A stretch of DNA of 64,000 nt from Chromatiales bacterium (lineage in GTDB: Bacteria > Pseudomonadota > Gammaproteobacteria > Steroidobacterales > GCA-2729495), in NCBI GenBank assembly GCA_024234935.1, contig JACKNI010000007.1, forward strand, positions 11,454 through 75,453, given 5' to 3'. How positions within the stretch are numbered: the first letter of the stretch is position 1; each line of letters opens with the position of its first letter. The notes under the pieces were generated by a model that made no database searches, was not told where the DNA came from, and saw nothing but the letters and a program-made list of their open reading frames with translations. Position numbers and translations under genes: made by a program. Shown piece after piece: positions 1-64,000 of this stretch.

Positions 1-780
1 ACGGTCCGCGAGCCACGAGGCGGTGAGTGCCCCGACGGTGGCCACACCGGTGGAAATTCCCAGCGCGATGCCAACCCGCGGTGCTTCGATACCGGCCGAG
101 GTGCCGATCAGTTTGACAAAGGCCCAGATCGCGCCGAGGCCGGTACACCAGATCAGCATCACGGCCAGCGCAATGAATGCCGGCAGGGCAGAAGCATTTG
201 CGTCGCTGCCGCCGGCATGATGGCCGGTTGCCCCGGTGGGTTGCGGTATCCAGCCAACGGTGAACAGGGCAAGGAAGGCGAGTCCGGCCAGCGGCAACAG
301 CACGCCGCCGACGCCGGCATCTCTCGGCATCGGCAGCAGCAGGAAGCACAGCACGCCCAGCACGACCTGGGCCGCAATCAGGAAGGCAAAGTTGCGATCC
401 TTCTGTGTGGTGCTGCTGACGATGGCGATGGCGAGTGCAAAGGCCGTGCCTTCGCCGAAAAAGCCGACTGCAAATCGCAGCGCCGCCAGCGCAGCTGTCG
501 AGTCCAGATAGCTCGAGACCACGTTGCCGGCAATCACCACGAGGATCGCGACGATGGCCGCGGTACGCCACTTGACGCGCGGCATCCAGAAGGCCGCGGC
601 CACCGGTCCCAGCGCGGTACCCAGGGCTTCGGCGGCAAAGATCTGCCCGGCCACACCCGGCTCGATGCCGAGTCCGGCGACGAGGGCCTCGGTGATGATC
701 GGTCCGGCCATGATGGCCAATACACCGATGCAGCCCAGCAGCAGGGCCGCAACAAGAGCGGTTGGTTTATCGGCTGGCAT
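1..780 (-). CDS. MFS-type transporter, N-terminal 260 codons (gene continues past the left edge)
   Basis: Absent from the ORF track because no stop lies in the window. Hand translation of the minus strand from ATG at 780 (GGGGGAG on the coding strand at 790-796) is uninterrupted and very hydrophobic: MPADKPTALVAALLLGCIGVLAIMAGPIITEALVAGLG...GISTGVATVGALTASWLADR. It contains several TM-length segments. The + strand ORFs 217-831 and 236-511 look like Arg/Gly-rich shadows. Confidence 0.5.
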   Translation of the reverse strand, partial: MPADKPTALVAALLLGCIGVLAIMAGPIITEALVAGLGIEPGVAGQIFAAEALGTALGPVAAAFWMPRVKWRTAAIVAILVVIAGNVVSSYLDSTAALAALRFAVGFFGEGTAFALAIAIVSSTTQKDRNFAFLIAAQVVLGVLCFLLLPMPRDAGVGGVLLPLAGLAFLALFTVGWIPQPTGATGHHAGGSDANASALPAFIALAVMLIWCTGLGAIWAFVKLIGTSAGIEAPRVGIALGISTGVATVGALTASWLADR

Positions 781-856
781 GTCTCTGTTCTCCCCCAACG
801 CACGGCGGGCGCCGCGCGGCGGCTACTGTAACCCGGCAGACCTGTTCCGGCGACCG

Positions 857-2347
857 CTACGGCTGTGCCAGACGCATCGCCGTCCGTTCCGGCGCCTTGT
901 CAAGAACCGTATCGAGCGCCTGCACGAAGGCCGCAATGATCGGCTCGTTGTACCTGCCCACCGGCACGCCGTTGTAGATCACATGGGTACCATCGACGAC
1001 ATATTCACGGACGTAGGGCACCGTCCAGTCCGGATAATCCACCTGCTCGTAGCGGTCGTAGCCCGGTATGTCCTCGAAGTTGAACATCGCATGCGAGAAC
1101 AGCGTGTCGGTGTTTTCCGCGAAGAACTCGATGGGGATATTGATGACGTAGTCGAACTTGTCGCGGATGCCGTCCTTGAAGGCCTTGTTGGTGGACAGGT
1201 ACTTGCCGTCCGGGTTGTTGACCGGGTCCGCAAAATGATCCTGGCCGAGCACGATTTCCCGGCGGCTGAAATCATAGGTATCGAGCAGGGCCTTGAGGTC
1301 TTGCAGGGTGGTGTCCCGGTAGGCCGGTGCCAGCTGGATCCACGCTTCATTCGGTACCCGGTCCCAGGCCATGCCGTGTATCGACATGACGACCTTCACC
1401 GCAGACCCTCCCGGGAGCTGGTCGAGCCGGTCGCGCAACATGTTCACCCAGGTCTGGCGCAGCACGGGAAAATTGCCGAGCTGGGGCTGGATGATCACCT
1501 TGATCGGTTTGTGCCCGTGATCTTCCTGCCACTCATGGATGTAGTGCATGGCGTGGCGGATGCTGCCGTTGAATTCTTCGTGGTGCGAATAGATCGGTGC
1601 AGGGGCTGCAAGGATCACCGTGTCCACACCGGCATCGAGCAGCTCATGCATGGCCTGACGGGCCAGCCCGAAATTGTCGGCGGTTACCCAGCGCCACTCG
1701 ATGGGGCCGTAACGGGCCTGGATCTCCCGCATCGCCGGCTCGACGATCGCACGCATGCCGGCCTCGTGCGGGATCTTGTGTCCCTTGATGCCGATGCCGT
1801 GGTAGTAGGTGAGCGCCTTTGTTGCGAGCTTCGCCGACACCGTCGGCATGCCCTCCTGGCGCGTGGTCAGCAGGAAGTAGCCGTGATCGAGATGCAGACG
1901 GGGGTTGGGCGGCACCCATTCGATCTCGCCCGCATGCAGTTTGTCGACATAGGGGAGGCCGTCGAGATCGGTGTCGCGGCCCCAGGCATCGACCAGGCGT
2001 TCCGGTTTGAACTGCTCGAACTCGTAGGGTCGGGCCGGATCGAGCAGCAGTACGCCGCGGTCGGCGATCCACGGGATGCTGACCGGCCACGGGATGTATT
2101 GCCGGGCCTTCTGCGCCAGCAGGAAGTAATCCTCGATCCGGTAGTCCTCCGGCATGATCAGGCTGGAGATGAAGATTCCCGTCCGGCCTTCAGGCACCGT
2201 GTCCTGACTGAGGTAGTAGTCGTAGTAGTTCGGCGACACCAGCTGCGCCGGCGTGCGGTTCATGTACTTGTAGCTGGCATAGCCGCCGCCAGCCGTGAGA
2301 GCGGCAACGCCGGTCAGCCCGATCAGCAGTTTCTTCAGCAGGCGCAT
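857..2347 (-). CDS. membrane-anchored ferrochelatase-family-like protein (function unknown)
   Basis: ORF 857-2431. Start moved to ATG 2347 (MRLLKKLLIGLTGVAALTAGGGY, one N-terminal TM, G-rich SD just upstream). The body has blocks that line up with class II chelatase/ferrochelatase motifs as I remember them: APIYSHHEEFNGS (cf. PLYPQYSxxTTGS), VVMSIHGMAWD (cf. LLFSAHGLP), IPIEFFAENTDTLF (cf. PIxFxSDHxETLxE). Family assignment is tentative. Confidence 0.5.
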   Translation of the reverse strand: MRLLKKLLIGLTGVAALTAGGGYASYKYMNRTPAQLVSPNYYDYYLSQDTVPEGRTGIFISSLIMPEDYRIEDYFLLAQKARQYIPWPVSIPWIADRGVLLLDPARPYEFEQFKPERLVDAWGRDTDLDGLPYVDKLHAGEIEWVPPNPRLHLDHGYFLLTTRQEGMPTVSAKLATKALTYYHGIGIKGHKIPHEAGMRAIVEPAMREIQARYGPIEWRWVTADNFGLARQAMHELLDAGVDTVILAAPAPIYSHHEEFNGSIRHAMHYIHEWQEDHGHKPIKVIIQPQLGNFPVLRQTWVNMLRDRLDQLPGGSAVKVVMSIHGMAWDRVPNEAWIQLAPAYRDTTLQDLKALLDTYDFSRREIVLGQDHFADPVNNPDGKYLSTNKAFKDGIRDKFDYVINIPIEFFAENTDTLFSHAMFNFEDIPGYDRYEQVDYPDWTVPYVREYVVDGTHVIYNGVPVGRYNEPIIAAFVQALDTVLDKAPERTAMRLAQP

Positions 2348-2461
2348 GGATATCCCCCCGGCAGCGCTTGTGCTGATCCTACAGGAACGGCGTGATCCGT
2401 GAGCGCCGGCACAAGAATGAAGTGGATGCATATCGGCGTGTCGGTCGCGTCCGGTATTTGC

Positions 2462-3502
2462 TCAGGCGCGCTCGAATTTCGGCAGCACGTGCTCGGCGAC
2501 GATCTTCAGGCCGGCCATCGGCTCGTCGAACAGGCGGATCGACAGTTCGGTCAGACCGGCCTTCTCGAAGACGCGGAAACGTTCGATCTGCAGATCGATG
2601 TCGCCGAGATCGCCGGCCGAGGAGCAGGCAGCGATCAGGCGGTTGACGATCGATTCCGGTACGTCATCGATCTTGCCGGTACGGGTCCAGAAGGCCTTGG
2701 CGAAGTTCTGCCACTTGTCGATGACCAGCTGGCGCTCGTCTGGCGTCACGTAGGGCAGCATGTCGTACTTTGGCGGCAGCAACTCGCCACGGAAGACCAG
2801 CTCGCGACGCGCCTCGTACATGGATTTCTCGCGGTCAGCCTTGATATGCCAGGCCCAGAAATTGCCGATGCGGAAATCGGCGGCCGGCGTCTTGCGTGCG
2901 GCGAGGCCGGCGCGCAGGTGTTCCATGTGATGGTCGATCTTCTCCGGTGTGACGTCGCTCATCTGCGTGCCGTCGGCGATCTCGCCGGCCAGATGCAGCA
3001 TCTTTGGTCCGGTCGCGCAGGTGAAGATTCCCGGCCGTGCGGCCTTGGCCCAGCCGTTCTTGAGCGGCCGGCTGAGCTGGAACTCCTGGCCGGCATAGTT
3101 CATCACCAGTTTGCCCGAGGTTACGGCAGTGACGATATCCACCGCTTCGCGCACGCTTTGCAGCATGTGGTTGGCTTTCGGGTCCATCTTGCGGCCGATC
3201 GCGCCCATCACTGAGCCGCCGCCGCCAATCGCGACCACGGTGCGCCCGTTGCTGATCTCGTTCAGTGTCTGTGTCGCGTTGGCGATCTTCAGCGGGTGCA
3301 TCTCGTAGGGGCTGACTGCCAGCACGCCGAGGCGGATTTTCTTCGTCGCCAGTGCCGCTGGCACCAGGGCCACGAAGGCGTCCGGGTTCTGGTGATAGTT
3401 CGAGTGCCAGAGGGTGCGAAAACCGTGGTTCTCCGCGGCGACCGCCAGTTCGGCGACCTGTGCCGGGCTCAGATCCGGCTCAAGGATGATATCGATCTGC
3501 AT
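2462..3502 (-). CDS. luciferase-like (LLM) oxidoreductase, methylene-H4MPT reductase (Mer)-like clade, probably F420-dependent (paralog A)
   Basis: 346 aa: MQIDIILEPDLSPAQVAELAVAAENHGF...VSPYEMHPLKIANATQTLNEISNGRTVVAIGGGG. Collinear with the ORFs at 26249 and 29585 and has the typical LLM TIM-barrel N-terminus. Confidence 0.8.
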   Translation of the reverse strand: MQIDIILEPDLSPAQVAELAVAAENHGFRTLWHSNYHQNPDAFVALVPAALATKKIRLGVLAVSPYEMHPLKIANATQTLNEISNGRTVVAIGGGGSVMGAIGRKMDPKANHMLQSVREAVDIVTAVTSGKLVMNYAGQEFQLSRPLKNGWAKAARPGIFTCATGPKMLHLAGEIADGTQMSDVTPEKIDHHMEHLRAGLAARKTPAADFRIGNFWAWHIKADREKSMYEARRELVFRGELLPPKYDMLPYVTPDERQLVIDKWQNFAKAFWTRTGKIDDVPESIVNRLIAACSSAGDLGDIDLQIERFRVFEKAGLTELSIRLFDEPMAGLKIVAEHVLPKFERA

Positions 3503-3636
3503 GACAACGTCCGACCTGGTATTGCGGGGCGTGTAGGGTGCCCGCCGGCAGGCAATAACTCAACCGGTGCCGATTCGTGTTCGGTCAACAGGCGGATGAT
3601 CCGGACTGATGTTTGGCTATACTGTGGCCAGCACCA

Positions 3637-4284
3637 ATGAACCTTACCCTCTATTCCTCGCAAGGCTCCGGCAACTCCTACAAGGTGGAGCTGCTGCTGC
3701 GCCTGATGGGTCAGCCCTATCAGACGCGGCCGGTGGATCTGCGGCGCAATGAGCAGCTGGGCGTCGAGTTCCTGGCACGTAACCGTTTCGGGCAGGTGCC
3801 GGTGCTGGTCGATGGCGACATCGTGCTCACCGATTCGCACGCGATCATGCTGTATCTGGCCGGGCAGTACGGCGACCCTGTGCAGCACGACTGGGCGCCG
3901 CTTGACCCGCTGTCGCTGGCGCTGGTGATGCGCTGGCTGTCGGTGTCGGCAAATGAAATCCAGAATGGCCTGGCAATACCCCGCGCGGTAAAACTGCTCA
4001 ACTGGCCCTTCGATTACATGCAGGGTGTCAGGCTCGGTTACCGGACGCTGCGCATCATGGATGACCATCTGGCCGACCGCGAATGGCTGGCCCTGGAACA
4101 TGCCACCGTTGCCGATATCGCCTGCTATCCATATATCCTGCTGGCCGCAGAAGGCGGCGTGGACACGCGGCCCTTCGGCAATGTGCTGGCCTGGTGCAGG
4201 CGCATCGAAGCGCTGCCGCACTTCTGGCCGATGCCGCGCCTGCAGGGTATTCCGGCAGTGCCGCTGGTGCCGCTACCCATTTAA
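3637..4284 (+). CDS. glutathione S-transferase family protein
   Basis: ORF 3613-4284; ATG at 3637 preferred (MNLTLYSSQGSGNSYKVELLLRLMG...FGQVPVLVDGDIVLTDSHAIMLYLA). N-terminal thioredoxin-like GST motif plus C-terminal helical domain. Confidence 0.85.
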   Translation: MNLTLYSSQGSGNSYKVELLLRLMGQPYQTRPVDLRRNEQLGVEFLARNRFGQVPVLVDGDIVLTDSHAIMLYLAGQYGDPVQHDWAPLDPLSLALVMRWLSVSANEIQNGLAIPRAVKLLNWPFDYMQGVRLGYRTLRIMDDHLADREWLALEHATVADIACYPYILLAAEGGVDTRPFGNVLAWCRRIEALPHFWPMPRLQGIPAVPLVPLPI

Positions 4285-4343
4285 AAGGTGTCAGATTTAT
4301 TTTTCCGCGCTGGAAAACTGGAAAATAAATCTGACACCTTTTT
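4283..4343. terminator. bidirectional rho-independent terminator between convergent genes
   Basis: Near-perfect inverted repeat AAAAGGTGTCAGATTTATTTTTCC (4283-4306) / GGAAAATAAATCTGACACCTTTT (4320-4343). It is followed by three T5 runs (TTTTTACCCCTTTTTACCTTTTTATT) and is strikingly AT-rich for this genome. Confidence 0.75.
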
Positions 4344-4359
4344 ACCCCTTTTTACCTTT

Positions 4360-5373
4360 TTATTCGATCGTCGAGCACAGGTCTTCGGTGCGCGGATTGT
4401 CGTCCGACGGGCAGACGATATCTTCGCGAGCTACCCACAGCGGTGTACCCGCCACGATCCAGGTATTGACCGACTTGAAGCCCTTGATGCCGGCAATTCC
4501 CAGGTCCGGCAGGGGATTGAAGATCAGGTCAAACTTGCCGGCCTGGGTATCTTTCACGCAGCCGCTGAGGTCGTTCATGTATTTGGTCGAGACCTTGTGT
4601 TGCGGGAAAAACGCGCGCGCCGTCTGCGTGGCCAGCGGACCGGCGCAGATGCGCAGCCCCTCGCGCGCATAAAGGTCATCGATGCTGTTGATCTCGCTCG
4701 CAAGCGCCGAGTTTTCCGGGATATGCAGGTACTGGCTGATGGCGCTCATCGTGCAGGTGAAGCGTCGCGACGTACGCCGGCGCATGCCCTGGGTTTCGCC
4801 GCCCGTCGCGTTGAGCTGGCTGATGATATCCGCCCGGCCATCGACCAGCAGTGAGGTCGACGGCAGTGGCCCCGGGGGCATCACCACATTCTCGACCTTC
4901 AGGTCGACCTTGTAGTGGTTGCGCAACTCGACCAGCATCGCCTCGAACAGCGCATCGGTGGCCGCCGAGAAGTAGAACGAGGTGTCATTGGGCGTGTCGG
5001 TGGTCTTTTGCACGACCTGGCGGATCACGCCACGCTCGAGTATCTCTTTCAGCAGGCCGACCGGCCGGTCCGGAAACGGTGCCACCTCGGGAGAGGGCAG
5101 ACAGTCCGCCAGCGTGACCATGTAGCTGCTCGCCGCGCCCGGCTTCGAGGGCGGCATCGACTTGTAGATTTCGCGGTCCTTGCCGCTGGCGACGACGCGG
5201 ATCCAGGCGGCATCGAGGGCATCGACCAGCTGCTGCCGGCCTTTGGCGAGCTGCGGATCAACCACTGGCTGCTGCCTGGCAACCGGTGTGCTGGCGGGCT
5301 CGGTCGTGCTGCAACCGCTGATGACAGCGAGACCCAGCAATATCAGTGCGGTGATGCCCTGTTTGTGATCCAT
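4360..5373 (-). CDS. lipoprotein, periplasmic solute-binding (family 3)-like
   Basis: 337 aa. Signal peptide with lipobox LAVISGC|STTEP. The remainder is of two-lobe binding-protein length. Function not recognised with certainty. Confidence 0.55.
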   Translation of the reverse strand: MDHKQGITALILLGLAVISGCSTTEPASTPVARQQPVVDPQLAKGRQQLVDALDAAWIRVVASGKDREIYKSMPPSKPGAASSYMVTLADCLPSPEVAPFPDRPVGLLKEILERGVIRQVVQKTTDTPNDTSFYFSAATDALFEAMLVELRNHYKVDLKVENVVMPPGPLPSTSLLVDGRADIISQLNATGGETQGMRRRTSRRFTCTMSAISQYLHIPENSALASEINSIDDLYAREGLRICAGPLATQTARAFFPQHKVSTKYMNDLSGCVKDTQAGKFDLIFNPLPDLGIAGIKGFKSVNTWIVAGTPLWVAREDIVCPSDDNPRTEDLCSTIE

Positions 5374-5455
5374 GCGTGCCTGCTCCGCTTGATGGGGTGC
5401 CGGAGCGGTAATCGCTCCGGCGCCCCTGGTTGTGTGCGAACAAAGCTGCCCGGGC

Positions 5456-6334
5456 TCAGAGGGCCGGCGCCGGCTTTTGCTCGCGTGCGTAGTGCTCGAG
5501 GCTGGAATGGCTCGGGCCGTAGTCTTCGGTCGGCGCGTTCAGCATGTGCGGGCAGTTCTTTTCCGCATATTCGCGCACGTGCTTCGGCAGCTTGTCGGCG
5601 GAGTCGAAGCCGACCATGGTCGAGGCGTACATGCAGTGGCCGGGCGTCTGTCCCATCAGCATGAACGGCAGCCACGGGGAGACGCGGTGCCAGGTGCCCT
5701 GGTAGGGGACGGCAGTGAGTTTCGGGTTTTCCAGGTCCTTGATCGAGACAAAGTAACGCATCATCTCCGAGACCTGCGCCTTCGGCCCGGCGGACTCGCG
5801 CGGCCACTTGTCCGGCTGCAGCGGATTCGGATAGTTGAGGTGCATGTCGGTGGACAGCACCAGCGTCTCGTCGTTGAGCTTCTGCCAGGGGAAGATCAGC
5901 GGGATCTTCGGCAGCTTGCTGCGGTCGCCCGGGAAATCCTCCGGCGCGAGGATCAGCGTGTCGCTGATCGTGTAGTTGAACGGGTCGTTGATGGCATGCA
6001 CGACCTTGACGGTTTCATTGGTGTACGGATTCTTGTACTCCTCGATGATGTCGCCAGGCTGATTGAGCCGGTTGAGATTGGTATAGAAGATGACTTCCTT
6101 GTTCAGGCGGCGGATGTTGCCATCGGGCAGCGGTACCAGTCGCGTGGCAAGAAAGGTCTGGAAGCCAAGCAGCGGCTTGAGTGCTTCACCGGGCTTTACG
6201 CCAAGGATCACACCGCTGCAGTGGCTGAAGCGTTGCTTCTCGGAATCCAGGTCGCCCTGGATACGGGCCCAGCTGTCCCGGTTCCACCGGGGATTCATGA
6301 AATCGATTTTTGTCTCAAACGGAATGACGGCCAT
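5456..6334 (-). CDS. hypothetical protein (possibly DUF1838-like)
   Basis: 292-aa ORF with normal codon bias and no signal peptide: MAVIPFETKIDFMNPRWNRDSWARIQGDL... The DUF assignment is a weak memory-based guess. Confidence 0.45.
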   Translation of the reverse strand: MAVIPFETKIDFMNPRWNRDSWARIQGDLDSEKQRFSHCSGVILGVKPGEALKPLLGFQTFLATRLVPLPDGNIRRLNKEVIFYTNLNRLNQPGDIIEEYKNPYTNETVKVVHAINDPFNYTISDTLILAPEDFPGDRSKLPKIPLIFPWQKLNDETLVLSTDMHLNYPNPLQPDKWPRESAGPKAQVSEMMRYFVSIKDLENPKLTAVPYQGTWHRVSPWLPFMLMGQTPGHCMYASTMVGFDSADKLPKHVREYAEKNCPHMLNAPTEDYGPSHSSLEHYAREQKPAPAL

Positions 6335-6517
6335 GGTCTGGGCTCCTCGGGGAAAATGGACCGGGATGATTTGCTGCAGATTCGCTGTTGTGCGCGGTTT
6401 CCGCCAGCAGTCGATGCAGTTTAGCGGAACAGACCGGCGCAGTACGGCGTCCCCGAGTGGCCATTAGCCGGCAGTGACCGGTGTGCGGGCGACGTGCCGG
6501 GTTAAGATCCCGCTCCT

Positions 6518-7537
6518 ATGCAGCAGAAGAATCATCAGGTCGTACTCACCCGGCCATTGTCCGGCGTGCCGGTTGCCGACGATTTCCGTGTGCAGGAAGG
6601 GCCGGTTCCCGAGCCCGGCCCCGGTGAACTGCTGGTCAGGCACGTTTACCTCTCGCTGGATCCCTATCAACGCTCGGCGATCGCCGGTCGCCACCTGGGC
6701 AGCCGGCAACCGCTGGGTGCCGGAGGCATGCCGATGGCCGAGACTGTGGGCCAGGTATTGCGCTCGCGAAACCCCGCCTACCGCGAGGGCGACTATGTGC
6801 GGCATTTCGGTGGCTGGCAGGAGTACGCGCTGTCATCAGGCGAGCAGACGGAGGTGCTGGCGAAAAGCCGCGCACCCCTGTCGACCTGGCTCGGCGTCCT
6901 CGGCATGCCGGGACTCACGGCCTGGGCAAGCATGGTGGAGCTCGCAGACGTTCAACCCGGTCAGGTGGTACTGGTTTCAGCTGCGCTGGGTCCGGTGGGT
7001 TCGATGGTCGGACAGATCGCGATGCAGCGGGGGGCAGTCGCGGTCGGCATCGCCGGGTCTGATGAAAAATGCACCTTTGTACGCGAACTGGGTTTCAGCG
7101 CCTGTGTCAATTACCGGTCTGCGGATTTTCCGGGAGCGCTGGCCGCGGTACTGCCTGGCGGTGCTGATATCTACCACGACAATGTCGGTGGCCAGATGCT
7201 GGCTGATGCCTTCACGGTGCTGAAGAACTACGGCACGGTGATCCTCTGTGGCCTGATGGAGCGCTACAACGATCCATCCCGCTCAAAGCCGCTGGATCTT
7301 GCGCTGCCGATCGTCAGGCGCGCAGTGATGAAGGGTCTTGTGGTCACGGATTTTGAAGACCGTCGCACGCAGTTTGTCGATTTCGTTGCGCCGCGGATCG
7401 CGGACGGCCGGATACGTTATCGGGAGGATCGGGCCATCGGTATTGGCGCTACCGGCGTGCACTTTGCGCGCCTCATGCGCGGTGAGAATCTGGGCAAGTC
7501 CATCGTCGTGCTGGGCGATGAGGTCACGCAGCCCTGA
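6518..7537 (+). CDS. NADP-dependent oxidoreductase, medium-chain dehydrogenase/reductase family (YncB/CurA, LTB4 dehydrogenase-like)
   Basis: 339 aa: LSGVPVADDFRVQEGPVPEPGPGELLVRHVYLSLDPYQR..., with nucleotide-binding VLVSAALGPVGSMVGQIA. Confidence 0.85.
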   Translation: MQQKNHQVVLTRPLSGVPVADDFRVQEGPVPEPGPGELLVRHVYLSLDPYQRSAIAGRHLGSRQPLGAGGMPMAETVGQVLRSRNPAYREGDYVRHFGGWQEYALSSGEQTEVLAKSRAPLSTWLGVLGMPGLTAWASMVELADVQPGQVVLVSAALGPVGSMVGQIAMQRGAVAVGIAGSDEKCTFVRELGFSACVNYRSADFPGALAAVLPGGADIYHDNVGGQMLADAFTVLKNYGTVILCGLMERYNDPSRSKPLDLALPIVRRAVMKGLVVTDFEDRRTQFVDFVAPRIADGRIRYREDRAIGIGATGVHFARLMRGENLGKSIVVLGDEVTQP

Positions 7538-7582
7538 AACAGGCGATCGGCATCAGACCGCAATTTTTCGCTGCATGAAAAA

Positions 7583-7608
7583 GGGGCTGCGCATCCCTGC
7601 GCAGCCCC
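7583..7608. terminator. GC-rich hairpin terminator between convergent genes
   Basis: GGGGCTGCGCA-tccc-TGCGCAGCCCC, flanked by GAAAAA upstream and GCTTTCG downstream. It sits between the stop at 7537 (+) and the stop at 7631 (-). Confidence 0.6.
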
Positions 7609-7630
7609 GCTTTCGTGTGCCTTTCCGGTC

Positions 7631-8239
7631 CTAGAAACTGTAGGCCAGGTTGTAGTTGGTGTTTATCGCATAGGTGGTGGCAGTGGCGTTGCCCTGTATG
7701 GAGCCGCTGCTCGGGTTGCCATCGTCGCCGCGTGCTTCAAGAATCTGCACGACGTCGCCCGGCAGCGTACCGAACACGATTACATGCCCGCTCATGTTGT
7801 AGAGGTTCTGTTCGAAACCGATCAGGCCGCCAAAGGCGTGGGCAGGCTGCTGGTAACTTGCCGCAGTGGCATCGACGGGCCCCTTGAGAAAGCCGGCGCC
7901 GCGCAGGTGCTTCCAGATCAGGCGCGACTCGTTGGTATTGTTAGTGCTGTTCCAGTTGCCGGCGATGACGCCGTTGCCGTTGCCGTTGTCCGCAGCGCTC
8001 CAGGTGCCGGGAAAGCGGCTCGAGGCCGAGGGGTCGTCACCCGGCAGCACGCCGTAGCGGTCCTGATAGGCGAGGATGGCCGCGGTAATGCCCTTGTAGT
8101 CGTTCTCGACCTTGCTCACCTTGGCGTTGGTGATCATCTCCTGCCCTTTCAGCACACCGCCGATCAGCAAGCCGATAATGACGAGAACGATTGCGATCTC
8201 CACCAGGGTAAAACCCCGCTGACGGGAATGCCTGACCAT
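7631..8239 (-). CDS. major type IV pilin / pseudopilin (prepilin-type N-terminal cleavage/methylation domain)
   Basis: ORF 7631-8425. Start moved to ATG 8239 (AGGAG 8 nt upstream). MVRHSRQRG|FTLVEIAIVLVIIGLLIGGVLKGQ is a class III signal with Glu+5. The 202-aa protein contains no cysteine. Confidence 0.85.
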   Translation of the reverse strand: MVRHSRQRGFTLVEIAIVLVIIGLLIGGVLKGQEMITNAKVSKVENDYKGITAAILAYQDRYGVLPGDDPSASSRFPGTWSAADNGNGNGVIAGNWNSTNNTNESRLIWKHLRGAGFLKGPVDATAASYQQPAHAFGGLIGFEQNLYNMSGHVIVFGTLPGDVVQILEARGDDGNPSSGSIQGNATATTYAINTNYNLAYSF

Positions 8240-8367
8240 AGTCGACTCCTGGATATGCAACGAAGCCCGCGGCTCCGGGGTTAATTCACGAATTCCGGGT
8301 TGATTGTGCGCGACCGCTTCCGGTCGTTCTGTCAAACGGGTCACAGTTTCACTTAATTGCCGCGACC

Positions 8368-9162
8368 TCAGGGCAACCTGCCGGCGCTGACCATCTGGCC
8401 ATACAGGGTGCCGGGTGCGATCCACGTCACAAGATCGTCAAAACTGCTGCCTGTTGCGGTGCTCATGGTATGGCTGACGAATACCTCGTCGCTGGCGACA
8501 GGGTAGCTGCGGCCGGATGGCCCGCCGCCGAGAGTTGCGCCGACATTTTCCTGTTCGTCGGCAGAACCTGGCGTTGCAAAGTCCTTGCCCAGCGACAGCA
8601 GCACCGCCGGAGCAGTTGCCGTGATGATCGCACCGCTTGCGCAGGCGGTCGCGGACGATCCGGCTGCGGTGCTGCAGACATCCAGACTGGGTGCGAGATT
8701 CGCCAGTGTGACGTTGCGCATCTCGCCAGGCCGGACAAAGTCCCAGTTGCCGTCGCTGTCAGCATCGCTGTTGCTGACGGAGTAGCGGATCGGATCGCCC
8801 CATGCATCGAGCAGCAATTGATCGGCGTTTCGTGAGCCTGGCAGCCCCAGCGTCGCGGCCGGTACAAATCCATGCTGGCGCGTGCAACCGTTTGCCGTAG
8901 CTGATGCCTGTCCGTTGCTGGCCGGTGTGGCCGGACAGGGCAGGGCATCGTGAGCGAGCGCATAGCCTATCAGTGCCTCGCGGATATCTTCGAGCTGCTT
9001 CCTCGTGGTATCGATACGTTGCTGATCCATGCGTGCACTGAGCGGCATGATCAGTCCGCCGAGCAGCAATCCCACGATCAGCAGCACGATGGACAGTTCG
9101 AGCAAGCTGAAGCCCCGTTGCGGAGATGAGAGGGAAGCCTTGCAATGTGTGGGGTTCAGCAT
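8368..9162 (-). CDS. minor pilin / pseudopilin with prepilin-type N-terminus
   Basis: MLNPTHCKASLSSPQRG|FSLLELSIVLLIVGLLLGGLIMPL; four Cys in the globular part; overlaps the upstream gene by 7 nt. Confidence 0.8.
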   Translation of the reverse strand: MLNPTHCKASLSSPQRGFSLLELSIVLLIVGLLLGGLIMPLSARMDQQRIDTTRKQLEDIREALIGYALAHDALPCPATPASNGQASATANGCTRQHGFVPAATLGLPGSRNADQLLLDAWGDPIRYSVSNSDADSDGNWDFVRPGEMRNVTLANLAPSLDVCSTAAGSSATACASGAIITATAPAVLLSLGKDFATPGSADEQENVGATLGGGPSGRSYPVASDEVFVSHTMSTATGSSFDDLVTWIAPGTLYGQMVSAGRLP

Positions 9163-10595
9163 GAGGTGACACTCAGGGTGGCGTCGATACAGAACAGGAT
9201 GTCGTTGAAGCTGCTGTTGACGGCGCCGGACTGGTAGTTGCCGTTGCCGGCGACATTCGGGTGGTTGCTCGCGTTGCGACCTTCCAGATAGTTGCTGATA
9301 TCGCTGCGTGTGTCGGCATTCATCGGCGGCTCATCGCGAATCTGGTCAAGTGCCGCAAGCCGGCTGCCGGAAAACATCACGATGGCCGCATACGCGCCCG
9401 TACCGTTCACACGGAGGCAGGTCGTGCAGCTCGTGACCGGTGTGGCGTTTGGCTGGAAGTCCATCGCGACGGCGTAGAACAGGTGGTCTTTCCAGTGCTG
9501 CCAGAGCGCAGCCATCGTGGGCGTCCATTCGGGAACGGTGGCGGTATTGCAGGCGCTGAGGACACCGGTTGAACCATTGCCCGTGCGGCTGTTGGAATCG
9601 TTGACGATGTTGGCTACGCGGCCGCTCAGTTCTCCGACCGGCGTGTCGTTGTACTGCGGTGCGCTCCGGTATTCGGCCAGATCCACCGGTGCGGGCCAGG
9701 GCAGTCTGGGGTCGGCCGCGCCGCCCGGATTGCGCTTGCCGTAGTCGGCAATGCATCGGGCTGCCGCGCTGGTCAGCGCGGTGAGCTGCGCGGTCACGTC
9801 GGCGCGGCGCATGAGGCGATCCTCGATTTCGCCGCGCGTGATGAAGATCATCTGGTCGTTGACCGCAGTACCGCCCGGATCGGCAGCAATGAAATCGTCG
9901 ATGGCATCGGCAGCATTGCTCACAGTGCTGTTGTTGATGCCGGAGGCGGCATCATTGTCGAGATAACGTGACGCAACGTAACTGCCACCGCATTGCTCGA
10001 CGCCGCTGGCGATTGTGGCGCGGGTCTGTCCGGTGATCGGCGGCCCCGGCGCGATGATGACCGCAACCGGCCGCTCACCTGCGGTAACCCCGGCAATCAG
10101 TGTGCTGCCATCAGCGGCAAGCACGCGGAACTGGCCACTGGAGTCCGTGTTCAGCAGCTCGGGTTCATTCGCAGCGGCGGCTTTCCATGTGCCAGATACC
10201 GCATACCAGAGACATTCGCTGCCTTTGCCGCGACCGGGGTCGATGCCAATCGTCCGCCACGGAAAGCGGCCCAGCATGTTGCGATAGCGGGCGCCGCAGT
10301 TTGTTTCGTGGGCTTCACCTTCGGCGGTGCTGCCGGTGGCATCGATATCCGGACAGGGCAGAAAGCCGTATTTTCCGGGGTGAGTTGCATCGTGTGTGAC
10401 GACGTAGCCGAGCAGGGCTTCCTTGGCATCGGCGAGGGCGGCAGCGTTTTTCGCGGTGCGCGAGGCTGAAGCCAGCTGGCCACTGATGTTGCGCGAAAAA
10501 AGCACGACGGCGCCCAGTACCAGCAACAGCAGCATGAGCAGCAGGGCGGCACCCTGTTGCCGGTCACGTGCAGGAATGGCGGCGATGCTGCGCAC
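9156..10595 (-). CDS. large GspK/PilX-like minor pseudopilin (Cys-rich, no Glu+5)
   Basis: 479 aa. N-terminus RDRQQG|AALLLMLLLLVLGAVVLF resembles GspK-type pseudopilin leaders. Shares the motif EAL(I/L)GY..HD...LPCP with the 264-aa pilin. About a dozen Cys. Confidence 0.5.
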   Translation of the reverse strand: MRSIAAIPARDRQQGAALLLMLLLLVLGAVVLFSRNISGQLASASRTAKNAAALADAKEALLGYVVTHDATHPGKYGFLPCPDIDATGSTAEGEAHETNCGARYRNMLGRFPWRTIGIDPGRGKGSECLWYAVSGTWKAAAANEPELLNTDSSGQFRVLAADGSTLIAGVTAGERPVAVIIAPGPPITGQTRATIASGVEQCGGSYVASRYLDNDAASGINNSTVSNAADAIDDFIAADPGGTAVNDQMIFITRGEIEDRLMRRADVTAQLTALTSAAARCIADYGKRNPGGAADPRLPWPAPVDLAEYRSAPQYNDTPVGELSGRVANIVNDSNSRTGNGSTGVLSACNTATVPEWTPTMAALWQHWKDHLFYAVAMDFQPNATPVTSCTTCLRVNGTGAYAAIVMFSGSRLAALDQIRDEPPMNADTRSDISNYLEGRNASNHPNVAGNGNYQSGAVNSSFNDILFCIDATLSVTSC

Positions 10596-10604
10596 GGGCG
10601 TGCG

Positions 10605-11051
10605 TCAGGGGGTCCAGCTCTGGCCCGGTTTGAGCCTCACGCTGCGGCCGTCGGCAGTGTCCAGCAGCGTTACCGTATTCTGCGTGTCAGGCCCACGACG
10701 GACCTGCACCGGTGAGTCCTTGCTGGATGCGGCGCGGCCGTTTATCCAGACCATCGGCGGCCCGTCACTGCGTTTCAGTATGCCGTTCAGCACCACCCGG
10801 CCGCCAATCGGCGCACTGGCCGCTGCATCAGGATTGCCAGGATGAATCGACGGCCGCGCGGCATCCAGCGCACGTCGCTCTTCGTCGGTCATGAACAGGC
10901 GGCCCAGGCCGGGCGACATCTGCTGATCGAGTGCAACAGCCGGCTGGCTGCCAGCGAGCATGTTGCAGGCCACCAGGCCGAGCGCTGACAGGACTGGCAA
11001 CAGCGTGCGGTGGCGTGCGGAAATACAGGGGTAGCTGCTGCTCATCATCAC
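10605..11051 (-). CDS. PilP/MshK-like lipoprotein (pilus alignment subcomplex)
   Basis: 148 aa; lipobox ALGLVAC|N. The C-terminal part (VVLNGILKRSDGPPMVWINGRAA...VRLKPGQSW) resembles the PilP / GspC-HR beta-sandwich. Position in the operon fits. Confidence 0.4.
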   Translation of the reverse strand: MMMSSSYPCISARHRTLLPVLSALGLVACNMLAGSQPAVALDQQMSPGLGRLFMTDEERRALDAARPSIHPGNPDAAASAPIGGRVVLNGILKRSDGPPMVWINGRAASSKDSPVQVRRGPDTQNTVTLLDTADGRSVRLKPGQSWTP

Positions 11052-11674
11052 TCTCCGTGGTTGACAGCCGCGAGGCTGGTGCCGGACGGGATCGAAAACC
11101 AGACCAGCTCGCAGCTGCCGCTGAGATTGGCTTGATCGCTTTCCGGCGGAGCGTTGCGCTCCAGGCGCTCGATATTGCAGGAACGTACGTGGAACAGGCC
11201 CGGTGCGTCCCCGAGTTTGTCCAGCAGTCTCAGCAGATCCGCTTCATGGACGAGGCCGAGCTGCAGGTCCATCGGGGTGTCGAATACCGGGGCGCTGATG
11301 CCAGCCACGAGATACGGCGCTGCAAAAACTTCCTGCGGCCCGGTCGTGTAACGCAGGTAGGGCAAGCCAAGTGTCGCGGCGCTGTTGCGGAGTGCCTGCA
11401 CCCACTGCAGCCGCTGGTCGGGGCCAACGATGCCGTTCCCGGTCAGCTGGCGATAAATGGCTGAAAACTGCTCGCGCGCCTCGCGCCGGCTGATCAGTTC
11501 CCTGCGCTCCTGCTCGATGCTGGCCAGTTCCTGACGTTCCGCCTCCAGCGTGTTGTCCAGGCGCGTGCGATATACCGTGGTGGTGCCCCACAGCGCCGCT
11601 CCGGCCAGCAGGCAGAGTGCCGGCAGCAGCATGCCCTCACGCAGAAATCTCCAGTCAGGGTCAGGCCTTGTCAT
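11048..11674 (-). CDS. PilO/MshJ/GspM-like bitopic membrane protein
   Basis: 208 aa; one TM (MLLPALCLLAGAALWG), then a coiled coil (LEAERQELASIEQERRELISRREAREQ) and an alpha/beta domain; 4-nt overlap with the downstream gene. Confidence 0.45.
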   Translation of the reverse strand: MTRPDPDWRFLREGMLLPALCLLAGAALWGTTTVYRTRLDNTLEAERQELASIEQERRELISRREAREQFSAIYRQLTGNGIVGPDQRLQWVQALRNSAATLGLPYLRYTTGPQEVFAAPYLVAGISAPVFDTPMDLQLGLVHEADLLRLLDKLGDAPGLFHVRSCNIERLERNAPPESDQANLSGSCELVWFSIPSGTSLAAVNHGE

Positions 11675-13259
11675 TGCCGGTCCTCATGACGATATCGATG
11701 GCGAAAGTGGCTTCCCCGGCCTTGTCCTCACGGGAAACCTCACCGCTCAGCGTTGAGGTGGGCCGGATGTCCAGCGGCTGTTGCCGGGCGTTTACCGAGG
11801 TCACCCGCGGGTCTGCGCGCAGGCTGTTCATGAAGCTTTCAACTTCGGCAAAGGCCAGAGGGTAACTGCGGTCGAAGGGCTCGATACGTCCGCGCACCGT
11901 GATGCGGATCCGGCCCACAGCCGGCATGCCGGTGCCTGCATCGTCTCCGGATTCTGTCTCCGCGTCTGTTGGTGCTTCGCTGCCCTCGTCCGGGGCAGGA
12001 TTGAAGGCCGCGAGCGGCGACCAGCCTATGGCGTCGATCTGCAGTCGGGGCTGCCGATCTACCGCGCGGCTGACCAGTTCGAAGATCTCCCGCGGCTCGG
12101 TACGGTTGGCTACGAGCGCCTGCCAGGCGCTGACGACCTCGCGCATCTGCAGCGGATCCATACCGCTGTAAGCCTGATATTCGGAGTGGGTCTGCACGCC
12201 CGCAGTCACGGTGTCGAGCGAGTTGCTGACCTCGCGTGTTTCCATCCTGGTATCGAGGAGCGACAGGCCATTCCAGGTGCCGGCGAGGAGTGCCGTGGTG
12301 CCGAGCACCAGACAAGCCGCCTGCGCGTATTTCCGGACCTGCCCCAGATGGAAATATTGTCGTCCACCGGTGGGCAGGTAATTTGCGGCAGGCGCGTGGC
12401 GGCGCAGGGTTTCAATGAACAGCAGATCGGCCTGGCCGGGACGCAGCTCTGCCCCGATGCCGAGCTCGGCCGTTACGCTGTCCAGGCTTGCCGGATGCAG
12501 ATGAAAGCCTTCGTGCCCGCCGCCAGCTGCAGCTGCATTTTTTTGCGCCGCTGCCGGTTCACCGAGCAGAAACACATCGAGGGGGTTGGTTGCGCTGACG
12601 ATGAAGCTGGGGTCGAAGTAGCGCACGCTTTCATCGAGCTGGCGCAGCAGGTGGAGCATGTCACCCGGACGCGCCGACAGCGACTTTCGCAGCAGGCGGC
12701 TGCTGATCAGCTTGCGGTCGCGGAAAAAGGCCAGACGCAGGCGTCCTTCCTGATCGCGCGTGACCAGCAATGCAGCGGCTGTGCAGCCGGCGGTCTTTGT
12801 TTGCAGCTTTTCGAGGACGGTCAGACTCAGCAGGGCCGGGCTGCAGATCCCGGCGACCGGCAGCTTCGCAGCGGTCAGCTGTTCGATAAGCGTGCGGAGA
12901 TGGTCCGGTTTGGTCAGCGCGCTGAACAGGACATCCTGCCCCTGTGTGCTGTCGGTCGCTCGGCCCTGCACCGTTGCCGTGCTGAACTCGGTGCGTGGAA
13001 AAGCGCGCGCGAGTTTGCGTTCGAGCATGGCTTTCCGGTCGCGTCGGCCAAGCCTGGCAATCCGGTCCCGGCTGTACACCTCCTCGAGTACGTCGGCGAT
13101 GATGTAGATGGTTCCGCCATTCTGGCGCAGGAAGGCGAGCAGCCTGGAAGGCTCTCCGGAAACCGGTGAGTAGCTGGCAACCGGCATGTAGCTGTCACCA
13201 TGCCAGGTGTACAGCACACCGCTGTCGATGCCGAGATGAATGACGTGTTGTACGCGCAT
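11661..13259 (-). CDS. PilM-PilN fusion-like / MshI / GspL-like assembly protein
   Basis: ORF 11661-13304. ATG at 13259 preferred, 2 nt after the upstream stop. A cytoplasmic domain of about 330 aa, one TM (AACLVLGTTALLAGTW) and a periplasmic domain of about 180 aa match the topology of MshI/GspL. Confidence 0.45.
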   Translation of the reverse strand: MRVQHVIHLGIDSGVLYTWHGDSYMPVASYSPVSGEPSRLLAFLRQNGGTIYIIADVLEEVYSRDRIARLGRRDRKAMLERKLARAFPRTEFSTATVQGRATDSTQGQDVLFSALTKPDHLRTLIEQLTAAKLPVAGICSPALLSLTVLEKLQTKTAGCTAAALLVTRDQEGRLRLAFFRDRKLISSRLLRKSLSARPGDMLHLLRQLDESVRYFDPSFIVSATNPLDVFLLGEPAAAQKNAAAAGGGHEGFHLHPASLDSVTAELGIGAELRPGQADLLFIETLRRHAPAANYLPTGGRQYFHLGQVRKYAQAACLVLGTTALLAGTWNGLSLLDTRMETREVSNSLDTVTAGVQTHSEYQAYSGMDPLQMREVVSAWQALVANRTEPREIFELVSRAVDRQPRLQIDAIGWSPLAAFNPAPDEGSEAPTDAETESGDDAGTGMPAVGRIRITVRGRIEPFDRSYPLAFAEVESFMNSLRADPRVTSVNARQQPLDIRPTSTLSGEVSREDKAGEATFAIDIVMRTGNDKA

Positions 13260-13260
13260 G

Positions 13261-14469
13261 TCAGATGGTCCCGAGTTTGCCGATGGTGTCGTAGATGGGA
13301 CCAAGCACCGAGAGCATCACCCAGCCAAGGATGAGTCCGAGGATGACGGTCATGGCCGGTTCGATGAGTGTCTGCAGGCGGTTAACTGCCTCGTTGACTT
13401 CGCGGTTATAGAAGTAGGTGACGTTTTCCAGCGCTTCATCGAGTTTGCCGATGTCTTCGCCCATCTTCACCATGCGCAGGACGAGTGGTGGAAAGAGCCC
13501 GGCCTGGCCGATCGATCCGCTCAGCGAGTTGCCTTCATCGACATAGGCCGAGACCTCGTCAATCGCTTCGGCGATAACGACATTTCCTGCCAGTTCACGC
13601 GAGGTCTTCAGTGCATCGACGATGGTGATGCCGGACGCATACATGATCTGGAAGTAGGTGACGAAGCGGCTCATGATGATCTTGCTGAGGATGGGTCCGA
13701 AGACCCACACCTGCAGTTTCAGCCGGTCGAAGGCCCGCCGTGATCCGGCGTCGTGTCTGACCAGCCAGTTCCCCATGATCCCCAGCACGACCGGACCGCC
13801 AAGCAGCAGGTACCAGAACTCGACAACTACATCGGAGGTCGCGATCAACGCTCTGGTGTGCAGGGGCATGTCCTGGCCCATGGTTTTCAGGAATGCACCC
13901 ATTTGCGGCACGACATAGAGCATCAGGAAGAACACCACGGCAAACACCACGGTGCCGACAAAGGCCGGGTAGAGCATGAGCTTTTTTGTCTGTGCGATCA
14001 GCTCATCCTGCCATTTCAATGTCTCCGTCATCCGTGCCAGGACCTGGGACAGTTCACCGGAGCGTTCACCGGCACGCACCAGGGCGACAAAAACGTGGTC
14101 AAAGGTGGCGGGATAATCGCCCAGCGCTTCAGACAGGCTCTTTCCGCCTTCGACAGCCAGTGATATCGAGGCGAGTACGTTTCGAAACGAGGGGTTGGCT
14201 GTGCTGTCGCGCAGGTCGCGCAGTGCCTCGAGTATCGGCAGGCCGGCGCGATGGGCCTGCTCGAGATGGAAGCAGAAATTGATGAGTTCTCGCCGGTCGA
14301 CTTTCTTGCCGGCGGCGCCGATCTGGCGTCTGCTGAGTGGGCGGCAGGTGACCAGCTGCAGCCCGATCTGCAACAGGCGCGAGTCGAGCTCTGTTTCGCT
14401 GTTTGCCGCCAGCTCACCATGCAAGATGCGGCCGCTGGCATCGACGGCGCGATAGTTGAAGGCAGTCAC
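13261..14469 (-). CDS. type II secretion system F family platform protein (PilC/GspF/MshG-like)
   Basis: 402 aa with two T2SSF-type repeats (LEQAHRAGLPILEALRDL... / MYASGITIVDALKTS...) and three TM segments. Confidence 0.9.
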   Translation of the reverse strand: MTAFNYRAVDASGRILHGELAANSETELDSRLLQIGLQLVTCRPLSRRQIGAAGKKVDRRELINFCFHLEQAHRAGLPILEALRDLRDSTANPSFRNVLASISLAVEGGKSLSEALGDYPATFDHVFVALVRAGERSGELSQVLARMTETLKWQDELIAQTKKLMLYPAFVGTVVFAVVFFLMLYVVPQMGAFLKTMGQDMPLHTRALIATSDVVVEFWYLLLGGPVVLGIMGNWLVRHDAGSRRAFDRLKLQVWVFGPILSKIIMSRFVTYFQIMYASGITIVDALKTSRELAGNVVIAEAIDEVSAYVDEGNSLSGSIGQAGLFPPLVLRMVKMGEDIGKLDEALENVTYFYNREVNEAVNRLQTLIEPAMTVILGLILGWVMLSVLGPIYDTIGKLGTI

Positions 14470-16238
14470 CGTGTCGCTCCGAGTGCGCGCTCGGTCAGGT
14501 CGATGACGCGCGCAATTTCGTCGAGGCTCGTGTCGCCGCTCAGCACACGGCGGATGCCGTCGTCGGCCAGGGGCCGGAAGCCGCTGGCCACCGCAATGGC
14601 GCGCAGTTCACCCAGCGACTTGTTGCCTGCCAGTGCTTCGTCCAGTTCAGCGTCGAAGCGCACGATTTCCATGATGGACATGCGGCCGCGGTAACCGACC
14701 TGATTGCAGTGGCTGCAGCCCTTGCTGCGATAGATGGTCAGCTCGGCGGCCGCGTCAATTCCCATCAGCCGCCGTTCGATATCGCTGGCTTCGTAAGCCT
14801 CCTTGCACTCGGGGCACAATCGCCGGACCAGCCGTTGCGCGACGATGCCGATGATGTTGCCAGCCAGCACGCCAGGCTTCAGGCCGATGTCCAGCAGGCG
14901 TGGAATTGCCCCGAGCGCGGAGTTCGTATGCAGAGTGGAATACACCTGATGCCCGGTCATGGCGGCGCGAAAGGCCATTTCTGCCGTCGCTTCGTCGCGG
15001 ATTTCACCGACCAGAATGATGTCCGGATCCTGGCGCATCAGGGAACGGATGCCGGTGGCAAAGTCGAGCTTCACCGCGTCGGCCAGGGAAGTCTGGCGAA
15101 TCATCGGGAAGGGATATTCGACAGGGTCTTCGAGCGTCATGATGTTGACGGATTCGTCGTTGCGGTAGCCCAGAATCGAATACAGCGTGGTGGTCTTGCC
15201 GCTGCCGGTCGGGCCGGTGACCAGGATCACGCCTTCCGGCCGCGCCAGCAGCATCTTCAGCAGTGTCAGCTGATCCTCCGGCAGGCCAAGTCCGTCCAGC
15301 GGCACGATGCCCGCGCGCCGGTCGAGAATGCGCAGCACGATGTTTTCACCGTGGATGGTCGGCTGGGTAGCGACGCGGAAGTCCACCGTGCGGCCGCCGA
15401 TCGTCAATGCGATGTGGCCGTCCTGGGGCGCGCGCGTTTCGGTGATATCCATGCCGGCCATGACCTTGATGCGCACCACGATGGCGGCGAGGAATTTCCG
15501 GTGCACTGTCGAGACCTGGTGCAGCACACCGTCTACGCGATAGCGCACGCGGACAAAGCCGTCCTCGGGCTCGATATGCACATCCGATGCGCGCCGCCTG
15601 ACGGCGTCGCCGAGCAGCGCATCGATCAGGCGCACCATCGGCTGCGTGAGGTTGTCCGCACCGCGCGCAACAGCGCCCCGGTCCGTTGCGGGGGAATCGA
15701 TTTCCTGCAGGATCGCTGCCAGCGACAGCTCCTTGTCGTAGATGTTCTCGATTGCGCCCTGGATCTCTGCTTCGCTGGCCAGCAGTGTCCGGATCTCGAT
15801 CTGTCCGCCGAGCATTGCCGATACCTGGTCGCGTGCGACCACGTCGAAGGTATCTGCCATGGCCATGGTCAGGACACGGGTCACCGGGTTGAATGCAACA
15901 GGCAGCACGCGAAAGCGTCGCGCAACGTCCTCGGGCAACAGCGCGACTGCCGCGGCATCCGGCACGACCTTCGAAAGATCGATGCTTTCGACGCGGAGCA
16001 TTTCTGCGAGCATGTCGCGTACGACGGACTCGGGGACGAGCCCCAGCCTGGCGATGACCTTGCCTATGCGTTCGTTCGACTGTTTCTGTTCGGTGAGCGC
16101 GACACGCAGCTGGTCGCGGGTGATCAGCCCTTTCTCGACCAGGAATTCGCCAAGCTGCTTGCGTGGACCGCGGCGCTCACCGGCCTGTGTTTCGGCCGGC
16201 GCACTACGGGAACCGGGCTTGCTGTTGGGGGATGTCAT
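14466..16238 (-). CDS. GspE/PilB/MshE-family assembly ATPase
   Basis: 590 aa. N-terminal T2SSE_N-like LGEFLVEKGLITRDQLRVALTEQ; Walker A GPTGSGKTT; LMRQDPDIILVGEIRD; tetracysteine CPECKEAY...CSHCNQVGYRGR. Confidence 0.92.
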   Translation of the reverse strand: MTSPNSKPGSRSAPAETQAGERRGPRKQLGEFLVEKGLITRDQLRVALTEQKQSNERIGKVIARLGLVPESVVRDMLAEMLRVESIDLSKVVPDAAAVALLPEDVARRFRVLPVAFNPVTRVLTMAMADTFDVVARDQVSAMLGGQIEIRTLLASEAEIQGAIENIYDKELSLAAILQEIDSPATDRGAVARGADNLTQPMVRLIDALLGDAVRRRASDVHIEPEDGFVRVRYRVDGVLHQVSTVHRKFLAAIVVRIKVMAGMDITETRAPQDGHIALTIGGRTVDFRVATQPTIHGENIVLRILDRRAGIVPLDGLGLPEDQLTLLKMLLARPEGVILVTGPTGSGKTTTLYSILGYRNDESVNIMTLEDPVEYPFPMIRQTSLADAVKLDFATGIRSLMRQDPDIILVGEIRDEATAEMAFRAAMTGHQVYSTLHTNSALGAIPRLLDIGLKPGVLAGNIIGIVAQRLVRRLCPECKEAYEASDIERRLMGIDAAAELTIYRSKGCSHCNQVGYRGRMSIMEIVRFDAELDEALAGNKSLGELRAIAVASGFRPLADDGIRRVLSGDTSLDEIARVIDLTERALGATR

Positions 16239-16249
16239 GACGACGTGGC

Positions 16250-17506
16250 CTATCGGGCTGCCGCGCGCAGGCTGTCCAGCCGCTGCCGGGCCGCCGCAGC
16301 GTCAAACAACGCACTGCCGTTTGCGAGAGCCAGGGCGCGTTCGTAGTAGGCAGCAGCAGCCGTTCCCTGACCAAGCTGGTCCAGGCTCACCGCCAGGTTA
16401 TAGGCATAGTCGGCATTGACCGGTTCGTTGCGCACAGCCTCAAAGAAGGCCTGCTGGGCCTCCGGCCAGCGCCCGGCGCTGACATACTGCAGTCCGAGTG
16501 CGAAGTGCAGCTGGGCGGCGCCTGGCTGCTCGCGCAGCATGTTCTTCAGCCGGGTTTCATTGCCCGTATCGCCGTTGGCTGATGCGCCCGCTGGCAAGGT
16601 CGAGAGGGCGGCAACAGCGGCTGAATTCTTCGGATCAGCTTCGAGCACTGATTTGTAAAGTGACTGGGCTTCCTGCTCACGGTCACTACGCAAGGCGATC
16701 GCCGCCAGTCCAAGCAGCGCATCCACATTGTGCGCGTCAGCCGCCTGCACTTCGCGATAAAGGCTCTCGGCCTGCGCATAGTCGGCAGCCTGAAAAGCAC
16801 TCCACGCTTCGCTGAGTTTTGGAAACAGCGGATTCTCCGTGGTGCCCCGCGAGATCTTGATCTGCGTTGTGGTTTCCGGCGTTTCTACAGCTGGCGTGTC
16901 ATACCAGTCGGTGTCCTTGCCGACCATAGCAGCCGGCGGAGCGGTCGGCGGGTCGGCCACTTCCTTGCGCAGCGGGCGTACCACGGGCTGCGGTGTTGCC
17001 ACTTCGCTGACTTGCTGTTGCGCCGGCCTTGCCTGAAGCGCTTCTGGCGGGATGACCACCGACTGATCGTCCCCGCGGTTTGCCGTGTATTGCAGGAGTA
17101 TGGAAATGGCCGTCGTTACGGTCAGCAGGATCAGTACCAGGCTGCCGATCAGCAGTGAAGTGTTGCGGCGGACGCGTTGCCTGCGCTGGTTGACCGCAAA
17201 CGACTGGGACGCATCGGCTGCATTGTCCTGCGGATCACCGGGCACACCGCCAAAGGTGTCTGCTACCGTCCCGGCATCGTGATGTTGTTCAGCGGCCTGC
17301 GACGCCTGCTGCTGGCCGATGGTGAGTTCGGGCATGCTGTCATCTGCATCGCTCGCCACCAGCGCTTCTGCAGTGCCGCGATTATCCACGGCAAGATGCA
17401 GCTCAACGGTCTGCATATGACTCTCGGCTGATCTCTGCGCGACGATGGTCTCGTCAGCTGCAGGCTGTGCCGGCTTTTTCTGCAGGATGTCGAGCAGGGA
17501 GCTCAT
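16250..17506 (-). CDS. TPR-repeat membrane protein (MshN-like)
   Basis: 418 aa; central TM (LLIGSLVLILLTVTTAISILL) followed by TPR units (ADYAQAESLYREVQAADAHNVDALLGLAAIALR..., AQLHFALGLQYVSAGRWPEAQQAFFEAV...). Confidence 0.7.
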   Translation of the reverse strand: MSSLLDILQKKPAQPAADETIVAQRSAESHMQTVELHLAVDNRGTAEALVASDADDSMPELTIGQQQASQAAEQHHDAGTVADTFGGVPGDPQDNAADASQSFAVNQRRQRVRRNTSLLIGSLVLILLTVTTAISILLQYTANRGDDQSVVIPPEALQARPAQQQVSEVATPQPVVRPLRKEVADPPTAPPAAMVGKDTDWYDTPAVETPETTTQIKISRGTTENPLFPKLSEAWSAFQAADYAQAESLYREVQAADAHNVDALLGLAAIALRSDREQEAQSLYKSVLEADPKNSAAVAALSTLPAGASANGDTGNETRLKNMLREQPGAAQLHFALGLQYVSAGRWPEAQQAFFEAVRNEPVNADYAYNLAVSLDQLGQGTAAAAYYERALALANGSALFDAAAARQRLDSLRAAAR

Positions 17507-19146
17507 GGCGTCGCCCCCGGCTTCCCGGTAGTGCTGAGGGGTGCAGCGGCACTCGCCAGTGCTGGCTGACCGGCCCCGGCACCGCGAATCACGGTGGGAC
17601 GCAGGAACAGCACCAGTTCGCTTTTCTTGACTGCATCGTCGCGATAGCTGAACAGGTCGCCGACACCAGGCAGACGTGACAGCAATGGCACGCCATCACG
17701 CTTCTTTTGACTGGTGTCCTGCATCAGCCCGCCGATGACAACGGTCTGTCCGTCGGCCACCTCCAGCAATGATTCGATCTCGCTGACATGTATCTCCGGC
17801 ACGAGGTTGTCGAAATCCTGACCGAACTCGCTGAGGCGGGGAGCAGGGTCGACGACGTAACCGAGGATGCGCGTGATGGTCGGCCGCACATTCATGCTCA
17901 CGTTGCCGTTGTCGCTGATCTGCGGCGTCACGCTCATGATGAAGCCGACCGGAACGGTCTTGATTTCACTTGTAATGGTCGATCGTTCCGGACCATTGTC
18001 AGATGCTTCGACGATGTCCTGTGAAAGGCTGAAGTAGACGCGCTCATCGACCACCTTGAGCATGGCGGTCTGGTTATTGAGGGCCATGATGCGCGGCGTG
18101 GACAGGACCTTCGTGTCGCCGAACTGCGACAGCATCTTCACAGCGGCCGAGAAGCCACTGCCGTCAGCATCGAAATTGGCGTACTTCATGGTGTAGACAG
18201 GTGCAGTGGAAAGATTGCCGCCGGTCAGTGTGTTGATGAATGAAATGCCGTCCTGGCCGAGTCCGCCGTTTGCAGAGACCCGCGACCAGTCGACACCAGC
18301 CTGGTAGCTGTCGTTGAGTTCGACTTCCACGACCGTCACTTCGATCAGGACCTGGCGTTTTGAGCTGACCGTTACCTGATCGATAAAGGCCTGGACCTTC
18401 TGCTGCTGCACACTGTTGGCGTGGACGCTGATGACACCGGCGATCGAATTGACTGCCACCGGGTCAGGGCCAGCTGCCGCGTCGCTACCGGTTGCCTGAC
18501 CCGTGACGATCTGGCGCAGGTTGTTGCCGAGAACCTGCCAGTAGCTGTTATCGGAGGTGCTCTTGACCGTGGTTCGCGAAATATTCTGGTCATCGCTGTT
18601 CGTGCCGCCGCTGCTCTGCGAATCCTCACGGACGCTGCCACCGGTAGAGGCGACCTGGGTAGCAACAGTGACTTCACCTTCGCTGCCGCGCGCCAGGTTC
18701 ACGTAGTCCACCCGGTAGTTCCGCCAGTACGGTGCGTCCGGCATGACAACGAGCGTGCCGTTTTCGATGTTGTGACGGATGCTGACCTGCCGGCTGATGC
18801 GTTCGAGTATCTGTGGCAGCGTCTGGTTGACGGCGTTGAGCGTGACATTGCCTTCGATGTTGCCCGAGATGTCCACATTGATCGCCGCATCGCGGGCCAG
18901 TGCGAACAACACTTCGCGTACGGGTACGTCAGTCACCACCAGCGTGTAGGTTTCCTGGACTGGCTGCGCGACCGGTGCCGGTGGCGTGGGCAGCCGGGTG
19001 ACCGGTGCGGGAATGATCCTGTTCCCTTCGACCGATTTCAGATGTTCCGGTGCCGGGTCAAACGGCTGCACGGTGCCGCAGCCCGCAACGAGTGCGGCAA
19101 CACCGATGCTCAGGAATGCGCCACGGCGCCAAATGTTCTGTGTCAT
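17503..19146 (-). CDS. secretin lipoprotein (MshL/PilQ/GspD family)
   Basis: ORF 17503-19218. ATG at 19146 preferred (MTQNIWRRGAFLSIGVAALVAGC|G lipobox). C-terminal secretin block GVPLLSRLPGVGDLFSYRDDAVKKSELVLFLRPTVI. Confidence 0.9.
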   Translation of the reverse strand: MTQNIWRRGAFLSIGVAALVAGCGTVQPFDPAPEHLKSVEGNRIIPAPVTRLPTPPAPVAQPVQETYTLVVTDVPVREVLFALARDAAINVDISGNIEGNVTLNAVNQTLPQILERISRQVSIRHNIENGTLVVMPDAPYWRNYRVDYVNLARGSEGEVTVATQVASTGGSVREDSQSSGGTNSDDQNISRTTVKSTSDNSYWQVLGNNLRQIVTGQATGSDAAAGPDPVAVNSIAGVISVHANSVQQQKVQAFIDQVTVSSKRQVLIEVTVVEVELNDSYQAGVDWSRVSANGGLGQDGISFINTLTGGNLSTAPVYTMKYANFDADGSGFSAAVKMLSQFGDTKVLSTPRIMALNNQTAMLKVVDERVYFSLSQDIVEASDNGPERSTITSEIKTVPVGFIMSVTPQISDNGNVSMNVRPTITRILGYVVDPAPRLSEFGQDFDNLVPEIHVSEIESLLEVADGQTVVIGGLMQDTSQKKRDGVPLLSRLPGVGDLFSYRDDAVKKSELVLFLRPTVIRGAGAGQPALASAAAPLSTTGKPGATP

Positions 19147-19364
19147 GACCAATCGTCTCCGCGGATCAGCAACCGTTTCCCGCCGTGCGTTGCCACCGTC
19201 CGGGTAAATCTCCCGCACAGGGCAAAGGCACGGTATCCCCTTAAGTTAAGGCCGGGTCAGGATCCGTTTTTTATGTCTGATGCGGCGTGCGCCAGCTCAC
19301 AGTTGCCGGCTGGCGTGGTCGGGAAACGTGAACGGAGTCACGTGCAGGCAACGCGCACGGGGTA

Positions 19365-19391
19365 CAGGACGTACCCCGTGCCGCAATGGAC
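19365..19391 (-). terminator. perfect 11-bp hairpin just downstream of the OMP gene (no U-tract)
   Basis: GCACGGGGTAC-aggac-GTACCCCGTGC, 6 nt after the stop at 19397. It may insulate the OMP genes from the secretin operon. Confidence 0.4.
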
Positions 19392-19396
19392 AGGTA

Positions 19397-19954
19397 TCAG
19401 GGCTGGCCGAAGTGGTAGTTGACGCCGAGGCTGACGGCCCAGAAGTCGCCGTCGTCGAGGTCGAACCAGTCGCCCTCAAGGCGCAGGCTGACCTTGCTGG
19501 ACACGGCGATTTGTGTGCCGGCACCGAAGGTGAGTCCGTCGGCACCGCGGCTCCTGGAGCTGGTTTCGGTGTCGATATTCTGGTTCAGGTTGTAGAAACC
19601 TGCCTTGCCGTACAGCTGGAGGTCCTCCGTGGTGAAGGGGAGGTAGCCGATGGCATAGATGGTCGTTCCGTCAAGGTCTACATCCACCTTGCCGCCAGGA
19701 TTGGCCGGGTCTGTGTCTTCGCTGAAATTGCCGGATTCGAGCCATGAGCCCTCGATGCCGAAGTACTTGTTGAAACGGTACTGAACGCTCAGTTTGGCGC
19801 CGACGGCTTCGTCGTCAAAAACGCTGCCATCGATCTCATAGCTCGTGAGCATGCCGGAAATGCCGACCAGCCAGCCCGGATCGGCCGGGCCGGCCTGGGC
19901 AGACAGCGAACACAGGCCAAGCAGTGCAATTCCCGCTGTGCGTTTCATGAACAA
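19397..19954 (-). CDS. small outer-membrane beta-barrel protein (OmpA-N-like)
   Basis: 185 aa; signal peptide ...CSLSAQA|G; alternating beta-strand pattern ending LEGDWFDLDDGDFWAVSLGVNYHFG, homologous to the barrel of the next gene. Confidence 0.7.
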   Translation of the reverse strand: MFMKRTAGIALLGLCSLSAQAGPADPGWLVGISGMLTSYEIDGSVFDDEAVGAKLSVQYRFNKYFGIEGSWLESGNFSEDTDPANPGGKVDVDLDGTTIYAIGYLPFTTEDLQLYGKAGFYNLNQNIDTETSSRSRGADGLTFGAGTQIAVSSKVSLRLEGDWFDLDDGDFWAVSLGVNYHFGQP

Positions 19955-19960
19955 TGCTCC

Positions 19961-21052
19961 TTATTGACCAGCCTGCGTGGAAAACTCCAGGCTCACGCGG
20001 CGATTCAAGGCGCGGCCTTCTTCGGTCCCGTTGTCTGCAATCGGGTCCGCTTCACCAAAGCCGGCGGCCGTGAGCTGCGTTGCAGGTATGCCTCTTTCGA
20101 TCAGATAGTCACGCACCGCTTCAGCCCGCTGTTGCGAGAGCGTGAGGTTGTAGTCATCGGCACCATGGCTGTCGGTGTGTCCACGTACCTCAACATTGAA
20201 GTTCGGGCGCCTGGTCAGGGTGGTGGCTACCGAGTCCAGGATCGTCAGGCTGTCAGGTGTGAGCTTCGCCGAGTCGAAATCAAAGGTAACACCACGCAGG
20301 ATGAGCTGTTCCTCGCAACCGCGGGCATCAACCTTTGCGCCGGCCGGCGTATCCGGACACTCGTCGATATCATCTTTGACGCCATCGCCGTCGCTGTCCT
20401 TGACGACCGGAGCGGCAGCGACAGCTGCCGGCGGAGCCACGACGGCGACAGGTGCCGCGACGGCAACAGGTGCTGCTGCTTCAGGCGCACGTCCGAAACG
20501 ATACTCGGCACCGAGGTTGATGGCCCACAGGTCGCCGTCGTCGATATCAAACCACTCACCCTCTGCGCGGAAGGCGAACTGCTTGCTGATATTGACGATC
20601 AGGCCGGCGCCGAGCAGCAGTCCATCCGGTGAATTGCTGGCGGTGACGATGTTGTTGCGTTCGAGTTCCTGGTCGAAGTTGTAGTAACCGGCTTTTGCAT
20701 AGACGTCGACCTCATCGCTGTTGATCGGTGCGTAGAGGAGTACTGACCCGCTGTATCCATCCAGGCGCACATCAACCGAAGCAGCCGGCAACGGCGGCGC
20801 TTCGGAGAAGTCGCCGAAGCTGTGATAGGCGGCCTCGAGGCCAAACCACTTGTTGATGCGGTAGCCGCCGTAGAGTTTGAATCCGACGGTGCTGTCGTCG
20901 ACCGAGTTGTCGTCAAATTTGTAATCGGCAAAAGTTGCGGCGACGCCTGCGTTCCAGACGCTGTATTCGTTGGCGTCCAGCAGTGACGTGCCGGCCATCA
21001 GCGGTGTGCTGGCCAGGCCCAGGGCAAGAGGTATCAGGAAACGCTTCATCAC
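19961..21052 (-). CDS. OmpA family porin (beta-barrel, Ala/Pro/Val linker, TSP3 repeat, OmpA_C domain)
   Basis: 363 aa; barrel ending AEGEWFDIDDGDLWAINLGAEYRFG; linker APVAVAAPVAVVAPPAAVAAAPV; DSDGDGVKDDIDECPDTPAG; VRGHTDSHGADDYNLTLSQQRAEAVRDYL...NRRVSLEF. Confidence 0.92.
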   Translation of the reverse strand: MMKRFLIPLALGLASTPLMAGTSLLDANEYSVWNAGVAATFADYKFDDNSVDDSTVGFKLYGGYRINKWFGLEAAYHSFGDFSEAPPLPAASVDVRLDGYSGSVLLYAPINSDEVDVYAKAGYYNFDQELERNNIVTASNSPDGLLLGAGLIVNISKQFAFRAEGEWFDIDDGDLWAINLGAEYRFGRAPEAAAPVAVAAPVAVVAPPAAVAAAPVVKDSDGDGVKDDIDECPDTPAGAKVDARGCEEQLILRGVTFDFDSAKLTPDSLTILDSVATTLTRRPNFNVEVRGHTDSHGADDYNLTLSQQRAEAVRDYLIERGIPATQLTAAGFGEADPIADNGTEEGRALNRRVSLEFSTQAGQ

Positions 21053-21226
21053 GCAGGCTCCTAAGCAGTGTTCTTGATTAATGTGAGGCTAACAGGCGGG
21101 AGACACTTGCGCCGGGCAACCCGGTGTTCACATTGTGGTCTCCGGCCAGTATACGGCCGGTCAAACAGGCGTCAACATGCGCCTGGCTACTATACTGGCG
21201 ACCTCTGCACAGATGCATCAGTCCTG

Positions 21227-21862
21227 ATGACACAACAATCGCAGTCCGATCCGGAGCGTTTTGATCCAGTCGCGGGATTTTTTCTTGCCCAGGCAGACCG
21301 GCCGGCCAATCTTGAATCCATCATTGCGGCTGAACTGACGCCGCTGCAACGGGCCCTGCTGGTGATCGATGGCACGGTTACCACTTTTCTGGAGGCATGG
21401 GCGCTGGAGCCGGTGGCGGTGACCTGCCTGTGGCAGCGTCCGCAGAAGCTCGCTGTCGCTGATGGCTGGCTTGATCTGCCGGCTGGCGCGACGGTCACCG
21501 AGCGGGCCGTATTGCTGAGCGGGGCGCGCAGTCGCGGCTTTTTCGCCTATGCCGAGTCGAGGATCAATGCGGATGGGCTGCCGGTGACGATGCGCGGGGC
21601 GCTGGAGGCGGGCGTTGCCGGACTGGGCCAGATCCTGCTTGCCAGCGGACTCGACAGCCGACGCGAAGGACTCTGGTACGGTCGCGAACAGATGAAGTCG
21701 CTGCCGGAGCAGGTAGCCGCCGTGACCGACGGTGATTTCCTGACGCGCAGCTACCGGGTGACTGCACGGGGTCGGCCGCTGATGATGATTACCGAGCGCT
21801 TTGCCTGGCGGCCGATCGCGGTTCCGGTGCCGGCGCTCGGCGCCAGGCTGCCATCCGACTGA
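21227..21862 (+). CDS. chorismate lyase-like (UbiC/DUF98 fold) protein
   Basis: ORF 21068-21862; ATG at 21227 preferred. LQRALLVIDGTVTTFLEAW (cf. DGSMTxxLE) and C-terminal RSYRVTARGRPLMMITERF resemble the chorismate-lyase family. Confidence 0.5.
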   Translation: MTQQSQSDPERFDPVAGFFLAQADRPANLESIIAAELTPLQRALLVIDGTVTTFLEAWALEPVAVTCLWQRPQKLAVADGWLDLPAGATVTERAVLLSGARSRGFFAYAESRINADGLPVTMRGALEAGVAGLGQILLASGLDSRREGLWYGREQMKSLPEQVAAVTDGDFLTRSYRVTARGRPLMMITERFAWRPIAVPVPALGARLPSD

Positions 21863-21893
21863 ATACGATTTGTTACGCAGGGGACTGTTAAAG

Positions 21894-23846
21894 ATGTACA
21901 AGCGCACGCCGGTTTTCATTGCCTTGTTCCTGCACCTCGCTGCAGCCGGAGCCGAAGGCTGGGCGTACTACGGTGGCGACGAGGGTGGAAGCCGCTACTC
22001 GGCACTTGCGCAGATCAACCGGGACAATGTCGGCAAACTGGAACTGGTCTGGCAATACCGGACCGGTGCCGTAACCGCCAACCCGGCGTTGAAATCCATG
22101 ATCGACTTCCAGGCCACACCGACGCTGCTGCCAGCGGCGGCCGGCGGGCATCTGCTGGTCTGTGATCCATTCGGCAAGGTGATCGCACTCGATCCGGCCA
22201 GTGGCGCAGAACGCTGGGCCATGGATCCGAAGGTCGACAAGACGCCGTACGCCGGCCGCTTCAAGTGCAGGGGTGTCGCGTACTGGGCGGATACTGCAGC
22301 GCCGGTGGACGCCGCCTGTGCCCACCGCCTGTTTCTTGCCACGGCTGACAAGCGCCTGATCGCCATGGATGCCCGGGACGGCAAGCTGTGCAGCAGTTTC
22401 GGCGTACAGGGACAGGTGAATGTGGATGTACTGATCAGATCCCTGGTGCCCGCCGATGGCACGCAGCTCACCCAGCTCGTCTCGCCGCCGACTGTGGTGC
22501 GGGATGTGGTGGCCGTGTCTTCGTTCTCCAACAAGTTCAAGACTTCGTCGTCAGTGAATGGCGCCATACGCGGCTTCGATGCGCGTACCGGTGCGCTGCT
22601 CTGGAGTTTCGATCCGCTGGTGCGCGATGCGTCCACCGGGCTGACGCCGACGCCACAGCAGGTCGGTGGTGCGAACACCTGGGTACCGATGTCGGCGGAC
22701 AGTCCGCGCGATCTCCTGTTCGTGCCGACGGCATCTCCTGCGCCCAACTACTGGGGCGTGCACCGGCCGGGCAATAACGAGTACGCGAATTCGATCATCG
22801 CCTTGCGTGGATCGACCGGCGAGGTGGTCTGGCACTTTCAGACCCTGCACCATGATGTCTGGGACCGCGATGCCGGTTCAACGCCGATCCTCACCTCAAT
22901 AGACCGCGACGGCCGCAAGATTCCGGCCGTCATCCAGCTGGTCAAGACCGGCATGGTGTTTGCGTTCAATCGCGAGACCGGTGAGCCGCTGTTCCCGATC
23001 GAGGAGCGACCGGTGCCGACTGACACCGATATCGAGGGCGAGCAACTGTCGCCGACCCAGCCCTTTCCGGTCAGGCCGCCGGTGCTGGTGCGCAATACCA
23101 TCTCGCCCGATGATGCCTGGGGCTTTACGATCTTCGACAGGAACGCCTGTCGCAGGAAGATCGAGTCGATGCGCCATGGCAGTCAGTACGAGCCGATCAT
23201 GAGCACCGGTACGGTCCTCTATCCGCAACCCGGTGGTGGGCCCAACTGGGGTGGCGGGGCATACGATCCGCAGCGCAACCTGCTGATCACGCCGGTGTCG
23301 CAGATTCCCTACTACGTGAAGCTGATCCCCAGGGCAGAGGTTGATCCCGGGTATGCACGGCGGCCGGAGGCCGGTGCACCGATGCAGGGTCCGGGTTATC
23401 TCGGTGACACACCTTACGGTGTCAAGCAGGGTCCGTTGATGTCGCCATCCTTTACCCCGTGTACGGCACCACCGTGGAACATGCTGGTGGCCATCGATAT
23501 GGTCAGCGGCGAGATCCGCTGGAAGATCCCCTTTGGCCGGCTCGACAAGCTGATGCCGTTTCCGATCCCGCTGAATCTCGGCGGACCCTCGGCCGGTGGC
23601 CCCATCGTAACCGGAAGCGGACTGGTCTTCATCGGCGCCACTTCCGATAACCGCGTGCATGCCTACGATATAGAGACCGGCGAGGAGCTGTGGGAAATGC
23701 GGGCACCGACCTCGGCGATGGCCACGCCGATGACCTATGAGGTCGATGGCCGGCAGTACGTGGTGTTCGCAGCCGGCGGGCACTCCTGGTATGACGCCAA
23801 GGGTGTCGATGATTATGTGCTCGCCTACGCGCTGCCCGTGAAGTAG
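21894..23846 (+). CDS. soluble (signal-peptide) PQQ-dependent dehydrogenase, glucose/quinate dehydrogenase-like (paralog 1)
   Basis: ORF 21801-23846; ATG at 21894 (MYKRTPVFIALFLHLAAAGAEG). WAYYGGDEGGSRYSALAQINRDNVGKLELVW matches the start of the Gcd-type beta-propeller. No N-terminal 5-TM anchor. Confidence 0.85.
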   Translation: MYKRTPVFIALFLHLAAAGAEGWAYYGGDEGGSRYSALAQINRDNVGKLELVWQYRTGAVTANPALKSMIDFQATPTLLPAAAGGHLLVCDPFGKVIALDPASGAERWAMDPKVDKTPYAGRFKCRGVAYWADTAAPVDAACAHRLFLATADKRLIAMDARDGKLCSSFGVQGQVNVDVLIRSLVPADGTQLTQLVSPPTVVRDVVAVSSFSNKFKTSSSVNGAIRGFDARTGALLWSFDPLVRDASTGLTPTPQQVGGANTWVPMSADSPRDLLFVPTASPAPNYWGVHRPGNNEYANSIIALRGSTGEVVWHFQTLHHDVWDRDAGSTPILTSIDRDGRKIPAVIQLVKTGMVFAFNRETGEPLFPIEERPVPTDTDIEGEQLSPTQPFPVRPPVLVRNTISPDDAWGFTIFDRNACRRKIESMRHGSQYEPIMSTGTVLYPQPGGGPNWGGGAYDPQRNLLITPVSQIPYYVKLIPRAEVDPGYARRPEAGAPMQGPGYLGDTPYGVKQGPLMSPSFTPCTAPPWNMLVAIDMVSGEIRWKIPFGRLDKLMPFPIPLNLGGPSAGGPIVTGSGLVFIGATSDNRVHAYDIETGEELWEMRAPTSAMATPMTYEVDGRQYVVFAAGGHSWYDAKGVDDYVLAYALPVK

Positions 23847-23927
23847 CTTCCGTTTCCGGCGCATGCCGCGACGTTGTGAGAACTGGTGCATGGCCGCGAC
23901 CGGCAACCAGCGGCTACTCTCCGGCCT

Positions 23928-24503
23928 ATGTTGGACTGGACCCTCATCAGCCTCGGCCTGCTGGCAGCGCTTGCCACCAGCCTGGTGCTGGCCATTGCCG
24001 TCAAGGTCTGGCAGGCGGGCCGTCGCTCAGGCGGTACGGTCGATACCCTCCATCACAGGATTCGCGGCCTCGAAGCCGATCTCCGCGTTGCGCAGCGCAC
24101 TGCGGATGACGCTGTCAATGAACGTCAGGCGCTTGCCGGACAACTCGAGAGCATGACCGTTGAGCTGGCTGCTCTGCGGGACGAGACAGCGCGTCAACAG
24201 GACCTGGTGCGCAAGCTCACAGCCGAAATGCAGCACGAATGCCGGAAGACTGCGGAGCTGCGCAAGGAACTTGCCGATCGTGCCGAAGAAATGGTGCGTA
24301 CCCATGTACAGCTGCGTGATGTGAAGACCGAGCTGGACGTGTCGCAGGTCGGGTCGGATGTCGTCATCGACCAGATCGAACGACTCACCCGCGAGCGCGA
24401 CGATCTGAATACCATGGTGGAAGCCCTGCGGCGCGAGCTCGACATGAAGTCCCGGGATCCGGAGCGTTCCGGACTGCGGCGTGATCAGCTGGTTGACCAC
24501 TGA
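23928..24503 (+). CDS. bitopic coiled-coil membrane protein (paralog 1)
   Basis: ORF 23886-24503 (GTG); ATG at 23928 gives MLDWTLISLGLLAALATSLVLAIAV, followed by a long heptad-like region (...QLRDVKTELDV...LTRERDDL...). Confidence 0.6.
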   Translation: MLDWTLISLGLLAALATSLVLAIAVKVWQAGRRSGGTVDTLHHRIRGLEADLRVAQRTADDAVNERQALAGQLESMTVELAALRDETARQQDLVRKLTAEMQHECRKTAELRKELADRAEEMVRTHVQLRDVKTELDVSQVGSDVVIDQIERLTRERDDLNTMVEALRRELDMKSRDPERSGLRRDQLVDH

Positions 24504-25096
24504 TGGCCTACCTCGGTCTTATCGGTATCGGTCTGCTGTTCGGCCTGGTGCTGAGCGGAATTGCCATCGCCTTCATCATCATGCGGTCGGGCGAGGGGCC
24601 TCTCAAGGAAAGCCTGTTTGGCAACGATTCACGTGCGCCGGCATTTCCTGGTACAAACAAGCCGCCTGAAGTTGCTCCGGAAACCGACAAGAAGATACAG
24701 ACATTGCTCGAAGAACTGCGTGTTACGCAGCGGCTCGTCGACCAGGGCCGGGTCGAGCGCGAGCAGTTCCTGAACGCCGCGAAGGCCGGCAAGGCCGAGA
24801 TCGATGCGCTGCGCGGGCGGGTCACAGAGCGCGAAGCGCAGATCGAAGCCCTGCAGTCTGAACTCAAGGCAGCGGCAGTCCGCCAGGAAGCGCTGCTTGC
24901 CGATCTCGATGTACGTACCGAAGAGCTGTCGCGTATCAGCCTGGAACTTCGCGATGCGCGTACTGAACTCGAAGTCGTGGAGTCCGGCACCACGCTGACC
25001 ACCACCCAGATGGTTGATCTCCAGCGCGAACGCGACGAGCTGGCCCGCCTCCTCGACCAATACCAGTCTGCTGGCCGCGACCGCCAGCGGGCCTGA
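24503..25096 (+). CDS. bitopic coiled-coil membrane protein (paralog 2)
   Basis: 197 aa; its ATG overlaps the previous stop (TGATG). [25 protein letters not shown], then a coiled coil (...[11 protein letters not shown]...LQRERDEL...). Confidence 0.6.
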
Positions 25097-25143
25097 ATCT
25101 CCGCCTATACTGCTCCGGGGAGCGGTACTCGCGGAGAATCATC

Positions 25144-26196
25144 ATGCGTCTGGGTCTGGTGGCCGGCTATTCACCGGCAGCGTTGAGCGTCCCGATGGAC
25201 GAGATCCTTGAAGCCGAGCGGCTGGGTTACGACTCGGTCTGGACTTCCGAAGCCTATGGCAGCGATGCTGTTTCAGTGGCGAGCTGGATCCTGGCGCGCA
25301 CCACGCGCATCCGTGTCGGTACCGCGATCATGCAGATGCCGGCACGCACGCCGACCTGTACCGCGATGACGGCGATGACCCTGAACGCCCTGTCCGGCGG
25401 ACGCTTCCTGCTTGGCCTCGGGCCTTCCGGTCCGCGCGTGGTCGAAGGCTGGTATGGTGTGCCCTACGGCCGGCCGATGACCCGTACCCGCGAATACATC
25501 GACATCGTCCGCCAGATTGCCAGCCGTCGCGCCCCGCTGCGTCACGATGGCTATCACTACCAGATTCCTTATAAAGGTACCGGTGCCACCGGGCTCGGCC
25601 GGCCGATGCAGAGCATCCTGCACGCCGACGGGCAGCTGCGCATCTACACGGCGGCGGTCACGCCGACGGGACTTGCCACCGCCGCCGAGATTGCCGACGG
25701 CGTGTTCCCGATCTGGATGGACCCGGAACGCTTCGATCTCATCGGCCCGCATCTGGCAGCAGGTTTTGCCAAAGGCAGCGAGGAATCGGGACGGAAACGC
25801 ACACTGGCTGATTTCGATGTCGCACCCTTCGTGCCCGTCGCACTGGGTGACGACCTCGATGCCTGCCGGGCGCCGGTTCGTTCACATCTCGCTCTATATA
25901 TAGGCGGCATGGGCCCGCGCCAGAAAAATTTCTATACGGACTATGTACGGCGCATGGGCTATACAGACGAAGCGGAGCAGATCCAGACGCTGTATCTGGC
26001 CGGCCGCAAGGATGAAGCCGCGGCGGCGGTGCCCGACCGTCTGGTCGATGCCATCGCACTGGTCGGGCCGGCGGCGCGCATCCGTGAACGCCTCGCCGTC
26101 TGGAAAGCGGCCGGTGCGCGCGGCGAGATCGGTTCGATGCTGCTGGCGCGTGCATCCGTCGACGCGCTGCGTCTGGTTGCTGAGGAGCTGCTCTGA
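25144..26196 (+). CDS. LLM class F420-dependent oxidoreductase
   Basis: 350 aa: [65 protein letters not shown]...[19 protein letters not shown] recognise this pattern from actinobacterial F420-dependent LLM families. Confidence 0.8.
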
Positions 26197-26248
26197 GTGC
26201 TGCCGTGAGCAGCAGGCCGCCAGACAATAGGACAGGGAGTCGCTAACC

Positions 26249-27259
26249 GTGCAGATCGATGTGATCCTCGATGCGCGTGCCAGGGCGCAGGAACTGGCCG
26301 AGCTCGGCCAGCTCGCCGAAAACTGTGGCATCAACGGCGTGTGGGTATCGAGTCTGCTCGATTCACGCGATCCCTTCGCCAACATGGCGCTGCTCGCGCA
26401 GGCCACTTCGCGTATCCGCCTCGGTCCCATCGCGGTGAATCCCTTTGATACACATCCGGTGAAGATCGCTTCGGCGCTGCTGACCTTGAATGAAATGGCT
26501 GCCGGTCGTGCGCGCATTGTCATCGGCGGCGGTGGCGAGGCGCTGCAGGCGCTGGATATTCAGGCCGCGCGCCGTGTGCGCGCGGTGCGCGAGTGCGTAG
26601 AGATCATCCGTGCTGCCGCCAGTGGTGAGCGCATCAGCTACGCCGGCGAACTGTTTCGCGTTCGCAATCTGCAGCTGCGCTGGCTGGAGTCCGTGGCGCC
26701 GGCCATCCATGTCGGCGCAAGCCAGCAGCAGATGCTGCGCATGGCCGCACGCTGTGCCGACGGCATCATGATGAGCGACATGCCGCCGGGTCCGGCATCA
26801 CAGGCCATCGCCACACTCGATGCGGCGCTGGCAGAAATTGGCCGCCAGCGACCCGCATTTGCCACCAATGTCTTCACTGCCTGGCATGTGTACCGGGATC
26901 TCCAGCAGGCGCGGCAGGAAGCGCGCCGCTGGCTGCTGTTGCGGGGCATCTTCCGCCCCTGGCTGCTGGCTGGATTTCTCGATCCGGCGGATGTCGATCT
27001 CGTCATGGCCAGCGAGGCGGCTTTTGCCCGGGCCTTCGCGACCGGCAGTCACCAGGTCGACGGTGTACCGGACCGGCTGCTCGACAAACTGGTCGACAAG
27101 CTCACGGTTTCCGGTTCACCCGACGATCTGGAGCCCGTGATCGGCAAATTGCGCAAGCTGCGCGATGCGGGGCTCGGCAGCGTCGCGCTGCGCCTGTATG
27201 CAGACCCGGCCGCTTCGATCCGCCTGATCGGGGAGCGGGTGGTGCCGGAGCTCGGCTGA
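26249..27259 (+). CDS. LLM oxidoreductase, Mer-like clade (paralog B)
   Basis: 336 aa; GTG start with GGGAG 9 nt upstream. MQIDVILDARARAQELAELGQLAENCGINGVWVSS...VNPFDTHPVKIASALLTLNEMAAGRARIVIGGGG. Confidence 0.8.
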   Translation: MQIDVILDARARAQELAELGQLAENCGINGVWVSSLLDSRDPFANMALLAQATSRIRLGPIAVNPFDTHPVKIASALLTLNEMAAGRARIVIGGGGEALQALDIQAARRVRAVRECVEIIRAAASGERISYAGELFRVRNLQLRWLESVAPAIHVGASQQQMLRMAARCADGIMMSDMPPGPASQAIATLDAALAEIGRQRPAFATNVFTAWHVYRDLQQARQEARRWLLLRGIFRPWLLAGFLDPADVDLVMASEAAFARAFATGSHQVDGVPDRLLDKLVDKLTVSGSPDDLEPVIGKLRKLRDAGLGSVALRLYADPAASIRLIGERVVPELG

Positions 27260-27309
27260 ACATTCCGCCGTTTCATCCTGAAACACCGATATGGCGGCAT
27301 ACTTGCCCG

Positions 27310-28068
27310 ATGCGCTTCCTGCTTTTTCTCAGCTGTCTCGTTTTCTCGCTGACCGCCAGCGCCCGGGACAGCGATGCCGTTCTCCGCGGCAAAGTTATGC
27401 GCGTTACGGATGGTGATACCGCTCAGCTGAAGCTCCAGAGCGGGGCGATCACCGTCCGCTTTTACGGTATCGACGCGCCGGAGAAGAATCAGCCTTACGG
27501 GATGGAAGCCGCATCGGCGCTGCGGCAATTGATCGGCGGCAAGGTGGTCGACCTGATACCGGTAGAGCAGGACAAATACGACCGTCTGGTCGCTGTCGTC
27601 ATGCTGGGCGAGCGCAACGTCAATCTGGAGATGGTTGCGAGGGGCAACGCCTGGGCCTTCCGCCAGTATCTCGGCGAGTTCAGGGACGACCCGCTTTACT
27701 GTGAGTGGGAGGCGAAGGCCCGCGACCAGCAGCTGGGGTTGTGGCGATCAACCGGCAGGAAACGGCATGCGCCCTGGGAGTGGCGTCACCGGGATAGCGG
27801 TGGCCCATACACCGACTACGAGGGCAGCACGATGGCAGATTGTGTGGCCGCAATCCGCGCTGCACCGGCAAGCGCGCCGGTGCCTGCAGGCCGGAAGTCC
27901 GGTGACTGCCTGATCAAGGGCAACATCGGCTCCGGCGGGAAACGCATTTATCATGTGCCCGGCAGCGCATCCTATGCGAACACCAGGATCGACGAGTCGA
28001 AGGGCGAACGCTGGTTCTGCTCCGAGGCGGAGGCACGGGCGGCGGGCTTTCGGGCACCGCGGAATTGA
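27310..28068 (+). CDS. secreted thermonuclease (SNase fold) with C-terminal sunset-type domain
   Basis: Signal peptide MRFLLFLSCLVFSLTASA. SNase block VMRVTDGDTAQLKLQSGAITVRFYGIDAPEKNQPYG...YDRLVAVV...LEMVARGNAWAF. C-terminus CLIKGNIGSGGKRIYHVPGSASYANTRIDESKGERWFCSEAEARAAGFRAP. Confidence 0.85.
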   Translation: MRFLLFLSCLVFSLTASARDSDAVLRGKVMRVTDGDTAQLKLQSGAITVRFYGIDAPEKNQPYGMEAASALRQLIGGKVVDLIPVEQDKYDRLVAVVMLGERNVNLEMVARGNAWAFRQYLGEFRDDPLYCEWEAKARDQQLGLWRSTGRKRHAPWEWRHRDSGGPYTDYEGSTMADCVAAIRAAPASAPVPAGRKSGDCLIKGNIGSGGKRIYHVPGSASYANTRIDESKGERWFCSEAEARAAGFRAPRN

Positions 28069-28196
28069 TCCGGCAGACTGAAATGGCGCAACGGCAGCAA
28101 GAATGATTGCCGGCAGTCGAAGTTTTTTCCTCGGCTTTCGCGATCTGCCCAGGACTCATTCGACCTCGGCAGGGTCAGGCTGGCACAGGAAGGTAC

Positions 28197-28295
28197 ATGG
28201 CGTGGTCAGTTCCGGTTCTCGCCGGGCTATTCGAAATGGGATGGGCTATCGGATTGAGGTATACGGGGGCTTTACCCGCTGAGTATCACCGGTAA
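28197..28295 (+). pseudogene. sugE: 5' remnant of an SMR-family guanidinium/QAC exporter gene (sugE/gdx-like)
   Basis: With AGGAAGG 5 nt upstream, ATG 28197 reads MAWSVPVLAGLFEMGWAIGLRYT (cf. SugE [23 protein letters not shown]). Similarity is then lost and a stop follows after 32 codons, versus about 105 in intact genes. Confidence 0.5.
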
Positions 28296-28356
28296 TCGGC
28301 AGCTCCAGACTTCTGACTGATCGAGAATTCGAGGGATTATCCAGGGAGCGCAGAGA

Positions 28357-29550
28357 ATGAATGACAGTGATATGCCGTCCATGGGTCGGCGCCATTTTGT
28401 CCGGGGTGTCGGTGCCGCTTTGTCATTGGCTCCGTTAATTGGCCGGAGCAATTCGGCTGACGGGTTGCCGGCCGGTATCGTTGACGTCGGCGCACATGAG
28501 AACCCGAAGCGAAATGATGCTTTTCTGAAAGCCTGCCGCGGTGAAAAAGTCGATTACACGCCCATCTGGATGATGCGCCAGGCGGGCCGATACCTGCCCC
28601 AGTACCAGAAGCTGCTGGCCAATAGCGATTTCCTGACCAGCGTGCGCACGCCGGAGATTGCCGCCGAACTCACGATTCAGCCAGTCGACGCTCTGGGTGT
28701 TGATGCGGCGATCTTCTATTCGGATATCACCACCGCAGTCGTGCCCATGGGCATGCAGCTGAGTTATTCAGACAAGACCGGGCCGGTCTTCGGGAACCCG
28801 GTTCGCAGCAAGGCCGACGCGGATCGGCTGATCGTGCCGGAGGACCCGGCCGATGGCTTGGGATTTGTCTACGAAGCCCAGAAAATCTGTGCCCGTGCGC
28901 TGGCCAACCGGGTGCCGCTGATTGGTTTTGCGGCTGCACCCTTCACCATGTCAGCTTATATGGTCGAAGGCGGTTCAAGTACGGCCTTCTCGCTTTTCCG
29001 CCGTTTTGTTTTTGAAGAGCCCGCAGGCTATGCCATCCTGATGGACAAGGTTGCACAGCACACGGCCGGATACCTGAAGGCCCAGGCTGCTGCCGGAGCC
29101 GACGCCCTGATGCTGTTCGATTCCAATGCGGGGCTCTTCGGGCCTCAGGACTACGAAAGCGTGAATCTGCCCTACGTCAAAAGGATCATTGCCGCACTGA
29201 AACCGACCGGGGTTCCGATTATTTACTTTGGCCTCGGCGCACACGGCTCACTGGATATGATCAAAGACTGCGGCGCGGATGTCATCGGCATCGACTATGG
29301 CATGCGACTCGACAACGCAGTGGCACAACTTGGACCCAATGTTTCGGTGCAGGGCAATATCGAGCCACACGTACTCTACCAGTCACCCGAGGAAATCCGC
29401 CGTCGGGTCGCCGAGACGCTCAATGCTGGCAAGGCCGCGCGGGGTCATGTGTTTAACCTGGGGCACGGCGTCCCGCGCTACTCACCTGTGGATCATGTCA
29501 AAGCCATGGTCGACAGCGTGCACGAACTGAGTCAGGCGAGGATGGCCTGA
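28357..29550 (+). CDS. hemE: uroporphyrinogen decarboxylase (HemE family) with an N-terminal twin-arginine signal peptide
   Basis: 397 aa. From about aa 53 it is collinear with HemE (NDAFLKACRGEKVDYTPIWMMRQAGRYLPQY, FYSDIT, YMVEGGSS, HVFNLGHGV). The first ~36 aa (MNDSDMPSMGRRHFVRGVGAALSLAPLIGRSNSA|DG) fit a Tat signal. GGGAG lies 9 nt upstream of ATG 28357. Confidence 0.8.
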   Translation: MNDSDMPSMGRRHFVRGVGAALSLAPLIGRSNSADGLPAGIVDVGAHENPKRNDAFLKACRGEKVDYTPIWMMRQAGRYLPQYQKLLANSDFLTSVRTPEIAAELTIQPVDALGVDAAIFYSDITTAVVPMGMQLSYSDKTGPVFGNPVRSKADADRLIVPEDPADGLGFVYEAQKICARALANRVPLIGFAAAPFTMSAYMVEGGSSTAFSLFRRFVFEEPAGYAILMDKVAQHTAGYLKAQAAAGADALMLFDSNAGLFGPQDYESVNLPYVKRIIAALKPTGVPIIYFGLGAHGSLDMIKDCGADVIGIDYGMRLDNAVAQLGPNVSVQGNIEPHVLYQSPEEIRRRVAETLNAGKAARGHVFNLGHGVPRYSPVDHVKAMVDSVHELSQARMA

Positions 29551-29584
29551 AGTTGCAGTCGGCCCGTAATGTGGCACAACCGAT

Positions 29585-30598
29585 ATGCGTATTGACCTCA
29601 TACTGGAATCAAGCGAGTCCCCGGAACGGATTGCAGAGCTGAGCAAGCTGGCCGAAGACAACGGACTGGGTGGGGTCTGGGTCTCGAACACGCTGAGTGG
29701 TCGGGATCCTTTTCTGGGTTTTCTGGCTGCGGCTCAGGCGACCGACCGCATCCATATGGGACCTATTGCAGTTTCACCTTACGAACTGCATCCGCTGAAA
29801 ATGGCAACATCGCTGCTGTCGCTGAATGAGGCATCCAACGGTCGTGCCCGGATCGTGGTCGGTGGCGGTGGCGTGATTGCGACGAGGGCCATGAATCTGC
29901 GGCCCGAGCGTCGGGTACGGGGTGTTCGCGAATGCATCGAGATCATCAAGCAGGCGGCAACAGGCCTGGAGATGCAATATGAAGGAGAGTTGTTCACCGC
30001 CAAAGGCTGCAAGGCAGCCTGGGTAACGAAGGCACCGCCCGTCATCTATGCTGCTGCCAACAAGCCACAGATGCTGCGCATGGCTGCTCGCTGTGCTGAC
30101 GGCGTGATGCTGACCGACAAGATAGTGGAGCAGATTGGCGGCGTGCGGGAAATCATCGATCCGGCGCTGAAGAGAGCCGGCCGGGATCTAGCCGCATTTC
30201 AGCTCAGCAACTTCTGGGCGTGGCACGTCAAGAAGACACGGGCTGAAGCGGAAACCGAGGCACGCGTGAACCTGACGGTGCGCGATGTGCTGTCACGTGA
30301 AAAGAATTCACACTTCATGAGTGAGGCAGACATGCGCCTTGTCGAAAAGATGCGTCCTTCGTTCCTGGCAGCCTTGCGGAAGCGGTCCCCTGTCTACGAG
30401 GGAGTCCCGGAACGAATCATCAGGTCCCTTGTTGATAACGTCACGTCATGTGCAGGCATCGATGAATTGGACAAGGAAATCGCGCGTTTGCAGGCATTCG
30501 AGTCAGCCGGGTTGACCGGGATTGCCTTGCGTATCTACGAAAAGCCCGAGGAGGCGATTCGACTGCTCGGGAAAAGAGTCGTTCCGGTCTTTGCCTAG
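29585..30598 (+). CDS. LLM oxidoreductase, Mer-like clade (paralog C)
   Basis: 337 aa: MRIDLILESSESPERIAELSKLAEDNGLGGVWVSN...VSPYELHPLKMATSLLSLNEASNGRARIVVGGGG. Starts 34 nt after the hemE-like stop. Visibly lower third-position G+C than its neighbours. Confidence 0.8.
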   Translation: MRIDLILESSESPERIAELSKLAEDNGLGGVWVSNTLSGRDPFLGFLAAAQATDRIHMGPIAVSPYELHPLKMATSLLSLNEASNGRARIVVGGGGVIATRAMNLRPERRVRGVRECIEIIKQAATGLEMQYEGELFTAKGCKAAWVTKAPPVIYAAANKPQMLRMAARCADGVMLTDKIVEQIGGVREIIDPALKRAGRDLAAFQLSNFWAWHVKKTRAEAETEARVNLTVRDVLSREKNSHFMSEADMRLVEKMRPSFLAALRKRSPVYEGVPERIIRSLVDNVTSCAGIDELDKEIARLQAFESAGLTGIALRIYEKPEEAIRLLGKRVVPVFA

Positions 30599-30687
30599 CG
30601 CACTGCTCAATACATTGGCTCCCGCCGTAGAGTCACCTTAAGATCGCTAAGATAACGGTGGTGGTCGGGTAGAGGGAGGAACACGTC

Positions 30688-32676
30688 ATGGCAAATGACA
30701 CGAGACGAGCGACGCGGCCTTTCCCTGCATGGGCAGGACTGGTGGCGCTGCTGGTGGTGTCGGCTGCCATGGCGGGTGATCGCGATGACTGGCAGCACTA
30801 TGGCGGTGGGCCCGGCGGGTCGCATTATTCCTCGCTAGCGCAGATCAATCGCGACAACGTCGGCTCGCTCGCCCTGGCCTGGAGCTACCGCACTGGCGAC
30901 ATCGAGCGGCATCCGGAACACCGGCCGCTCGCCGCACTGAACGTGACGCCCATCCTGCTGCCGAAGGCGGCGGGCGAGTCGCTGGTGTTCTGCTCGGCGA
31001 TGAATCGCGTGATCGCGCTGGATCCGGCGAGCGGCAAGGAGCGCTGGGTCCACGATCCGCAGATCCGCATCGGGCCCGTCGGCAGCAAGTTCCTGTGCCG
31101 GGGTGTGGCCTATTGGGAGGACAGCGATGCAGTTGCTGGTGCCAGCTGCAGGCACCGCATCTTCACCGCGACCAATGACTTGCGACTGATCGGTATCGAT
31201 GCGCTGAGCGGCAAGCCCTGCGGGGACTTCGGCACCGCCGGGGTGGTGGACGTGCAGCCGGATATCCACGACGACGCCCCGGATCTCAAGGAAGGCGATG
31301 TGCAGTTCTCGGCGCCGCCGGTGACCATCGCTGATCTCGTCGTGATCGGGTCTTCCGACAACAGCAAGTTCTGGCGCGCCGACAGCCCGCGGGGCGAGGT
31401 GCGGGCCTACGACGCGCGTACGGGTGCGTTGCGCTGGAAGTTCGACCCGATTCCGCACGAGGCGGAAAATGCTGAAGCCCTGGGCTGGACCCGTGAGGGA
31501 CTGGAGCACACGGGCGGCGCGAACGTCTGGAGCATGATGTCGTCTGACCCGGCGCGCGGGCTGCTTTTCCTGCCCACCGCGACGGCCGCGCCAAACAACT
31601 TCGGCGGCAATCGGCCCGGCGACAACCGTTATGCCAACTCGGTTGTGGCACTGCGCGCAGCCGACGGCACTGTCGTCTGGCACTTCCAGATCGTGCACCA
31701 CGATGTCTGGGACCTCGACCTTCCGGCGCAGCCGATCCTCGTCGACCTGAAGCGCAACGGGAAACTGCTGCCGGTGGTCATCCAGCTGACCAAGCAGGGG
31801 CTGATCTTCGTCTTGAACCGGGAAACGGGCGAGCCGGTGTTTCCGGTGGAGGAGCGGCCGGTGCCGACTGACGGCGTGCCTGGTGAGGTGCTCTCGCCGA
31901 CACAGCCGTTTCCGGTTCGTCCTGCACCGCTCGGCGTAGCGAGGTATACGCCGGAGCAGGCCTGGGGCTTCACGCTGTTCGATCGCTCGGCCTGTCGCAG
32001 GAAGCTCGCGTCCTTCGGTCGTTCAGGACTCTATGAACCACCGGGCTTCGAAGGCACGCTGATGGCCTCATCGGCCAACAACTGGGGCGGTGCGGCTTTC
32101 GATCCCGAGCGTTCACTGCTCGTGTTGCCGGTCTCGCAGGTCCCCATCTACACGCGGCTCAAGCGCACGGCCGACGTGACGCCCGAAGAACTCGATCAGC
32201 CACGGATGGGGCCGATCGGGCCGCCGACGGCGATGGCGGGTACACCTTATTCGTTTCAGTTCGCGCCGGTGCTCTCGCCGCTGTTCTCGCCCTGCACCCC
32301 GCCGCCCTGGGGCGAGTTGATGGCGCTGGATCTGTCCGGCGATACCGGCACGAAGTGGCGCTTCACGCTCGGTACGCTCGAAAAGCTGATGCCTGTGCCG
32401 ATACCATTGCCCTTCGGTACGCCGCTGGCCGGTGGCCCGACTGTCACCGCCGGTGGACTGGTCTTCATCGGCGCGAGTGCGGACGAGAAGTTCCGCGCCT
32501 TCGACATCGACAGCGGCAAGAAACTCTGGGAGGTGAGCACGCCGGCGTCGGCGATGGCGACACCGATGACCTACTCGGTGGGCGGCCGTCAGTTCGTGGT
32601 GGTGGCGGCCGGTGGACACATCGTGGCCGGCTTCCGCAACGTCTCGGATTACCTCGTGGCCTATGCGCTGCCCTGA
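30688..32676 (+). CDS. soluble PQQ-dependent dehydrogenase (paralog 2)
   Basis: 662 aa; GGGAGGAA SD; signal/anchor WAGLVALLVVSAAMAG. WQHYGGGPGGSHYSSLAQINRDNVGSLALAW. Collinear with the 21894 gene along its whole length. Confidence 0.85.
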   Translation: MANDTRRATRPFPAWAGLVALLVVSAAMAGDRDDWQHYGGGPGGSHYSSLAQINRDNVGSLALAWSYRTGDIERHPEHRPLAALNVTPILLPKAAGESLVFCSAMNRVIALDPASGKERWVHDPQIRIGPVGSKFLCRGVAYWEDSDAVAGASCRHRIFTATNDLRLIGIDALSGKPCGDFGTAGVVDVQPDIHDDAPDLKEGDVQFSAPPVTIADLVVIGSSDNSKFWRADSPRGEVRAYDARTGALRWKFDPIPHEAENAEALGWTREGLEHTGGANVWSMMSSDPARGLLFLPTATAAPNNFGGNRPGDNRYANSVVALRAADGTVVWHFQIVHHDVWDLDLPAQPILVDLKRNGKLLPVVIQLTKQGLIFVLNRETGEPVFPVEERPVPTDGVPGEVLSPTQPFPVRPAPLGVARYTPEQAWGFTLFDRSACRRKLASFGRSGLYEPPGFEGTLMASSANNWGGAAFDPERSLLVLPVSQVPIYTRLKRTADVTPEELDQPRMGPIGPPTAMAGTPYSFQFAPVLSPLFSPCTPPPWGELMALDLSGDTGTKWRFTLGTLEKLMPVPIPLPFGTPLAGGPTVTAGGLVFIGASADEKFRAFDIDSGKKLWEVSTPASAMATPMTYSVGGRQFVVVAAGGHIVAGFRNVSDYLVAYALP

Positions 32677-32690
32677 GAGGTAGCCGCCAC

Positions 32691-33113
32691 TCAGTCCACC
32701 GGCTTTCTGCGCAGCGACTTCGTTGCGCCGCGCTGCTTCTTGCCTTCGAGTCGTCGCAGCTTGGCGCCTTTGCTTGGCCGGGTTGCGATGCGCCTGCGTT
32801 GTACCACGGTGACCGTGTTGACCAGTTCGTTGAGCCGGTCCAGTGCGTCGTCGCGGTTCATCTCCTGGGTGCGATGACGCTGTGCCTTGAGCACGATGAT
32901 GCCGTCCTGCGTGATGCGCTGGTCGCGCAGTGCGAGCAGCCTTTCCTGTATCCCGGGCGGCAGCGACGAGGCGCGGATGTCGAAGCGCAGGTGGATGGCG
33001 CTCGCCACCTTGTTGACGTTCTGGCCGCCGGCGCCCTGCGCGCGGACTGCGGTGAGTTCGACCTCCTCGACTGGCACGCTGATGCGTGTGCGGCTGGCGG
33101 AGGGGTCCGGCAT
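32691..33113 (-). CDS. arfB: alternative ribosome-rescue factor ArfB (peptidyl-tRNA hydrolase, GGQ)
   Basis: 140 aa; RAQGAGGQNVNKVASAIHLRFD followed by a basic C-terminal tail (RPSKGAKLRRLEGKKQRGATKSLRRK). Confidence 0.88.
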   Translation of the reverse strand: MPDPSASRTRISVPVEEVELTAVRAQGAGGQNVNKVASAIHLRFDIRASSLPPGIQERLLALRDQRITQDGIIVLKAQRHRTQEMNRDDALDRLNELVNTVTVVQRRRIATRPSKGAKLRRLEGKKQRGATKSLRRKPVD

Positions 33114-33119
33114 CGTCGC

Positions 33120-33482
33120 TCAGGCCGGGTTCTGCAGCAGGTTCTGCATGGCCGCGATGAACCCGGCGGTATTGCGCTCGGTCACGGGGCAGCTCTGCAG
33201 TTCATCCCAGTCGATACCGGCGGTTGCCTGCTCGAGTACCAGGCGGCCTTCCTTGCCGTTCCACACCAGGCGTTGCTTCGCGTCGTCGCGGCGGAAACGG
33301 ATCAGCCAGCTGCCGTAGGCGCCCGCAGCGGCCACATAGTCCTGCACGCTGCAGCCGGCATCGGCGCAGGCGCTGGTGACCGCATCGGCAAATTCTTCGG
33401 TCGTTGCCGGGTATTCGATGGTGGGCAGCGCCGCCGGGCGGCGGCCGATCCACATGACTTCATGTTCTGCCACGGTTTGCAA
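33120..33482 (-). CDS. hypothetical protein
   Basis: 120-aa ORF, 6 nt upstream of arfB on the same strand. No recognisable motif. Confidence 0.45.
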   Translation of the reverse strand: MQTVAEHEVMWIGRRPAALPTIEYPATTEEFADAVTSACADAGCSVQDYVAAAGAYGSWLIRFRRDDAKQRLVWNGKEGRLVLEQATAGIDWDELQSCPVTERNTAGFIAAMQNLLQNPA

Positions 33483-33620
33483 TCCTCAGGAAAAGACGAA
33501 CGCCGACCAGCCTGGCCGATGAGTGGATGTTACCTGTCACAAGCCCCGGGCTGAAGCCATCGGCATCAGGCCTCGATCTGCTACGCTCGATGTCACAAGG
33601 GGCGTGGAGAGGGGATTCAT

Positions 33621-34379
33621 ATGCGGCGGGTTCAACGCTTGTTGCTCATCCTGGCCGGATGTTTCTGCGCGGGACTGGCGATGGCAGCACCCGTAGCCGG
33701 TGCACAGGACGGCGTGACCACACGGGAATTGCTGCACTTCCTGCACATCTTCCTGTTCGTTTTCTGGCTGGGCCCCGATGTGGCCACCTGGATCTGGAGC
33801 CGCAAGGCAGTAGACGCTGGCACACCACCGGAAATGCAGGCGGTGTCGCGGCAGATGATGGTGCGGGTGGAGATGATCTCGCGCGCCTCGATGAGCCTGA
33901 TGCTGACGGTCGGCGGCCTGCTCTCGCATTACATCGGCATGGAGCACCCGTGGTGGCAGATGGCCGGCATCGTACTGCTGGGACCTGTCTGGCTGCTGCT
34001 CACACTCGTCGGGTTTTTCCGCGACGGCACGGCCTTCGGGACGACGGCAGTGCGTCTGGAAACAGCACTCCGCTGGGTAGTGATCGCGGCGGTACCGCTG
34101 TCGGTGATCTGGTCGACGCTGAGCGGGCGCCTCGATGTCGCACCCTATGTCGGTGCCAAACTGCTGCTGTTTGCCGCAGTCCTGCTGTGCTGGCAGCTGC
34201 TGCGCACCGGCGTACCGCGCAGCCGCCTGTATCCGGCGACAGTCTGGGTGGGCCTGCTGGCTGCGGCGCTGCTGGGGGTTATGAAGCCCGGTGTGCCGCA
34301 GGCCGATGGCTTGCAGGTCGGCCAAAAAGAAGCCCCGCACATGGCGGGGCTCCCGAGCCTCCAGGTCCAGGCTGATTAA
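33621..34379 (+). CDS. integral membrane protein (unknown function)
   Basis: 252 aa; signal-like N-terminus plus at least 5 hydrophobic segments (HIFLFVFWLGPDVATWIW, MAGIVLLGPVWLLLTLVGFF, ...). Confidence 0.55.
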   Translation: MRRVQRLLLILAGCFCAGLAMAAPVAGAQDGVTTRELLHFLHIFLFVFWLGPDVATWIWSRKAVDAGTPPEMQAVSRQMMVRVEMISRASMSLMLTVGGLLSHYIGMEHPWWQMAGIVLLGPVWLLLTLVGFFRDGTAFGTTAVRLETALRWVVIAAVPLSVIWSTLSGRLDVAPYVGAKLLLFAAVLLCWQLLRTGVPRSRLYPATVWVGLLAAALLGVMKPGVPQADGLQVGQKEAPHMAGLPSLQVQAD

Positions 34380-34939
34380 CTTGCGATCCGTCGCCGCAGA
34401 CCCAGCAAGCCCACCATCCCTGAACCAAACAGCCAGGCGGCTGCCGGCACGGGAACCACGGTGTGCGAATAGGTCCAGTTGCCGAAGTTGCTTTCGACAC
34501 CATAGAGAACCGAGTTGGTTCCATTCGAGCCTGGACCAGCCACGACAACCGGCCCCGGGTAACAGCTGCCGGCGGAATTCGCCAGGCTGAACGTGCCTGA
34601 CGTGGACGGCACCGAATTCGCGGTGATCTGGAAGCCGGTGATCAGCGTACCGGCACAGGCGGTCCAGCTCGGCGCATTGTTGGTCAGTACGGAGCCGAGG
34701 TTGATGGTCGCACCGTTGTTCCAGCTGTAGGTGAGCGCTGTCAGTGCACTTACGGGGATGGCGCTGAAGTTGCTGGCATCCGTGATACCCGGGCTCGAGA
34801 AGGTCATGCTTCCGCTGCCGCCTGAACCGCCACTCGGCGTCCAGCTATAGACCACCGTCATGGCCGAGGCCGGCAGCGCGAGGCAAAGCGTGAGCGCGGC
34901 TGCAGAAATCCGCGCAGTCAGAATGGAACCGGTCGTCAT
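34376..34939 (-). CDS. PEP-CTERM-type sorting-domain secreted protein
   Basis: ORF 34376-34993; ATG at 34939 (GGGGGAGAAG SD). Signal ...CLALPASA|M. C-terminus VPVPAAAWLFGSGMVGLLGLRRRIAS has the motif, TM and Arg cluster typical of exosortase substrates. Confidence 0.75.
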   Translation of the reverse strand: MTTGSILTARISAAALTLCLALPASAMTVVYSWTPSGGSGGSGSMTFSSPGITDASNFSAIPVSALTALTYSWNNGATINLGSVLTNNAPSWTACAGTLITGFQITANSVPSTSGTFSLANSAGSCYPGPVVVAGPGSNGTNSVLYGVESNFGNWTYSHTVVPVPAAAWLFGSGMVGLLGLRRRIAS

Positions 34940-35086
34940 TGGTCTTCTCCCCCAGGCGCGGTGTTGTGCACCGCAGCTATCGTTGTATGGCATTGAGGAT
35001 GATCTTCCTGAAACCGTCTGCGCCCGTCGTCACCCGCCCGGATGATTTTCCGGAACCGTTTATGAAAGCTGTTTTACAGAACGCTT

Positions 35087-36679
35087 CTATCGGGTGACCA
35101 GATCCACCAGCGCGTCCGGGTCAAGCGGCAGCGAGGTGTCCACCTGCACCGCGTGTGCGTTCTCGTCCGCGGTCAGCGGTTCCCAGGTGTCGAGCTGGTG
35201 TTCGAGGACGGCAAGGTCCGCATCGGACGCGCCCCGCGCCCGACTCACGATGCGCTCGCGCAGCAGGGCAGGCGGCGCGGTAGCCTCGATGATTGTGCAA
35301 CTGATATTGCGCGCCGCGGCCATCGCCCGGAACGGCGCCCGCTGCGAGACATCGAGAAAGGCCGCATCGACGATGACCAAAAAACCGGCGTCGAGCACCT
35401 GGCCCGCCAGGTCCAGCAACCTCGCATAGGTCCGGCGACTTCCCGCGGAGTCGTAGATGCCCTGGCCCACCGCCGCGCGTGCGTCGGCCTCGGGCGGCAC
35501 GCCGGCCAGCCGCTTGCGCTCGACGTCGGAGCGAATGCGGATGGCGCCATGCTTCTCGACCAGAACGCCGGACAGCGTTGTCTTGCCGGATGCGGAAACG
35601 CCGCGAGTCAGGATCAGCCGGGGGCGTCCGGACCGCGCGTAGCATTGCGCCAGTGCCAGATAGCGGCGGGCTTCCGCCTCGGCCAGGGTCTTCTCGTGAT
35701 CATCGATGCCGGCCTGACGCGCCCGGATGCCATCAACCTTCGCCCGGACCAGCGCCCGGTACACCAGGTAAAAGGGCAGGACGGCCAGCCCGGCGTAGTC
35801 GCCCGTGCGTTCGAGGTACAGGTTGAGAAAACGCGCGGCGAGCGCCGGCTGCTGACGCGCCTCAAGGTCCATCACGAGAAAGGCCACTTCGTTCAGTACG
35901 TCAATCCAGCGCAGGTCCGGGTTGAATTCGAGGCAGTCGAACACCAGCGGGCCGTCGTTGACCCAGGCCAGGTTGCGCAGGTGCAGGTCGCCATGGCATT
36001 CGCGCACGAAGCCATCGCGCTTGCGCTGCTGGAAAATTTCCCGCAATCGCGCGAATGTCCTGATGGTCCACTGCTCCAGTTCGGCGATGCCTTGCGCTGA
36101 AATTGCATCCGGCAGTCCTCGGCGCAATTCGGGGAAGTTCTCCATCGCGGGTGCGATGATCTGCTCCGGCCCGCCGTACTTCACGCTGGCCCCGGCAATG
36201 GACACCCGCTGGTGGAAATCAGCGATGAGCCTCGCGAAGGCATCCAGGTGATGGCCTTTGAGTTCCCCGTGGTCGAGCAGCCGGTCGAGTTGCGCCGACG
36301 GCGGGAACTGCCGCATCTGTACCGCGTACTCGATCGCGGCACCGTCACCGCCGAGGTGCGGTGCGTCGGGGCTTCCCGTCACTGGTATCACGCCGAGATA
36401 GAACGCCGGCGCGAGGCGCCGGTTGAGACGGACTTCCTCTGTGCAGTAGTGATGCCGTTTGGCCAGTGTGGAGAAATCCAGGAAGCCGAGATCGACGGGC
36501 TTCTTGATCTTGTAAGCGTAGGTGCCGGTGAGGATGACCCATGAGATATGGGTTTCGATCAGTTCGAGGGAGCCGACGGGGTGGCCGCAGGCCCCGGGCT
36601 TCAGCAAGCCGGCGACAAGTGCTGAGGACGCTGCTGTTTCGCCTGCCTGATGGCGCGGGCTGACACCGGTCTGGTCCAA
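35087..36679 (-). CDS. bifunctional phosphotransferase (APH/ChoK-like kinase fold) / P-loop AAA-kinase protein
   Basis: 530 aa. N-terminal half has the kinase-like HGDLHLRNLAW...FDCLEF; C-terminal half has Walker A RGVSASGKTT. Confidence 0.7.
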   Translation of the reverse strand: MDQTGVSPRHQAGETAASSALVAGLLKPGACGHPVGSLELIETHISWVILTGTYAYKIKKPVDLGFLDFSTLAKRHHYCTEEVRLNRRLAPAFYLGVIPVTGSPDAPHLGGDGAAIEYAVQMRQFPPSAQLDRLLDHGELKGHHLDAFARLIADFHQRVSIAGASVKYGGPEQIIAPAMENFPELRRGLPDAISAQGIAELEQWTIRTFARLREIFQQRKRDGFVRECHGDLHLRNLAWVNDGPLVFDCLEFNPDLRWIDVLNEVAFLVMDLEARQQPALAARFLNLYLERTGDYAGLAVLPFYLVYRALVRAKVDGIRARQAGIDDHEKTLAEAEARRYLALAQCYARSGRPRLILTRGVSASGKTTLSGVLVEKHGAIRIRSDVERKRLAGVPPEADARAAVGQGIYDSAGSRRTYARLLDLAGQVLDAGFLVIVDAAFLDVSQRAPFRAMAAARNISCTIIEATAPPALLRERIVSRARGASDADLAVLEHQLDTWEPLTADENAHAVQVDTSLPLDPDALVDLVTR

Positions 36680-36793
36680 GATCTGCTCCCGGCTGTGTCT
36701 TCGGTTCCGGTCGTCCGGTCATGGCCGCCTCGGCAGATTGCCCTGGGGCCGCACCGGCCAGTCTACGCCGTGCACTGCGCAGAAACGTCAGGC

Positions 36794-36821
36794 AAAAAAA
36801 TGCCCCGGACTGGCCGGGGCA
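36794..36821 (-). terminator. rho-independent terminator of cspA
   Basis: On the minus strand: GCCCCGG-ccagt-CCGGGGC followed by ATTTTTTTGCC. Lies about 80 nt downstream of the cspA stop. Confidence 0.75.
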
Positions 36822-36903
36822 CTATTGCATCCGATGATGCCTGTTCAGGTCGCAGCCGACAGTTGCCTCAGCAGAGGCCCGTCAGAGCGCAGAACCGGTT
36901 ATA

Positions 36904-37107
36904 TCAGGACGCCCGCAGGTTGGCAGCTGCTGGCTTGCCACGCTCGTTGGTGATGTCGAAAGAGATGCTCTGACCTTCGTTCAGGGTCGCCATGCCGGCG
37001 GCCTGCACTGCAGTCACATGAACGAACACGTCCTTCGAGCCGTCGGACGGCTGGATGAACCCGAAGCCCTTTTGGGCGTTAAACCACTTGACAGTTCCGG
37101 TAGCCAT
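36904..37107 (-). CDS. cspA: cold-shock protein, CspA family
   Basis: 67 aa: [34 protein letters not shown] (RNP1/RNP2 motifs). Confidence 0.95.
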
Positions 37108-37260
37108 TAACGTAAGTATTCCTTATGGCGTTAAAAAAAACAGGACACTTGGGAATAACGCCGACCCCGCGTGACCTTTAACAATTATGGAGTTTGAGGG
37201 AAGCACTCGTCTTGAAATCCCGGACGGGATATTTAGTCGAAGGCTGGCCAAAAACGCCAT
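37108..37260 (-). promoter_or_regulatory. AT-rich upstream region, probable long cspA 5' UTR/promoter
   Basis: Unusually AT-rich stretch (TTAAAAAAAACAGGACACTTGGGAATAACG...) immediately upstream of cspA. Long structured 5' UTRs are typical of cold-shock genes. No cold-box consensus verified. Confidence 0.3.
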
Positions 37261-37380
37261 TTGCGTGAGTCACGGTATGCGATCTCACAGGGCGGGTCAA
37301 TACTCCGGTCGATTCTGCTGTGTGACAATCCGGATCCGGTCCCCGTTTGGGGTCCCGGTTGGCAGGCAGGGAGCAGAGCT

Positions 37381-37590
37381 GTGAATGATGGGCTGCGCCT
37401 TGAGGCGCTGGAATTCAAGTGTGCGTATCTGGAGCGGGCGATACAGGAATTGAGTGACGTGCTTTACCAGCAGTCGCAGCGGCTGGACGAGGCGGTGCTG
37501 CGCAACCAGCAACTCAAGCAGCAACTCGAGCTGATCGAGAGCCGGGTCGGCGAGCCGGCAGCTGAGGCGGAGATCCCTCCCCATTACTGA
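37381..37590 (+). CDS. slyX: SlyX family protein
   Basis: ORF 37261-37590; GTG at 37381 gives 69 aa: VNDGLRLEALEFKCAYLERAIQELSDVLYQQ...EIPPHY, with the characteristic coiled coil and PPHY C-terminus. Confidence 0.75.
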   Translation: MNDGLRLEALEFKCAYLERAIQELSDVLYQQSQRLDEAVLRNQQLKQQLELIESRVGEPAAEAEIPPHY

Positions 37591-37642
37591 TCCGGAGTTC
37601 ATTGCGCCGCCAAAGGAACGGGCCACGACCCGCCTGTATGTC

Positions 37643-38314
37643 GTGCCGGTCTGGCTGCGGGTTCTGGCTGGTCTGCTGGCTTTGGCGGCCCTGTTTGCGG
37701 CGGTATCGCTGGTCAGCAGTGCCCGCGCGCACGGTGTCGCCGATTTGCCGGCCCTGCTGATGAGCGGTGCACAGGTCATCTTCGATGTCTGCATGGGCGG
37801 GTTGTTCGCGTACGTCGCCGTGACGGGCCTCGCGCCCACCCACCTGATGCGCAGTGCCGGCGATTCGTGGACGGGCGGCGTGCCGCGCTTCCGGCTTGAG
37901 CCGGATATGCAGCGTTATCTGCAGCAGATGAATGCCGGGCAGCCGCAGATCATCGAATGCTGGATCCTCGGTCGCGTTGTAAAGCGCCGTCGCGGTGACC
38001 AGTTCCCTGCGCAATGGTGGCTGCTGGTTTTTGGACCGGCTGCACTGGCAGAGAAGCTGCGCACCGACTGGAATATGCGTCGACGCGATGTGCGCCTGTT
38101 TGTGGTCGATGCCGACACGGACTCGGTCAGTGCTGCCTGGGGGCGACCGTATGACGGTGTCCTCGCTGACTGGTGCTGGGAATTCATCACGGACGAAGTT
38201 GCGCGCTTTGTTCCGCCGGCTGATGCCGGCGAGCAGAAGCAGCTTGTCGATGACGGGGATGCGCAGCGCGACGCCGCTCAGTTTGCCGAGCGCTTGTGGA
38301 GCAGGAACCCGTAG
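37643..38314 (+). CDS. hypothetical membrane protein
   Basis: 223 aa (GTG start); two N-terminal TM segments (LRVLAGLLALAALFAAVSLV, VIFDVCMGGLFAYVAVTGL) and then a soluble domain. Confidence 0.5.
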   Translation: MPVWLRVLAGLLALAALFAAVSLVSSARAHGVADLPALLMSGAQVIFDVCMGGLFAYVAVTGLAPTHLMRSAGDSWTGGVPRFRLEPDMQRYLQQMNAGQPQIIECWILGRVVKRRRGDQFPAQWWLLVFGPAALAEKLRTDWNMRRRDVRLFVVDADTDSVSAAWGRPYDGVLADWCWEFITDEVARFVPPADAGEQKQLVDDGDAQRDAAQFAERLWSRNP

Positions 38315-38407
38315 GCGCGCCTTCAGGCGCTCCAGAGAGTCTGTGGGACCGCAAGCCGCTGCCGAGGCCGCTATACTCGCCCGCCCCAAGCTGTGGATCC
38401 GTGACCC

Positions 38408-39322
38408 GTGTTGTTCAAGAACCTGATTCTCTACCGCCTGCCTGAAAACTGGTCCGTGCCGGCCGCAGAACTCGAAGAAGCCCTTGGGCGCCGGCCGCTG
38501 CAGCCCTGCAGTGGTTTCGACATGCAGACCCGCGGCTTCGTGGCCACAGGCTACGAAGAGCGGCTGCTCCATACGCAGGGCAGGCATCATCTGCTCGCGC
38601 TCGGTGTCGACCGCAAGTTGCTGCCAGCCTCGGTCATCAACCAGCAGGCCAAAGAACGGGCAGTGGAGCTTGCCGCACAACAGGGCTATCCCGTGGGTCG
38701 TCGCCAGATGCGCGAACTCAAGGCCCGGGTTACAGACGAGTTGCGCTCGCGGGCGCTCACCAGTCGTCGCACGACGCATGCCTGGCTCAACCTGCCGCAG
38801 CGCTGGCTGGCGGTGAATACCAGCAGCGCGCCACGCGCCGAGGAGCTGGTGGAAACGCTGCGCGAGACGCTCGGCAGCTTCGCCGTACAGCCGGTCGCCA
38901 GCCTGAACTCACCGGCCGGCGCGATGGCCACCTGGCTGACGCAGGGGCGGGTGCCGGGACGCTTCAGCATCGACCAGGATCTGGAGTTGCAGGCTGTCGA
39001 TGGTGGCGGCGCAACCATCCGTTACGTGAATCATCCGCTCGACAGTGCCGAGATCCGCGGCCATCTCGGCGCCGGCAAGACGCCGACCCGGCTCGGACTG
39101 GTGTGGAACGAACGCATCGCTTTCATGCTGCAGCAGAACCTGTACATCAAGCGTGTCCGGTTCCTGGACGTCTACAAGGATGACAACGCGCAGGGCGAGA
39201 ATCCGCAGGAACAATTCGATATCGACTTTGCCCTGATGACCGGTGAGCTGTCGCAGCTGCTGGAAGAGTTGCTGGCCGGACTCGGTGGCGAAGAAACCGC
39301 ACCGGTCCGTCAGGCCGCCTGA
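38408..39322 (+). CDS. rdgC: recombination-associated protein RdgC
   Basis: 304 aa: (M)LFKNLILYRLPENWSVPAAELEEAL...PCSGFDMQTRGFV, collinear with E. coli RdgC as I remember it. Confidence 0.85.
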   Translation: MLFKNLILYRLPENWSVPAAELEEALGRRPLQPCSGFDMQTRGFVATGYEERLLHTQGRHHLLALGVDRKLLPASVINQQAKERAVELAAQQGYPVGRRQMRELKARVTDELRSRALTSRRTTHAWLNLPQRWLAVNTSSAPRAEELVETLRETLGSFAVQPVASLNSPAGAMATWLTQGRVPGRFSIDQDLELQAVDGGGATIRYVNHPLDSAEIRGHLGAGKTPTRLGLVWNERIAFMLQQNLYIKRVRFLDVYKDDNAQGENPQEQFDIDFALMTGELSQLLEELLAGLGGEETAPVRQAA

Positions 39323-39348
39323 AAAATCCGCGTCTGACCGCTATTTTG

Positions 39349-41739
39349 TCAGTGACCGGCGCGATATTCCTTTGCGCTGCGGAACTGCAGCGCTTCAAGC
39401 GGTGTAGCCTGATACGACTGCGCGATGCGTTCGGCCGGCGGTGTGCCATACAGTGTCGTGCGCTGTACCGGGCGACGGCCGATGCTTTCGATCAGCGCAT
39501 CCATGCGCTCCGGTGACAATTCCTGCCCGAAGGCTGCACCTGCTGCACGAGAGATGCTTTCGTTCATCAGTGTGCCGCCCAGGTCGTTGGCACCGGCGTT
39601 GAGGATGCGCGCCGCACCTTCTTCGCCGAGTTTTGCCCAGCTCACCTGGATGTTGTGCAGCACCGGACCGAGCACGAGCCGGGCGATGCCATGCATCAGC
39701 ATGGTTTCACGCCAGGTCGGGCCGGGGCGCGCCAGGCCGCGACGGTAAACCGGCGCTTCCATATGCACGAAGGGCAGCGGCACGAATTCGGTGAAACCAC
39801 CGGTTTCGACCTGCAGGTCGCGCAGGCCGAGCAGGTGTCGCGCCCAGTGTCGTGTCGTTTCGAGGTGGCCGAACATGATCGTGGAAGTCGTGCGCAGGCC
39901 GAGTGCGTGCGCTGTGCGCATCACACCAAACCAGGCGGCGGTATTCACCTTGTCCGGGCAGATATAGCGTCGCACCTCGTCGTCTAGAATCTCGGCGGCC
40001 GTGCCGGGCAGCGTGCCGAGGCCGGCCGCCTTGAGCTGCCGTAAAAAGGTGTCGAGCGGAATCCCCAGCGTCTTGGCACCCTGCGTGACTTCGAGCGGCG
40101 AGAAAGCATGCACGTGTATGTCTGGTGCGGCCTCCTTTACGGCATGCAGCACGTCGAGGTAGGTCTGCCCGGTGAAGGCCGGATGGATGCCACCCTGCAG
40201 GCATACTTCCGTTGCACCGCGTTGCCAGGCTTCTTCAGTGCGTCGCGCGACCTCGCTCATGTCGAGTACATAGGGTGCGCCGCGCAGGTCTTCGTGGGTC
40301 TTGCCCTTGGAGAAGGCGCAGAAGCTGCACTTGTAGGTACAGAGGTTGGTGTAGTTGATGTTGCGGTTGACCACGTAGCTGATCGTGTCGCCGCAGCTTT
40401 CCGCGCGGGCCTCGTCGGCGAGCTGCAGCAGATGCTCGCAGTCGGACCCGCGCAGTGAAAACAGATGCGTGACCTCGTCTTCGCTGAGGCGCTCGCCCTG
40501 GCGTGCGCGCTCCATCAGCTGCACTGCCGGCGAGTCCGGTCGCCGGAGGGTGGTACCCGATGCAGCAACTGGCGGTGGCGCCAGTCCCGCGCCGGGTGAC
40601 CAGTCATCGGTACGGGCGAGGCCGCTTGCATCGGCGTGTTTCAGGACGCTGGCGACAAGTCCCGGGTGCAGCCACTCCTTGCGCTGTTCAATGTAGTGCG
40701 GATAGATCGTGAGCCGCGGCACGAGCGTCTTGCCGGTCGCACGGGTCTGCTCCGCAAGGCTGTCCAGATGTGGCCAGGGGGATTCAGGGTTCACGTGATC
40801 CGGCGTGACCGGCGAAACGCCACCCCAGTCGTTGCAGCCGGCCGCGATGATCGCAGCGAGCCGGCCAGCGTTGAGGTTGGGTGGTGTCTGCAGGCTCATT
40901 GCAGCACCGAAGACATGCCGTGCCATGGCGATGGTCCACAGCAGTTCCTCAACGGGCGGTGCCGGCGCCTTTGCCATCTTCGTGCCCGGCTTCGGCACGA
41001 AGTTCTGCAGGATCAGTTCCTGCAGATGACCGTGCTCGGCATGCAGGTCGCGCAGTGCGAGCAGGCTCAGCAGGCGCTCCTCGCGTGTTTCACCGATGCC
41101 GATCAGCAGGCCAGAGGTGAGCGGTACGCGAGCCTGGCCCGCAGCGCGTATCGACAGCAGCCGGACGGTGGGCGCCTTGTCCGGAGAGCCGAAGTGCGGT
41201 CCGCCACGCTGCGTGAGGCGCGATGCCGCCGATTCCAGCATGATGCCCATCGACGGAGCCACTTCGCGCAGGCTGCGGAATTCCTCGTATGACATTACGC
41301 CGGCATTCAGGTGCGGCAGCAGCCCGGTTTCCCGGCGTACCAGTTCCGCCATCGCCCGCAGATAGTCGAGCGTGGACGCAAACCCCAGCGTGGCGAGGGC
41401 CTCGCGGGCTGCGCGATAACGCAGTTCCGGTTTGTCGCCGAGCGTGAAGAGCGCTTCATGACAGCCCGCGGCCTGTCCGGCACGGGCGATGGCAAGTACC
41501 TCTTCCGCTGTCAGGTAGACGTTCGTCAGTCGCCGCGGCGTTTTGGCGTAGGTGCAGTAGTGACAGACATCGCGGCACAGTTCTGTCAGCGGGATGAAGA
41601 CCTTCCGCGAGCAGGTGACGATATCGCCGTGCCCCGCATCGCGCAGCGCAGCTGCTGACGCCATCAGTTCAGGCAGCGGTGACTCGCCGAGCTTCAGCAG
41701 CTCCGGCAGTTCGGGATGCGCAGCGGCCGGTGTTTTCAA
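39349..41739 (-). CDS. fbiC: FO synthase FbiC (fused CofG + CofH radical-SAM domains)
   Basis: 796 aa with two radical-SAM cysteine triads, CRDVCHYC and CTYKCSFC. TTG start overlaps the cofC stop (TTGA). Confidence 0.9.
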   Translation of the reverse strand: MKTPAAAHPELPELLKLGESPLPELMASAAALRDAGHGDIVTCSRKVFIPLTELCRDVCHYCTYAKTPRRLTNVYLTAEEVLAIARAGQAAGCHEALFTLGDKPELRYRAAREALATLGFASTLDYLRAMAELVRRETGLLPHLNAGVMSYEEFRSLREVAPSMGIMLESAASRLTQRGGPHFGSPDKAPTVRLLSIRAAGQARVPLTSGLLIGIGETREERLLSLLALRDLHAEHGHLQELILQNFVPKPGTKMAKAPAPPVEELLWTIAMARHVFGAAMSLQTPPNLNAGRLAAIIAAGCNDWGGVSPVTPDHVNPESPWPHLDSLAEQTRATGKTLVPRLTIYPHYIEQRKEWLHPGLVASVLKHADASGLARTDDWSPGAGLAPPPVAASGTTLRRPDSPAVQLMERARQGERLSEDEVTHLFSLRGSDCEHLLQLADEARAESCGDTISYVVNRNINYTNLCTYKCSFCAFSKGKTHEDLRGAPYVLDMSEVARRTEEAWQRGATEVCLQGGIHPAFTGQTYLDVLHAVKEAAPDIHVHAFSPLEVTQGAKTLGIPLDTFLRQLKAAGLGTLPGTAAEILDDEVRRYICPDKVNTAAWFGVMRTAHALGLRTTSTIMFGHLETTRHWARHLLGLRDLQVETGGFTEFVPLPFVHMEAPVYRRGLARPGPTWRETMLMHGIARLVLGPVLHNIQVSWAKLGEEGAARILNAGANDLGGTLMNESISRAAGAAFGQELSPERMDALIESIGRRPVQRTTLYGTPPAERIAQSYQATPLEALQFRSAKEYRAGH

Positions 41740-42410
41740 GAATCTGTCGCCCTTTGTTGTCGTCTGAGGCGGTCGCGGATGCCGCTGGACTTCAGCCAGG
41801 CCAGCGTGGCACAGGCAATGCGCTGTTCCAGCAGCCAGTGAACATCATCCGGCGTGTCGATGTCACGTGCAAATCCGGCCAGTTCAGTATGCCGTGCCGG
41901 TATCCCCCTGGCGCGGGCGGCTTCCAGATGCCGCTTTGCGCTATCGGGTCCATACAGAAAGGGAATGGCCGTTGGCGGACTGAGCAACAGCGCATTGGTG
42001 CCGCCGTCCCGGGCGGCGGGGCACAGGCTGATGCCTTCCGTGTGACTTTCCAGCAGCCGGGTGACATCAGCGGCAGAGAGCGTGGGCAGGTCGGCGGGCA
42101 GCACCAGCAGATGACGCACGCCCTTTGCGGCCAGTCCGGCAGCAGCATCGCCGAGTGCCTTCCGGTAGTCATCGCCGGGCGGTTCGGGCAGCAGCTGTGC
42201 GCCACTGCCCGCGCTGAGCGCAGCGAGCTGCGGCTCGTTGCCGAGCAGGCTGATGCCGCTGATCAGGGGTGTGGCACCGAGGGCGCGCAGCACATCGAGC
42301 AGCATCTGCGCGGCAAGCTTTGCGCATTCCTCGCGGGTGAGCAAGCCATCAAGCCGCGTCTTGGCACGGGCGAAAGGCTTGACCGGTACCAGTGCCCAGG
42401 CGCCCGTCAT
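41736..42410 (-). CDS. cofC: 2-phospho-L-lactate / PEP guanylyltransferase (CofC/FbiD)
   Basis: 224 aa: WALVPVKPFARAKTRL...LLVLPADLPTLSAADV...DGGTNALLL (MobA-like nucleotidyltransferase fold). Confidence 0.8.
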   Translation of the reverse strand: MTGAWALVPVKPFARAKTRLDGLLTREECAKLAAQMLLDVLRALGATPLISGISLLGNEPQLAALSAGSGAQLLPEPPGDDYRKALGDAAAGLAAKGVRHLLVLPADLPTLSAADVTRLLESHTEGISLCPAARDGGTNALLLSPPTAIPFLYGPDSAKRHLEAARARGIPARHTELAGFARDIDTPDDVHWLLEQRIACATLAWLKSSGIRDRLRRQQRATDS

Positions 42411-42413
42411 GAT

Positions 42414-43376
42414 TCAGAGTGTGGCCGCAAAGCCGAGCGCGAAGCTGGCAAGTTTCAGCCGGTCGTCCAGCGTGTGCATGACGGTCTGTGTCGCGGCCAC
42501 CGCGATGCCGGCATCGATGATCGCTGCTGCTTCGCCGGCGTCGGTCTGGTCGAGGATGAAGCCGCCGAGCAGGTCGCGATAGTGATGCGCCACCGCCTGC
42601 GCCGAGGGCCGGAGGCCGAGTTCCGTCATGATCTTCGCGGTCGGCCCCTTCAGTGCCTGGCCACCGACGATCGGTGACACGGCGACGACCGGCGCGTGTG
42701 CCGAGCGTACCGCGGCGCGGATTGACGGAATGGCGAGTATCGGGTCGATGCTGAGCCAGGGGTTTGAGGGGGCGATGAAGATCGCTGCAAGATCGGGATC
42801 TGTCAGCGTTGCGGCGAGCGCGGCAGCGGGCGGGGCCGCGCTGGCACCCTGATAATGAATCGCTTTCACGCGTGGTTCGGCACGCTGGCGCACGAAGTAG
42901 TCCTGGAAGCCAAGGGTGGCGGGGCCGGCGTTGGTTTCGCAGTCGAGCACGGTGCGCACCGGCAGGTCGGACATCGGCAGGATCCGGGTTCTGACGCCGA
43001 GCTGCGCACACAGGTGTTGTGTGACATCGCTCAGGCTCCGGCCGGCAGCCAGCAGCCGCGTGCGTTCCAGGTGCGTGGCGAGGTCGCGGTCGCCGAGCCG
43101 GAACCAGGTCTCCGCGCCGAGCGCCTCGAGTCCTTCCATGCACGACCAGCTTTCATCGCGGAGGCCCCAGCCGGTGGTCTCGTTGACGACACCGGCTAGC
43201 GTGTACATCAGCGTGTCCAGATCCGGCGAAATCGCGAGACCGAGATGGCTGAAGTCGTCGCCGGTGTTGGCGATGATGGTCAGCTGATCCGCATCGAGCG
43301 TGCGCACCAGTCCAAGTGCCAGCTTGGCACCGCCGACGCCGCCGGCAAGCAGTACATAACGGGACTTTGCGCTCAC
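42414..43376 (-). CDS. cofD: 2-phospho-L-lactate transferase (CofD/FbiA)
   Basis: 320 aa: YVLLAGGVGGAKLALGL...IIANTGDDFSHLGLAISPDLDTLMYTLAG...IAPSNPWLSIDPIL. Confidence 0.9.
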   Translation of the reverse strand: MSAKSRYVLLAGGVGGAKLALGLVRTLDADQLTIIANTGDDFSHLGLAISPDLDTLMYTLAGVVNETTGWGLRDESWSCMEGLEALGAETWFRLGDRDLATHLERTRLLAAGRSLSDVTQHLCAQLGVRTRILPMSDLPVRTVLDCETNAGPATLGFQDYFVRQRAEPRVKAIHYQGASAAPPAAALAATLTDPDLAAIFIAPSNPWLSIDPILAIPSIRAAVRSAHAPVVAVSPIVGGQALKGPTAKIMTELGLRPSAQAVAHHYRDLLGGFILDQTDAGEAAAIIDAGIAVAATQTVMHTLDDRLKLASFALGFAATL

Positions 43377-44134
43377 CGGAACAGGTCTTCGTCGGCAGGC
43401 CGCAGTGCGTCGCGCGCGGTTTGTCCCGATTCGGTACAGGCTCCCGCGCCGCGGACCAGAACCAGCGGTGTGCCTTCGGCCGCTTCGCCCATCACCAGCA
43501 CGGCCGTCGCCGCGATGCTGTCGGCCACTGCCACTTCGCTCACCTGCAGCGTTCTGCCGAACATGTCGGGCTGGCCGCGCAGATCGTTGAGCGCCTTGAT
43601 GCCGGCGCAGCCGATCGCGATACCCACGGTGCCGAGCCGCCAGGCGCGGCCGATGCTGTCGGTGATGATCAGTCCGAGCGCGACGCCGAATTCCTTCTGC
43701 AGTGCTGCGCGCAGACCTGCCGCCGAAGCGTCGGGATCTTCGGGCAGCAACAGCGCGGTCTCGTCGCTGTCTTCGAGGTTGGACCGGTCGATGCCGGCGT
43801 TGGCCAGCACGACGCCGGTGCGGTGTTCGACGATGATCACCCCGGGCGAGACGCGGATCACCGAGCGCGATTCGCGCAGGATCAGCTCGACGACGCGCGG
43901 ATCCTTGTTGGCGCGTGAGGCGATGTCCTCCGCTTCGGCCGAAGGCCTTACCGTATCGAGCCGCACGCTGCGGCCCTCGGCCTTGGACACGATCTTCTGT
44001 GCGACGGCGATGAGGTCGCCGGCCAGCGGCTTTACGCCGCCTGCGCGCAGTGCGGCACTGATCAGCGCGGCCAGATCGTCACCGGGCTGTACCAGCGGTA
44101 CGCCCGGAATGCGCATGAAGCTGAGCCCGTTCAC
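43373..44134 (-). CDS. cofE: coenzyme F420-0:L-glutamate ligase (CofE, single-domain form)
   Basis: 253 aa: GDLIAVAQKIVSKAEGR...LANAGIDRSN...IITDSIGRAWRLGTVGIAIG. No C-terminal nitroreductase-like extension. 4-nt overlap with cofD. Confidence 0.85.
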   Translation of the reverse strand: MNGLSFMRIPGVPLVQPGDDLAALISAALRAGGVKPLAGDLIAVAQKIVSKAEGRSVRLDTVRPSAEAEDIASRANKDPRVVELILRESRSVIRVSPGVIIVEHRTGVVLANAGIDRSNLEDSDETALLLPEDPDASAAGLRAALQKEFGVALGLIITDSIGRAWRLGTVGIAIGCAGIKALNDLRGQPDMFGRTLQVSEVAVADSIAATAVLVMGEAAEGTPLVLVRGAGACTESGQTARDALRPADEDLFR

Positions 44135-44140
44135 GGACGC

Positions 44141-44821
44141 TCAGCTGGCGTCGTCAGCGATGCCGGTAATGCGTATGCCCGTATGCAGTCCGCCATAGCG
44201 CTTGTTCATGAAGATCAGCACCGACGTGAGCGCTTCGGCCGCCGCCGCATTCTCCAGTGAACCCGCATGCCAGGCGCGCAGCCCGGCAGCCCTGGCGAGG
44301 CCCACCACGACTTCGCGGGCCTCCGCCTTGTTGCCGGTGACCAGCACGTCGCAATCAAGAGCGTCATCGCTCTGCATCGAGTCAGCCGAGACATTATGAA
44401 AGGCTGCGACGACAGTCGTTTGTTCGCCGACCAGTTGCTGGGCGATGAGCGCGGCGCAGCCTTCAGGCGGCAGCTGCACGCGGGCGACCCGGGGTGGAAC
44501 CAGCGGTACCGTGGTATCGACGAGTATCTTGCCCGGCAGCGCAGCGCGGATTTCTCCCAGCGTCGGTCGCTGGTGGCTGAAAGGTACGGTGAGGACAACC
44601 ACGTTGCCCTCGCGGGCAGCTTCGAGATTGGACAGGCCGCGGACATTGGCACCGGGAAAGGCCTTGCGCAGCTCGCCAGCCGCCGCTTCGGCCTTGACCG
44701 CATCCCGCGAACCGATGATCACCGGAATGCCGGCCTGGGCCCAGCGACGGGCCAGCCCGCCGCCCAGCGCGCCGGTGCCGCCCACGATGGTGATTACGCC
44801 GAAGCGGCTGTCATTGACCAT
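44141..44821 (-). CDS. fno: NADPH-dependent F420 reductase (Fno/NpdG)
   Basis: ORF 44141-44899; ATG at 44821 gives [40 protein letters not shown] (Rossmann GxGxxG) ...[14 protein letters not shown]... Confidence 0.78.
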
Positions 44822-45023
44822 TGACTTGAACTCGTTGCTGCAACCCGGGGGCAGGCATGGTACCGAGCCGCTGCAGAGGGCACAAATGGCGGCTGGCATG
44901 GTCGCGGCTGGCAGGGCAAAATGGCGCCCTCAGGCTGCCCGGCCACCGGTCCCAGGCTCGCTGCGTATAACTGAAACCGAACATCCGCGGGCAAACCGGC
45001 CGCGACTACAAATAAAGAGAGCT

Positions 45024-45398
45024 ATGGAGATCTTCAAGGAGTTTATCTTCGAGGCGGCGCACCGCCTGCCCAACGTGCCTGCCGGCCACAAGTGCAGCCG
45101 GCTGCACGGCCATTCGTGGCGCGGGGCGATCTATGTCGAGGGGCCGGTCGATCCGCATGCCGGCTGGGTGATGGACTTCGGTGAAATCAAGCAGAAGTTT
45201 TCGCCCGTCTACGACATCCTCGACCATCATTATCTGAACGATGTGCCGGGTCTTGAGAATCCGACCAGCGAGGTGGTCGCACGCTGGATCTGGCAGCAAC
45301 TGAAACCGGTACTGCCCCTGTTGTCGAAGGTCATCGTGCATGAGACCTGTACGAGCGGTGCGATCTATCGGGGTGAGGACTGCGAGGCCGGTGGCTGA
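45024..45398 (+). CDS. queD: 6-carboxy-5,6,7,8-tetrahydropterin synthase QueD
   Basis: The last 124 aa of ORF 44445-45398 ([32 protein letters not shown]...[18 protein letters not shown]...[13 protein letters not shown]) are very close to E. coli QueD, including the CxxxHGH and zinc-binding His residues. Confidence 0.9.
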
Positions 45399-45837
45399 CG
45401 AGACGCTGATGCGCGCGGCGCTCGCGCTGGCGCGTCGCGGGCTGCTTGCCGGTGAAGCGCCGGTCGGTGCCTGCATCGCGCAGGACGGGCGGGTGATTGC
45501 CAGCGCGCACAGCGCCGTGGCCGGTGGTCCCGACGCAAGCGCGCATGCCGAGATTCTCGCCATCCGTGCCGCGTGCCGCAGTCTGCGCAGCGCGGCGCTT
45601 GCCGGCTGCGAGTTGTATGTCAGCGTTGAACCCTGTGCCATGTGTCTTGCCGCCTGTCACTACGCCGGGATTGACCAGGTGTTTTTTGCTGCCAGTTTGC
45701 AGGACATGCAGGCGGTCACCGGCCACGAACTGGGTGCGCCGGTACCTCTGTCGATCCGGTTGCACGGCGGTGTGCTCGGTGATGAAGCGCGCGCCATGCT
45801 GGCCGAGTGGGCAGCACAGCGGCAGGTGCGGGTGTAG
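45391..45837 (+). CDS. CMP/dCMP-type zinc deaminase (TadA / guanine deaminase-like)
   Basis: ORF 45340-45837. The likely start is GTG 45391 (overlaps the queD stop) or ATG 45409. HAE...PCAMC zinc signature ([10 protein letters not shown]...[13 protein letters not shown]). Confidence 0.72.
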
Positions 45838-46607
45838 CTGTGGCCGCTGTCTACGACGCCTTCGCCCGCGACTATCAGCGCAGCAAGGCCTCACCGCTGC
45901 GCGCGGCCATCGAAAGCTGGACCATCGATCGCCTGCTCGGTGATATCCGGGGATCCGCGATCTTCGATGCAGGCTGCGGCGACGGCTTTCATGCCCGGCG
46001 ACTGATGGCAAGGGGCGCAGGCCGCATAGCCGGCGTGGACGTTTCGGCGGCGATGATCCGGCTCGCACGCGAGGAGGAGAGCCGGGAGCCGCTGGGCATC
46101 CTGTACCAGTGCTGTGCGGTCGAGGACTTGCCGGAGCTGCCCTGTGCCGGTTACGGAGCAAGCGGTTTCGACATCGTGCTGGCTGCCTATCTGCTGCACT
46201 ACGCGCCATCGGTCGAGGTGCTCGCCCGCATGTGCCAGCGGCTTGCGAACGTACTGAAGCCCGGCGGTCGTCTCGTCGCCCTCGTCGAGAATCCGGACCA
46301 GACGGTGGCCGACTACGCCGGCTATGCGCCCTACGGCTTTGACAAGGTCGCGGCGGAGCCGCGTGCCGAAGCCAGCCGGATCCGCTACTCGCTGGTAGCC
46401 GGGCGGCAGATGATCCGCTTTGATACCTGGTACTACTCGCGCGACAGCTACGAGCGTGTGCTGCGCGACGCCGGCTTCAGCGCGATCGCATGGCACCCGC
46501 TGGAACTCGACCCTGATGCCGGGTCTGCCGGCTACTACGCTGACTATCTGCGTAACCCGCCGGTACTGGGCCTGACAGCCGATTTCCCCGGGATGCGGCG
46601 ATCATGA
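45807..46607 (+). CDS. class I SAM-dependent methyltransferase
   Basis: 266 aa (start uncertain: ATG 45807 or GTG 45843). Motif I IFDAGCGDGFHARRL; post-I RIAGVDVS; LKPGGRLVAL. Its stop overlaps the NRPS start (ATGA at 46604-46607). Confidence 0.75.
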   Translation: MGSTAAGAGVAVAAVYDAFARDYQRSKASPLRAAIESWTIDRLLGDIRGSAIFDAGCGDGFHARRLMARGAGRIAGVDVSAAMIRLAREEESREPLGILYQCCAVEDLPELPCAGYGASGFDIVLAAYLLHYAPSVEVLARMCQRLANVLKPGGRLVALVENPDQTVADYAGYAPYGFDKVAAEPRAEASRIRYSLVAGRQMIRFDTWYYSRDSYERVLRDAGFSAIAWHPLELDPDAGSAGYYADYLRNPPVLGLTADFPGMRRS

Positions 46608-49585
46608 GTACGCTGTTGCGCACACCGCTGCCGCAGTCCGATGCGCCGGATGCATGCCTGTCGCTCAGCCTGCTGGAACGCCTCGCCGCCCACGTGCAGC
46701 TGCGGCCCGACGCGCCGGCAATCGTCTGTGGCGAACAACAGCTGGCTTATGCAGCGCTTGATGCTGCGGCCAACCGGCTTGCGCATCGCCTGCAGGATCT
46801 CGGCGTTGCCCGCGATGTGCCAGTCGGCATCTGTCTCGAGCCCGGAACCGAGCTGCTGGTTGCGATGCTCGCCGTGCTGAAGGCCGGTGGCGCTTACTTG
46901 CCGCTGGATCCGGCCTGGCCTCGCGAACGCCTGCAGCAGATGCTGGGTGTCGTGAATCCGGCGGTGCTGATCAGCTGTGCCCGCCTGCGCGAGCGTTGCC
47001 CGGCCGGCATGCATGAGCTGCTTGATCTCGATCAGGAGCACGCGCGGATTGCGGCATGCAGTGCTGCGGATCCGGCAGTGGAGATCGTTCCGGAGCAGCT
47101 CTGCTACCTGATGTTCACTTCCGGTTCCGGCGGCGCGCCCAAGTGCGTGATGGTCACGCATGGCAATCTCGCCGGGCTGTTTCCGCCGCTCTGCGCGGCG
47201 CTCGAGTTCGGTTCCGATGATGTCTGGAGCTGGTTTCATTCCGCTTCCTTCGGCTTCTCGGTCTGGGAGATCCACGGTGCGCTGCTGCACGGTGGCTGCC
47301 TGCAGGTGGTGCCCGAAGTGGTCCGCAATGCACCCGCTGCACTCGGTGCCTGGATTGCCGAGCGGGGTGTGACGGTCTTCAGCCAGACGCCGTCAGCCCT
47401 GCGCCGGCTGCTCGGCGTGGCACCTTTTCATCAGGCGATCGCCGGCAGCCGGTTGCGTTATCTCGCGCTCAGTGGCGAGGCGCTGCGGCCGGAAGACATC
47501 GCCACCTGGCATCACTACCAGGATGCAGAACGACAACCCTCTGCGCCACGACTGCTCAGCACCTACGCGCTGACCGAGACCGCTGGCCAGGTAACCTTGC
47601 GCATTTACGGCGCAGCTGATTCCGGCAGCGAAGCAGTGCGCAATATCGGCCAGCCCCTCGGCGGTCGTCACGTGCTGGTACTGGATGCTGCCGGCCGGCC
47701 CGTCGCTCCGGGCGAAGCGGGCGAACTGTGGGTGGCCGGTACCTGTGTCGCGGCGGGCTATTTCGGCGACGCATCGCTCACCGCACAGCGCTTCACCACG
47801 CATGTCGTGGCCGGGCAGGGATTGCTGCGCGGTTACCGGACCGGTGACCAGGTGCGGCTGCGCGCTGATGGCGCACTCGAGTATCTGGGCCGTGCCGATA
47901 TGCAGCTCAAGTATCGGGGCTACCGTATCGAGCCTGCGGAAATCGAAGCCGCATTGCGTGGCCACCCGGGCGTACGCGATGCAGCCGTGGCACTGCAGAG
48001 CGATGTGGCCGGCAATCCGCGCCTCACGGCGCACATCGTCAGCGCGGAAACAAAGGCGGATGCAACCGGACTGGAGTTCTGGCCTTCGCTGGGCGCGTAT
48101 GAGGTATACGACGAGTTCCTGTACGGACTGATGAACGCCGAACCGGTGCGGCTGAACGCTTATCGCGCGGCTTTCGCCGGCAGCGTGCCTGGCAAGGCTG
48201 TACTCGATATAGGTACCGGCAGCGATGCTGTGCTGGCGCGCCTGTGTATCGAAGCCGGTGCCCGTCACGTGTATGCGGTTGAAATACTCGAGGCGGCAGC
48301 ACGGCAGGCAGCTGAACTGGTGCGCACGCTGGGGCTCGAAGATCGCATCACCGTTTTGCACGGTGATATTGCAGCCATGGTGCTGCCGGAGCCGGTCGAA
48401 GTGTGTACCCAGGGCATCATCGGCAATATCGGCAGTGCCGATGGCATCGTGGCGGTCTGGAATGCCGCACGCCGCAATTTTGCTGCGGGCTGCGTGCCGG
48501 TCCCGTCCCGTTGCGTCACCCGGCTTGCGCTGATGGAGTTGCCTGCCGCAGCGCGCGAGCGGCCACGTTTTTCGCCGCTTGCCGCCGACTACGTGCGGCG
48601 CATGTTCATGCTGACCGGAAAACCCTTCGATGTGCGTCTCTGCGTGCGCAACGTCAAAGCTGCGGACCTGCTGACCGCAGGTACCGATTTCGAAGTGCTG
48701 GAGTTCCACGGGCCGTTGCCGCCCGGCCACATCGGCAGTGCCGAACTCGAAGTGCGACGTGACGGATACCTGGATGGCTGCCTGCTGTGGACCGTGGTGT
48801 CTGCCGATGCCGTACACACGGTGGACTATCTGCAGGAGCAGCGTGCCTGGCTGCCGGTGTTCGTGCCGATGGCAGAAACCGGCATCACCGTGCATCGTGG
48901 CGATGTCGTGCGCATCAGCTGGCGGGCTTTCAACGAGTCAGATCCGCGCCATCCGGATTACGAGTTGTGCGTGTCCCTGGGCGCGGAGGGCGACAGGCCG
49001 GCGCGCGAGTTCAGGCAGGTGACGCGCCATTCAGGCACCGAGGCGGGTGCGATGCGACTGCATCGCGAACTGCTGGCGGATGTCGGTAGCGAGGATCAGG
49101 TGGTGTCGGTCGACGCCCTGCGAGCCTGGCTCGGCGATCGCGTACCCGAATACATGGTGCCGCAGAGCTGGCTGTTCCTGCCGGAGCTGCCGCTGACGCC
49201 GGGCGGAAAACTCGACCGCGAGGCGCTGCCCGCACCGGGCCGATATCGGCCGCGGCTTGCTGCTGCAGCCATCGCCCCGCGCAATGCCGTGGAGAATGCT
49301 GTTGCCGGACTCTGGGCGCGGGCGCTGGGCCTGGAAGCGATTGGCGTCGAGGACAACTTTTTTGATCTGGGTGGTGACTCGATCACCGCGGTGCAACTCA
49401 CCACGACGACCCAGCGCTGGCTGGATGCGCCGGTACCGCTCGCAGCCCTGTTCGATGCGCCTACGGTGGCCGCGATGTGCCGCCATCTCGAAGCGGCATA
49501 TGCAGCACCGCTTGCGGCCGCACTCGGGCGCGGTGGGGCTCATATGCAGCAAGGCTCGATGGATCGCGAGCACGGCGAGCTATGA
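46604..49585 (+). CDS. NRPS loading protein: interrupted adenylation domain A(MT) + carrier domain
   Basis: 993 aa. A3 FTSGSGGAPK; A4 SFGFSVWE (47249-47269); A7 YRTGD; A8 GRADMQLKYRGYRIEPAEIE. An insert of about 340 aa follows, then A9/A10 VPEYMVP...PLTPGGKLDRE. T domain FFDLGGDSITAVQL (Ser codon 49379-49381). Confidence 0.9.
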   Translation: MSTLLRTPLPQSDAPDACLSLSLLERLAAHVQLRPDAPAIVCGEQQLAYAALDAAANRLAHRLQDLGVARDVPVGICLEPGTELLVAMLAVLKAGGAYLPLDPAWPRERLQQMLGVVNPAVLISCARLRERCPAGMHELLDLDQEHARIAACSAADPAVEIVPEQLCYLMFTSGSGGAPKCVMVTHGNLAGLFPPLCAALEFGSDDVWSWFHSASFGFSVWEIHGALLHGGCLQVVPEVVRNAPAALGAWIAERGVTVFSQTPSALRRLLGVAPFHQAIAGSRLRYLALSGEALRPEDIATWHHYQDAERQPSAPRLLSTYALTETAGQVTLRIYGAADSGSEAVRNIGQPLGGRHVLVLDAAGRPVAPGEAGELWVAGTCVAAGYFGDASLTAQRFTTHVVAGQGLLRGYRTGDQVRLRADGALEYLGRADMQLKYRGYRIEPAEIEAALRGHPGVRDAAVALQSDVAGNPRLTAHIVSAETKADATGLEFWPSLGAYEVYDEFLYGLMNAEPVRLNAYRAAFAGSVPGKAVLDIGTGSDAVLARLCIEAGARHVYAVEILEAAARQAAELVRTLGLEDRITVLHGDIAAMVLPEPVEVCTQGIIGNIGSADGIVAVWNAARRNFAAGCVPVPSRCVTRLALMELPAAARERPRFSPLAADYVRRMFMLTGKPFDVRLCVRNVKAADLLTAGTDFEVLEFHGPLPPGHIGSAELEVRRDGYLDGCLLWTVVSADAVHTVDYLQEQRAWLPVFVPMAETGITVHRGDVVRISWRAFNESDPRHPDYELCVSLGAEGDRPAREFRQVTRHSGTEAGAMRLHRELLADVGSEDQVVSVDALRAWLGDRVPEYMVPQSWLFLPELPLTPGGKLDREALPAPGRYRPRLAAAAIAPRNAVENAVAGLWARALGLEAIGVEDNFFDLGGDSITAVQLTTTTQRWLDAPVPLAALFDAPTVAAMCRHLEAAYAAPLAAALGRGGAHMQQGSMDREHGEL
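48065..49093 (+). other. PRMT-fold SAM methyltransferase domain inserted between A8 and A9 of the loading A domain
   Basis: aa ~488-830: YDEFLYGLMNAEPVRLNAYRAAFAGSVPGKAVLDIGTGSDAVLARLCIEAGARHVYAVEILEAAARQAAELVRTLGLEDRITVLHGDIAAMVLPEPVEV. This parallels the type I PRMT N-terminal helix, motif I and post-I. It is followed by a C-terminal portion of beta-barrel length. Confidence 0.6.
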
Positions 49586-49746
49586 CCATCGCGGAGCTGC
49601 TCGCGGCAACGCGCGCGGCGGGAATCACGCTGCGGGTCGAGCGCGGGCGTCTGCTCTTTGACGCGCCGGCTGGCGCGCTGACCCCGGAACTGCGTCAGGC
49701 CCTCAGCGAACGCAAGCCGGAGCTGCTGGACTATTTCCACAACGGG
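49582..49746 (+). other. TubC-N-like N-terminal docking domain
   Basis: MTIAELLAATRAAGITLRVERGRLLFDAPAGALTPELRQALSERKPELLDYF fits the pattern of TubC-type docking domains (LLxxLxxxGVxLxxxGxxLxxxAPxGxLTxELxxxLxxxKxELL). Confidence 0.6.
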
Positions 49747-52700
49747 AACCCGGCGCCACTCGGCTTTGCACAGCAGAGCCTCTGGTTCCTGCATGAACTC
49801 TATCCGCAGGACACCGGCGCCAGCGAGCAGTTTGCGATCCGTATCGATGGTCCGCTCGATCCGACGCTGCTCGCGCGGGCCTGGCATGCCCTGCTTGCGC
49901 GTCATTCGATACTGCGTACGACTTTCAGTGAAAAGGACGGCCAGGTCTGGCAGGTACCGGCAGCACCGCAGCTGAATGGTCCGCCGCTGTTGCAGGTCAA
50001 TGTCGGTACGGTGCAGTCCGGTCTGCTGGAAATCGCTGCCACAGCGTTGCGTGAGCCCTTCGACCTGCGGCGTGGTCCGCTGCTGAAGCCGCAACTCTGC
50101 CGTATGGCCGACGAGCAGCACGTACTGCTGGTCACGGCACATCACATCATCGCTGACGGGCTGTCGGTTCCGGTCATTCGCGCGGAGCTGGTTGCGCTCT
50201 ATCAGGCACTGCTCGCGGGGAAGCCATCACCGCTGCCACCGCTGCAGCTCGAGTATGCGGACGTGGCGCGTGCGCAGCTGCAGACCGATGCGCAGCATGA
50301 AACCGGCGTGCTGCAGCGCTGGCAGGAGATACTCGCATCGCCGCCGCCTGCGGCCCTGCATGCGCTGGTGCGTCCGCGGCGGGGCACCAAAATCTCCCGG
50401 CGCTCTGCCTTTAGCCTGGAGGCGTCGCTGGCCGACAGGCTGCGTCGACTCGCACGTGACAGCGGCACCACTCCGTATGTCGTGCTGCTGGCCGCGTTTC
50501 GTGTACTGCTGGTCCGTCTGACCGGGCAGCACGATCTGGTGATCGGTACGCCGATGACCCTGCGGGATACGCCCGAGCAGCGCGAGATGATCGGCTGCCT
50601 GGTGAACCCGGTTGCCTTGCGGACGCCGGTCGAACTGCAGGATTCATTTCGCAGTCACCTGTTGCGTGAGCGGGCAATGGTGCTCGAGGCCATGCAGTAC
50701 CGGAATGTGCCTTTTTCGCGGGTAGTGGCTGCCGTCAGCCCGGAGCGAAAACTGGATGAGCATCCGCTGTTCCAGATCCTGTTTTCATGGGAGACCGGTA
50801 TACAGCCGGAACCGGTGGTCATCGCCCCGGCTGATGCTGCGCCTGAGGTGCGCTTTTGCCTCCTGTCCCTGCCGGCCGAACGCGCTTCGTACTTTGACCT
50901 CGAGTGTCTGCTGCGCGATGCGGGTGAAGGGCAGCCGATGGACGGCTATTTCGCCTGGTCGACGGCTGTGCTTGAGGACCTGGTCGGCGCACAACTGGCG
51001 CAGATATACGCAGTGCTGCTTGCTGCAATCATCGACCGTCCGGATGCGCCGATGGCCGGGCTCAGCCTGCTGTCCGAAGTCGCACGCCGGAAGATCCTTC
51101 ATGACTGGAACGATACGGCTGCGCCGTACCCGGAGCGGACATCGTTGCATGACGCCTTTCTTGAGCAGGCCCGTCGCGTGCCGGAGGCGCCGGCGCTGCA
51201 CACCACCACAGGGCTCTGGAGCTACGCCCGGCTTGAGGAGCGCAGCGCAGAGCTGGCGGCCGACCTGACCGCCTGTGGTCTGCAGCCCGGCATGCCGGTG
51301 GGCCTGTGCATGCCGCGCTCGGCCGAAGCTGTCGTTGCGCTGCTCGGTATCCTGCGTGCGGGCGGCGTGATCGTCCCGCTGGATCCGGCCTGGCCGCTGG
51401 CACGTCTGCAGTTTGTCGCCGCCGATGCGGGCGTGCAGATCGTGCTTCGCGACCTGCATCCCTTCCGGCCGGATGCGCCGCTGAAGCCGGCCGTACCGGC
51501 GCCAGCCGACGCTGCAGTGATCCTCTATACCTCGGGCTCCACGGGCATGCCGAAAGGCGCGTTGACCACGCATGCTTCGGCGGTCAATCGTTGCCACTGG
51601 ATGTGGCAGGGCTACGGCTTCGGTGCGGAGGACGTGTTTGCGCTGCGCACCAGTTTCGGGTTTATCGATTCGCTGTGGGAGATCTTCGGCGCGCTCGGTC
51701 ACGGTATCCCGCTGGTGATCGTGCCGGACGATATTGCCGGCGATGCGCTGCGCCTGCCGGACTTCCTGCGCGCTCATGCGGTCACGCACCTGGTGCTCGT
51801 GCCCTCGCTGCTGCGCGCACTGCTCGATGCAATGCCGGCGGGAGGGCTGCCCGCGCTCAGCAGTTGCATCAGCAGCGGCGAGCCGCTGGATCCGGCGCTC
51901 GCGCGGCGTTTCCGCTCGGCTTTTCCCGGCGCGCGGCTGCTGAACACCTATGGCACCTCGGAGATCTGGGATGCCACCTGTCATGAAGTGACCGGGTTGT
52001 CCGCGGCGACGGAGCGTGTGCCGATCGGCCGGCCGGTTGCCAATGCGAGCGTCCATGTACTCGATGCCAACGCCGAGCTGCTGCCGCCGGGCATTCCCGG
52101 CGAGCTGTACGTTGGCGGCATCGGGGTCGGACCCGGCTACTGGCAGCGGCCGGAACTGACAGCGGAGAAGTTCATCACGCTCCGTCTCGCCACGGATGGC
52201 GAGCCGCTACGTCTGTATCGCAGTGGCGATCGCGCGCGCTGGCTTGCTGACGGCCAGATTGAGTGTCTGGGCCGGCTCGATGCCCAGTTCAAGCTGCGCG
52301 GGCTGCGCATCGAGCCGGGCGAGATCGAGAGTGCGCTCACTGCCCATCCGGCCGTCGCCGGCGCCATCGTCACAATCTGCGGAGAGGGCGAGGCCGCGCG
52401 CCTCGTCGCCGGCGTGGTGCGCGCTGCACAGGCGGATACCGGGTCCGATGCAGAACTGTGGTCAGGATTGCGCACACATCTGCGCCGCTTGTTGCCGGCG
52501 CACATGCTGCCGGCCGGCTGGCAATGCCTCGATCAGTTGCCGCTGACGCCGAGCGGAAAGCTGGACCGGCGTGCGTTTGCGGCGCTGTACGGCAACGGGA
52601 GCCGTGTCGAAGTACCGGCCGCCGGTGCAGGGCCGCGTACCGACACCGAGCGCGAGCTTGCAGCGATGTGGTCGGAGGTGTTCGGTGGCAGACACATCGG

Positions 52701-55700
52701 CGTCGATGAGAACTTCTTCGATGCAGGTGGCCACTCGTTGCTCGCCACGCGCATCGTCAGCCGGATCCGCACCCGCCATGCGCAAGACTTCACGCTGCGC
52801 GAGATGTTTGCGGCACCGACGATCGCAGCGCTGGCGGCGGCGCTCGACAGCCGGCGGCAGTCGCAAGCCGCCGCGGGCCTGGTCGCGGCAGCACATGACG
52901 ATGTCGTGCCGCTGTCCTTTGCCCAGGAGCGGCTCTGGTTCCTGGACCAGCTTGATCCCGGCAGTCCGGCTTACAACATCGCCTGGACGGTGTGTCTGTC
53001 CGGAGCGCTGGACCGCGGTGCGCTACGCGCCGCACTCGACTTTCTCATCGCGCGCCACGAAGCCTTGCGCAGCCGCTTTCCGGCTGTGGCTGGCCGACCG
53101 CAGCTGTGCATCGATGAGCCCGGGTCGCTCGGCCTGGTCGAGCTCGATATCGCCGGGGAAACGGAATTGCAGGCAGCGCTATTGCGCCATGCGCGGGCGC
53201 CTTTCGTGCTGGCTACCGGCCCGCTGCTGCGCGCGGTACTCGTGCATCGCTCGGCGGATGAACACCTGCTGATGCTCGCCATGCAGCACATCATCACGGA
53301 TGCCACCTCCAACCATGTGCTTTTTGAAGAGCTGGTGACGAGCTATGCGGCATTCGCCGCTGGCAGGGAGCCGGCACTGCCGCCGCCGGCGATCAGGTAT
53401 GCGGACTATGCGCTCTGGCAGCGGCGGCGACCGCCTGATGCGGGGCTGGCCGCGGACCTCGCCTGGTGGCGCGCACAACTGGCGGGCATGCCGGCGGCAC
53501 TCGAGTTGCCGACTGATTATCCGCGGCCCGCCGAGCAGCAGTTCCGCGGTGCCTGGGTACGCCGCACCTTGCCGTCCGGACTGGTGCGGGCGTTGCGGGC
53601 ACTGGCCCGCGAGCAGCAGGGCACCTTATATATGGTGTTGCTTGCTGCCTTCGACGTGCTGCTGTCCCGCTACAGCGGCAGCGAGGACATTGTCGTCGGT
53701 ACGCCGGTAGAGGGGCGGACCGAGCGTTCCCTGGAGCAGCTGGTCGGACTTTTCATCAACACGCTGGTGATGCGCACGGATCTCAGTGGTGACCCAACCT
53801 TTACGGAGTTGCTGCAGCGTGTGCGCACGGTGACGCTCGAGGCCCAGGCGCACCAGGATCTGCCCTTCGAGAAACTCGTCGAAGCGCTGCGTCCCGCGCG
53901 CAGTCTGAGCCGTGCGCCGCTGTTCCAGGTCATGTTCAACCTGATCCGTATGCCGGAAGAGCAACAACAGGTGGCGGGGCTGACGTTCCGTCTCGACCGG
54001 CTGGTAGACCAGGGCGTGTCGAGTTTCGATCTCACGCTGACGGCGAGTGAGCAGGGCGAGCAGGTCGGGCTGATCTTCGAATACGCGACCGATCTGTTCG
54101 CAGTCCGGACCGTCGAGCAGCTTGCCGATTCCTGTCTGTGTCTGCTCCAGGGGATCGTCGAGTGCCCGGCACAGGCCATATCGCGATTGCCGTTGCTCGA
54201 TGAAGCCGGCCGGCAGCACCTGCTCGACGACTTCAATCCGCCGGTCCTTGCGGCGGGCTTTGTGCCGGTGCATCAGACCGTGGCCGGCAATGCGCTGCGC
54301 TGGCCGGATGCGCCGGCGGTTTCGCTGGGTGGAATATCCCTGCGCTATGGCGAACTCGAAGCGCGTGCCAACCGGCTTGCACACTTCCTGCTCGCGCGGG
54401 GTTTGCCAGCCGGCGCGCGGATTGGCATCTGCCTGTCGCGCGAGCCGTCCTTGCTGGTCGCGGTGCTGGCGGTGCTGAAAGCCGGTGCAGCCTATGTGCC
54501 GCTGGATCCCGCTTACCCGCCCGCACGACTGGCGGCGATGGCAGACGACGCCGATCTCGCTCTGCTGCTCGTCGATATGAAAACCCGTGCCTGCTTTGCG
54601 GTCGACGATGCGCGCCTGCTGCAGCCTGATGCGTTGCAGGCAGAAACAGACCGCTGTGCCGCGAGTCCACCGGTGCTCCGCGTGAGTGCCGATGACCTGG
54701 CCTACCTGCTCTACACCTCCGGCTCTACCGGCCGGCCGAAGGCCGTGATGGTCACGCATGGCAATCTTGCCAGCGCACTGTCGGCATGGCTTGAGCTCTA
54801 TACCCTGCAGCCGGGCGAATCCCATCTGCAAATGGCGAGCGTGGCATTCGATGTCTTCAGCGGCGACTGGGTCCGTGCGCTGGGTTCGGGTGGCCGCCTG
54901 GTGCTGTGTCCGCGCGAGACGCTGCTCGAGCCGTCGGCGCTGCTGGCCGTGCTGACCCACGAGAAAATTGCAGTTGCCGAGTTCGTGCCGGCGGTGATCC
55001 GGCTGCTGCTTGCGCATGCAGACGCACAGGACCTGCAGTTGCCGCCGCTGCGTCTGCTGATCGTCGGTTCTGACCTGTGGTTTGCTGCCGAGGCCGCTGC
55101 GCTGCGCGCCCGCTGCACGTCTGGCACCCGCGTGTTCAATTCCTACGGCGTCGCCGAGGCAACGATCGACAGCGCCTGCCTGGAAGTCGGTGAGGATATG
55201 CCTGCCGCCGGCGCAGTGCCGGTTGGCAGGCCGCTAGCGAATGCGCGGCTCTACGTGGTCGACGCGCGCGGCGATATTGTCCCGGCCGGCGTGCCCGGTG
55301 AGCTGTGCATCGGTGGTGCCGGTGTGGCGCAAGGGTACTTCGGTCAGCCGGAACTCAGCGCGGAGAAATTCATTGCCGATCCTTTTGCCGGTGTGCCGGG
55401 TGCGCGTCTGTACCGTAGCGGCGACCGCGCACGCTGGCGCCACGATGGCAATCTGGAGTTGCTTGGCCGCGCCGACTTCCAGTTCAAGCTGCGCGGCTTT
55501 CGCATCGAACCGGCTGAAGTCGAGGCACGCCTGACAGAACATCCGGCCATCCGCCACGCTGTCGTCGGCCGACGCGAAACAGCGGCTGGCGATGCATGCC
55601 TGGTGGCCTGGATCGTGCCCGGCGATGCGGCTGTGCCGGTGCCAGACCTGCGGCTGGCCTTGCAGTCCAGTTTGCCTGAGCATCTCATACCCAACATTTT

Positions 55701-57768
55701 CGTGACGCTGCCGGCGCTACCGCTGGGTCCCAACGGGAAGATCGACCGGGCGGCCTTGCCAGAGCCGCAGTGGGACGCACCCGCTTCCGGGCCGATGCCG
55801 GTGAGCGCCCGAACGCCGGTCGAAGAAGTGGTCTGCGCGCTGTTTGCCGAGGTGCTCGGTCACTGTGCCTTCGGTGTACACGATGATTTTTTCGCCTGTG
55901 GTGGCCACTCGCTGCTGGCTACCAGGCTCGTGGCCCGCATCCGCGATGCGCTGCAGAGGGAACTGCCGCTGCGGGTGATCTTCACGATGCCGACGCCGGC
56001 CGGGATCGCCGCGGCACTCGATGACGCGCGGGGCAGCGGACGCGTGCGTACCCCGGAAATGTCGCGCTATCGCCAGCGTCCCGATTCACGGCAGGCCGAC
56101 AGGCCGGCGCCGCTTTCAGCGATGCAGCAGCGGCTGTGGTTTCTCGACCGTCTGCAGCCGGACAGCCGGGCCTGGCACCTGCCCTGGGCGGTGCGTCTGC
56201 GCGGCCGGCTCGATCGCGATGCGCTGCAAGTTGCCGTCGATGCGCTCGTCGCGAGGCATGCCGTGCTGCGCACCCGCTTCGTCGAAGACGATGGTATAGC
56301 CACGCAGCAGGTGCTGAAGCCCGTGGATATCCCGGCTGGCTGGATCAGTGCGGCGTTCCTTGCGCTGAATGGCCGTGACCCGCAACTGGCTGCCGCAGAC
56401 TATCTGCAGGGACTGCACTTTGATCTGGCTTGCGGTCCGTTGTGGCAGCTCCGCGTGCTGGAAATCGCGCCTGATGATCAGCTGCTGGTGCTGGTCATGC
56501 ACCACATCATCGCCGACGGCTGGTCGCTGTCGGTACTGAACCGCGAGCTTGCGATTGCCTATCAGGCGGCGTTGTCCGGCAGCGCGCCCGACTGGAATCC
56601 CTTGCCGCTGCAGTACGCGGACTATGCGCGCTGGCAGGCTGACTGGCTGGCCAGCGGTGAACTGGCACGACAGCTCGATTTCTGGCGCGAGGCCTTGCAG
56701 GGCGCGCCCGCACTGCTGTCGCTGCCCGCCGACCAGCCGCGCGAATCCGCCGACACGGCAACCGGTGCCTGGCATCATTGTCTGCTGCCGTCGCGCAGTT
56801 GCGCCGGTCTCCACGAACTGGCGCGCGCACAGGGCTGCACGCTGTTCATGGTCCTGCTCGCGGCATTCGATGTGCTGCTCGGCCACCATGCCGGCAGCGA
56901 GGATGTGCTGGTCGGCACGCCGCTGGCTGGCCGACCGCACACCGAGCTCGAGGGACTGATCGGCTTCTTCCTCAACACGCTGGTGCTGCGCACGGATTTG
57001 CGCGGCGATCCGGCTTTCAGCGAGCTGCTGGTGCGCGTCCGGCGCGTCGCGCTCGATGCATACGCACATGCCGATGTGCCCTTTGAAAAGCTGGTCGAGG
57101 TGCTGGCACCGCAGCGCTCGCTGAGCCACAGCCCGATCGTGCAGGTGCTGTTCACCTTGCACAACCAGCCGCGCGTGCCGCTGGTGCTGTCCGGGCTCGA
57201 GAGCGAGCCCGTGCCGATCAGCGTCGAGGCTGCGAAGTTTGATCTCAGCGTCCATGTGGCCGAAGACGCGCGCGGACTCGATATCGCATTTGCCTGGCGG
57301 AGTACGCTTTATTCAAGGAAGCGGATCGAGTCACTCGCTGCAGATTTTCTCGTTCTGCTGGAATCCGTCGCCCGGGCGCCGGAAGCACGGCTCTCCAGCC
57401 TGCGGCCGCAGCTGGGTGTGCCGCTGCGCGCTTCTGAAGTGCCGGAAGCAGCCGTGCCCGCCGCATCTGATAATAGCTTGGTACCGCTTGGCGAACTGGA
57501 AGTGCAGCTGGCCGAAATCTGGCAAAGCCTGCTGCCGGTGGCGTCCATCGCGCCGGATGATGATTTCTTCGCCATCGGCGGCCACTCGCTGCTGGCAACG
57601 CGGATGATCGCGCGGATCGCCGCCCGGCTGGGCGTGGAGCTGCCGCTGATCAGCGTCTTTGAAGCGCCGACCATCCGCGGGCTGGCCATGCGCGTGGCGG
57701 CAGCTGAACAGCGCAAGCCGGTCGCGCCGGATGTGATTCCGCGACTGGAGCGTCGGGCAGAAGCATGA
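49582..57768 (+). CDS. NRPS: docking-C-A-T-C-A-T-C-T (2728 aa)
   Basis: ORF 49477-57768; ATG at 49582 overlaps the upstream stop (ATGA). C motifs HHIIADG (50140-50160), QHIITDA (53284-53304), HHIIADG (56500-56520). A3 motifs at 51517-51558 and 54700-54741. Carrier Ser codons at 52735, 55909 and 57586. Confidence 0.92.
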   Translation: MTIAELLAATRAAGITLRVERGRLLFDAPAGALTPELRQALSERKPELLDYFHNGNPAPLGFAQQSLWFLHELYPQDTGASEQFAIRIDGPLDPTLLARAWHALLARHSILRTTFSEKDGQVWQVPAAPQLNGPPLLQVNVGTVQSGLLEIAATALREPFDLRRGPLLKPQLCRMADEQHVLLVTAHHIIADGLSVPVIRAELVALYQALLAGKPSPLPPLQLEYADVARAQLQTDAQHETGVLQRWQEILASPPPAALHALVRPRRGTKISRRSAFSLEASLADRLRRLARDSGTTPYVVLLAAFRVLLVRLTGQHDLVIGTPMTLRDTPEQREMIGCLVNPVALRTPVELQDSFRSHLLRERAMVLEAMQYRNVPFSRVVAAVSPERKLDEHPLFQILFSWETGIQPEPVVIAPADAAPEVRFCLLSLPAERASYFDLECLLRDAGEGQPMDGYFAWSTAVLEDLVGAQLAQIYAVLLAAIIDRPDAPMAGLSLLSEVARRKILHDWNDTAAPYPERTSLHDAFLEQARRVPEAPALHTTTGLWSYARLEERSAELAADLTACGLQPGMPVGLCMPRSAEAVVALLGILRAGGVIVPLDPAWPLARLQFVAADAGVQIVLRDLHPFRPDAPLKPAVPAPADAAVILYTSGSTGMPKGALTTHASAVNRCHWMWQGYGFGAEDVFALRTSFGFIDSLWEIFGALGHGIPLVIVPDDIAGDALRLPDFLRAHAVTHLVLVPSLLRALLDAMPAGGLPALSSCISSGEPLDPALARRFRSAFPGARLLNTYGTSEIWDATCHEVTGLSAATERVPIGRPVANASVHVLDANAELLPPGIPGELYVGGIGVGPGYWQRPELTAEKFITLRLATDGEPLRLYRSGDRARWLADGQIECLGRLDAQFKLRGLRIEPGEIESALTAHPAVAGAIVTICGEGEAARLVAGVVRAAQADTGSDAELWSGLRTHLRRLLPAHMLPAGWQCLDQLPLTPSGKLDRRAFAALYGNGSRVEVPAAGAGPRTDTERELAAMWSEVFGGRHIGVDENFFDAGGHSLLATRIVSRIRTRHAQDFTLREMFAAPTIAALAAALDSRRQSQAAAGLVAAAHDDVVPLSFAQERLWFLDQLDPGSPAYNIAWTVCLSGALDRGALRAALDFLIARHEALRSRFPAVAGRPQLCIDEPGSLGLVELDIAGETELQAALLRHARAPFVLATGPLLRAVLVHRSADEHLLMLAMQHIITDATSNHVLFEELVTSYAAFAAGREPALPPPAIRYADYALWQRRRPPDAGLAADLAWWRAQLAGMPAALELPTDYPRPAEQQFRGAWVRRTLPSGLVRALRALAREQQGTLYMVLLAAFDVLLSRYSGSEDIVVGTPVEGRTERSLEQLVGLFINTLVMRTDLSGDPTFTELLQRVRTVTLEAQAHQDLPFEKLVEALRPARSLSRAPLFQVMFNLIRMPEEQQQVAGLTFRLDRLVDQGVSSFDLTLTASEQGEQVGLIFEYATDLFAVRTVEQLADSCLCLLQGIVECPAQAISRLPLLDEAGRQHLLDDFNPPVLAAGFVPVHQTVAGNALRWPDAPAVSLGGISLRYGELEARANRLAHFLLARGLPAGARIGICLSREPSLLVAVLAVLKAGAAYVPLDPAYPPARLAAMADDADLALLLVDMKTRACFAVDDARLLQPDALQAETDRCAASPPVLRVSADDLAYLLYTSGSTGRPKAVMVTHGNLASALSAWLELYTLQPGESHLQMASVAFDVFSGDWVRALGSGGRLVLCPRETLLEPSALLAVLTHEKIAVAEFVPAVIRLLLAHADAQDLQLPPLRLLIVGSDLWFAAEAAALRARCTSGTRVFNSYGVAEATIDSACLEVGEDMPAAGAVPVGRPLANARLYVVDARGDIVPAGVPGELCIGGAGVAQGYFGQPELSAEKFIADPFAGVPGARLYRSGDRARWRHDGNLELLGRADFQFKLRGFRIEPAEVEARLTEHPAIRHAVVGRRETAAGDACLVAWIVPGDAAVPVPDLRLALQSSLPEHLIPNIFVTLPALPLGPNGKIDRAALPEPQWDAPASGPMPVSARTPVEEVVCALFAEVLGHCAFGVHDDFFACGGHSLLATRLVARIRDALQRELPLRVIFTMPTPAGIAAALDDARGSGRVRTPEMSRYRQRPDSRQADRPAPLSAMQQRLWFLDRLQPDSRAWHLPWAVRLRGRLDRDALQVAVDALVARHAVLRTRFVEDDGIATQQVLKPVDIPAGWISAAFLALNGRDPQLAAADYLQGLHFDLACGPLWQLRVLEIAPDDQLLVLVMHHIIADGWSLSVLNRELAIAYQAALSGSAPDWNPLPLQYADYARWQADWLASGELARQLDFWREALQGAPALLSLPADQPRESADTATGAWHHCLLPSRSCAGLHELARAQGCTLFMVLLAAFDVLLGHHAGSEDVLVGTPLAGRPHTELEGLIGFFLNTLVLRTDLRGDPAFSELLVRVRRVALDAYAHADVPFEKLVEVLAPQRSLSHSPIVQVLFTLHNQPRVPLVLSGLESEPVPISVEAAKFDLSVHVAEDARGLDIAFAWRSTLYSRKRIESLAADFLVLLESVARAPEARLSSLRPQLGVPLRASEVPEAAVPAASDNSLVPLGELEVQLAEIWQSLLPVASIAPDDDFFAIGGHSLLATRMIARIAARLGVELPLISVFEAPTIRGLAMRVAAAEQRKPVAPDVIPRLERRAEA

Positions 57769-60700
57769 GTACCGCGCACTACGTCTTTCCGGCTTCGTTC
57801 GCCCAGCAGCGGCTGTGGTTTCTGGACCAGCTCGAAGGTGCGAGCGCGGTCTACAACCTGAAGATGGCACTGCGACTCTCCGGTCGGCTGGATCACGACA
57901 GCCTGCAGCGCGCCGTCGATGCGGTCGTGGCGAGACATGAATCCTTGCGCACCAGCTTTGCAACGCGCGGCGTCGATGCCGTGCAGCGGGTCGCGAGCCA
58001 GCTTGAAGTACTGGTGCAGACGGCTGAACTGCATGGTGCCAGCGATACCGTGCTGGCGGCAAAGCTGAATGAGCTGGGATCAACGAGTTTTGATCTGCAG
58101 CGCGGGCCCTTGCTGCGTGTACACCTGCTGCGTCTCGATGCAGAGGCCACTGAACATGTGTTGCTGCTGGTGATGCACCATATCGTATCGGATGCCTGGT
58201 CAGCTGGCGTGCTGTACCGGGATCTTGCCGCGTATTACAGCGCTTTCAGTCGCGGCCTTGTTGCACAGCTGCCGGAACTCCCGGTGCAGTACGCCGACTT
58301 CGCGGTCTGGCAGCGCGACTGGCTTGCCGGTGCCGAACTCGAGCGGCAGATGGCTTTCTGGCGCGAGCATCTCGAGGGCGCGCCGCCGCTGCTCGAGCTG
58401 CCGACTGACCGGCCGCGTCCGGTGCTGCAGACCTACCGCGGCAACCGGTTCAGCCGCGCTGTACCCGCGGCGCTCAGCGCCCGGCTGCAGGCGCTCGCTG
58501 CAGAGGAGGGCGTGACGCTCTACATGTTGCTGTTTGCCGCATTCAACCTGCTGCTTGCGCGCTGGTCGGGTCAGTCGGACCTCGTGATCGGTACGCCGAT
58601 TGCGGGACGACGGCGCAGTGAACTCGAGGCGCTGATCGGCTGCTTTGCCAATACGCTTGCCATCCGCACCCGGCTGGAGGGCGCTGAAAGATTCAGCGAG
58701 CTGCTCGCGCGTGTACGCACTGCCACGCTCGGCGCCTTTTCACACCAGGAGCTGCCATTCGAAAAGCTGGTCGAGGTCCTGAAGCCGCCGCGCAATCTTT
58801 CGCACTCGCCGCTGTTCCAGGTGATGTTCATCCTGCAGAACACGCCCTGGGAAGCCGTGGAGTTCGGCGCGCTGGCAGTAAGGCCCGCGGAGATGGATGC
58901 GGCGGATACCGCAAAGTTTGAGCTCACCGTGTCGGTCTCGGAGTTCGAGTCGCAACTCTGGCTGGCGCTCGAGTACAACAGCGATATCTTCGACCGGGGC
59001 ACCATCGAGGGTCTTGCTGCGGGCTACGAGACGCTGCTGTCTGCGATCGTGGCCGATCCGTCTGCATCCCTGTCTGTGCTGCCGGTGCAGGCCGAAGCGG
59101 ACCGGCGACAGCTGCTCGACACGTGGAATGACTACGCTGCGCCCTATGACAGAAACTGCGGCGTCTGGTCGCTGTTTGCTGCCCGGGCGGCGCGCAGTCC
59201 CGGGTCTGTCGCCGCCGAAGCCGATGGTGTGGCGCTGACTTATGCGCAACTGCTCGACCGTGCGGAACAGCTGGCTGCGGCCCTGTACGCCCGCGGCGTG
59301 CGGCCCGGTCAGGCTGTGGCGATCTGCCTGGAGCGCGGCATCGACATGCTGGCGAGTGTGCTCGCGGTGTTGCGCATCGGCGCCCACTATGTGCCCCTGG
59401 ACACGGCGCATCCGTCCGCGCGGCTGGCGTTCATCCTCGAGGATTCCGGCGCCAGCATGCTGGTTGCCGCGCCTGCCCTGGCCGGGAGACTGGCGGATTT
59501 TCGCGGCACCGTGTTCGATCCCGGTACAGCCAGGTCCGGTTCGGTCAGCAGCATTCCGGCGTTCGCGCCGCTGTCCGGCGATGCCCTCGCTTACCTGATC
59601 TATACCTCCGGCTCGACTGGCCAGCCGAAAGGTGTGGCAGTCCCGCAGCAGGCGGTGCTGAATTTCCTGCACAGCATGGCGCGCACGCCGGGCCTCGCGA
59701 CGGATGACCGGCTGCTGGCAGTGACCACGCTGGCCTTCGATATCGCCGTGCTGGAACTCCTGCTGCCGCTTGCCGTCGGTGCAACGACGGTGATTGCCAT
59801 GCGCGATGAACTGGCCGATCCACAGTTGCTGATCCATCGTCTGGCGGGGTCGCGTATCTCCATGATGCAGGCGACGCCGGCACTGTGGCGCAACCTGGTC
59901 GCTGCCGGCTGGACCGGCCAGCCGGATCTGCGCATGCTCTGCGGCGGTGAGTCGCTGGATGCGGACCTGGCCTCTGCGCTGCTCGCACGCGGCGCTGACC
60001 TCTGGAACATGTATGGGCCAACCGAAACCACGGTCTGGTCCTGCTGCGCGCGGATCACGGCGGTTTCCTCAGCGCCGGTACCGGTGGGCCGGCCGATCGC
60101 CAACACGCGCTGCTATGTGCTGGACGCGCAGCGAGAGCCGGTGCCGCGAGGTGTACGCGGCGAGCTGTGGATCGGTGGCGATGGCGTGGCTTGCGGTTAT
60201 CACGCGCGGCCGGAACTCACGGCCGAGCGCTTCCTTGCCGATCCCTTTGCCGGTGTCCCTGCGCGCATGTACCGGACCGGTGACCGTGCACGCTGGCGCA
60301 GCGATGGCGGTCTGGAAATCCTTGGCCGCAGCGATTTCCAGCTCAAGCTGCGCGGCTTTCGCATCGAGCCGGGTGAAATCGAGGCGGCGCTACTTGCGCA
60401 TCCGGCCGTCAGCGCGGCGGTCGTGGTGCTGCGCGATTTTGCCGGCGATCCGCGGCTGGTTGCTTTCATGGTGCCGGCTGGCGCTGACGTCTCGGCCGGG
60501 TTGCTCGTGCGCCATCTGCGCGGCCGTCTGCCCGAATACATGGTGCCGTCTGAATTCGTCTGGCTGCCCGAACTGCCGCTGAACCCGAACGGCAAACTCG
60601 ACCGGGCTTCCTTGCCGGCCGTGTTGCCAACTGGTACCAGGGCAGACAGTGCTGATGCGCCGCTCTCGCCCCTTGAAGTCATGCTGTGCGAGCTGTTTGC

Positions 60701-63700
60701 CACCGTGCTGGGCCGCGACCGTGTCGGCGCAAACGAGGATTTCTTTGCCCTGGGCGGGCACTCGCTGCTCGCCACACAGCTGATTGCGCGGATCCGCGAT
60801 GCCCTGCAGATCGAGCTGCCGCTGAAGGCCCTGTTCATGACGCCGACCGCATCCGGTATTGCCGCCGGCCTGCCGACAGCGCATATCACATCGCCGCCGG
60901 CGCTGCCTGCACCGTCTGCAGTGCACAGGCTGGCGCCGCTTTCACCGGTACAACAGCGGCTGTGGTTTCTGGACCGGTTGCAGCCAGGCAGCCCGGTCTA
61001 CAACCTCGCGTGGACCTTCCGCCTGCGGGGTGTGCTGGATCCAGAGGCCCTGCAGCTCGCCGTAGACGCGCTCGTCGCACGTCATGCGGTGCTGCGTACC
61101 CGCTTTGTGGAAGCCGATGGCGAGCCGCGGCAGCTCATCGACGAGACGCTCGCCGTGCCGGTGAATGTACTGAGCGCGGACCCACCCGCCAATGTAGGCG
61201 ATACCGGGGAGGCCCGACTGAAGACCTGCTTGCAGCTGGTGCGTTTCGACCTCGCGCATGGTCCTCTGCTGCGGGTGTTCGTGCTGCCGGCAGCGAAGGA
61301 CGACCAGGTGCTGGCGATCGTCGTACACCATATCGTCGCCGATGGCTGGTCGCTGGGAATATTGAGTCGCGAGCTGTCGGCGCTCTACAACGCGGCGCTG
61401 GCCGGCCAGTCACCGCATCTGGCAGCATTGCCGCTGCAGTATGCCGATTATGCGATCCGCCAACGTACAGCGCTCGAAGACGGCGAACTCGCACGCCAGC
61501 TGGACTTCTGGCAGACGCAGCTGAAAGATGCGCCGCCGTATCTCGATCTGCCCACCGACCGGCCGCGTCCGGCGCTGAGTACACATCGCGGTGCGCGCTG
61601 CTTCCGCCTGCTCGAGCCGGGGCTGCAATCGGCGCTCAAGTCGCTGGCGCAGGCTGAAGGCTGCACGCTGTTCATGGTCTTGCTTGCTGCTTTCGATGTG
61701 CTGCTCGCGCGTCATGCCGGCAGCGAAGACGTGGTGGTCGGTACCCCGGTAGCGGGCAGGCCGCGTACCGAACTGGAAGGCCTTGTCGGTTTTTTCGTCA
61801 ACACGCTGGTGCTGCGTACAGAGCTGCGCGGCAATCCACGCTTCCGCGAACTGCTGCAGCGGGTAAAAGACGGCACGCTGGCTGCCTGGGCACATGCGGA
61901 CGTGCCCTTTGAACAACTTGTCGAAGTGCTCAAACCACCGCGCAGTACCGGTCGGTCGCCGGTCTTCCAGGTGCTTTTCAACCTGCACAACGAACCGGCC
62001 GGTCGGCTGGAACTGTCTGGTATTGAGGCGACGCCACTGGCGATCGATCGCGGTACCGCGAAGTTCGAGCTGAGCGTGTCGCTCAGCGAGACCACGGCAG
62101 GACTTGCCGTGAGTTTCGAGTACAGCACCGATCTGTTCAACGCTGCATCGATGCAGCGCATGCTGGATGATTTCGCCGCGCTGCTGGCGGCTGTGGTCTC
62201 CAGACCGGATGCGCCGCTGGCCAGTCTGTGTGTTGCTGCACCGCCTGTCGCACGCAGCCTGCCGGAGATTGCGCTCCTGCGTCAGGCGGGTGAGGGCACG
62301 CTTGCAGCAGCGTTTGCTGCGCAACTGCAACAGCGCGCGGCGGCAACGGCAGTTGCCGCATCGGCTGTTGCCGGCAGCAGCGGTGTGGAGTGGAGCTACG
62401 CCGGACTCGATCAGCGGGCCCGGGCAGTGGCGGCGGCACTCATGCAGCGCGGTGTCACACGCGGTACGCACGTCGGCCTGTGGTTCAACCAGGGAGCGGG
62501 GCAGGTGGCGGCGATGCTCGGCGTGCTGCAGGCCGGGGCTGCCTATGTGCCGCTCGACCCGCTCGCACCGGCGGCACGACTTGATGTCGTCGTTCGCGAT
62601 GCCGGTCTGCGCATCGCAGTCAGCGAACGCGCGGCACTCGACAGTCCGACTGGTGCCTGGCTGAGAGAAAGTGCGCTGCAACTGATCGTGCTCGACGAAT
62701 TGCCGGCTTCGCCGCCCGCGGCGCTCACCCTGCTGCCCGGCAGTCCGGACGATGCGGCCTATCTGCTCTACACTTCGGGCACCACCGGTACACCGAAACG
62801 TGTGGCGCAGACCCAGCGCAACGTCCTGCACTACGTGCGCAGCTGGGCGGAAAACCTCGGCCTGGGTCCGGCCGATCGGCTGAGTCTGGTCTCGACCTAC
62901 GGCTACGATGCAGCCGTGCAGGATATCTTTGGCGCACTGCTGAGCGGTGCAGCTGTATATCCGCTCGACATCCGGCGACTCGATCGCGAGACGCTGCTTG
63001 ACCGCATCGCCGACGCAGGTCTCAGCGTCCTGCACGCCACACCCACCGTGTACCGCTATCTGTTCGGCAGTCACGTCGCGTGCCGCCAGGACCTGTCGCG
63101 CGTGCGGCTCGTTGTACTCGGCGGTGAGACAGCGCGTCGTGCCGACTTCGAGCTGTTCAGGTCGCGCTTTCGCAGGGGTGCGCAGTTCGTCAACGGCTAT
63201 GGCCTGACCGAAGCGACGGCAGTGCTGCAGTGTTTTTCGACGCATGACACCCAGCCTTACGGCAATGTGCTGTCGCTGGGCTGGCCGGTCGGTGACCAGC
63301 GCGTGCTGCTGCTCGACGAGCAGGATCAGCCGGCTGGCATCAGCGGCGAAGTGGTTATCGAGAGCCGCTATGTACCCGCCGGACGTCTGCACACCGGGGA
63401 TCTGGCGCGCTGGCTGCCGGATGGCAGTCTGGCCTGGCTGGGCCGGCGCGACGATCAGCTGAAGCTCGGCGGTATTCGTATCGAGCCCGGGGAAGTTGAG
63501 GCCGCGCTGCGCACGCATCCGGCCCTGGCCGCTGTTGCCGTGGTCCTGCATGCCGAGCCCGCCAGCGAGCCGATGCTGGTTGCGTACTGCAGTCTGCGCA
63601 GGGCGGCGACCCTGCCGACACCAGCCGAACTGCGCGCTCATCTCAAACCGCTCTTGCCGGATCCGCTGCTGCCGGCTCACTATGTTGCCGTCGACAGCCT

Positions 63701-64000
63701 GCCGCAGCTGCCGAACGGCAAGCTGGATCGCCGTGCGCTGGCCGGCCGGCCGTTGTCGCGACCGGCAGCAACCGGCAGGGCGGCGATCGCCGAGGGCGAT
63801 GTCGAAGCCACGCTGACCGAGCTCTGGCAGACGCTGCTGAAACGGGAGGATATCGGCCCGGAAGACGATTTTTTTGCGCTCGGCGGACATTCGCTGCTGG
63901 CCACCCGCCTGATCGCCAGGCTCCGCGACCGGTTTGGTGTCGAGCTGCCGCTGATCAGTATCTTCGAGACGCCGACCATCCGCGGGCTGGCAGTCGTCGT
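57765..64000 (+). CDS. NRPS: C-A-T-C-A-T-... (partial, continues past the right edge)
   Basis: Not in the ORF track because no stop lies in the window. ATG 57765 overlaps the upstream stop (ATGA). MSTAHYVFPASFAQQRLWFLDQ... C motifs HHIVSDA (58176-) and HHIVADG (61326-). A3 LIYTSGSTGQPKG (~59590) and LLYTSGTTGTPKR (~62760). Carrier Ser codons at 60762 and 63891. Confidence 0.9.
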   Translation, partial: MSTAHYVFPASFAQQRLWFLDQLEGASAVYNLKMALRLSGRLDHDSLQRAVDAVVARHESLRTSFATRGVDAVQRVASQLEVLVQTAELHGASDTVLAAKLNELGSTSFDLQRGPLLRVHLLRLDAEATEHVLLLVMHHIVSDAWSAGVLYRDLAAYYSAFSRGLVAQLPELPVQYADFAVWQRDWLAGAELERQMAFWREHLEGAPPLLELPTDRPRPVLQTYRGNRFSRAVPAALSARLQALAAEEGVTLYMLLFAAFNLLLARWSGQSDLVIGTPIAGRRRSELEALIGCFANTLAIRTRLEGAERFSELLARVRTATLGAFSHQELPFEKLVEVLKPPRNLSHSPLFQVMFILQNTPWEAVEFGALAVRPAEMDAADTAKFELTVSVSEFESQLWLALEYNSDIFDRGTIEGLAAGYETLLSAIVADPSASLSVLPVQAEADRRQLLDTWNDYAAPYDRNCGVWSLFAARAARSPGSVAAEADGVALTYAQLLDRAEQLAAALYARGVRPGQAVAICLERGIDMLASVLAVLRIGAHYVPLDTAHPSARLAFILEDSGASMLVAAPALAGRLADFRGTVFDPGTARSGSVSSIPAFAPLSGDALAYLIYTSGSTGQPKGVAVPQQAVLNFLHSMARTPGLATDDRLLAVTTLAFDIAVLELLLPLAVGATTVIAMRDELADPQLLIHRLAGSRISMMQATPALWRNLVAAGWTGQPDLRMLCGGESLDADLASALLARGADLWNMYGPTETTVWSCCARITAVSSAPVPVGRPIANTRCYVLDAQREPVPRGVRGELWIGGDGVACGYHARPELTAERFLADPFAGVPARMYRTGDRARWRSDGGLEILGRSDFQLKLRGFRIEPGEIEAALLAHPAVSAAVVVLRDFAGDPRLVAFMVPAGADVSAGLLVRHLRGRLPEYMVPSEFVWLPELPLNPNGKLDRASLPAVLPTGTRADSADAPLSPLEVMLCELFATVLGRDRVGANEDFFALGGHSLLATQLIARIRDALQIELPLKALFMTPTASGIAAGLPTAHITSPPALPAPSAVHRLAPLSPVQQRLWFLDRLQPGSPVYNLAWTFRLRGVLDPEALQLAVDALVARHAVLRTRFVEADGEPRQLIDETLAVPVNVLSADPPANVGDTGEARLKTCLQLVRFDLAHGPLLRVFVLPAAKDDQVLAIVVHHIVADGWSLGILSRELSALYNAALAGQSPHLAALPLQYADYAIRQRTALEDGELARQLDFWQTQLKDAPPYLDLPTDRPRPALSTHRGARCFRLLEPGLQSALKSLAQAEGCTLFMVLLAAFDVLLARHAGSEDVVVGTPVAGRPRTELEGLVGFFVNTLVLRTELRGNPRFRELLQRVKDGTLAAWAHADVPFEQLVEVLKPPRSTGRSPVFQVLFNLHNEPAGRLELSGIEATPLAIDRGTAKFELSVSLSETTAGLAVSFEYSTDLFNAASMQRMLDDFAALLAAVVSRPDAPLASLCVAAPPVARSLPEIALLRQAGEGTLAAAFAAQLQQRAAATAVAASAVAGSSGVEWSYAGLDQRARAVAAALMQRGVTRGTHVGLWFNQGAGQVAAMLGVLQAGAAYVPLDPLAPAARLDVVVRDAGLRIAVSERAALDSPTGAWLRESALQLIVLDELPASPPAALTLLPGSPDDAAYLLYTSGTTGTPKRVAQTQRNVLHYVRSWAENLGLGPADRLSLVSTYGYDAAVQDIFGALLSGAAVYPLDIRRLDRETLLDRIADAGLSVLHATPTVYRYLFGSHVACRQDLSRVRLVVLGGETARRADFELFRSRFRRGAQFVNGYGLTEATAVLQCFSTHDTQPYGNVLSLGWPVGDQRVLLLDEQDQPAGISGEVVIESRYVPAGRLHTGDLARWLPDGSLAWLGRRDDQLKLGGIRIEPGEVEAALRTHPALAAVAVVLHAEPASEPMLVAYCSLRRAATLPTPAELRAHLKPLLPDPLLPAHYVAVDSLPQLPNGKLDRRALAGRPLSRPAATGRAAIAEGDVEATLTELWQTLLKREDIGPEDDFFALGGHSLLATRLIARLRDRFGVELPLISIFETPTIRGLAVV

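Follow-up and report, generated by a model that had tools for sequence, protein, structure and literature searches.

A Gly235 Loading Module with an Embedded Methyltransferase as a Candidate Entry Point for a Pteridine-Acid Starter

Adenylation (A) domains that activate amino acids use Asp235 to pair with the alpha-amino group of the substrate. The loading domain of a nonribosomal peptide synthetase (NRPS) operon that lies in a 64,000-nucleotide stretch of a Chromatiales bacterium contig (JACKNI010000007.1), referred to here as the window, has glycine at this position, and it carries a methyltransferase within the A domain itself. This raises the question of what such a domain activates, and why an enzyme of this kind should be kept at the head of a peptide assembly line. 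The features on which our answer rests are collected in Table 1.

Table 1. Features of the loading protein and its gene neighbourhood, in window positions except for the last row.
Feature	Position	Strand	Basis or remark
Divergent F420 operon fno, cofE, cofD, cofC, fbiC	39349..44899	-	Pfam, NCBIfam
QueD, 6-carboxy-5,6,7,8-tetrahydropterin synthase	45024..45398	+	TIGR03367, 104.3 bits against a cut-off of 89.25
CDA-fold zinc deaminase (HAE...PCxxC motifs)	45340..45837	+	PDB matches; alternative GTG start at 45391
Stand-alone class I SAM methyltransferase	45807..46607	+	Pfam Methyltransf_25, Methyltransf_11, 3e-17
Loading protein A(MT)-T (P0002), 993 aa	46604..49585	+	Pfam and TIGR01733
A3 motif FTSGSGGAPK	47114..47143	+	Lineage-specific Thr-to-Gly change in P-loop
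A4 block F-G-F-S-V-W-E	47249..47269	+	Gly217 = 235, Phe218 = 236, Trp221 = 239
Gly217 codon (Asp235 position)	47252-47254	+	Alignments
Pocket stretch including A5 STYALTE	47381..47590	+	PvdD-validated mapping
Ser260 (278)	47381-47383	+	
Ala288 (299)	47465-47467	+	
Ser290 (301)	47471-47473	+	
A5 STYALTE	47558-47578	+	Translation
Thr320 (322)	47561-47563	+	
Gly328/Gln329 (330/331)	47585-47590	+	
Methyltransferase inserted between A8 and A9, residues ~492-835	48077..49108	+	phmmer, motif, loop comparison
A10 catalytic Lys869 (position 517)	49208..49210	+	Conserved in 117/117 relatives
Carrier (T) domain	49298..49489	+	Pfam PP-binding, 4.8e-16
Phosphopantetheine-attachment Ser926, motif LGGDS	49379-49381	+	Ser conserved in 116/116 relatives
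NRPS1, TubC_N dock then C-A-T-C-A-T-C-T	49477..57768	+	Pfam
NRPS2, C-A-T-C-A-T	57765..64000	+	Pfam; runs off the window
GTP cyclohydrolase I, 26 bases after NRPS2	G000:C7:75559-76161		Outside the window

The reading frame of the loading protein overlaps both of its neighbours: its start shares the letters ATGA with the stop codon of the methyltransferase gene that precedes it, and its stop overlaps the start of NRPS1. Pfam recognises AMP-binding (residues 29-387, 3.8e-73), AMP-binding_C (835-869) and PP-binding (899-962) domains, which with the methyltransferase make up its entire content, with no KR, and the TIGR01733 profile matches at 387.5 bits, above its curated cut-off of 317.4. Core motifs A3 to A10, including the A10 lysine, are all present, as expected of an NRPS adenylation domain of the ANL superfamily. 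A search of the genome contigs with the whole protein returned two close relatives.

Asp235 is truly replaced in this A domain. Gly217 faces the aspartate of the FD motif in three independent alignments, made by phmmer with both LgrA A domains, by BLASTP with one PvdD threonine domain, and by MAFFT with 177 related A domains. The PvdD domain also validated the assignment of columns: its residues there read D-F-W-N-I-G-M-V-H, the textbook threonine code. Position 236 is likewise without an aspartate, and a one-residue shift of the kind seen in beta-amino-acid domains is excluded because the A4 block contains no aspartate at all. A preliminary description of the locus had already reported the glycine and the unusual A3, A4 and A5 motifs; translation of 47114-47600 reproduces all three motifs as described, and proper alignment, which might have placed an aspartate at 235, upholds the replacement. 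The ten-residue code given there, G-F-W-S-L-L-T-G-Q-K, stands at eight positions; at 299 and 301 neighbouring residues had been taken, and the residues are Ala and Ser. The loader code is G217-F218-W221-S260-A288-S290-T320-G328-Q329-K869 (GFWSASTGQK), which overlaps the nearest code, that for threonine, only at 236, 239 and 517. Substrate predictors depend on this Stachelhaus code, and we know of no amino-acid code that GFWS(A/V)STG(Q/N/R)K recognisably matches. The loss of Asp235 fits a substrate that lacks a basic alpha-amine, as had been suggested. Aryl-acid adenylating enzymes of the DhbE/EntE type are stand-alone proteins with asparagine at 235; we rejected this type for the loader, in which 235 is glycine, the T domain is fused, and the sequence groups most closely with A domains of modular NRPSs.

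The replacement is not peculiar to this genome. Gly235 is found in all 122 members of the family (40-92% identity), and the code is nearly fixed as G-F/Y-W/F-S-A/V-S-T/S-G-Q/N/R-K; judged from these sequences, an invariant glycine within so uniform a code is far more than chance would produce. In a sampled tree the Gly235 clade is monophyletic with a support of 1.0, and its sister group consists of threonine-type DFW domains. The preliminary description had regarded the core motifs as degenerate, which overstates the case. In A3, just 10 of 70 family members have the glycine that turns S-T-G into S-G-G, and 48 have threonine; the usual reading is TSGSTGxPKG, and Lys180 is retained. The A5 motif is a family-wide variant, Y-A-(I/L)-T-E, that keeps the Thr-Glu pair, and A7 Asp415 and A8 Lys436 and Arg441 are kept in 122 of 122 sequences. 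By all these comparisons the loader domain is not degenerate but one of a strongly conserved family with its catalytic residues intact, and the near-invariance of the code, together with the conservation of the catalytic residues and the carrier serine, indicates selection for one conserved substrate. It is difficult to reconcile these observations with a catalytically dead A domain whose carrier is loaded in trans. Although the S-G-G in the P-loop and the atypical A5 might be taken in its favour, the A3 change is confined to a minority of the family, no sequence departs from the A7 Asp, the A8 Lys/Arg or the A10 Lys, and the pocket code does not drift across the 122 sequences, as it would in decaying domains, so we regard a dead domain as scarcely credible.

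The genes around the loader are informative as to its substrate. The operon runs queD-deaminase-MT-A(MT)T-NRPS-NRPS and is followed, just past the end of the window, by an extra GTP cyclohydrolase I gene, one of three in the 2.7-Mb genome, which lies directly 3' of NRPS2 here and directly after it in four of five complete relatives. QueD scores above the equivalog cut-off, carries the CxxxHGH active-site motif and matches E. coli QueD (4NTM) at 2e-57. The deaminase is a paralogue of TadA (7.5e-24) and of B. subtilis guanine deaminase (1WKQ, 4.7e-20) and resembles guanine/guanosine deaminases; a better-scoring, housekeeping TadA is encoded elsewhere in the genome. NRPS1, whose A domains have the codes IDWVISTDAK and DVGEIVSIDK, probably takes the starter from the loader, and NRPS2 ends about 28 aa past its last T domain with no TE. 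The operon queD is the only PTPS-family gene of the genome, and queC and queE lie together on another contig; QueD must therefore also serve queuosine synthesis, and its position within this bacterial family could be inherited synteny.

Comparison with other loci indicates that the association extends beyond this family. QueD is adjacent, and a CDA deaminase adjacent or fused, in eight of nine Gly235 neighbourhoods, which represent four or more distinct gene contexts; the exception, L045 from Planctomycetales, has neither gene within 8 kb, and neither was present at an Asp235 control locus. P0084 is an A(MT)-T-deaminase-MT fusion with Gly235, and the deaminase is also carried by P0168, P0173, P0175 and P0179, all of them Gly235 proteins, so that A(MT)-T, deaminase and methyltransferase are physically linked. 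Of 21 genomes sampled from a family of uncultured Gammaproteobacteria with small genomes, 20 retain the cluster, and minimal QueD-deaminase-A(MT)T-TE versions are present outside this family. The F420 operon stands beside the cluster in this bacterial family only (also at L001, L042 and the P0038 locus) and is absent at L004, L040, L043, L044 and L045. F420 or its precursors were considered as the starter and rejected, since the link between these genes and the module is confined to this family, none being present in those five other neighbourhoods.

The embedded methyltransferase sits between A8 (429-443) and AMP-binding_C (835-869). It is PRMT-like, matching PRMT6 at 7e-15 in a phmmer comparison with the PDB, and its SAM motif reads GTGSDA, in agreement with GxGxxA, the motif described for type III M domains (PMC8341866). 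In the site of insertion and in this motif the loader conforms to interrupted A domains of family 2b (A8-M type III-A9); it departs from that family in substrate features, having GFWSASTGQK in place of an Asp235, Tyr-type code such as the DASTVAAVCK and similar codes of its Asp235 relatives. Of 120 longer proteins that share a homologous M domain, 53 are Gly235 and 55 are Asp235 hosts. In all 53 of the former the module is N-terminal and the M domain begins between residues 320 and 568. Codes of the ordinary kind (e.g. DASTVAAVCK, Tyr) are found in the 55 Asp235 hosts, most of which have their M domain in a later module, with its start past residue 900.

The PRMT fold, together with the absence of the Asp that binds an alpha-amine, would be in keeping with a guanidino acid starter whose guanidine is methylated by the embedded domain, and the preliminary description had speculated about a guanidino- or amino-acyl acid. 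We found no specific support for this idea. Where the double-E loop that binds guanidinium would be, the embedded methyltransferase has TQGIIGNIGSADG; throughout the Gly235 clade the first Glu is replaced by Gly and the second by Asp, whereas the Asp235/Tyr-type relatives retain both. No amidinotransferase or other guanidino-acid enzyme was seen among the neighbouring genes, and the conserved neighbours are pterin enzymes. A guanidino acid is thus highly improbable. A GTP-derived 6-carboxy-pteridine is what the gene context indicates instead, since QueD is accompanied there by a guanine-deaminase-like enzyme, another methyltransferase and the additional GTP cyclohydrolase I. Pterin itself contains a cyclic guanidine, so that the earlier guess came near the mark by accident, yet in the embedded methyltransferase the arginine-binding loop no longer has its first Glu.

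From the gene context and the loss of Asp235, we consider it probable that the starter is a GTP-derived 6-carboxy-pteridine that is methylated and deaminated around the carrier; the earlier expectation of a methylated, non-proteinogenic starter is to that extent supported. The loader would most likely be an active loading A domain that adenylates this acid, and not an alpha-amino acid, and transfers it to its own carrier. Going by enzyme families and gene order, the GTP cyclohydrolase I paralogue at the cluster end would provide dihydroneopterin triphosphate, which QueD would convert to 6-carboxy-5,6,7,8-tetrahydropterin (CPH4). The A domain would then activate the C6 carboxylate of CPH4, or of an oxidised or deaminated form, and load Ser926. 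Tailoring of the ring by the embedded PRMT-fold methyltransferase, the CDA-type deaminase and the second methyltransferase would follow, probably while the ring is on the carrier, the deaminase exchanging the 2-amino for a 2-oxo group and so turning a pterin into a lumazine. The C domain of NRPS1 may then couple the capped starter, by way of its TubC-type dock, to a beta-Ala-like residue. With such a substrate Asp235 would be dispensable, because the only nitrogen beside the carboxyl is ring N5, which is weakly basic or, in the aromatic form, no amine. Within the pocket, the small residues Gly217, Ala288, Ser290 and Gly328 may leave space that a bicyclic ring can occupy, possibly stacked against Phe218 and Trp221, with Ser260, Thr320 and Gln329 as potential hydrogen-bond partners.

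It is also conceivable that the loader takes a different heteroaryl acid, derived from GTP by way of QueD; the foremost candidate would be 7-carboxy-7-deazaguanine (CDG), the product of QueE, or deaminated CDG. QueD catalyses the first committed step towards CDG, queE and queC are in the genome, and CDG is a carboxylic acid without an alpha-amine whose 2-amino group could be removed by a guanine-deaminase-like enzyme. A gene for the radical-SAM enzyme QueE, however, lies beside A(MT)T in none of the nine neighbourhoods, in which only QueD accompanies it, and queE and queC are on a different contig in this genome; we therefore think CDG very unlikely. An ordinary alpha-keto, alpha-hydroxy or other simple acid, with QueD, the deaminase and the methyltransferase acting elsewhere in separate pteridine or queuosine metabolism, would accord with the typical replacement of Asp235 in keto-acid A domains (PMC10949194), with the housekeeping role of QueD here and with the one Gly235 locus that has no QueD nearby. 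Keto-acid modules, on the other hand, normally have a KR, which the loader lacks, and the rest of their code is that of the cognate amino acid. As far as we are aware the loader code resembles no recognised amino-acid code, and a simple acid would leave unexplained both the adjacency of QueD and deaminase in at least four gene contexts and the A(MT)-T-deaminase-MT fusions. This explanation is in our judgement quite unlikely.

If a 6-carboxy-pteridine is indeed the starter, the Gly235 code, an N-terminal A8-M-A9 module and QueD/deaminase nearby or fused would constitute a bacterial signature for pteridine-acid starters, with which the genomes of Gammaproteobacteria, Planctomycetota and Verrucomicrobiota, most of them uncultured, could be mined for pteridine-capped peptides. 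The queuosine enzyme QueD would have been recruited as a supplier for natural-product synthesis, and a PRMT-fold domain resembling tyrosine O-methyltransferases would have been re-tooled for a heterocycle. A bolder reading seems to us unlikely: the pteridine-capped peptide made by the cluster would define the lineage and serve its core physiology, perhaps as a cofactor that is redox-active or binds metal and is linked to the divergent F420 operon. Were it true, pteridine tailoring tethered to a carrier protein would be a new bacterial route to modified pterins and lumazines.

Several known systems share individual features with the loader. Threonine A domains of the PvdD type (DFWNIGMVHK) are the closest relatives of its A core, with 42% identity, an F-x-F-S-V-W-E block and positions 236 and 239 in common, but seven of ten code positions differ (D235G, N278S, I299A, G301S, M322T, V330G, H331Q) and no domain is inserted. 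Interrupted A domains of families 2b/5b with type III M domains (ThxA2 module 6, DidJ, VatN; PMC8341866) have, like the loader, an M domain between a8 and a9 and the GxGxxA motif, with M domain identities of 36-45%. In contrast to the loader clade, which has Gly235, always occupies the first module and groups by its A core with the threonine-type DFW domains, their hosts have Asp235 and Tyr-type codes (DASTVAAVCK), with M mostly in a later module, and their M domains, which are assigned to tyrosine O-methylation, have an S-E...E-G loop where the Gly235 clade has G...D. The alpha-keto-acid A domains of CesA, Vlm and StsA resemble the loader in having a non-acidic residue at 235, in their case because the substrate lacks an alpha-amine, and differ in forming A-KR-T modules, in their usually aliphatic residue at 235 and in a code that otherwise mirrors an amino acid, whereas the loader has a methyltransferase as its insertion and glycine at 235.

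Pteridine-acid loading has so far been shown, in the searchable literature, for a single fungal enzyme, and our search for a bacterial NRPS that loads a pteridine found nothing beyond the paper describing it. PlmA, from the plm cluster for penilumamide A in Aspergillus flavipes, activates pterin-6-carboxylic acid, and the cluster encodes GTP cyclohydrolase I, the deaminase PlmD and the methyltransferases PlmH and PlmI, giving a 1,3-dimethyl-lumazine cap (PMC10549243). The likeness lies in cluster genes for GTP cyclohydrolase I, a deaminase and a pair of methyltransferases and, if the loader is read correctly, in an NRPS starter module for a pteridine-6-carboxylic acid. PlmA differs in its code, DVMVLLMITK, which keeps Asp235 and shares only the terminal Lys with the loader code, in having no embedded methyltransferase, and in a supply of the acid through dihydroneopterin aldolase and oxidoreductases in place of QueD. 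With no sign of common descent, the fungal and bacterial enzymes appear to be analogous in function and not members of the same family.

The loader is a 993-residue open reading frame, and its domain layout is listed in the table below together with that of the surrounding genes. On sequence comparison, the insertion that interrupts its adenylation (A) domain is assigned to the PRMT-fold methyltransferases (PRMT6, 7e-15). The A3, A4 and A5 motifs named in a preliminary description lie exactly where it had placed them, and its claim that the A domain lacks Asp235 is borne out by two alignments: phmmer sets the loader's S-F-G-F-S-V-W-E opposite F-D-x-S of both LgrA A domains, and BLASTP, in a 327-residue alignment to a PvdD Thr domain that needs only 6 gap positions, sets the block opposite F-D-F-S-V-W-E. 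Since PvdD reads D-F-W-N-I-G-M-V-H, its established Thr code, at the ten code columns, the mapping is sound. The loader's code residues are G217, F218, W221, S260, A288, S290, T320, G328, Q329 and K869; eight positions agree with the code first derived by hand, but positions 299 and 301 are Ala and Ser rather than Leu and Leu.

Features of the loader and its operon (nucleotide positions in the window unless marked; residues are those of the loader)
Feature	Position	Strand	Evidence or remark
QueD	45024-45398	+	above TIGR03367 equivalog cut-off; E. coli 6-carboxytetrahydropterin synthase match 2e-57
CDA-fold zinc deaminase	45340-45837	+	TadA 7.5e-24; B. subtilis guanine deaminase 4.7e-20
Class I methyltransferase	45807-46607	+	upstream of loader
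Loader, A(MT)-T	46604-49585	+	holds the A-domain feature
NRPS adenylation domain	AMP-binding residues 29-387		Pfam; TIGR01733 387.5 bits vs cut-off 317.4 (NCBIfam)
Insertion, ~345 residues	between A8 and A9 of loader	+	
A9-A10 subdomain	residues 835-869		Pfam/NCBIfam
Carrier domain	residues 899-962		Pfam/NCBIfam
GTP cyclohydrolase I (FolE) paralogue	G000:C7:75559-76161 (L020:559-1161)		just past window end, 26 bases after NRPS2 stop

The core motifs had also been called degenerate, and this does not hold across the family. We aligned 70 near-length homologues, 9 further sequences and the A(MT) modules cut from 120 longer proteins, the latter retrieved with the methyltransferase region alone as query. 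Gly occupies position 235 in 122 sequences (40-92% identity), over which the code reads G-F/Y-W/F-S-A/V-S-T/S-G-Q/N/R-K. Asp415 of A7, Lys436 and Arg441 of A8, Lys869 of A10 and carrier Ser926 are invariant wherever sequence covers them; at A3, only 10 of 70 members show the S-G-G variant and most the canonical S-T-G, and at A5 the family as a whole reads Y-A-(I/L)-T-E, with Thr-Glu retained. As judged from these alignments, such a pattern is what an active enzyme would show whose single, unusual substrate has been conserved. A dead A domain was considered and rejected on the conservation of the catalytic residues and the code.

The same methyltransferase-region search also returned 55 modules with Asp235 in the A domain, whose M domains share 36-45% identity with the loader's. 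Their codes are ordinary, DASTVAAVCK and DAATIAAVCK of the Tyr type being the most frequent (compare CepA Tyr); most of these modules lie well inside multimodular proteins, and they keep an S-E...E-G loop spaced as in the PRMT double-E loop. Their M domains belong to the type III class, whose members have a GxGxxA SAM motif and are described as O-methylating Tyr (PMC8341866). Among the longer proteins, every Gly235 module is the first module (53 of 53), with its M domain beginning at residue 320-568, and the loop reads (T)-Q-G-I-I-G-N-I-G-S-A-D-G, the first Glu having become Gly and the second Asp. A guanidino acid starter, named in the preliminary description as a speculative possibility, would be consistent with the PRMT fold, but the first Glu of the double-E loop is gone and the neighbouring genes do not fit; of that interpretation, the loss of Asp235 survives and a methylated, non-proteinogenic starter is probable, whereas the degeneracy does not hold and a guanidino acid is unlikely. 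In a FastTree phylogeny of A cores (45 Gly235 modules, 54 Asp235 hosts and 42 C-A-T relatives), the Gly235 modules form a single clade with support 1.0, the only apparent intruder being a truncated family member that likewise has Gly. Its sister is tentatively the PvdD-like DFW set and not the Tyr-type hosts, tentatively because sampling followed similarity and the tree is midpoint-rooted.

Three genes lie immediately upstream of the loader on the same strand, with junctions that overlap or nearly so, and two NRPS genes follow it. A better TadA match than the operon deaminase is located elsewhere in the genome. FolE is present in three copies in this 2.7-Mb genome, and a FolE gene likewise flanks the cluster in four of five complete relatives. 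FolE and then QueD constitute the two-step route from GTP to 6-carboxy-5,6,7,8-tetrahydropterin (CPH4), a carboxylic acid whose sole neighbouring nitrogen is ring N5. Neither this genome nor any of five complete relatives has a PTPS-family gene other than QueD; the sole queD here heads the NRPS operon, while queC and a queE-like gene stand side by side on another contig without queD (G000:C1:607999-609287). QueD therefore also has to serve queuosine synthesis, and queuosine and the peptide probably draw on this one gene. This second duty weakens the context argument within the window's bacterial family; other lineages and the fusions are unaffected.

Nine neighbourhoods of Gly235 modules were compared to distinguish association from inherited synteny. 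The window and three other loci (L001, L042 and that of P0038), which belong to the window's bacterial family or are close to it, have the entire arrangement in common, down to a divergent F420 operon; the F420 genes accompany the module only in this group and so are not counted in the mechanism. Luciferase-like oxidoreductase genes, likely F420-dependent, number 17 in the genome, three of them within 20 kb upstream of the cluster (25144-27259 and 29585-30598), and L001 has one between fno and queD. Elsewhere, QueD sits beside an A(MT)-T-deaminase-MT fusion protein (L004), accompanies the deaminase next to a free-standing A(MT)-T-TE with no other NRPS (L040/L041, labelled Porticoccaceae, and L043), or immediately precedes an NRPS that contains the deaminase as a fused domain (L044, labelled Phycisphaeraceae). 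The sole exception, L045 (Planctomycetales), has neither QueD nor deaminase within 8 kb, and neither is found at a Puniceibacterium control locus with an Asp235/Tyr-type module. All five deaminase-domain fusion proteins are Gly235. 7-Carboxy-7-deazaguanine is a possible starter, but a QueE gene never accompanies a Gly235 module in the neighbourhoods examined. A plain keto or hydroxy acid would agree with the loss of Asp235, but the loader has no KR domain, its code is not known to match any amino-acid code and such a substrate does not fit the deaminase fusions.

Of 21 sampled genomes of the window's GTDB family, 20, spread over five genera, gave a strong match in the methyltransferase-region search (E at most 1e-96); the 179 genomes sampled from the rest of the order gave weak generic methyltransferase matches only. 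The sample includes an unpublished genome (G016), which gave a weak match only and on which none of our claims depends. The minimal systems (L040:3407-7795, L043:7099-11603) consist of QueD, deaminase and a stand-alone A(MT)-T-TE without a condensation domain, and would load, methylate, and then release or transfer a pteridine acid unaided. Four other Gly235 starters (P0168, P0175, P0170, P0178) carry a fused nitroreductase (PF00881) or sulfotransferase domain, which suggests that in Planctomycetota and Verrucomicrobiota the ring is further reduced or sulfated.

Downstream, the loader's C-terminal tail past the carrier (49490-49582) probably docks on TubC_N at the start of NRPS1, and in some relatives the two counterparts are fused as a single open frame of 3000-4200 aa. 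The elongation A domains (49477-64000) have the approximate codes IDWVISTDAK, DVGEIVSIDK, DILQCGMVWK and DAQHVGG-AK, of which we take the first three to be beta-Ala-like (Asp shifted to 236), Orn-like and Gly-like, leaving the fourth without assignment; the code previously derived by hand for the first differs from this approximate one at one residue. NRPS2 ends 28 aa past its last carrier domain, without a thioesterase. About 2.6 kb beyond it, after an EamA exporter and a cytochrome-c-like gene, lies a stand-alone beta-lactamase/PBP-family protein of 383 aa (L020:3118-4269, minus strand), a candidate SurE-like enzyme for release or cyclisation in trans.

The best explanation, which comparative genomics makes fairly probable, is that the loader is a pteridine-acid loading module. 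Its A domain would adenylate the C6 carboxylate of CPH4, or of an oxidised or deaminated form, and load it onto the loader's own carrier; the ring would next be modified by both methyltransferases, embedded and stand-alone, and by the deaminase, yielding a methylated pterin or lumazine cap. The fusion order A(MT)-T-deaminase-MT suggests that tailoring takes place on the carrier; the residue-by-residue pocket roles, the oxidation state of the ring, the sequence of reactions and the site of methylation are all inferred.

Our literature search found no bacterial case of a pteridine-acid loading NRPS. The proposed cap corresponds to that of fungal penilumamide, a 1,3-dimethyl-lumazine-6-carboxamide; the penilumamide cluster likewise encodes a GTP cyclohydrolase I, together with two methyltransferases and a deaminase (PMC10549243). 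Unlike the loader, the A domain of the fungal enzyme PlmA retains Asp235, and its code is unrelated (PMC10549243), so that shared chemistry would be convergent.
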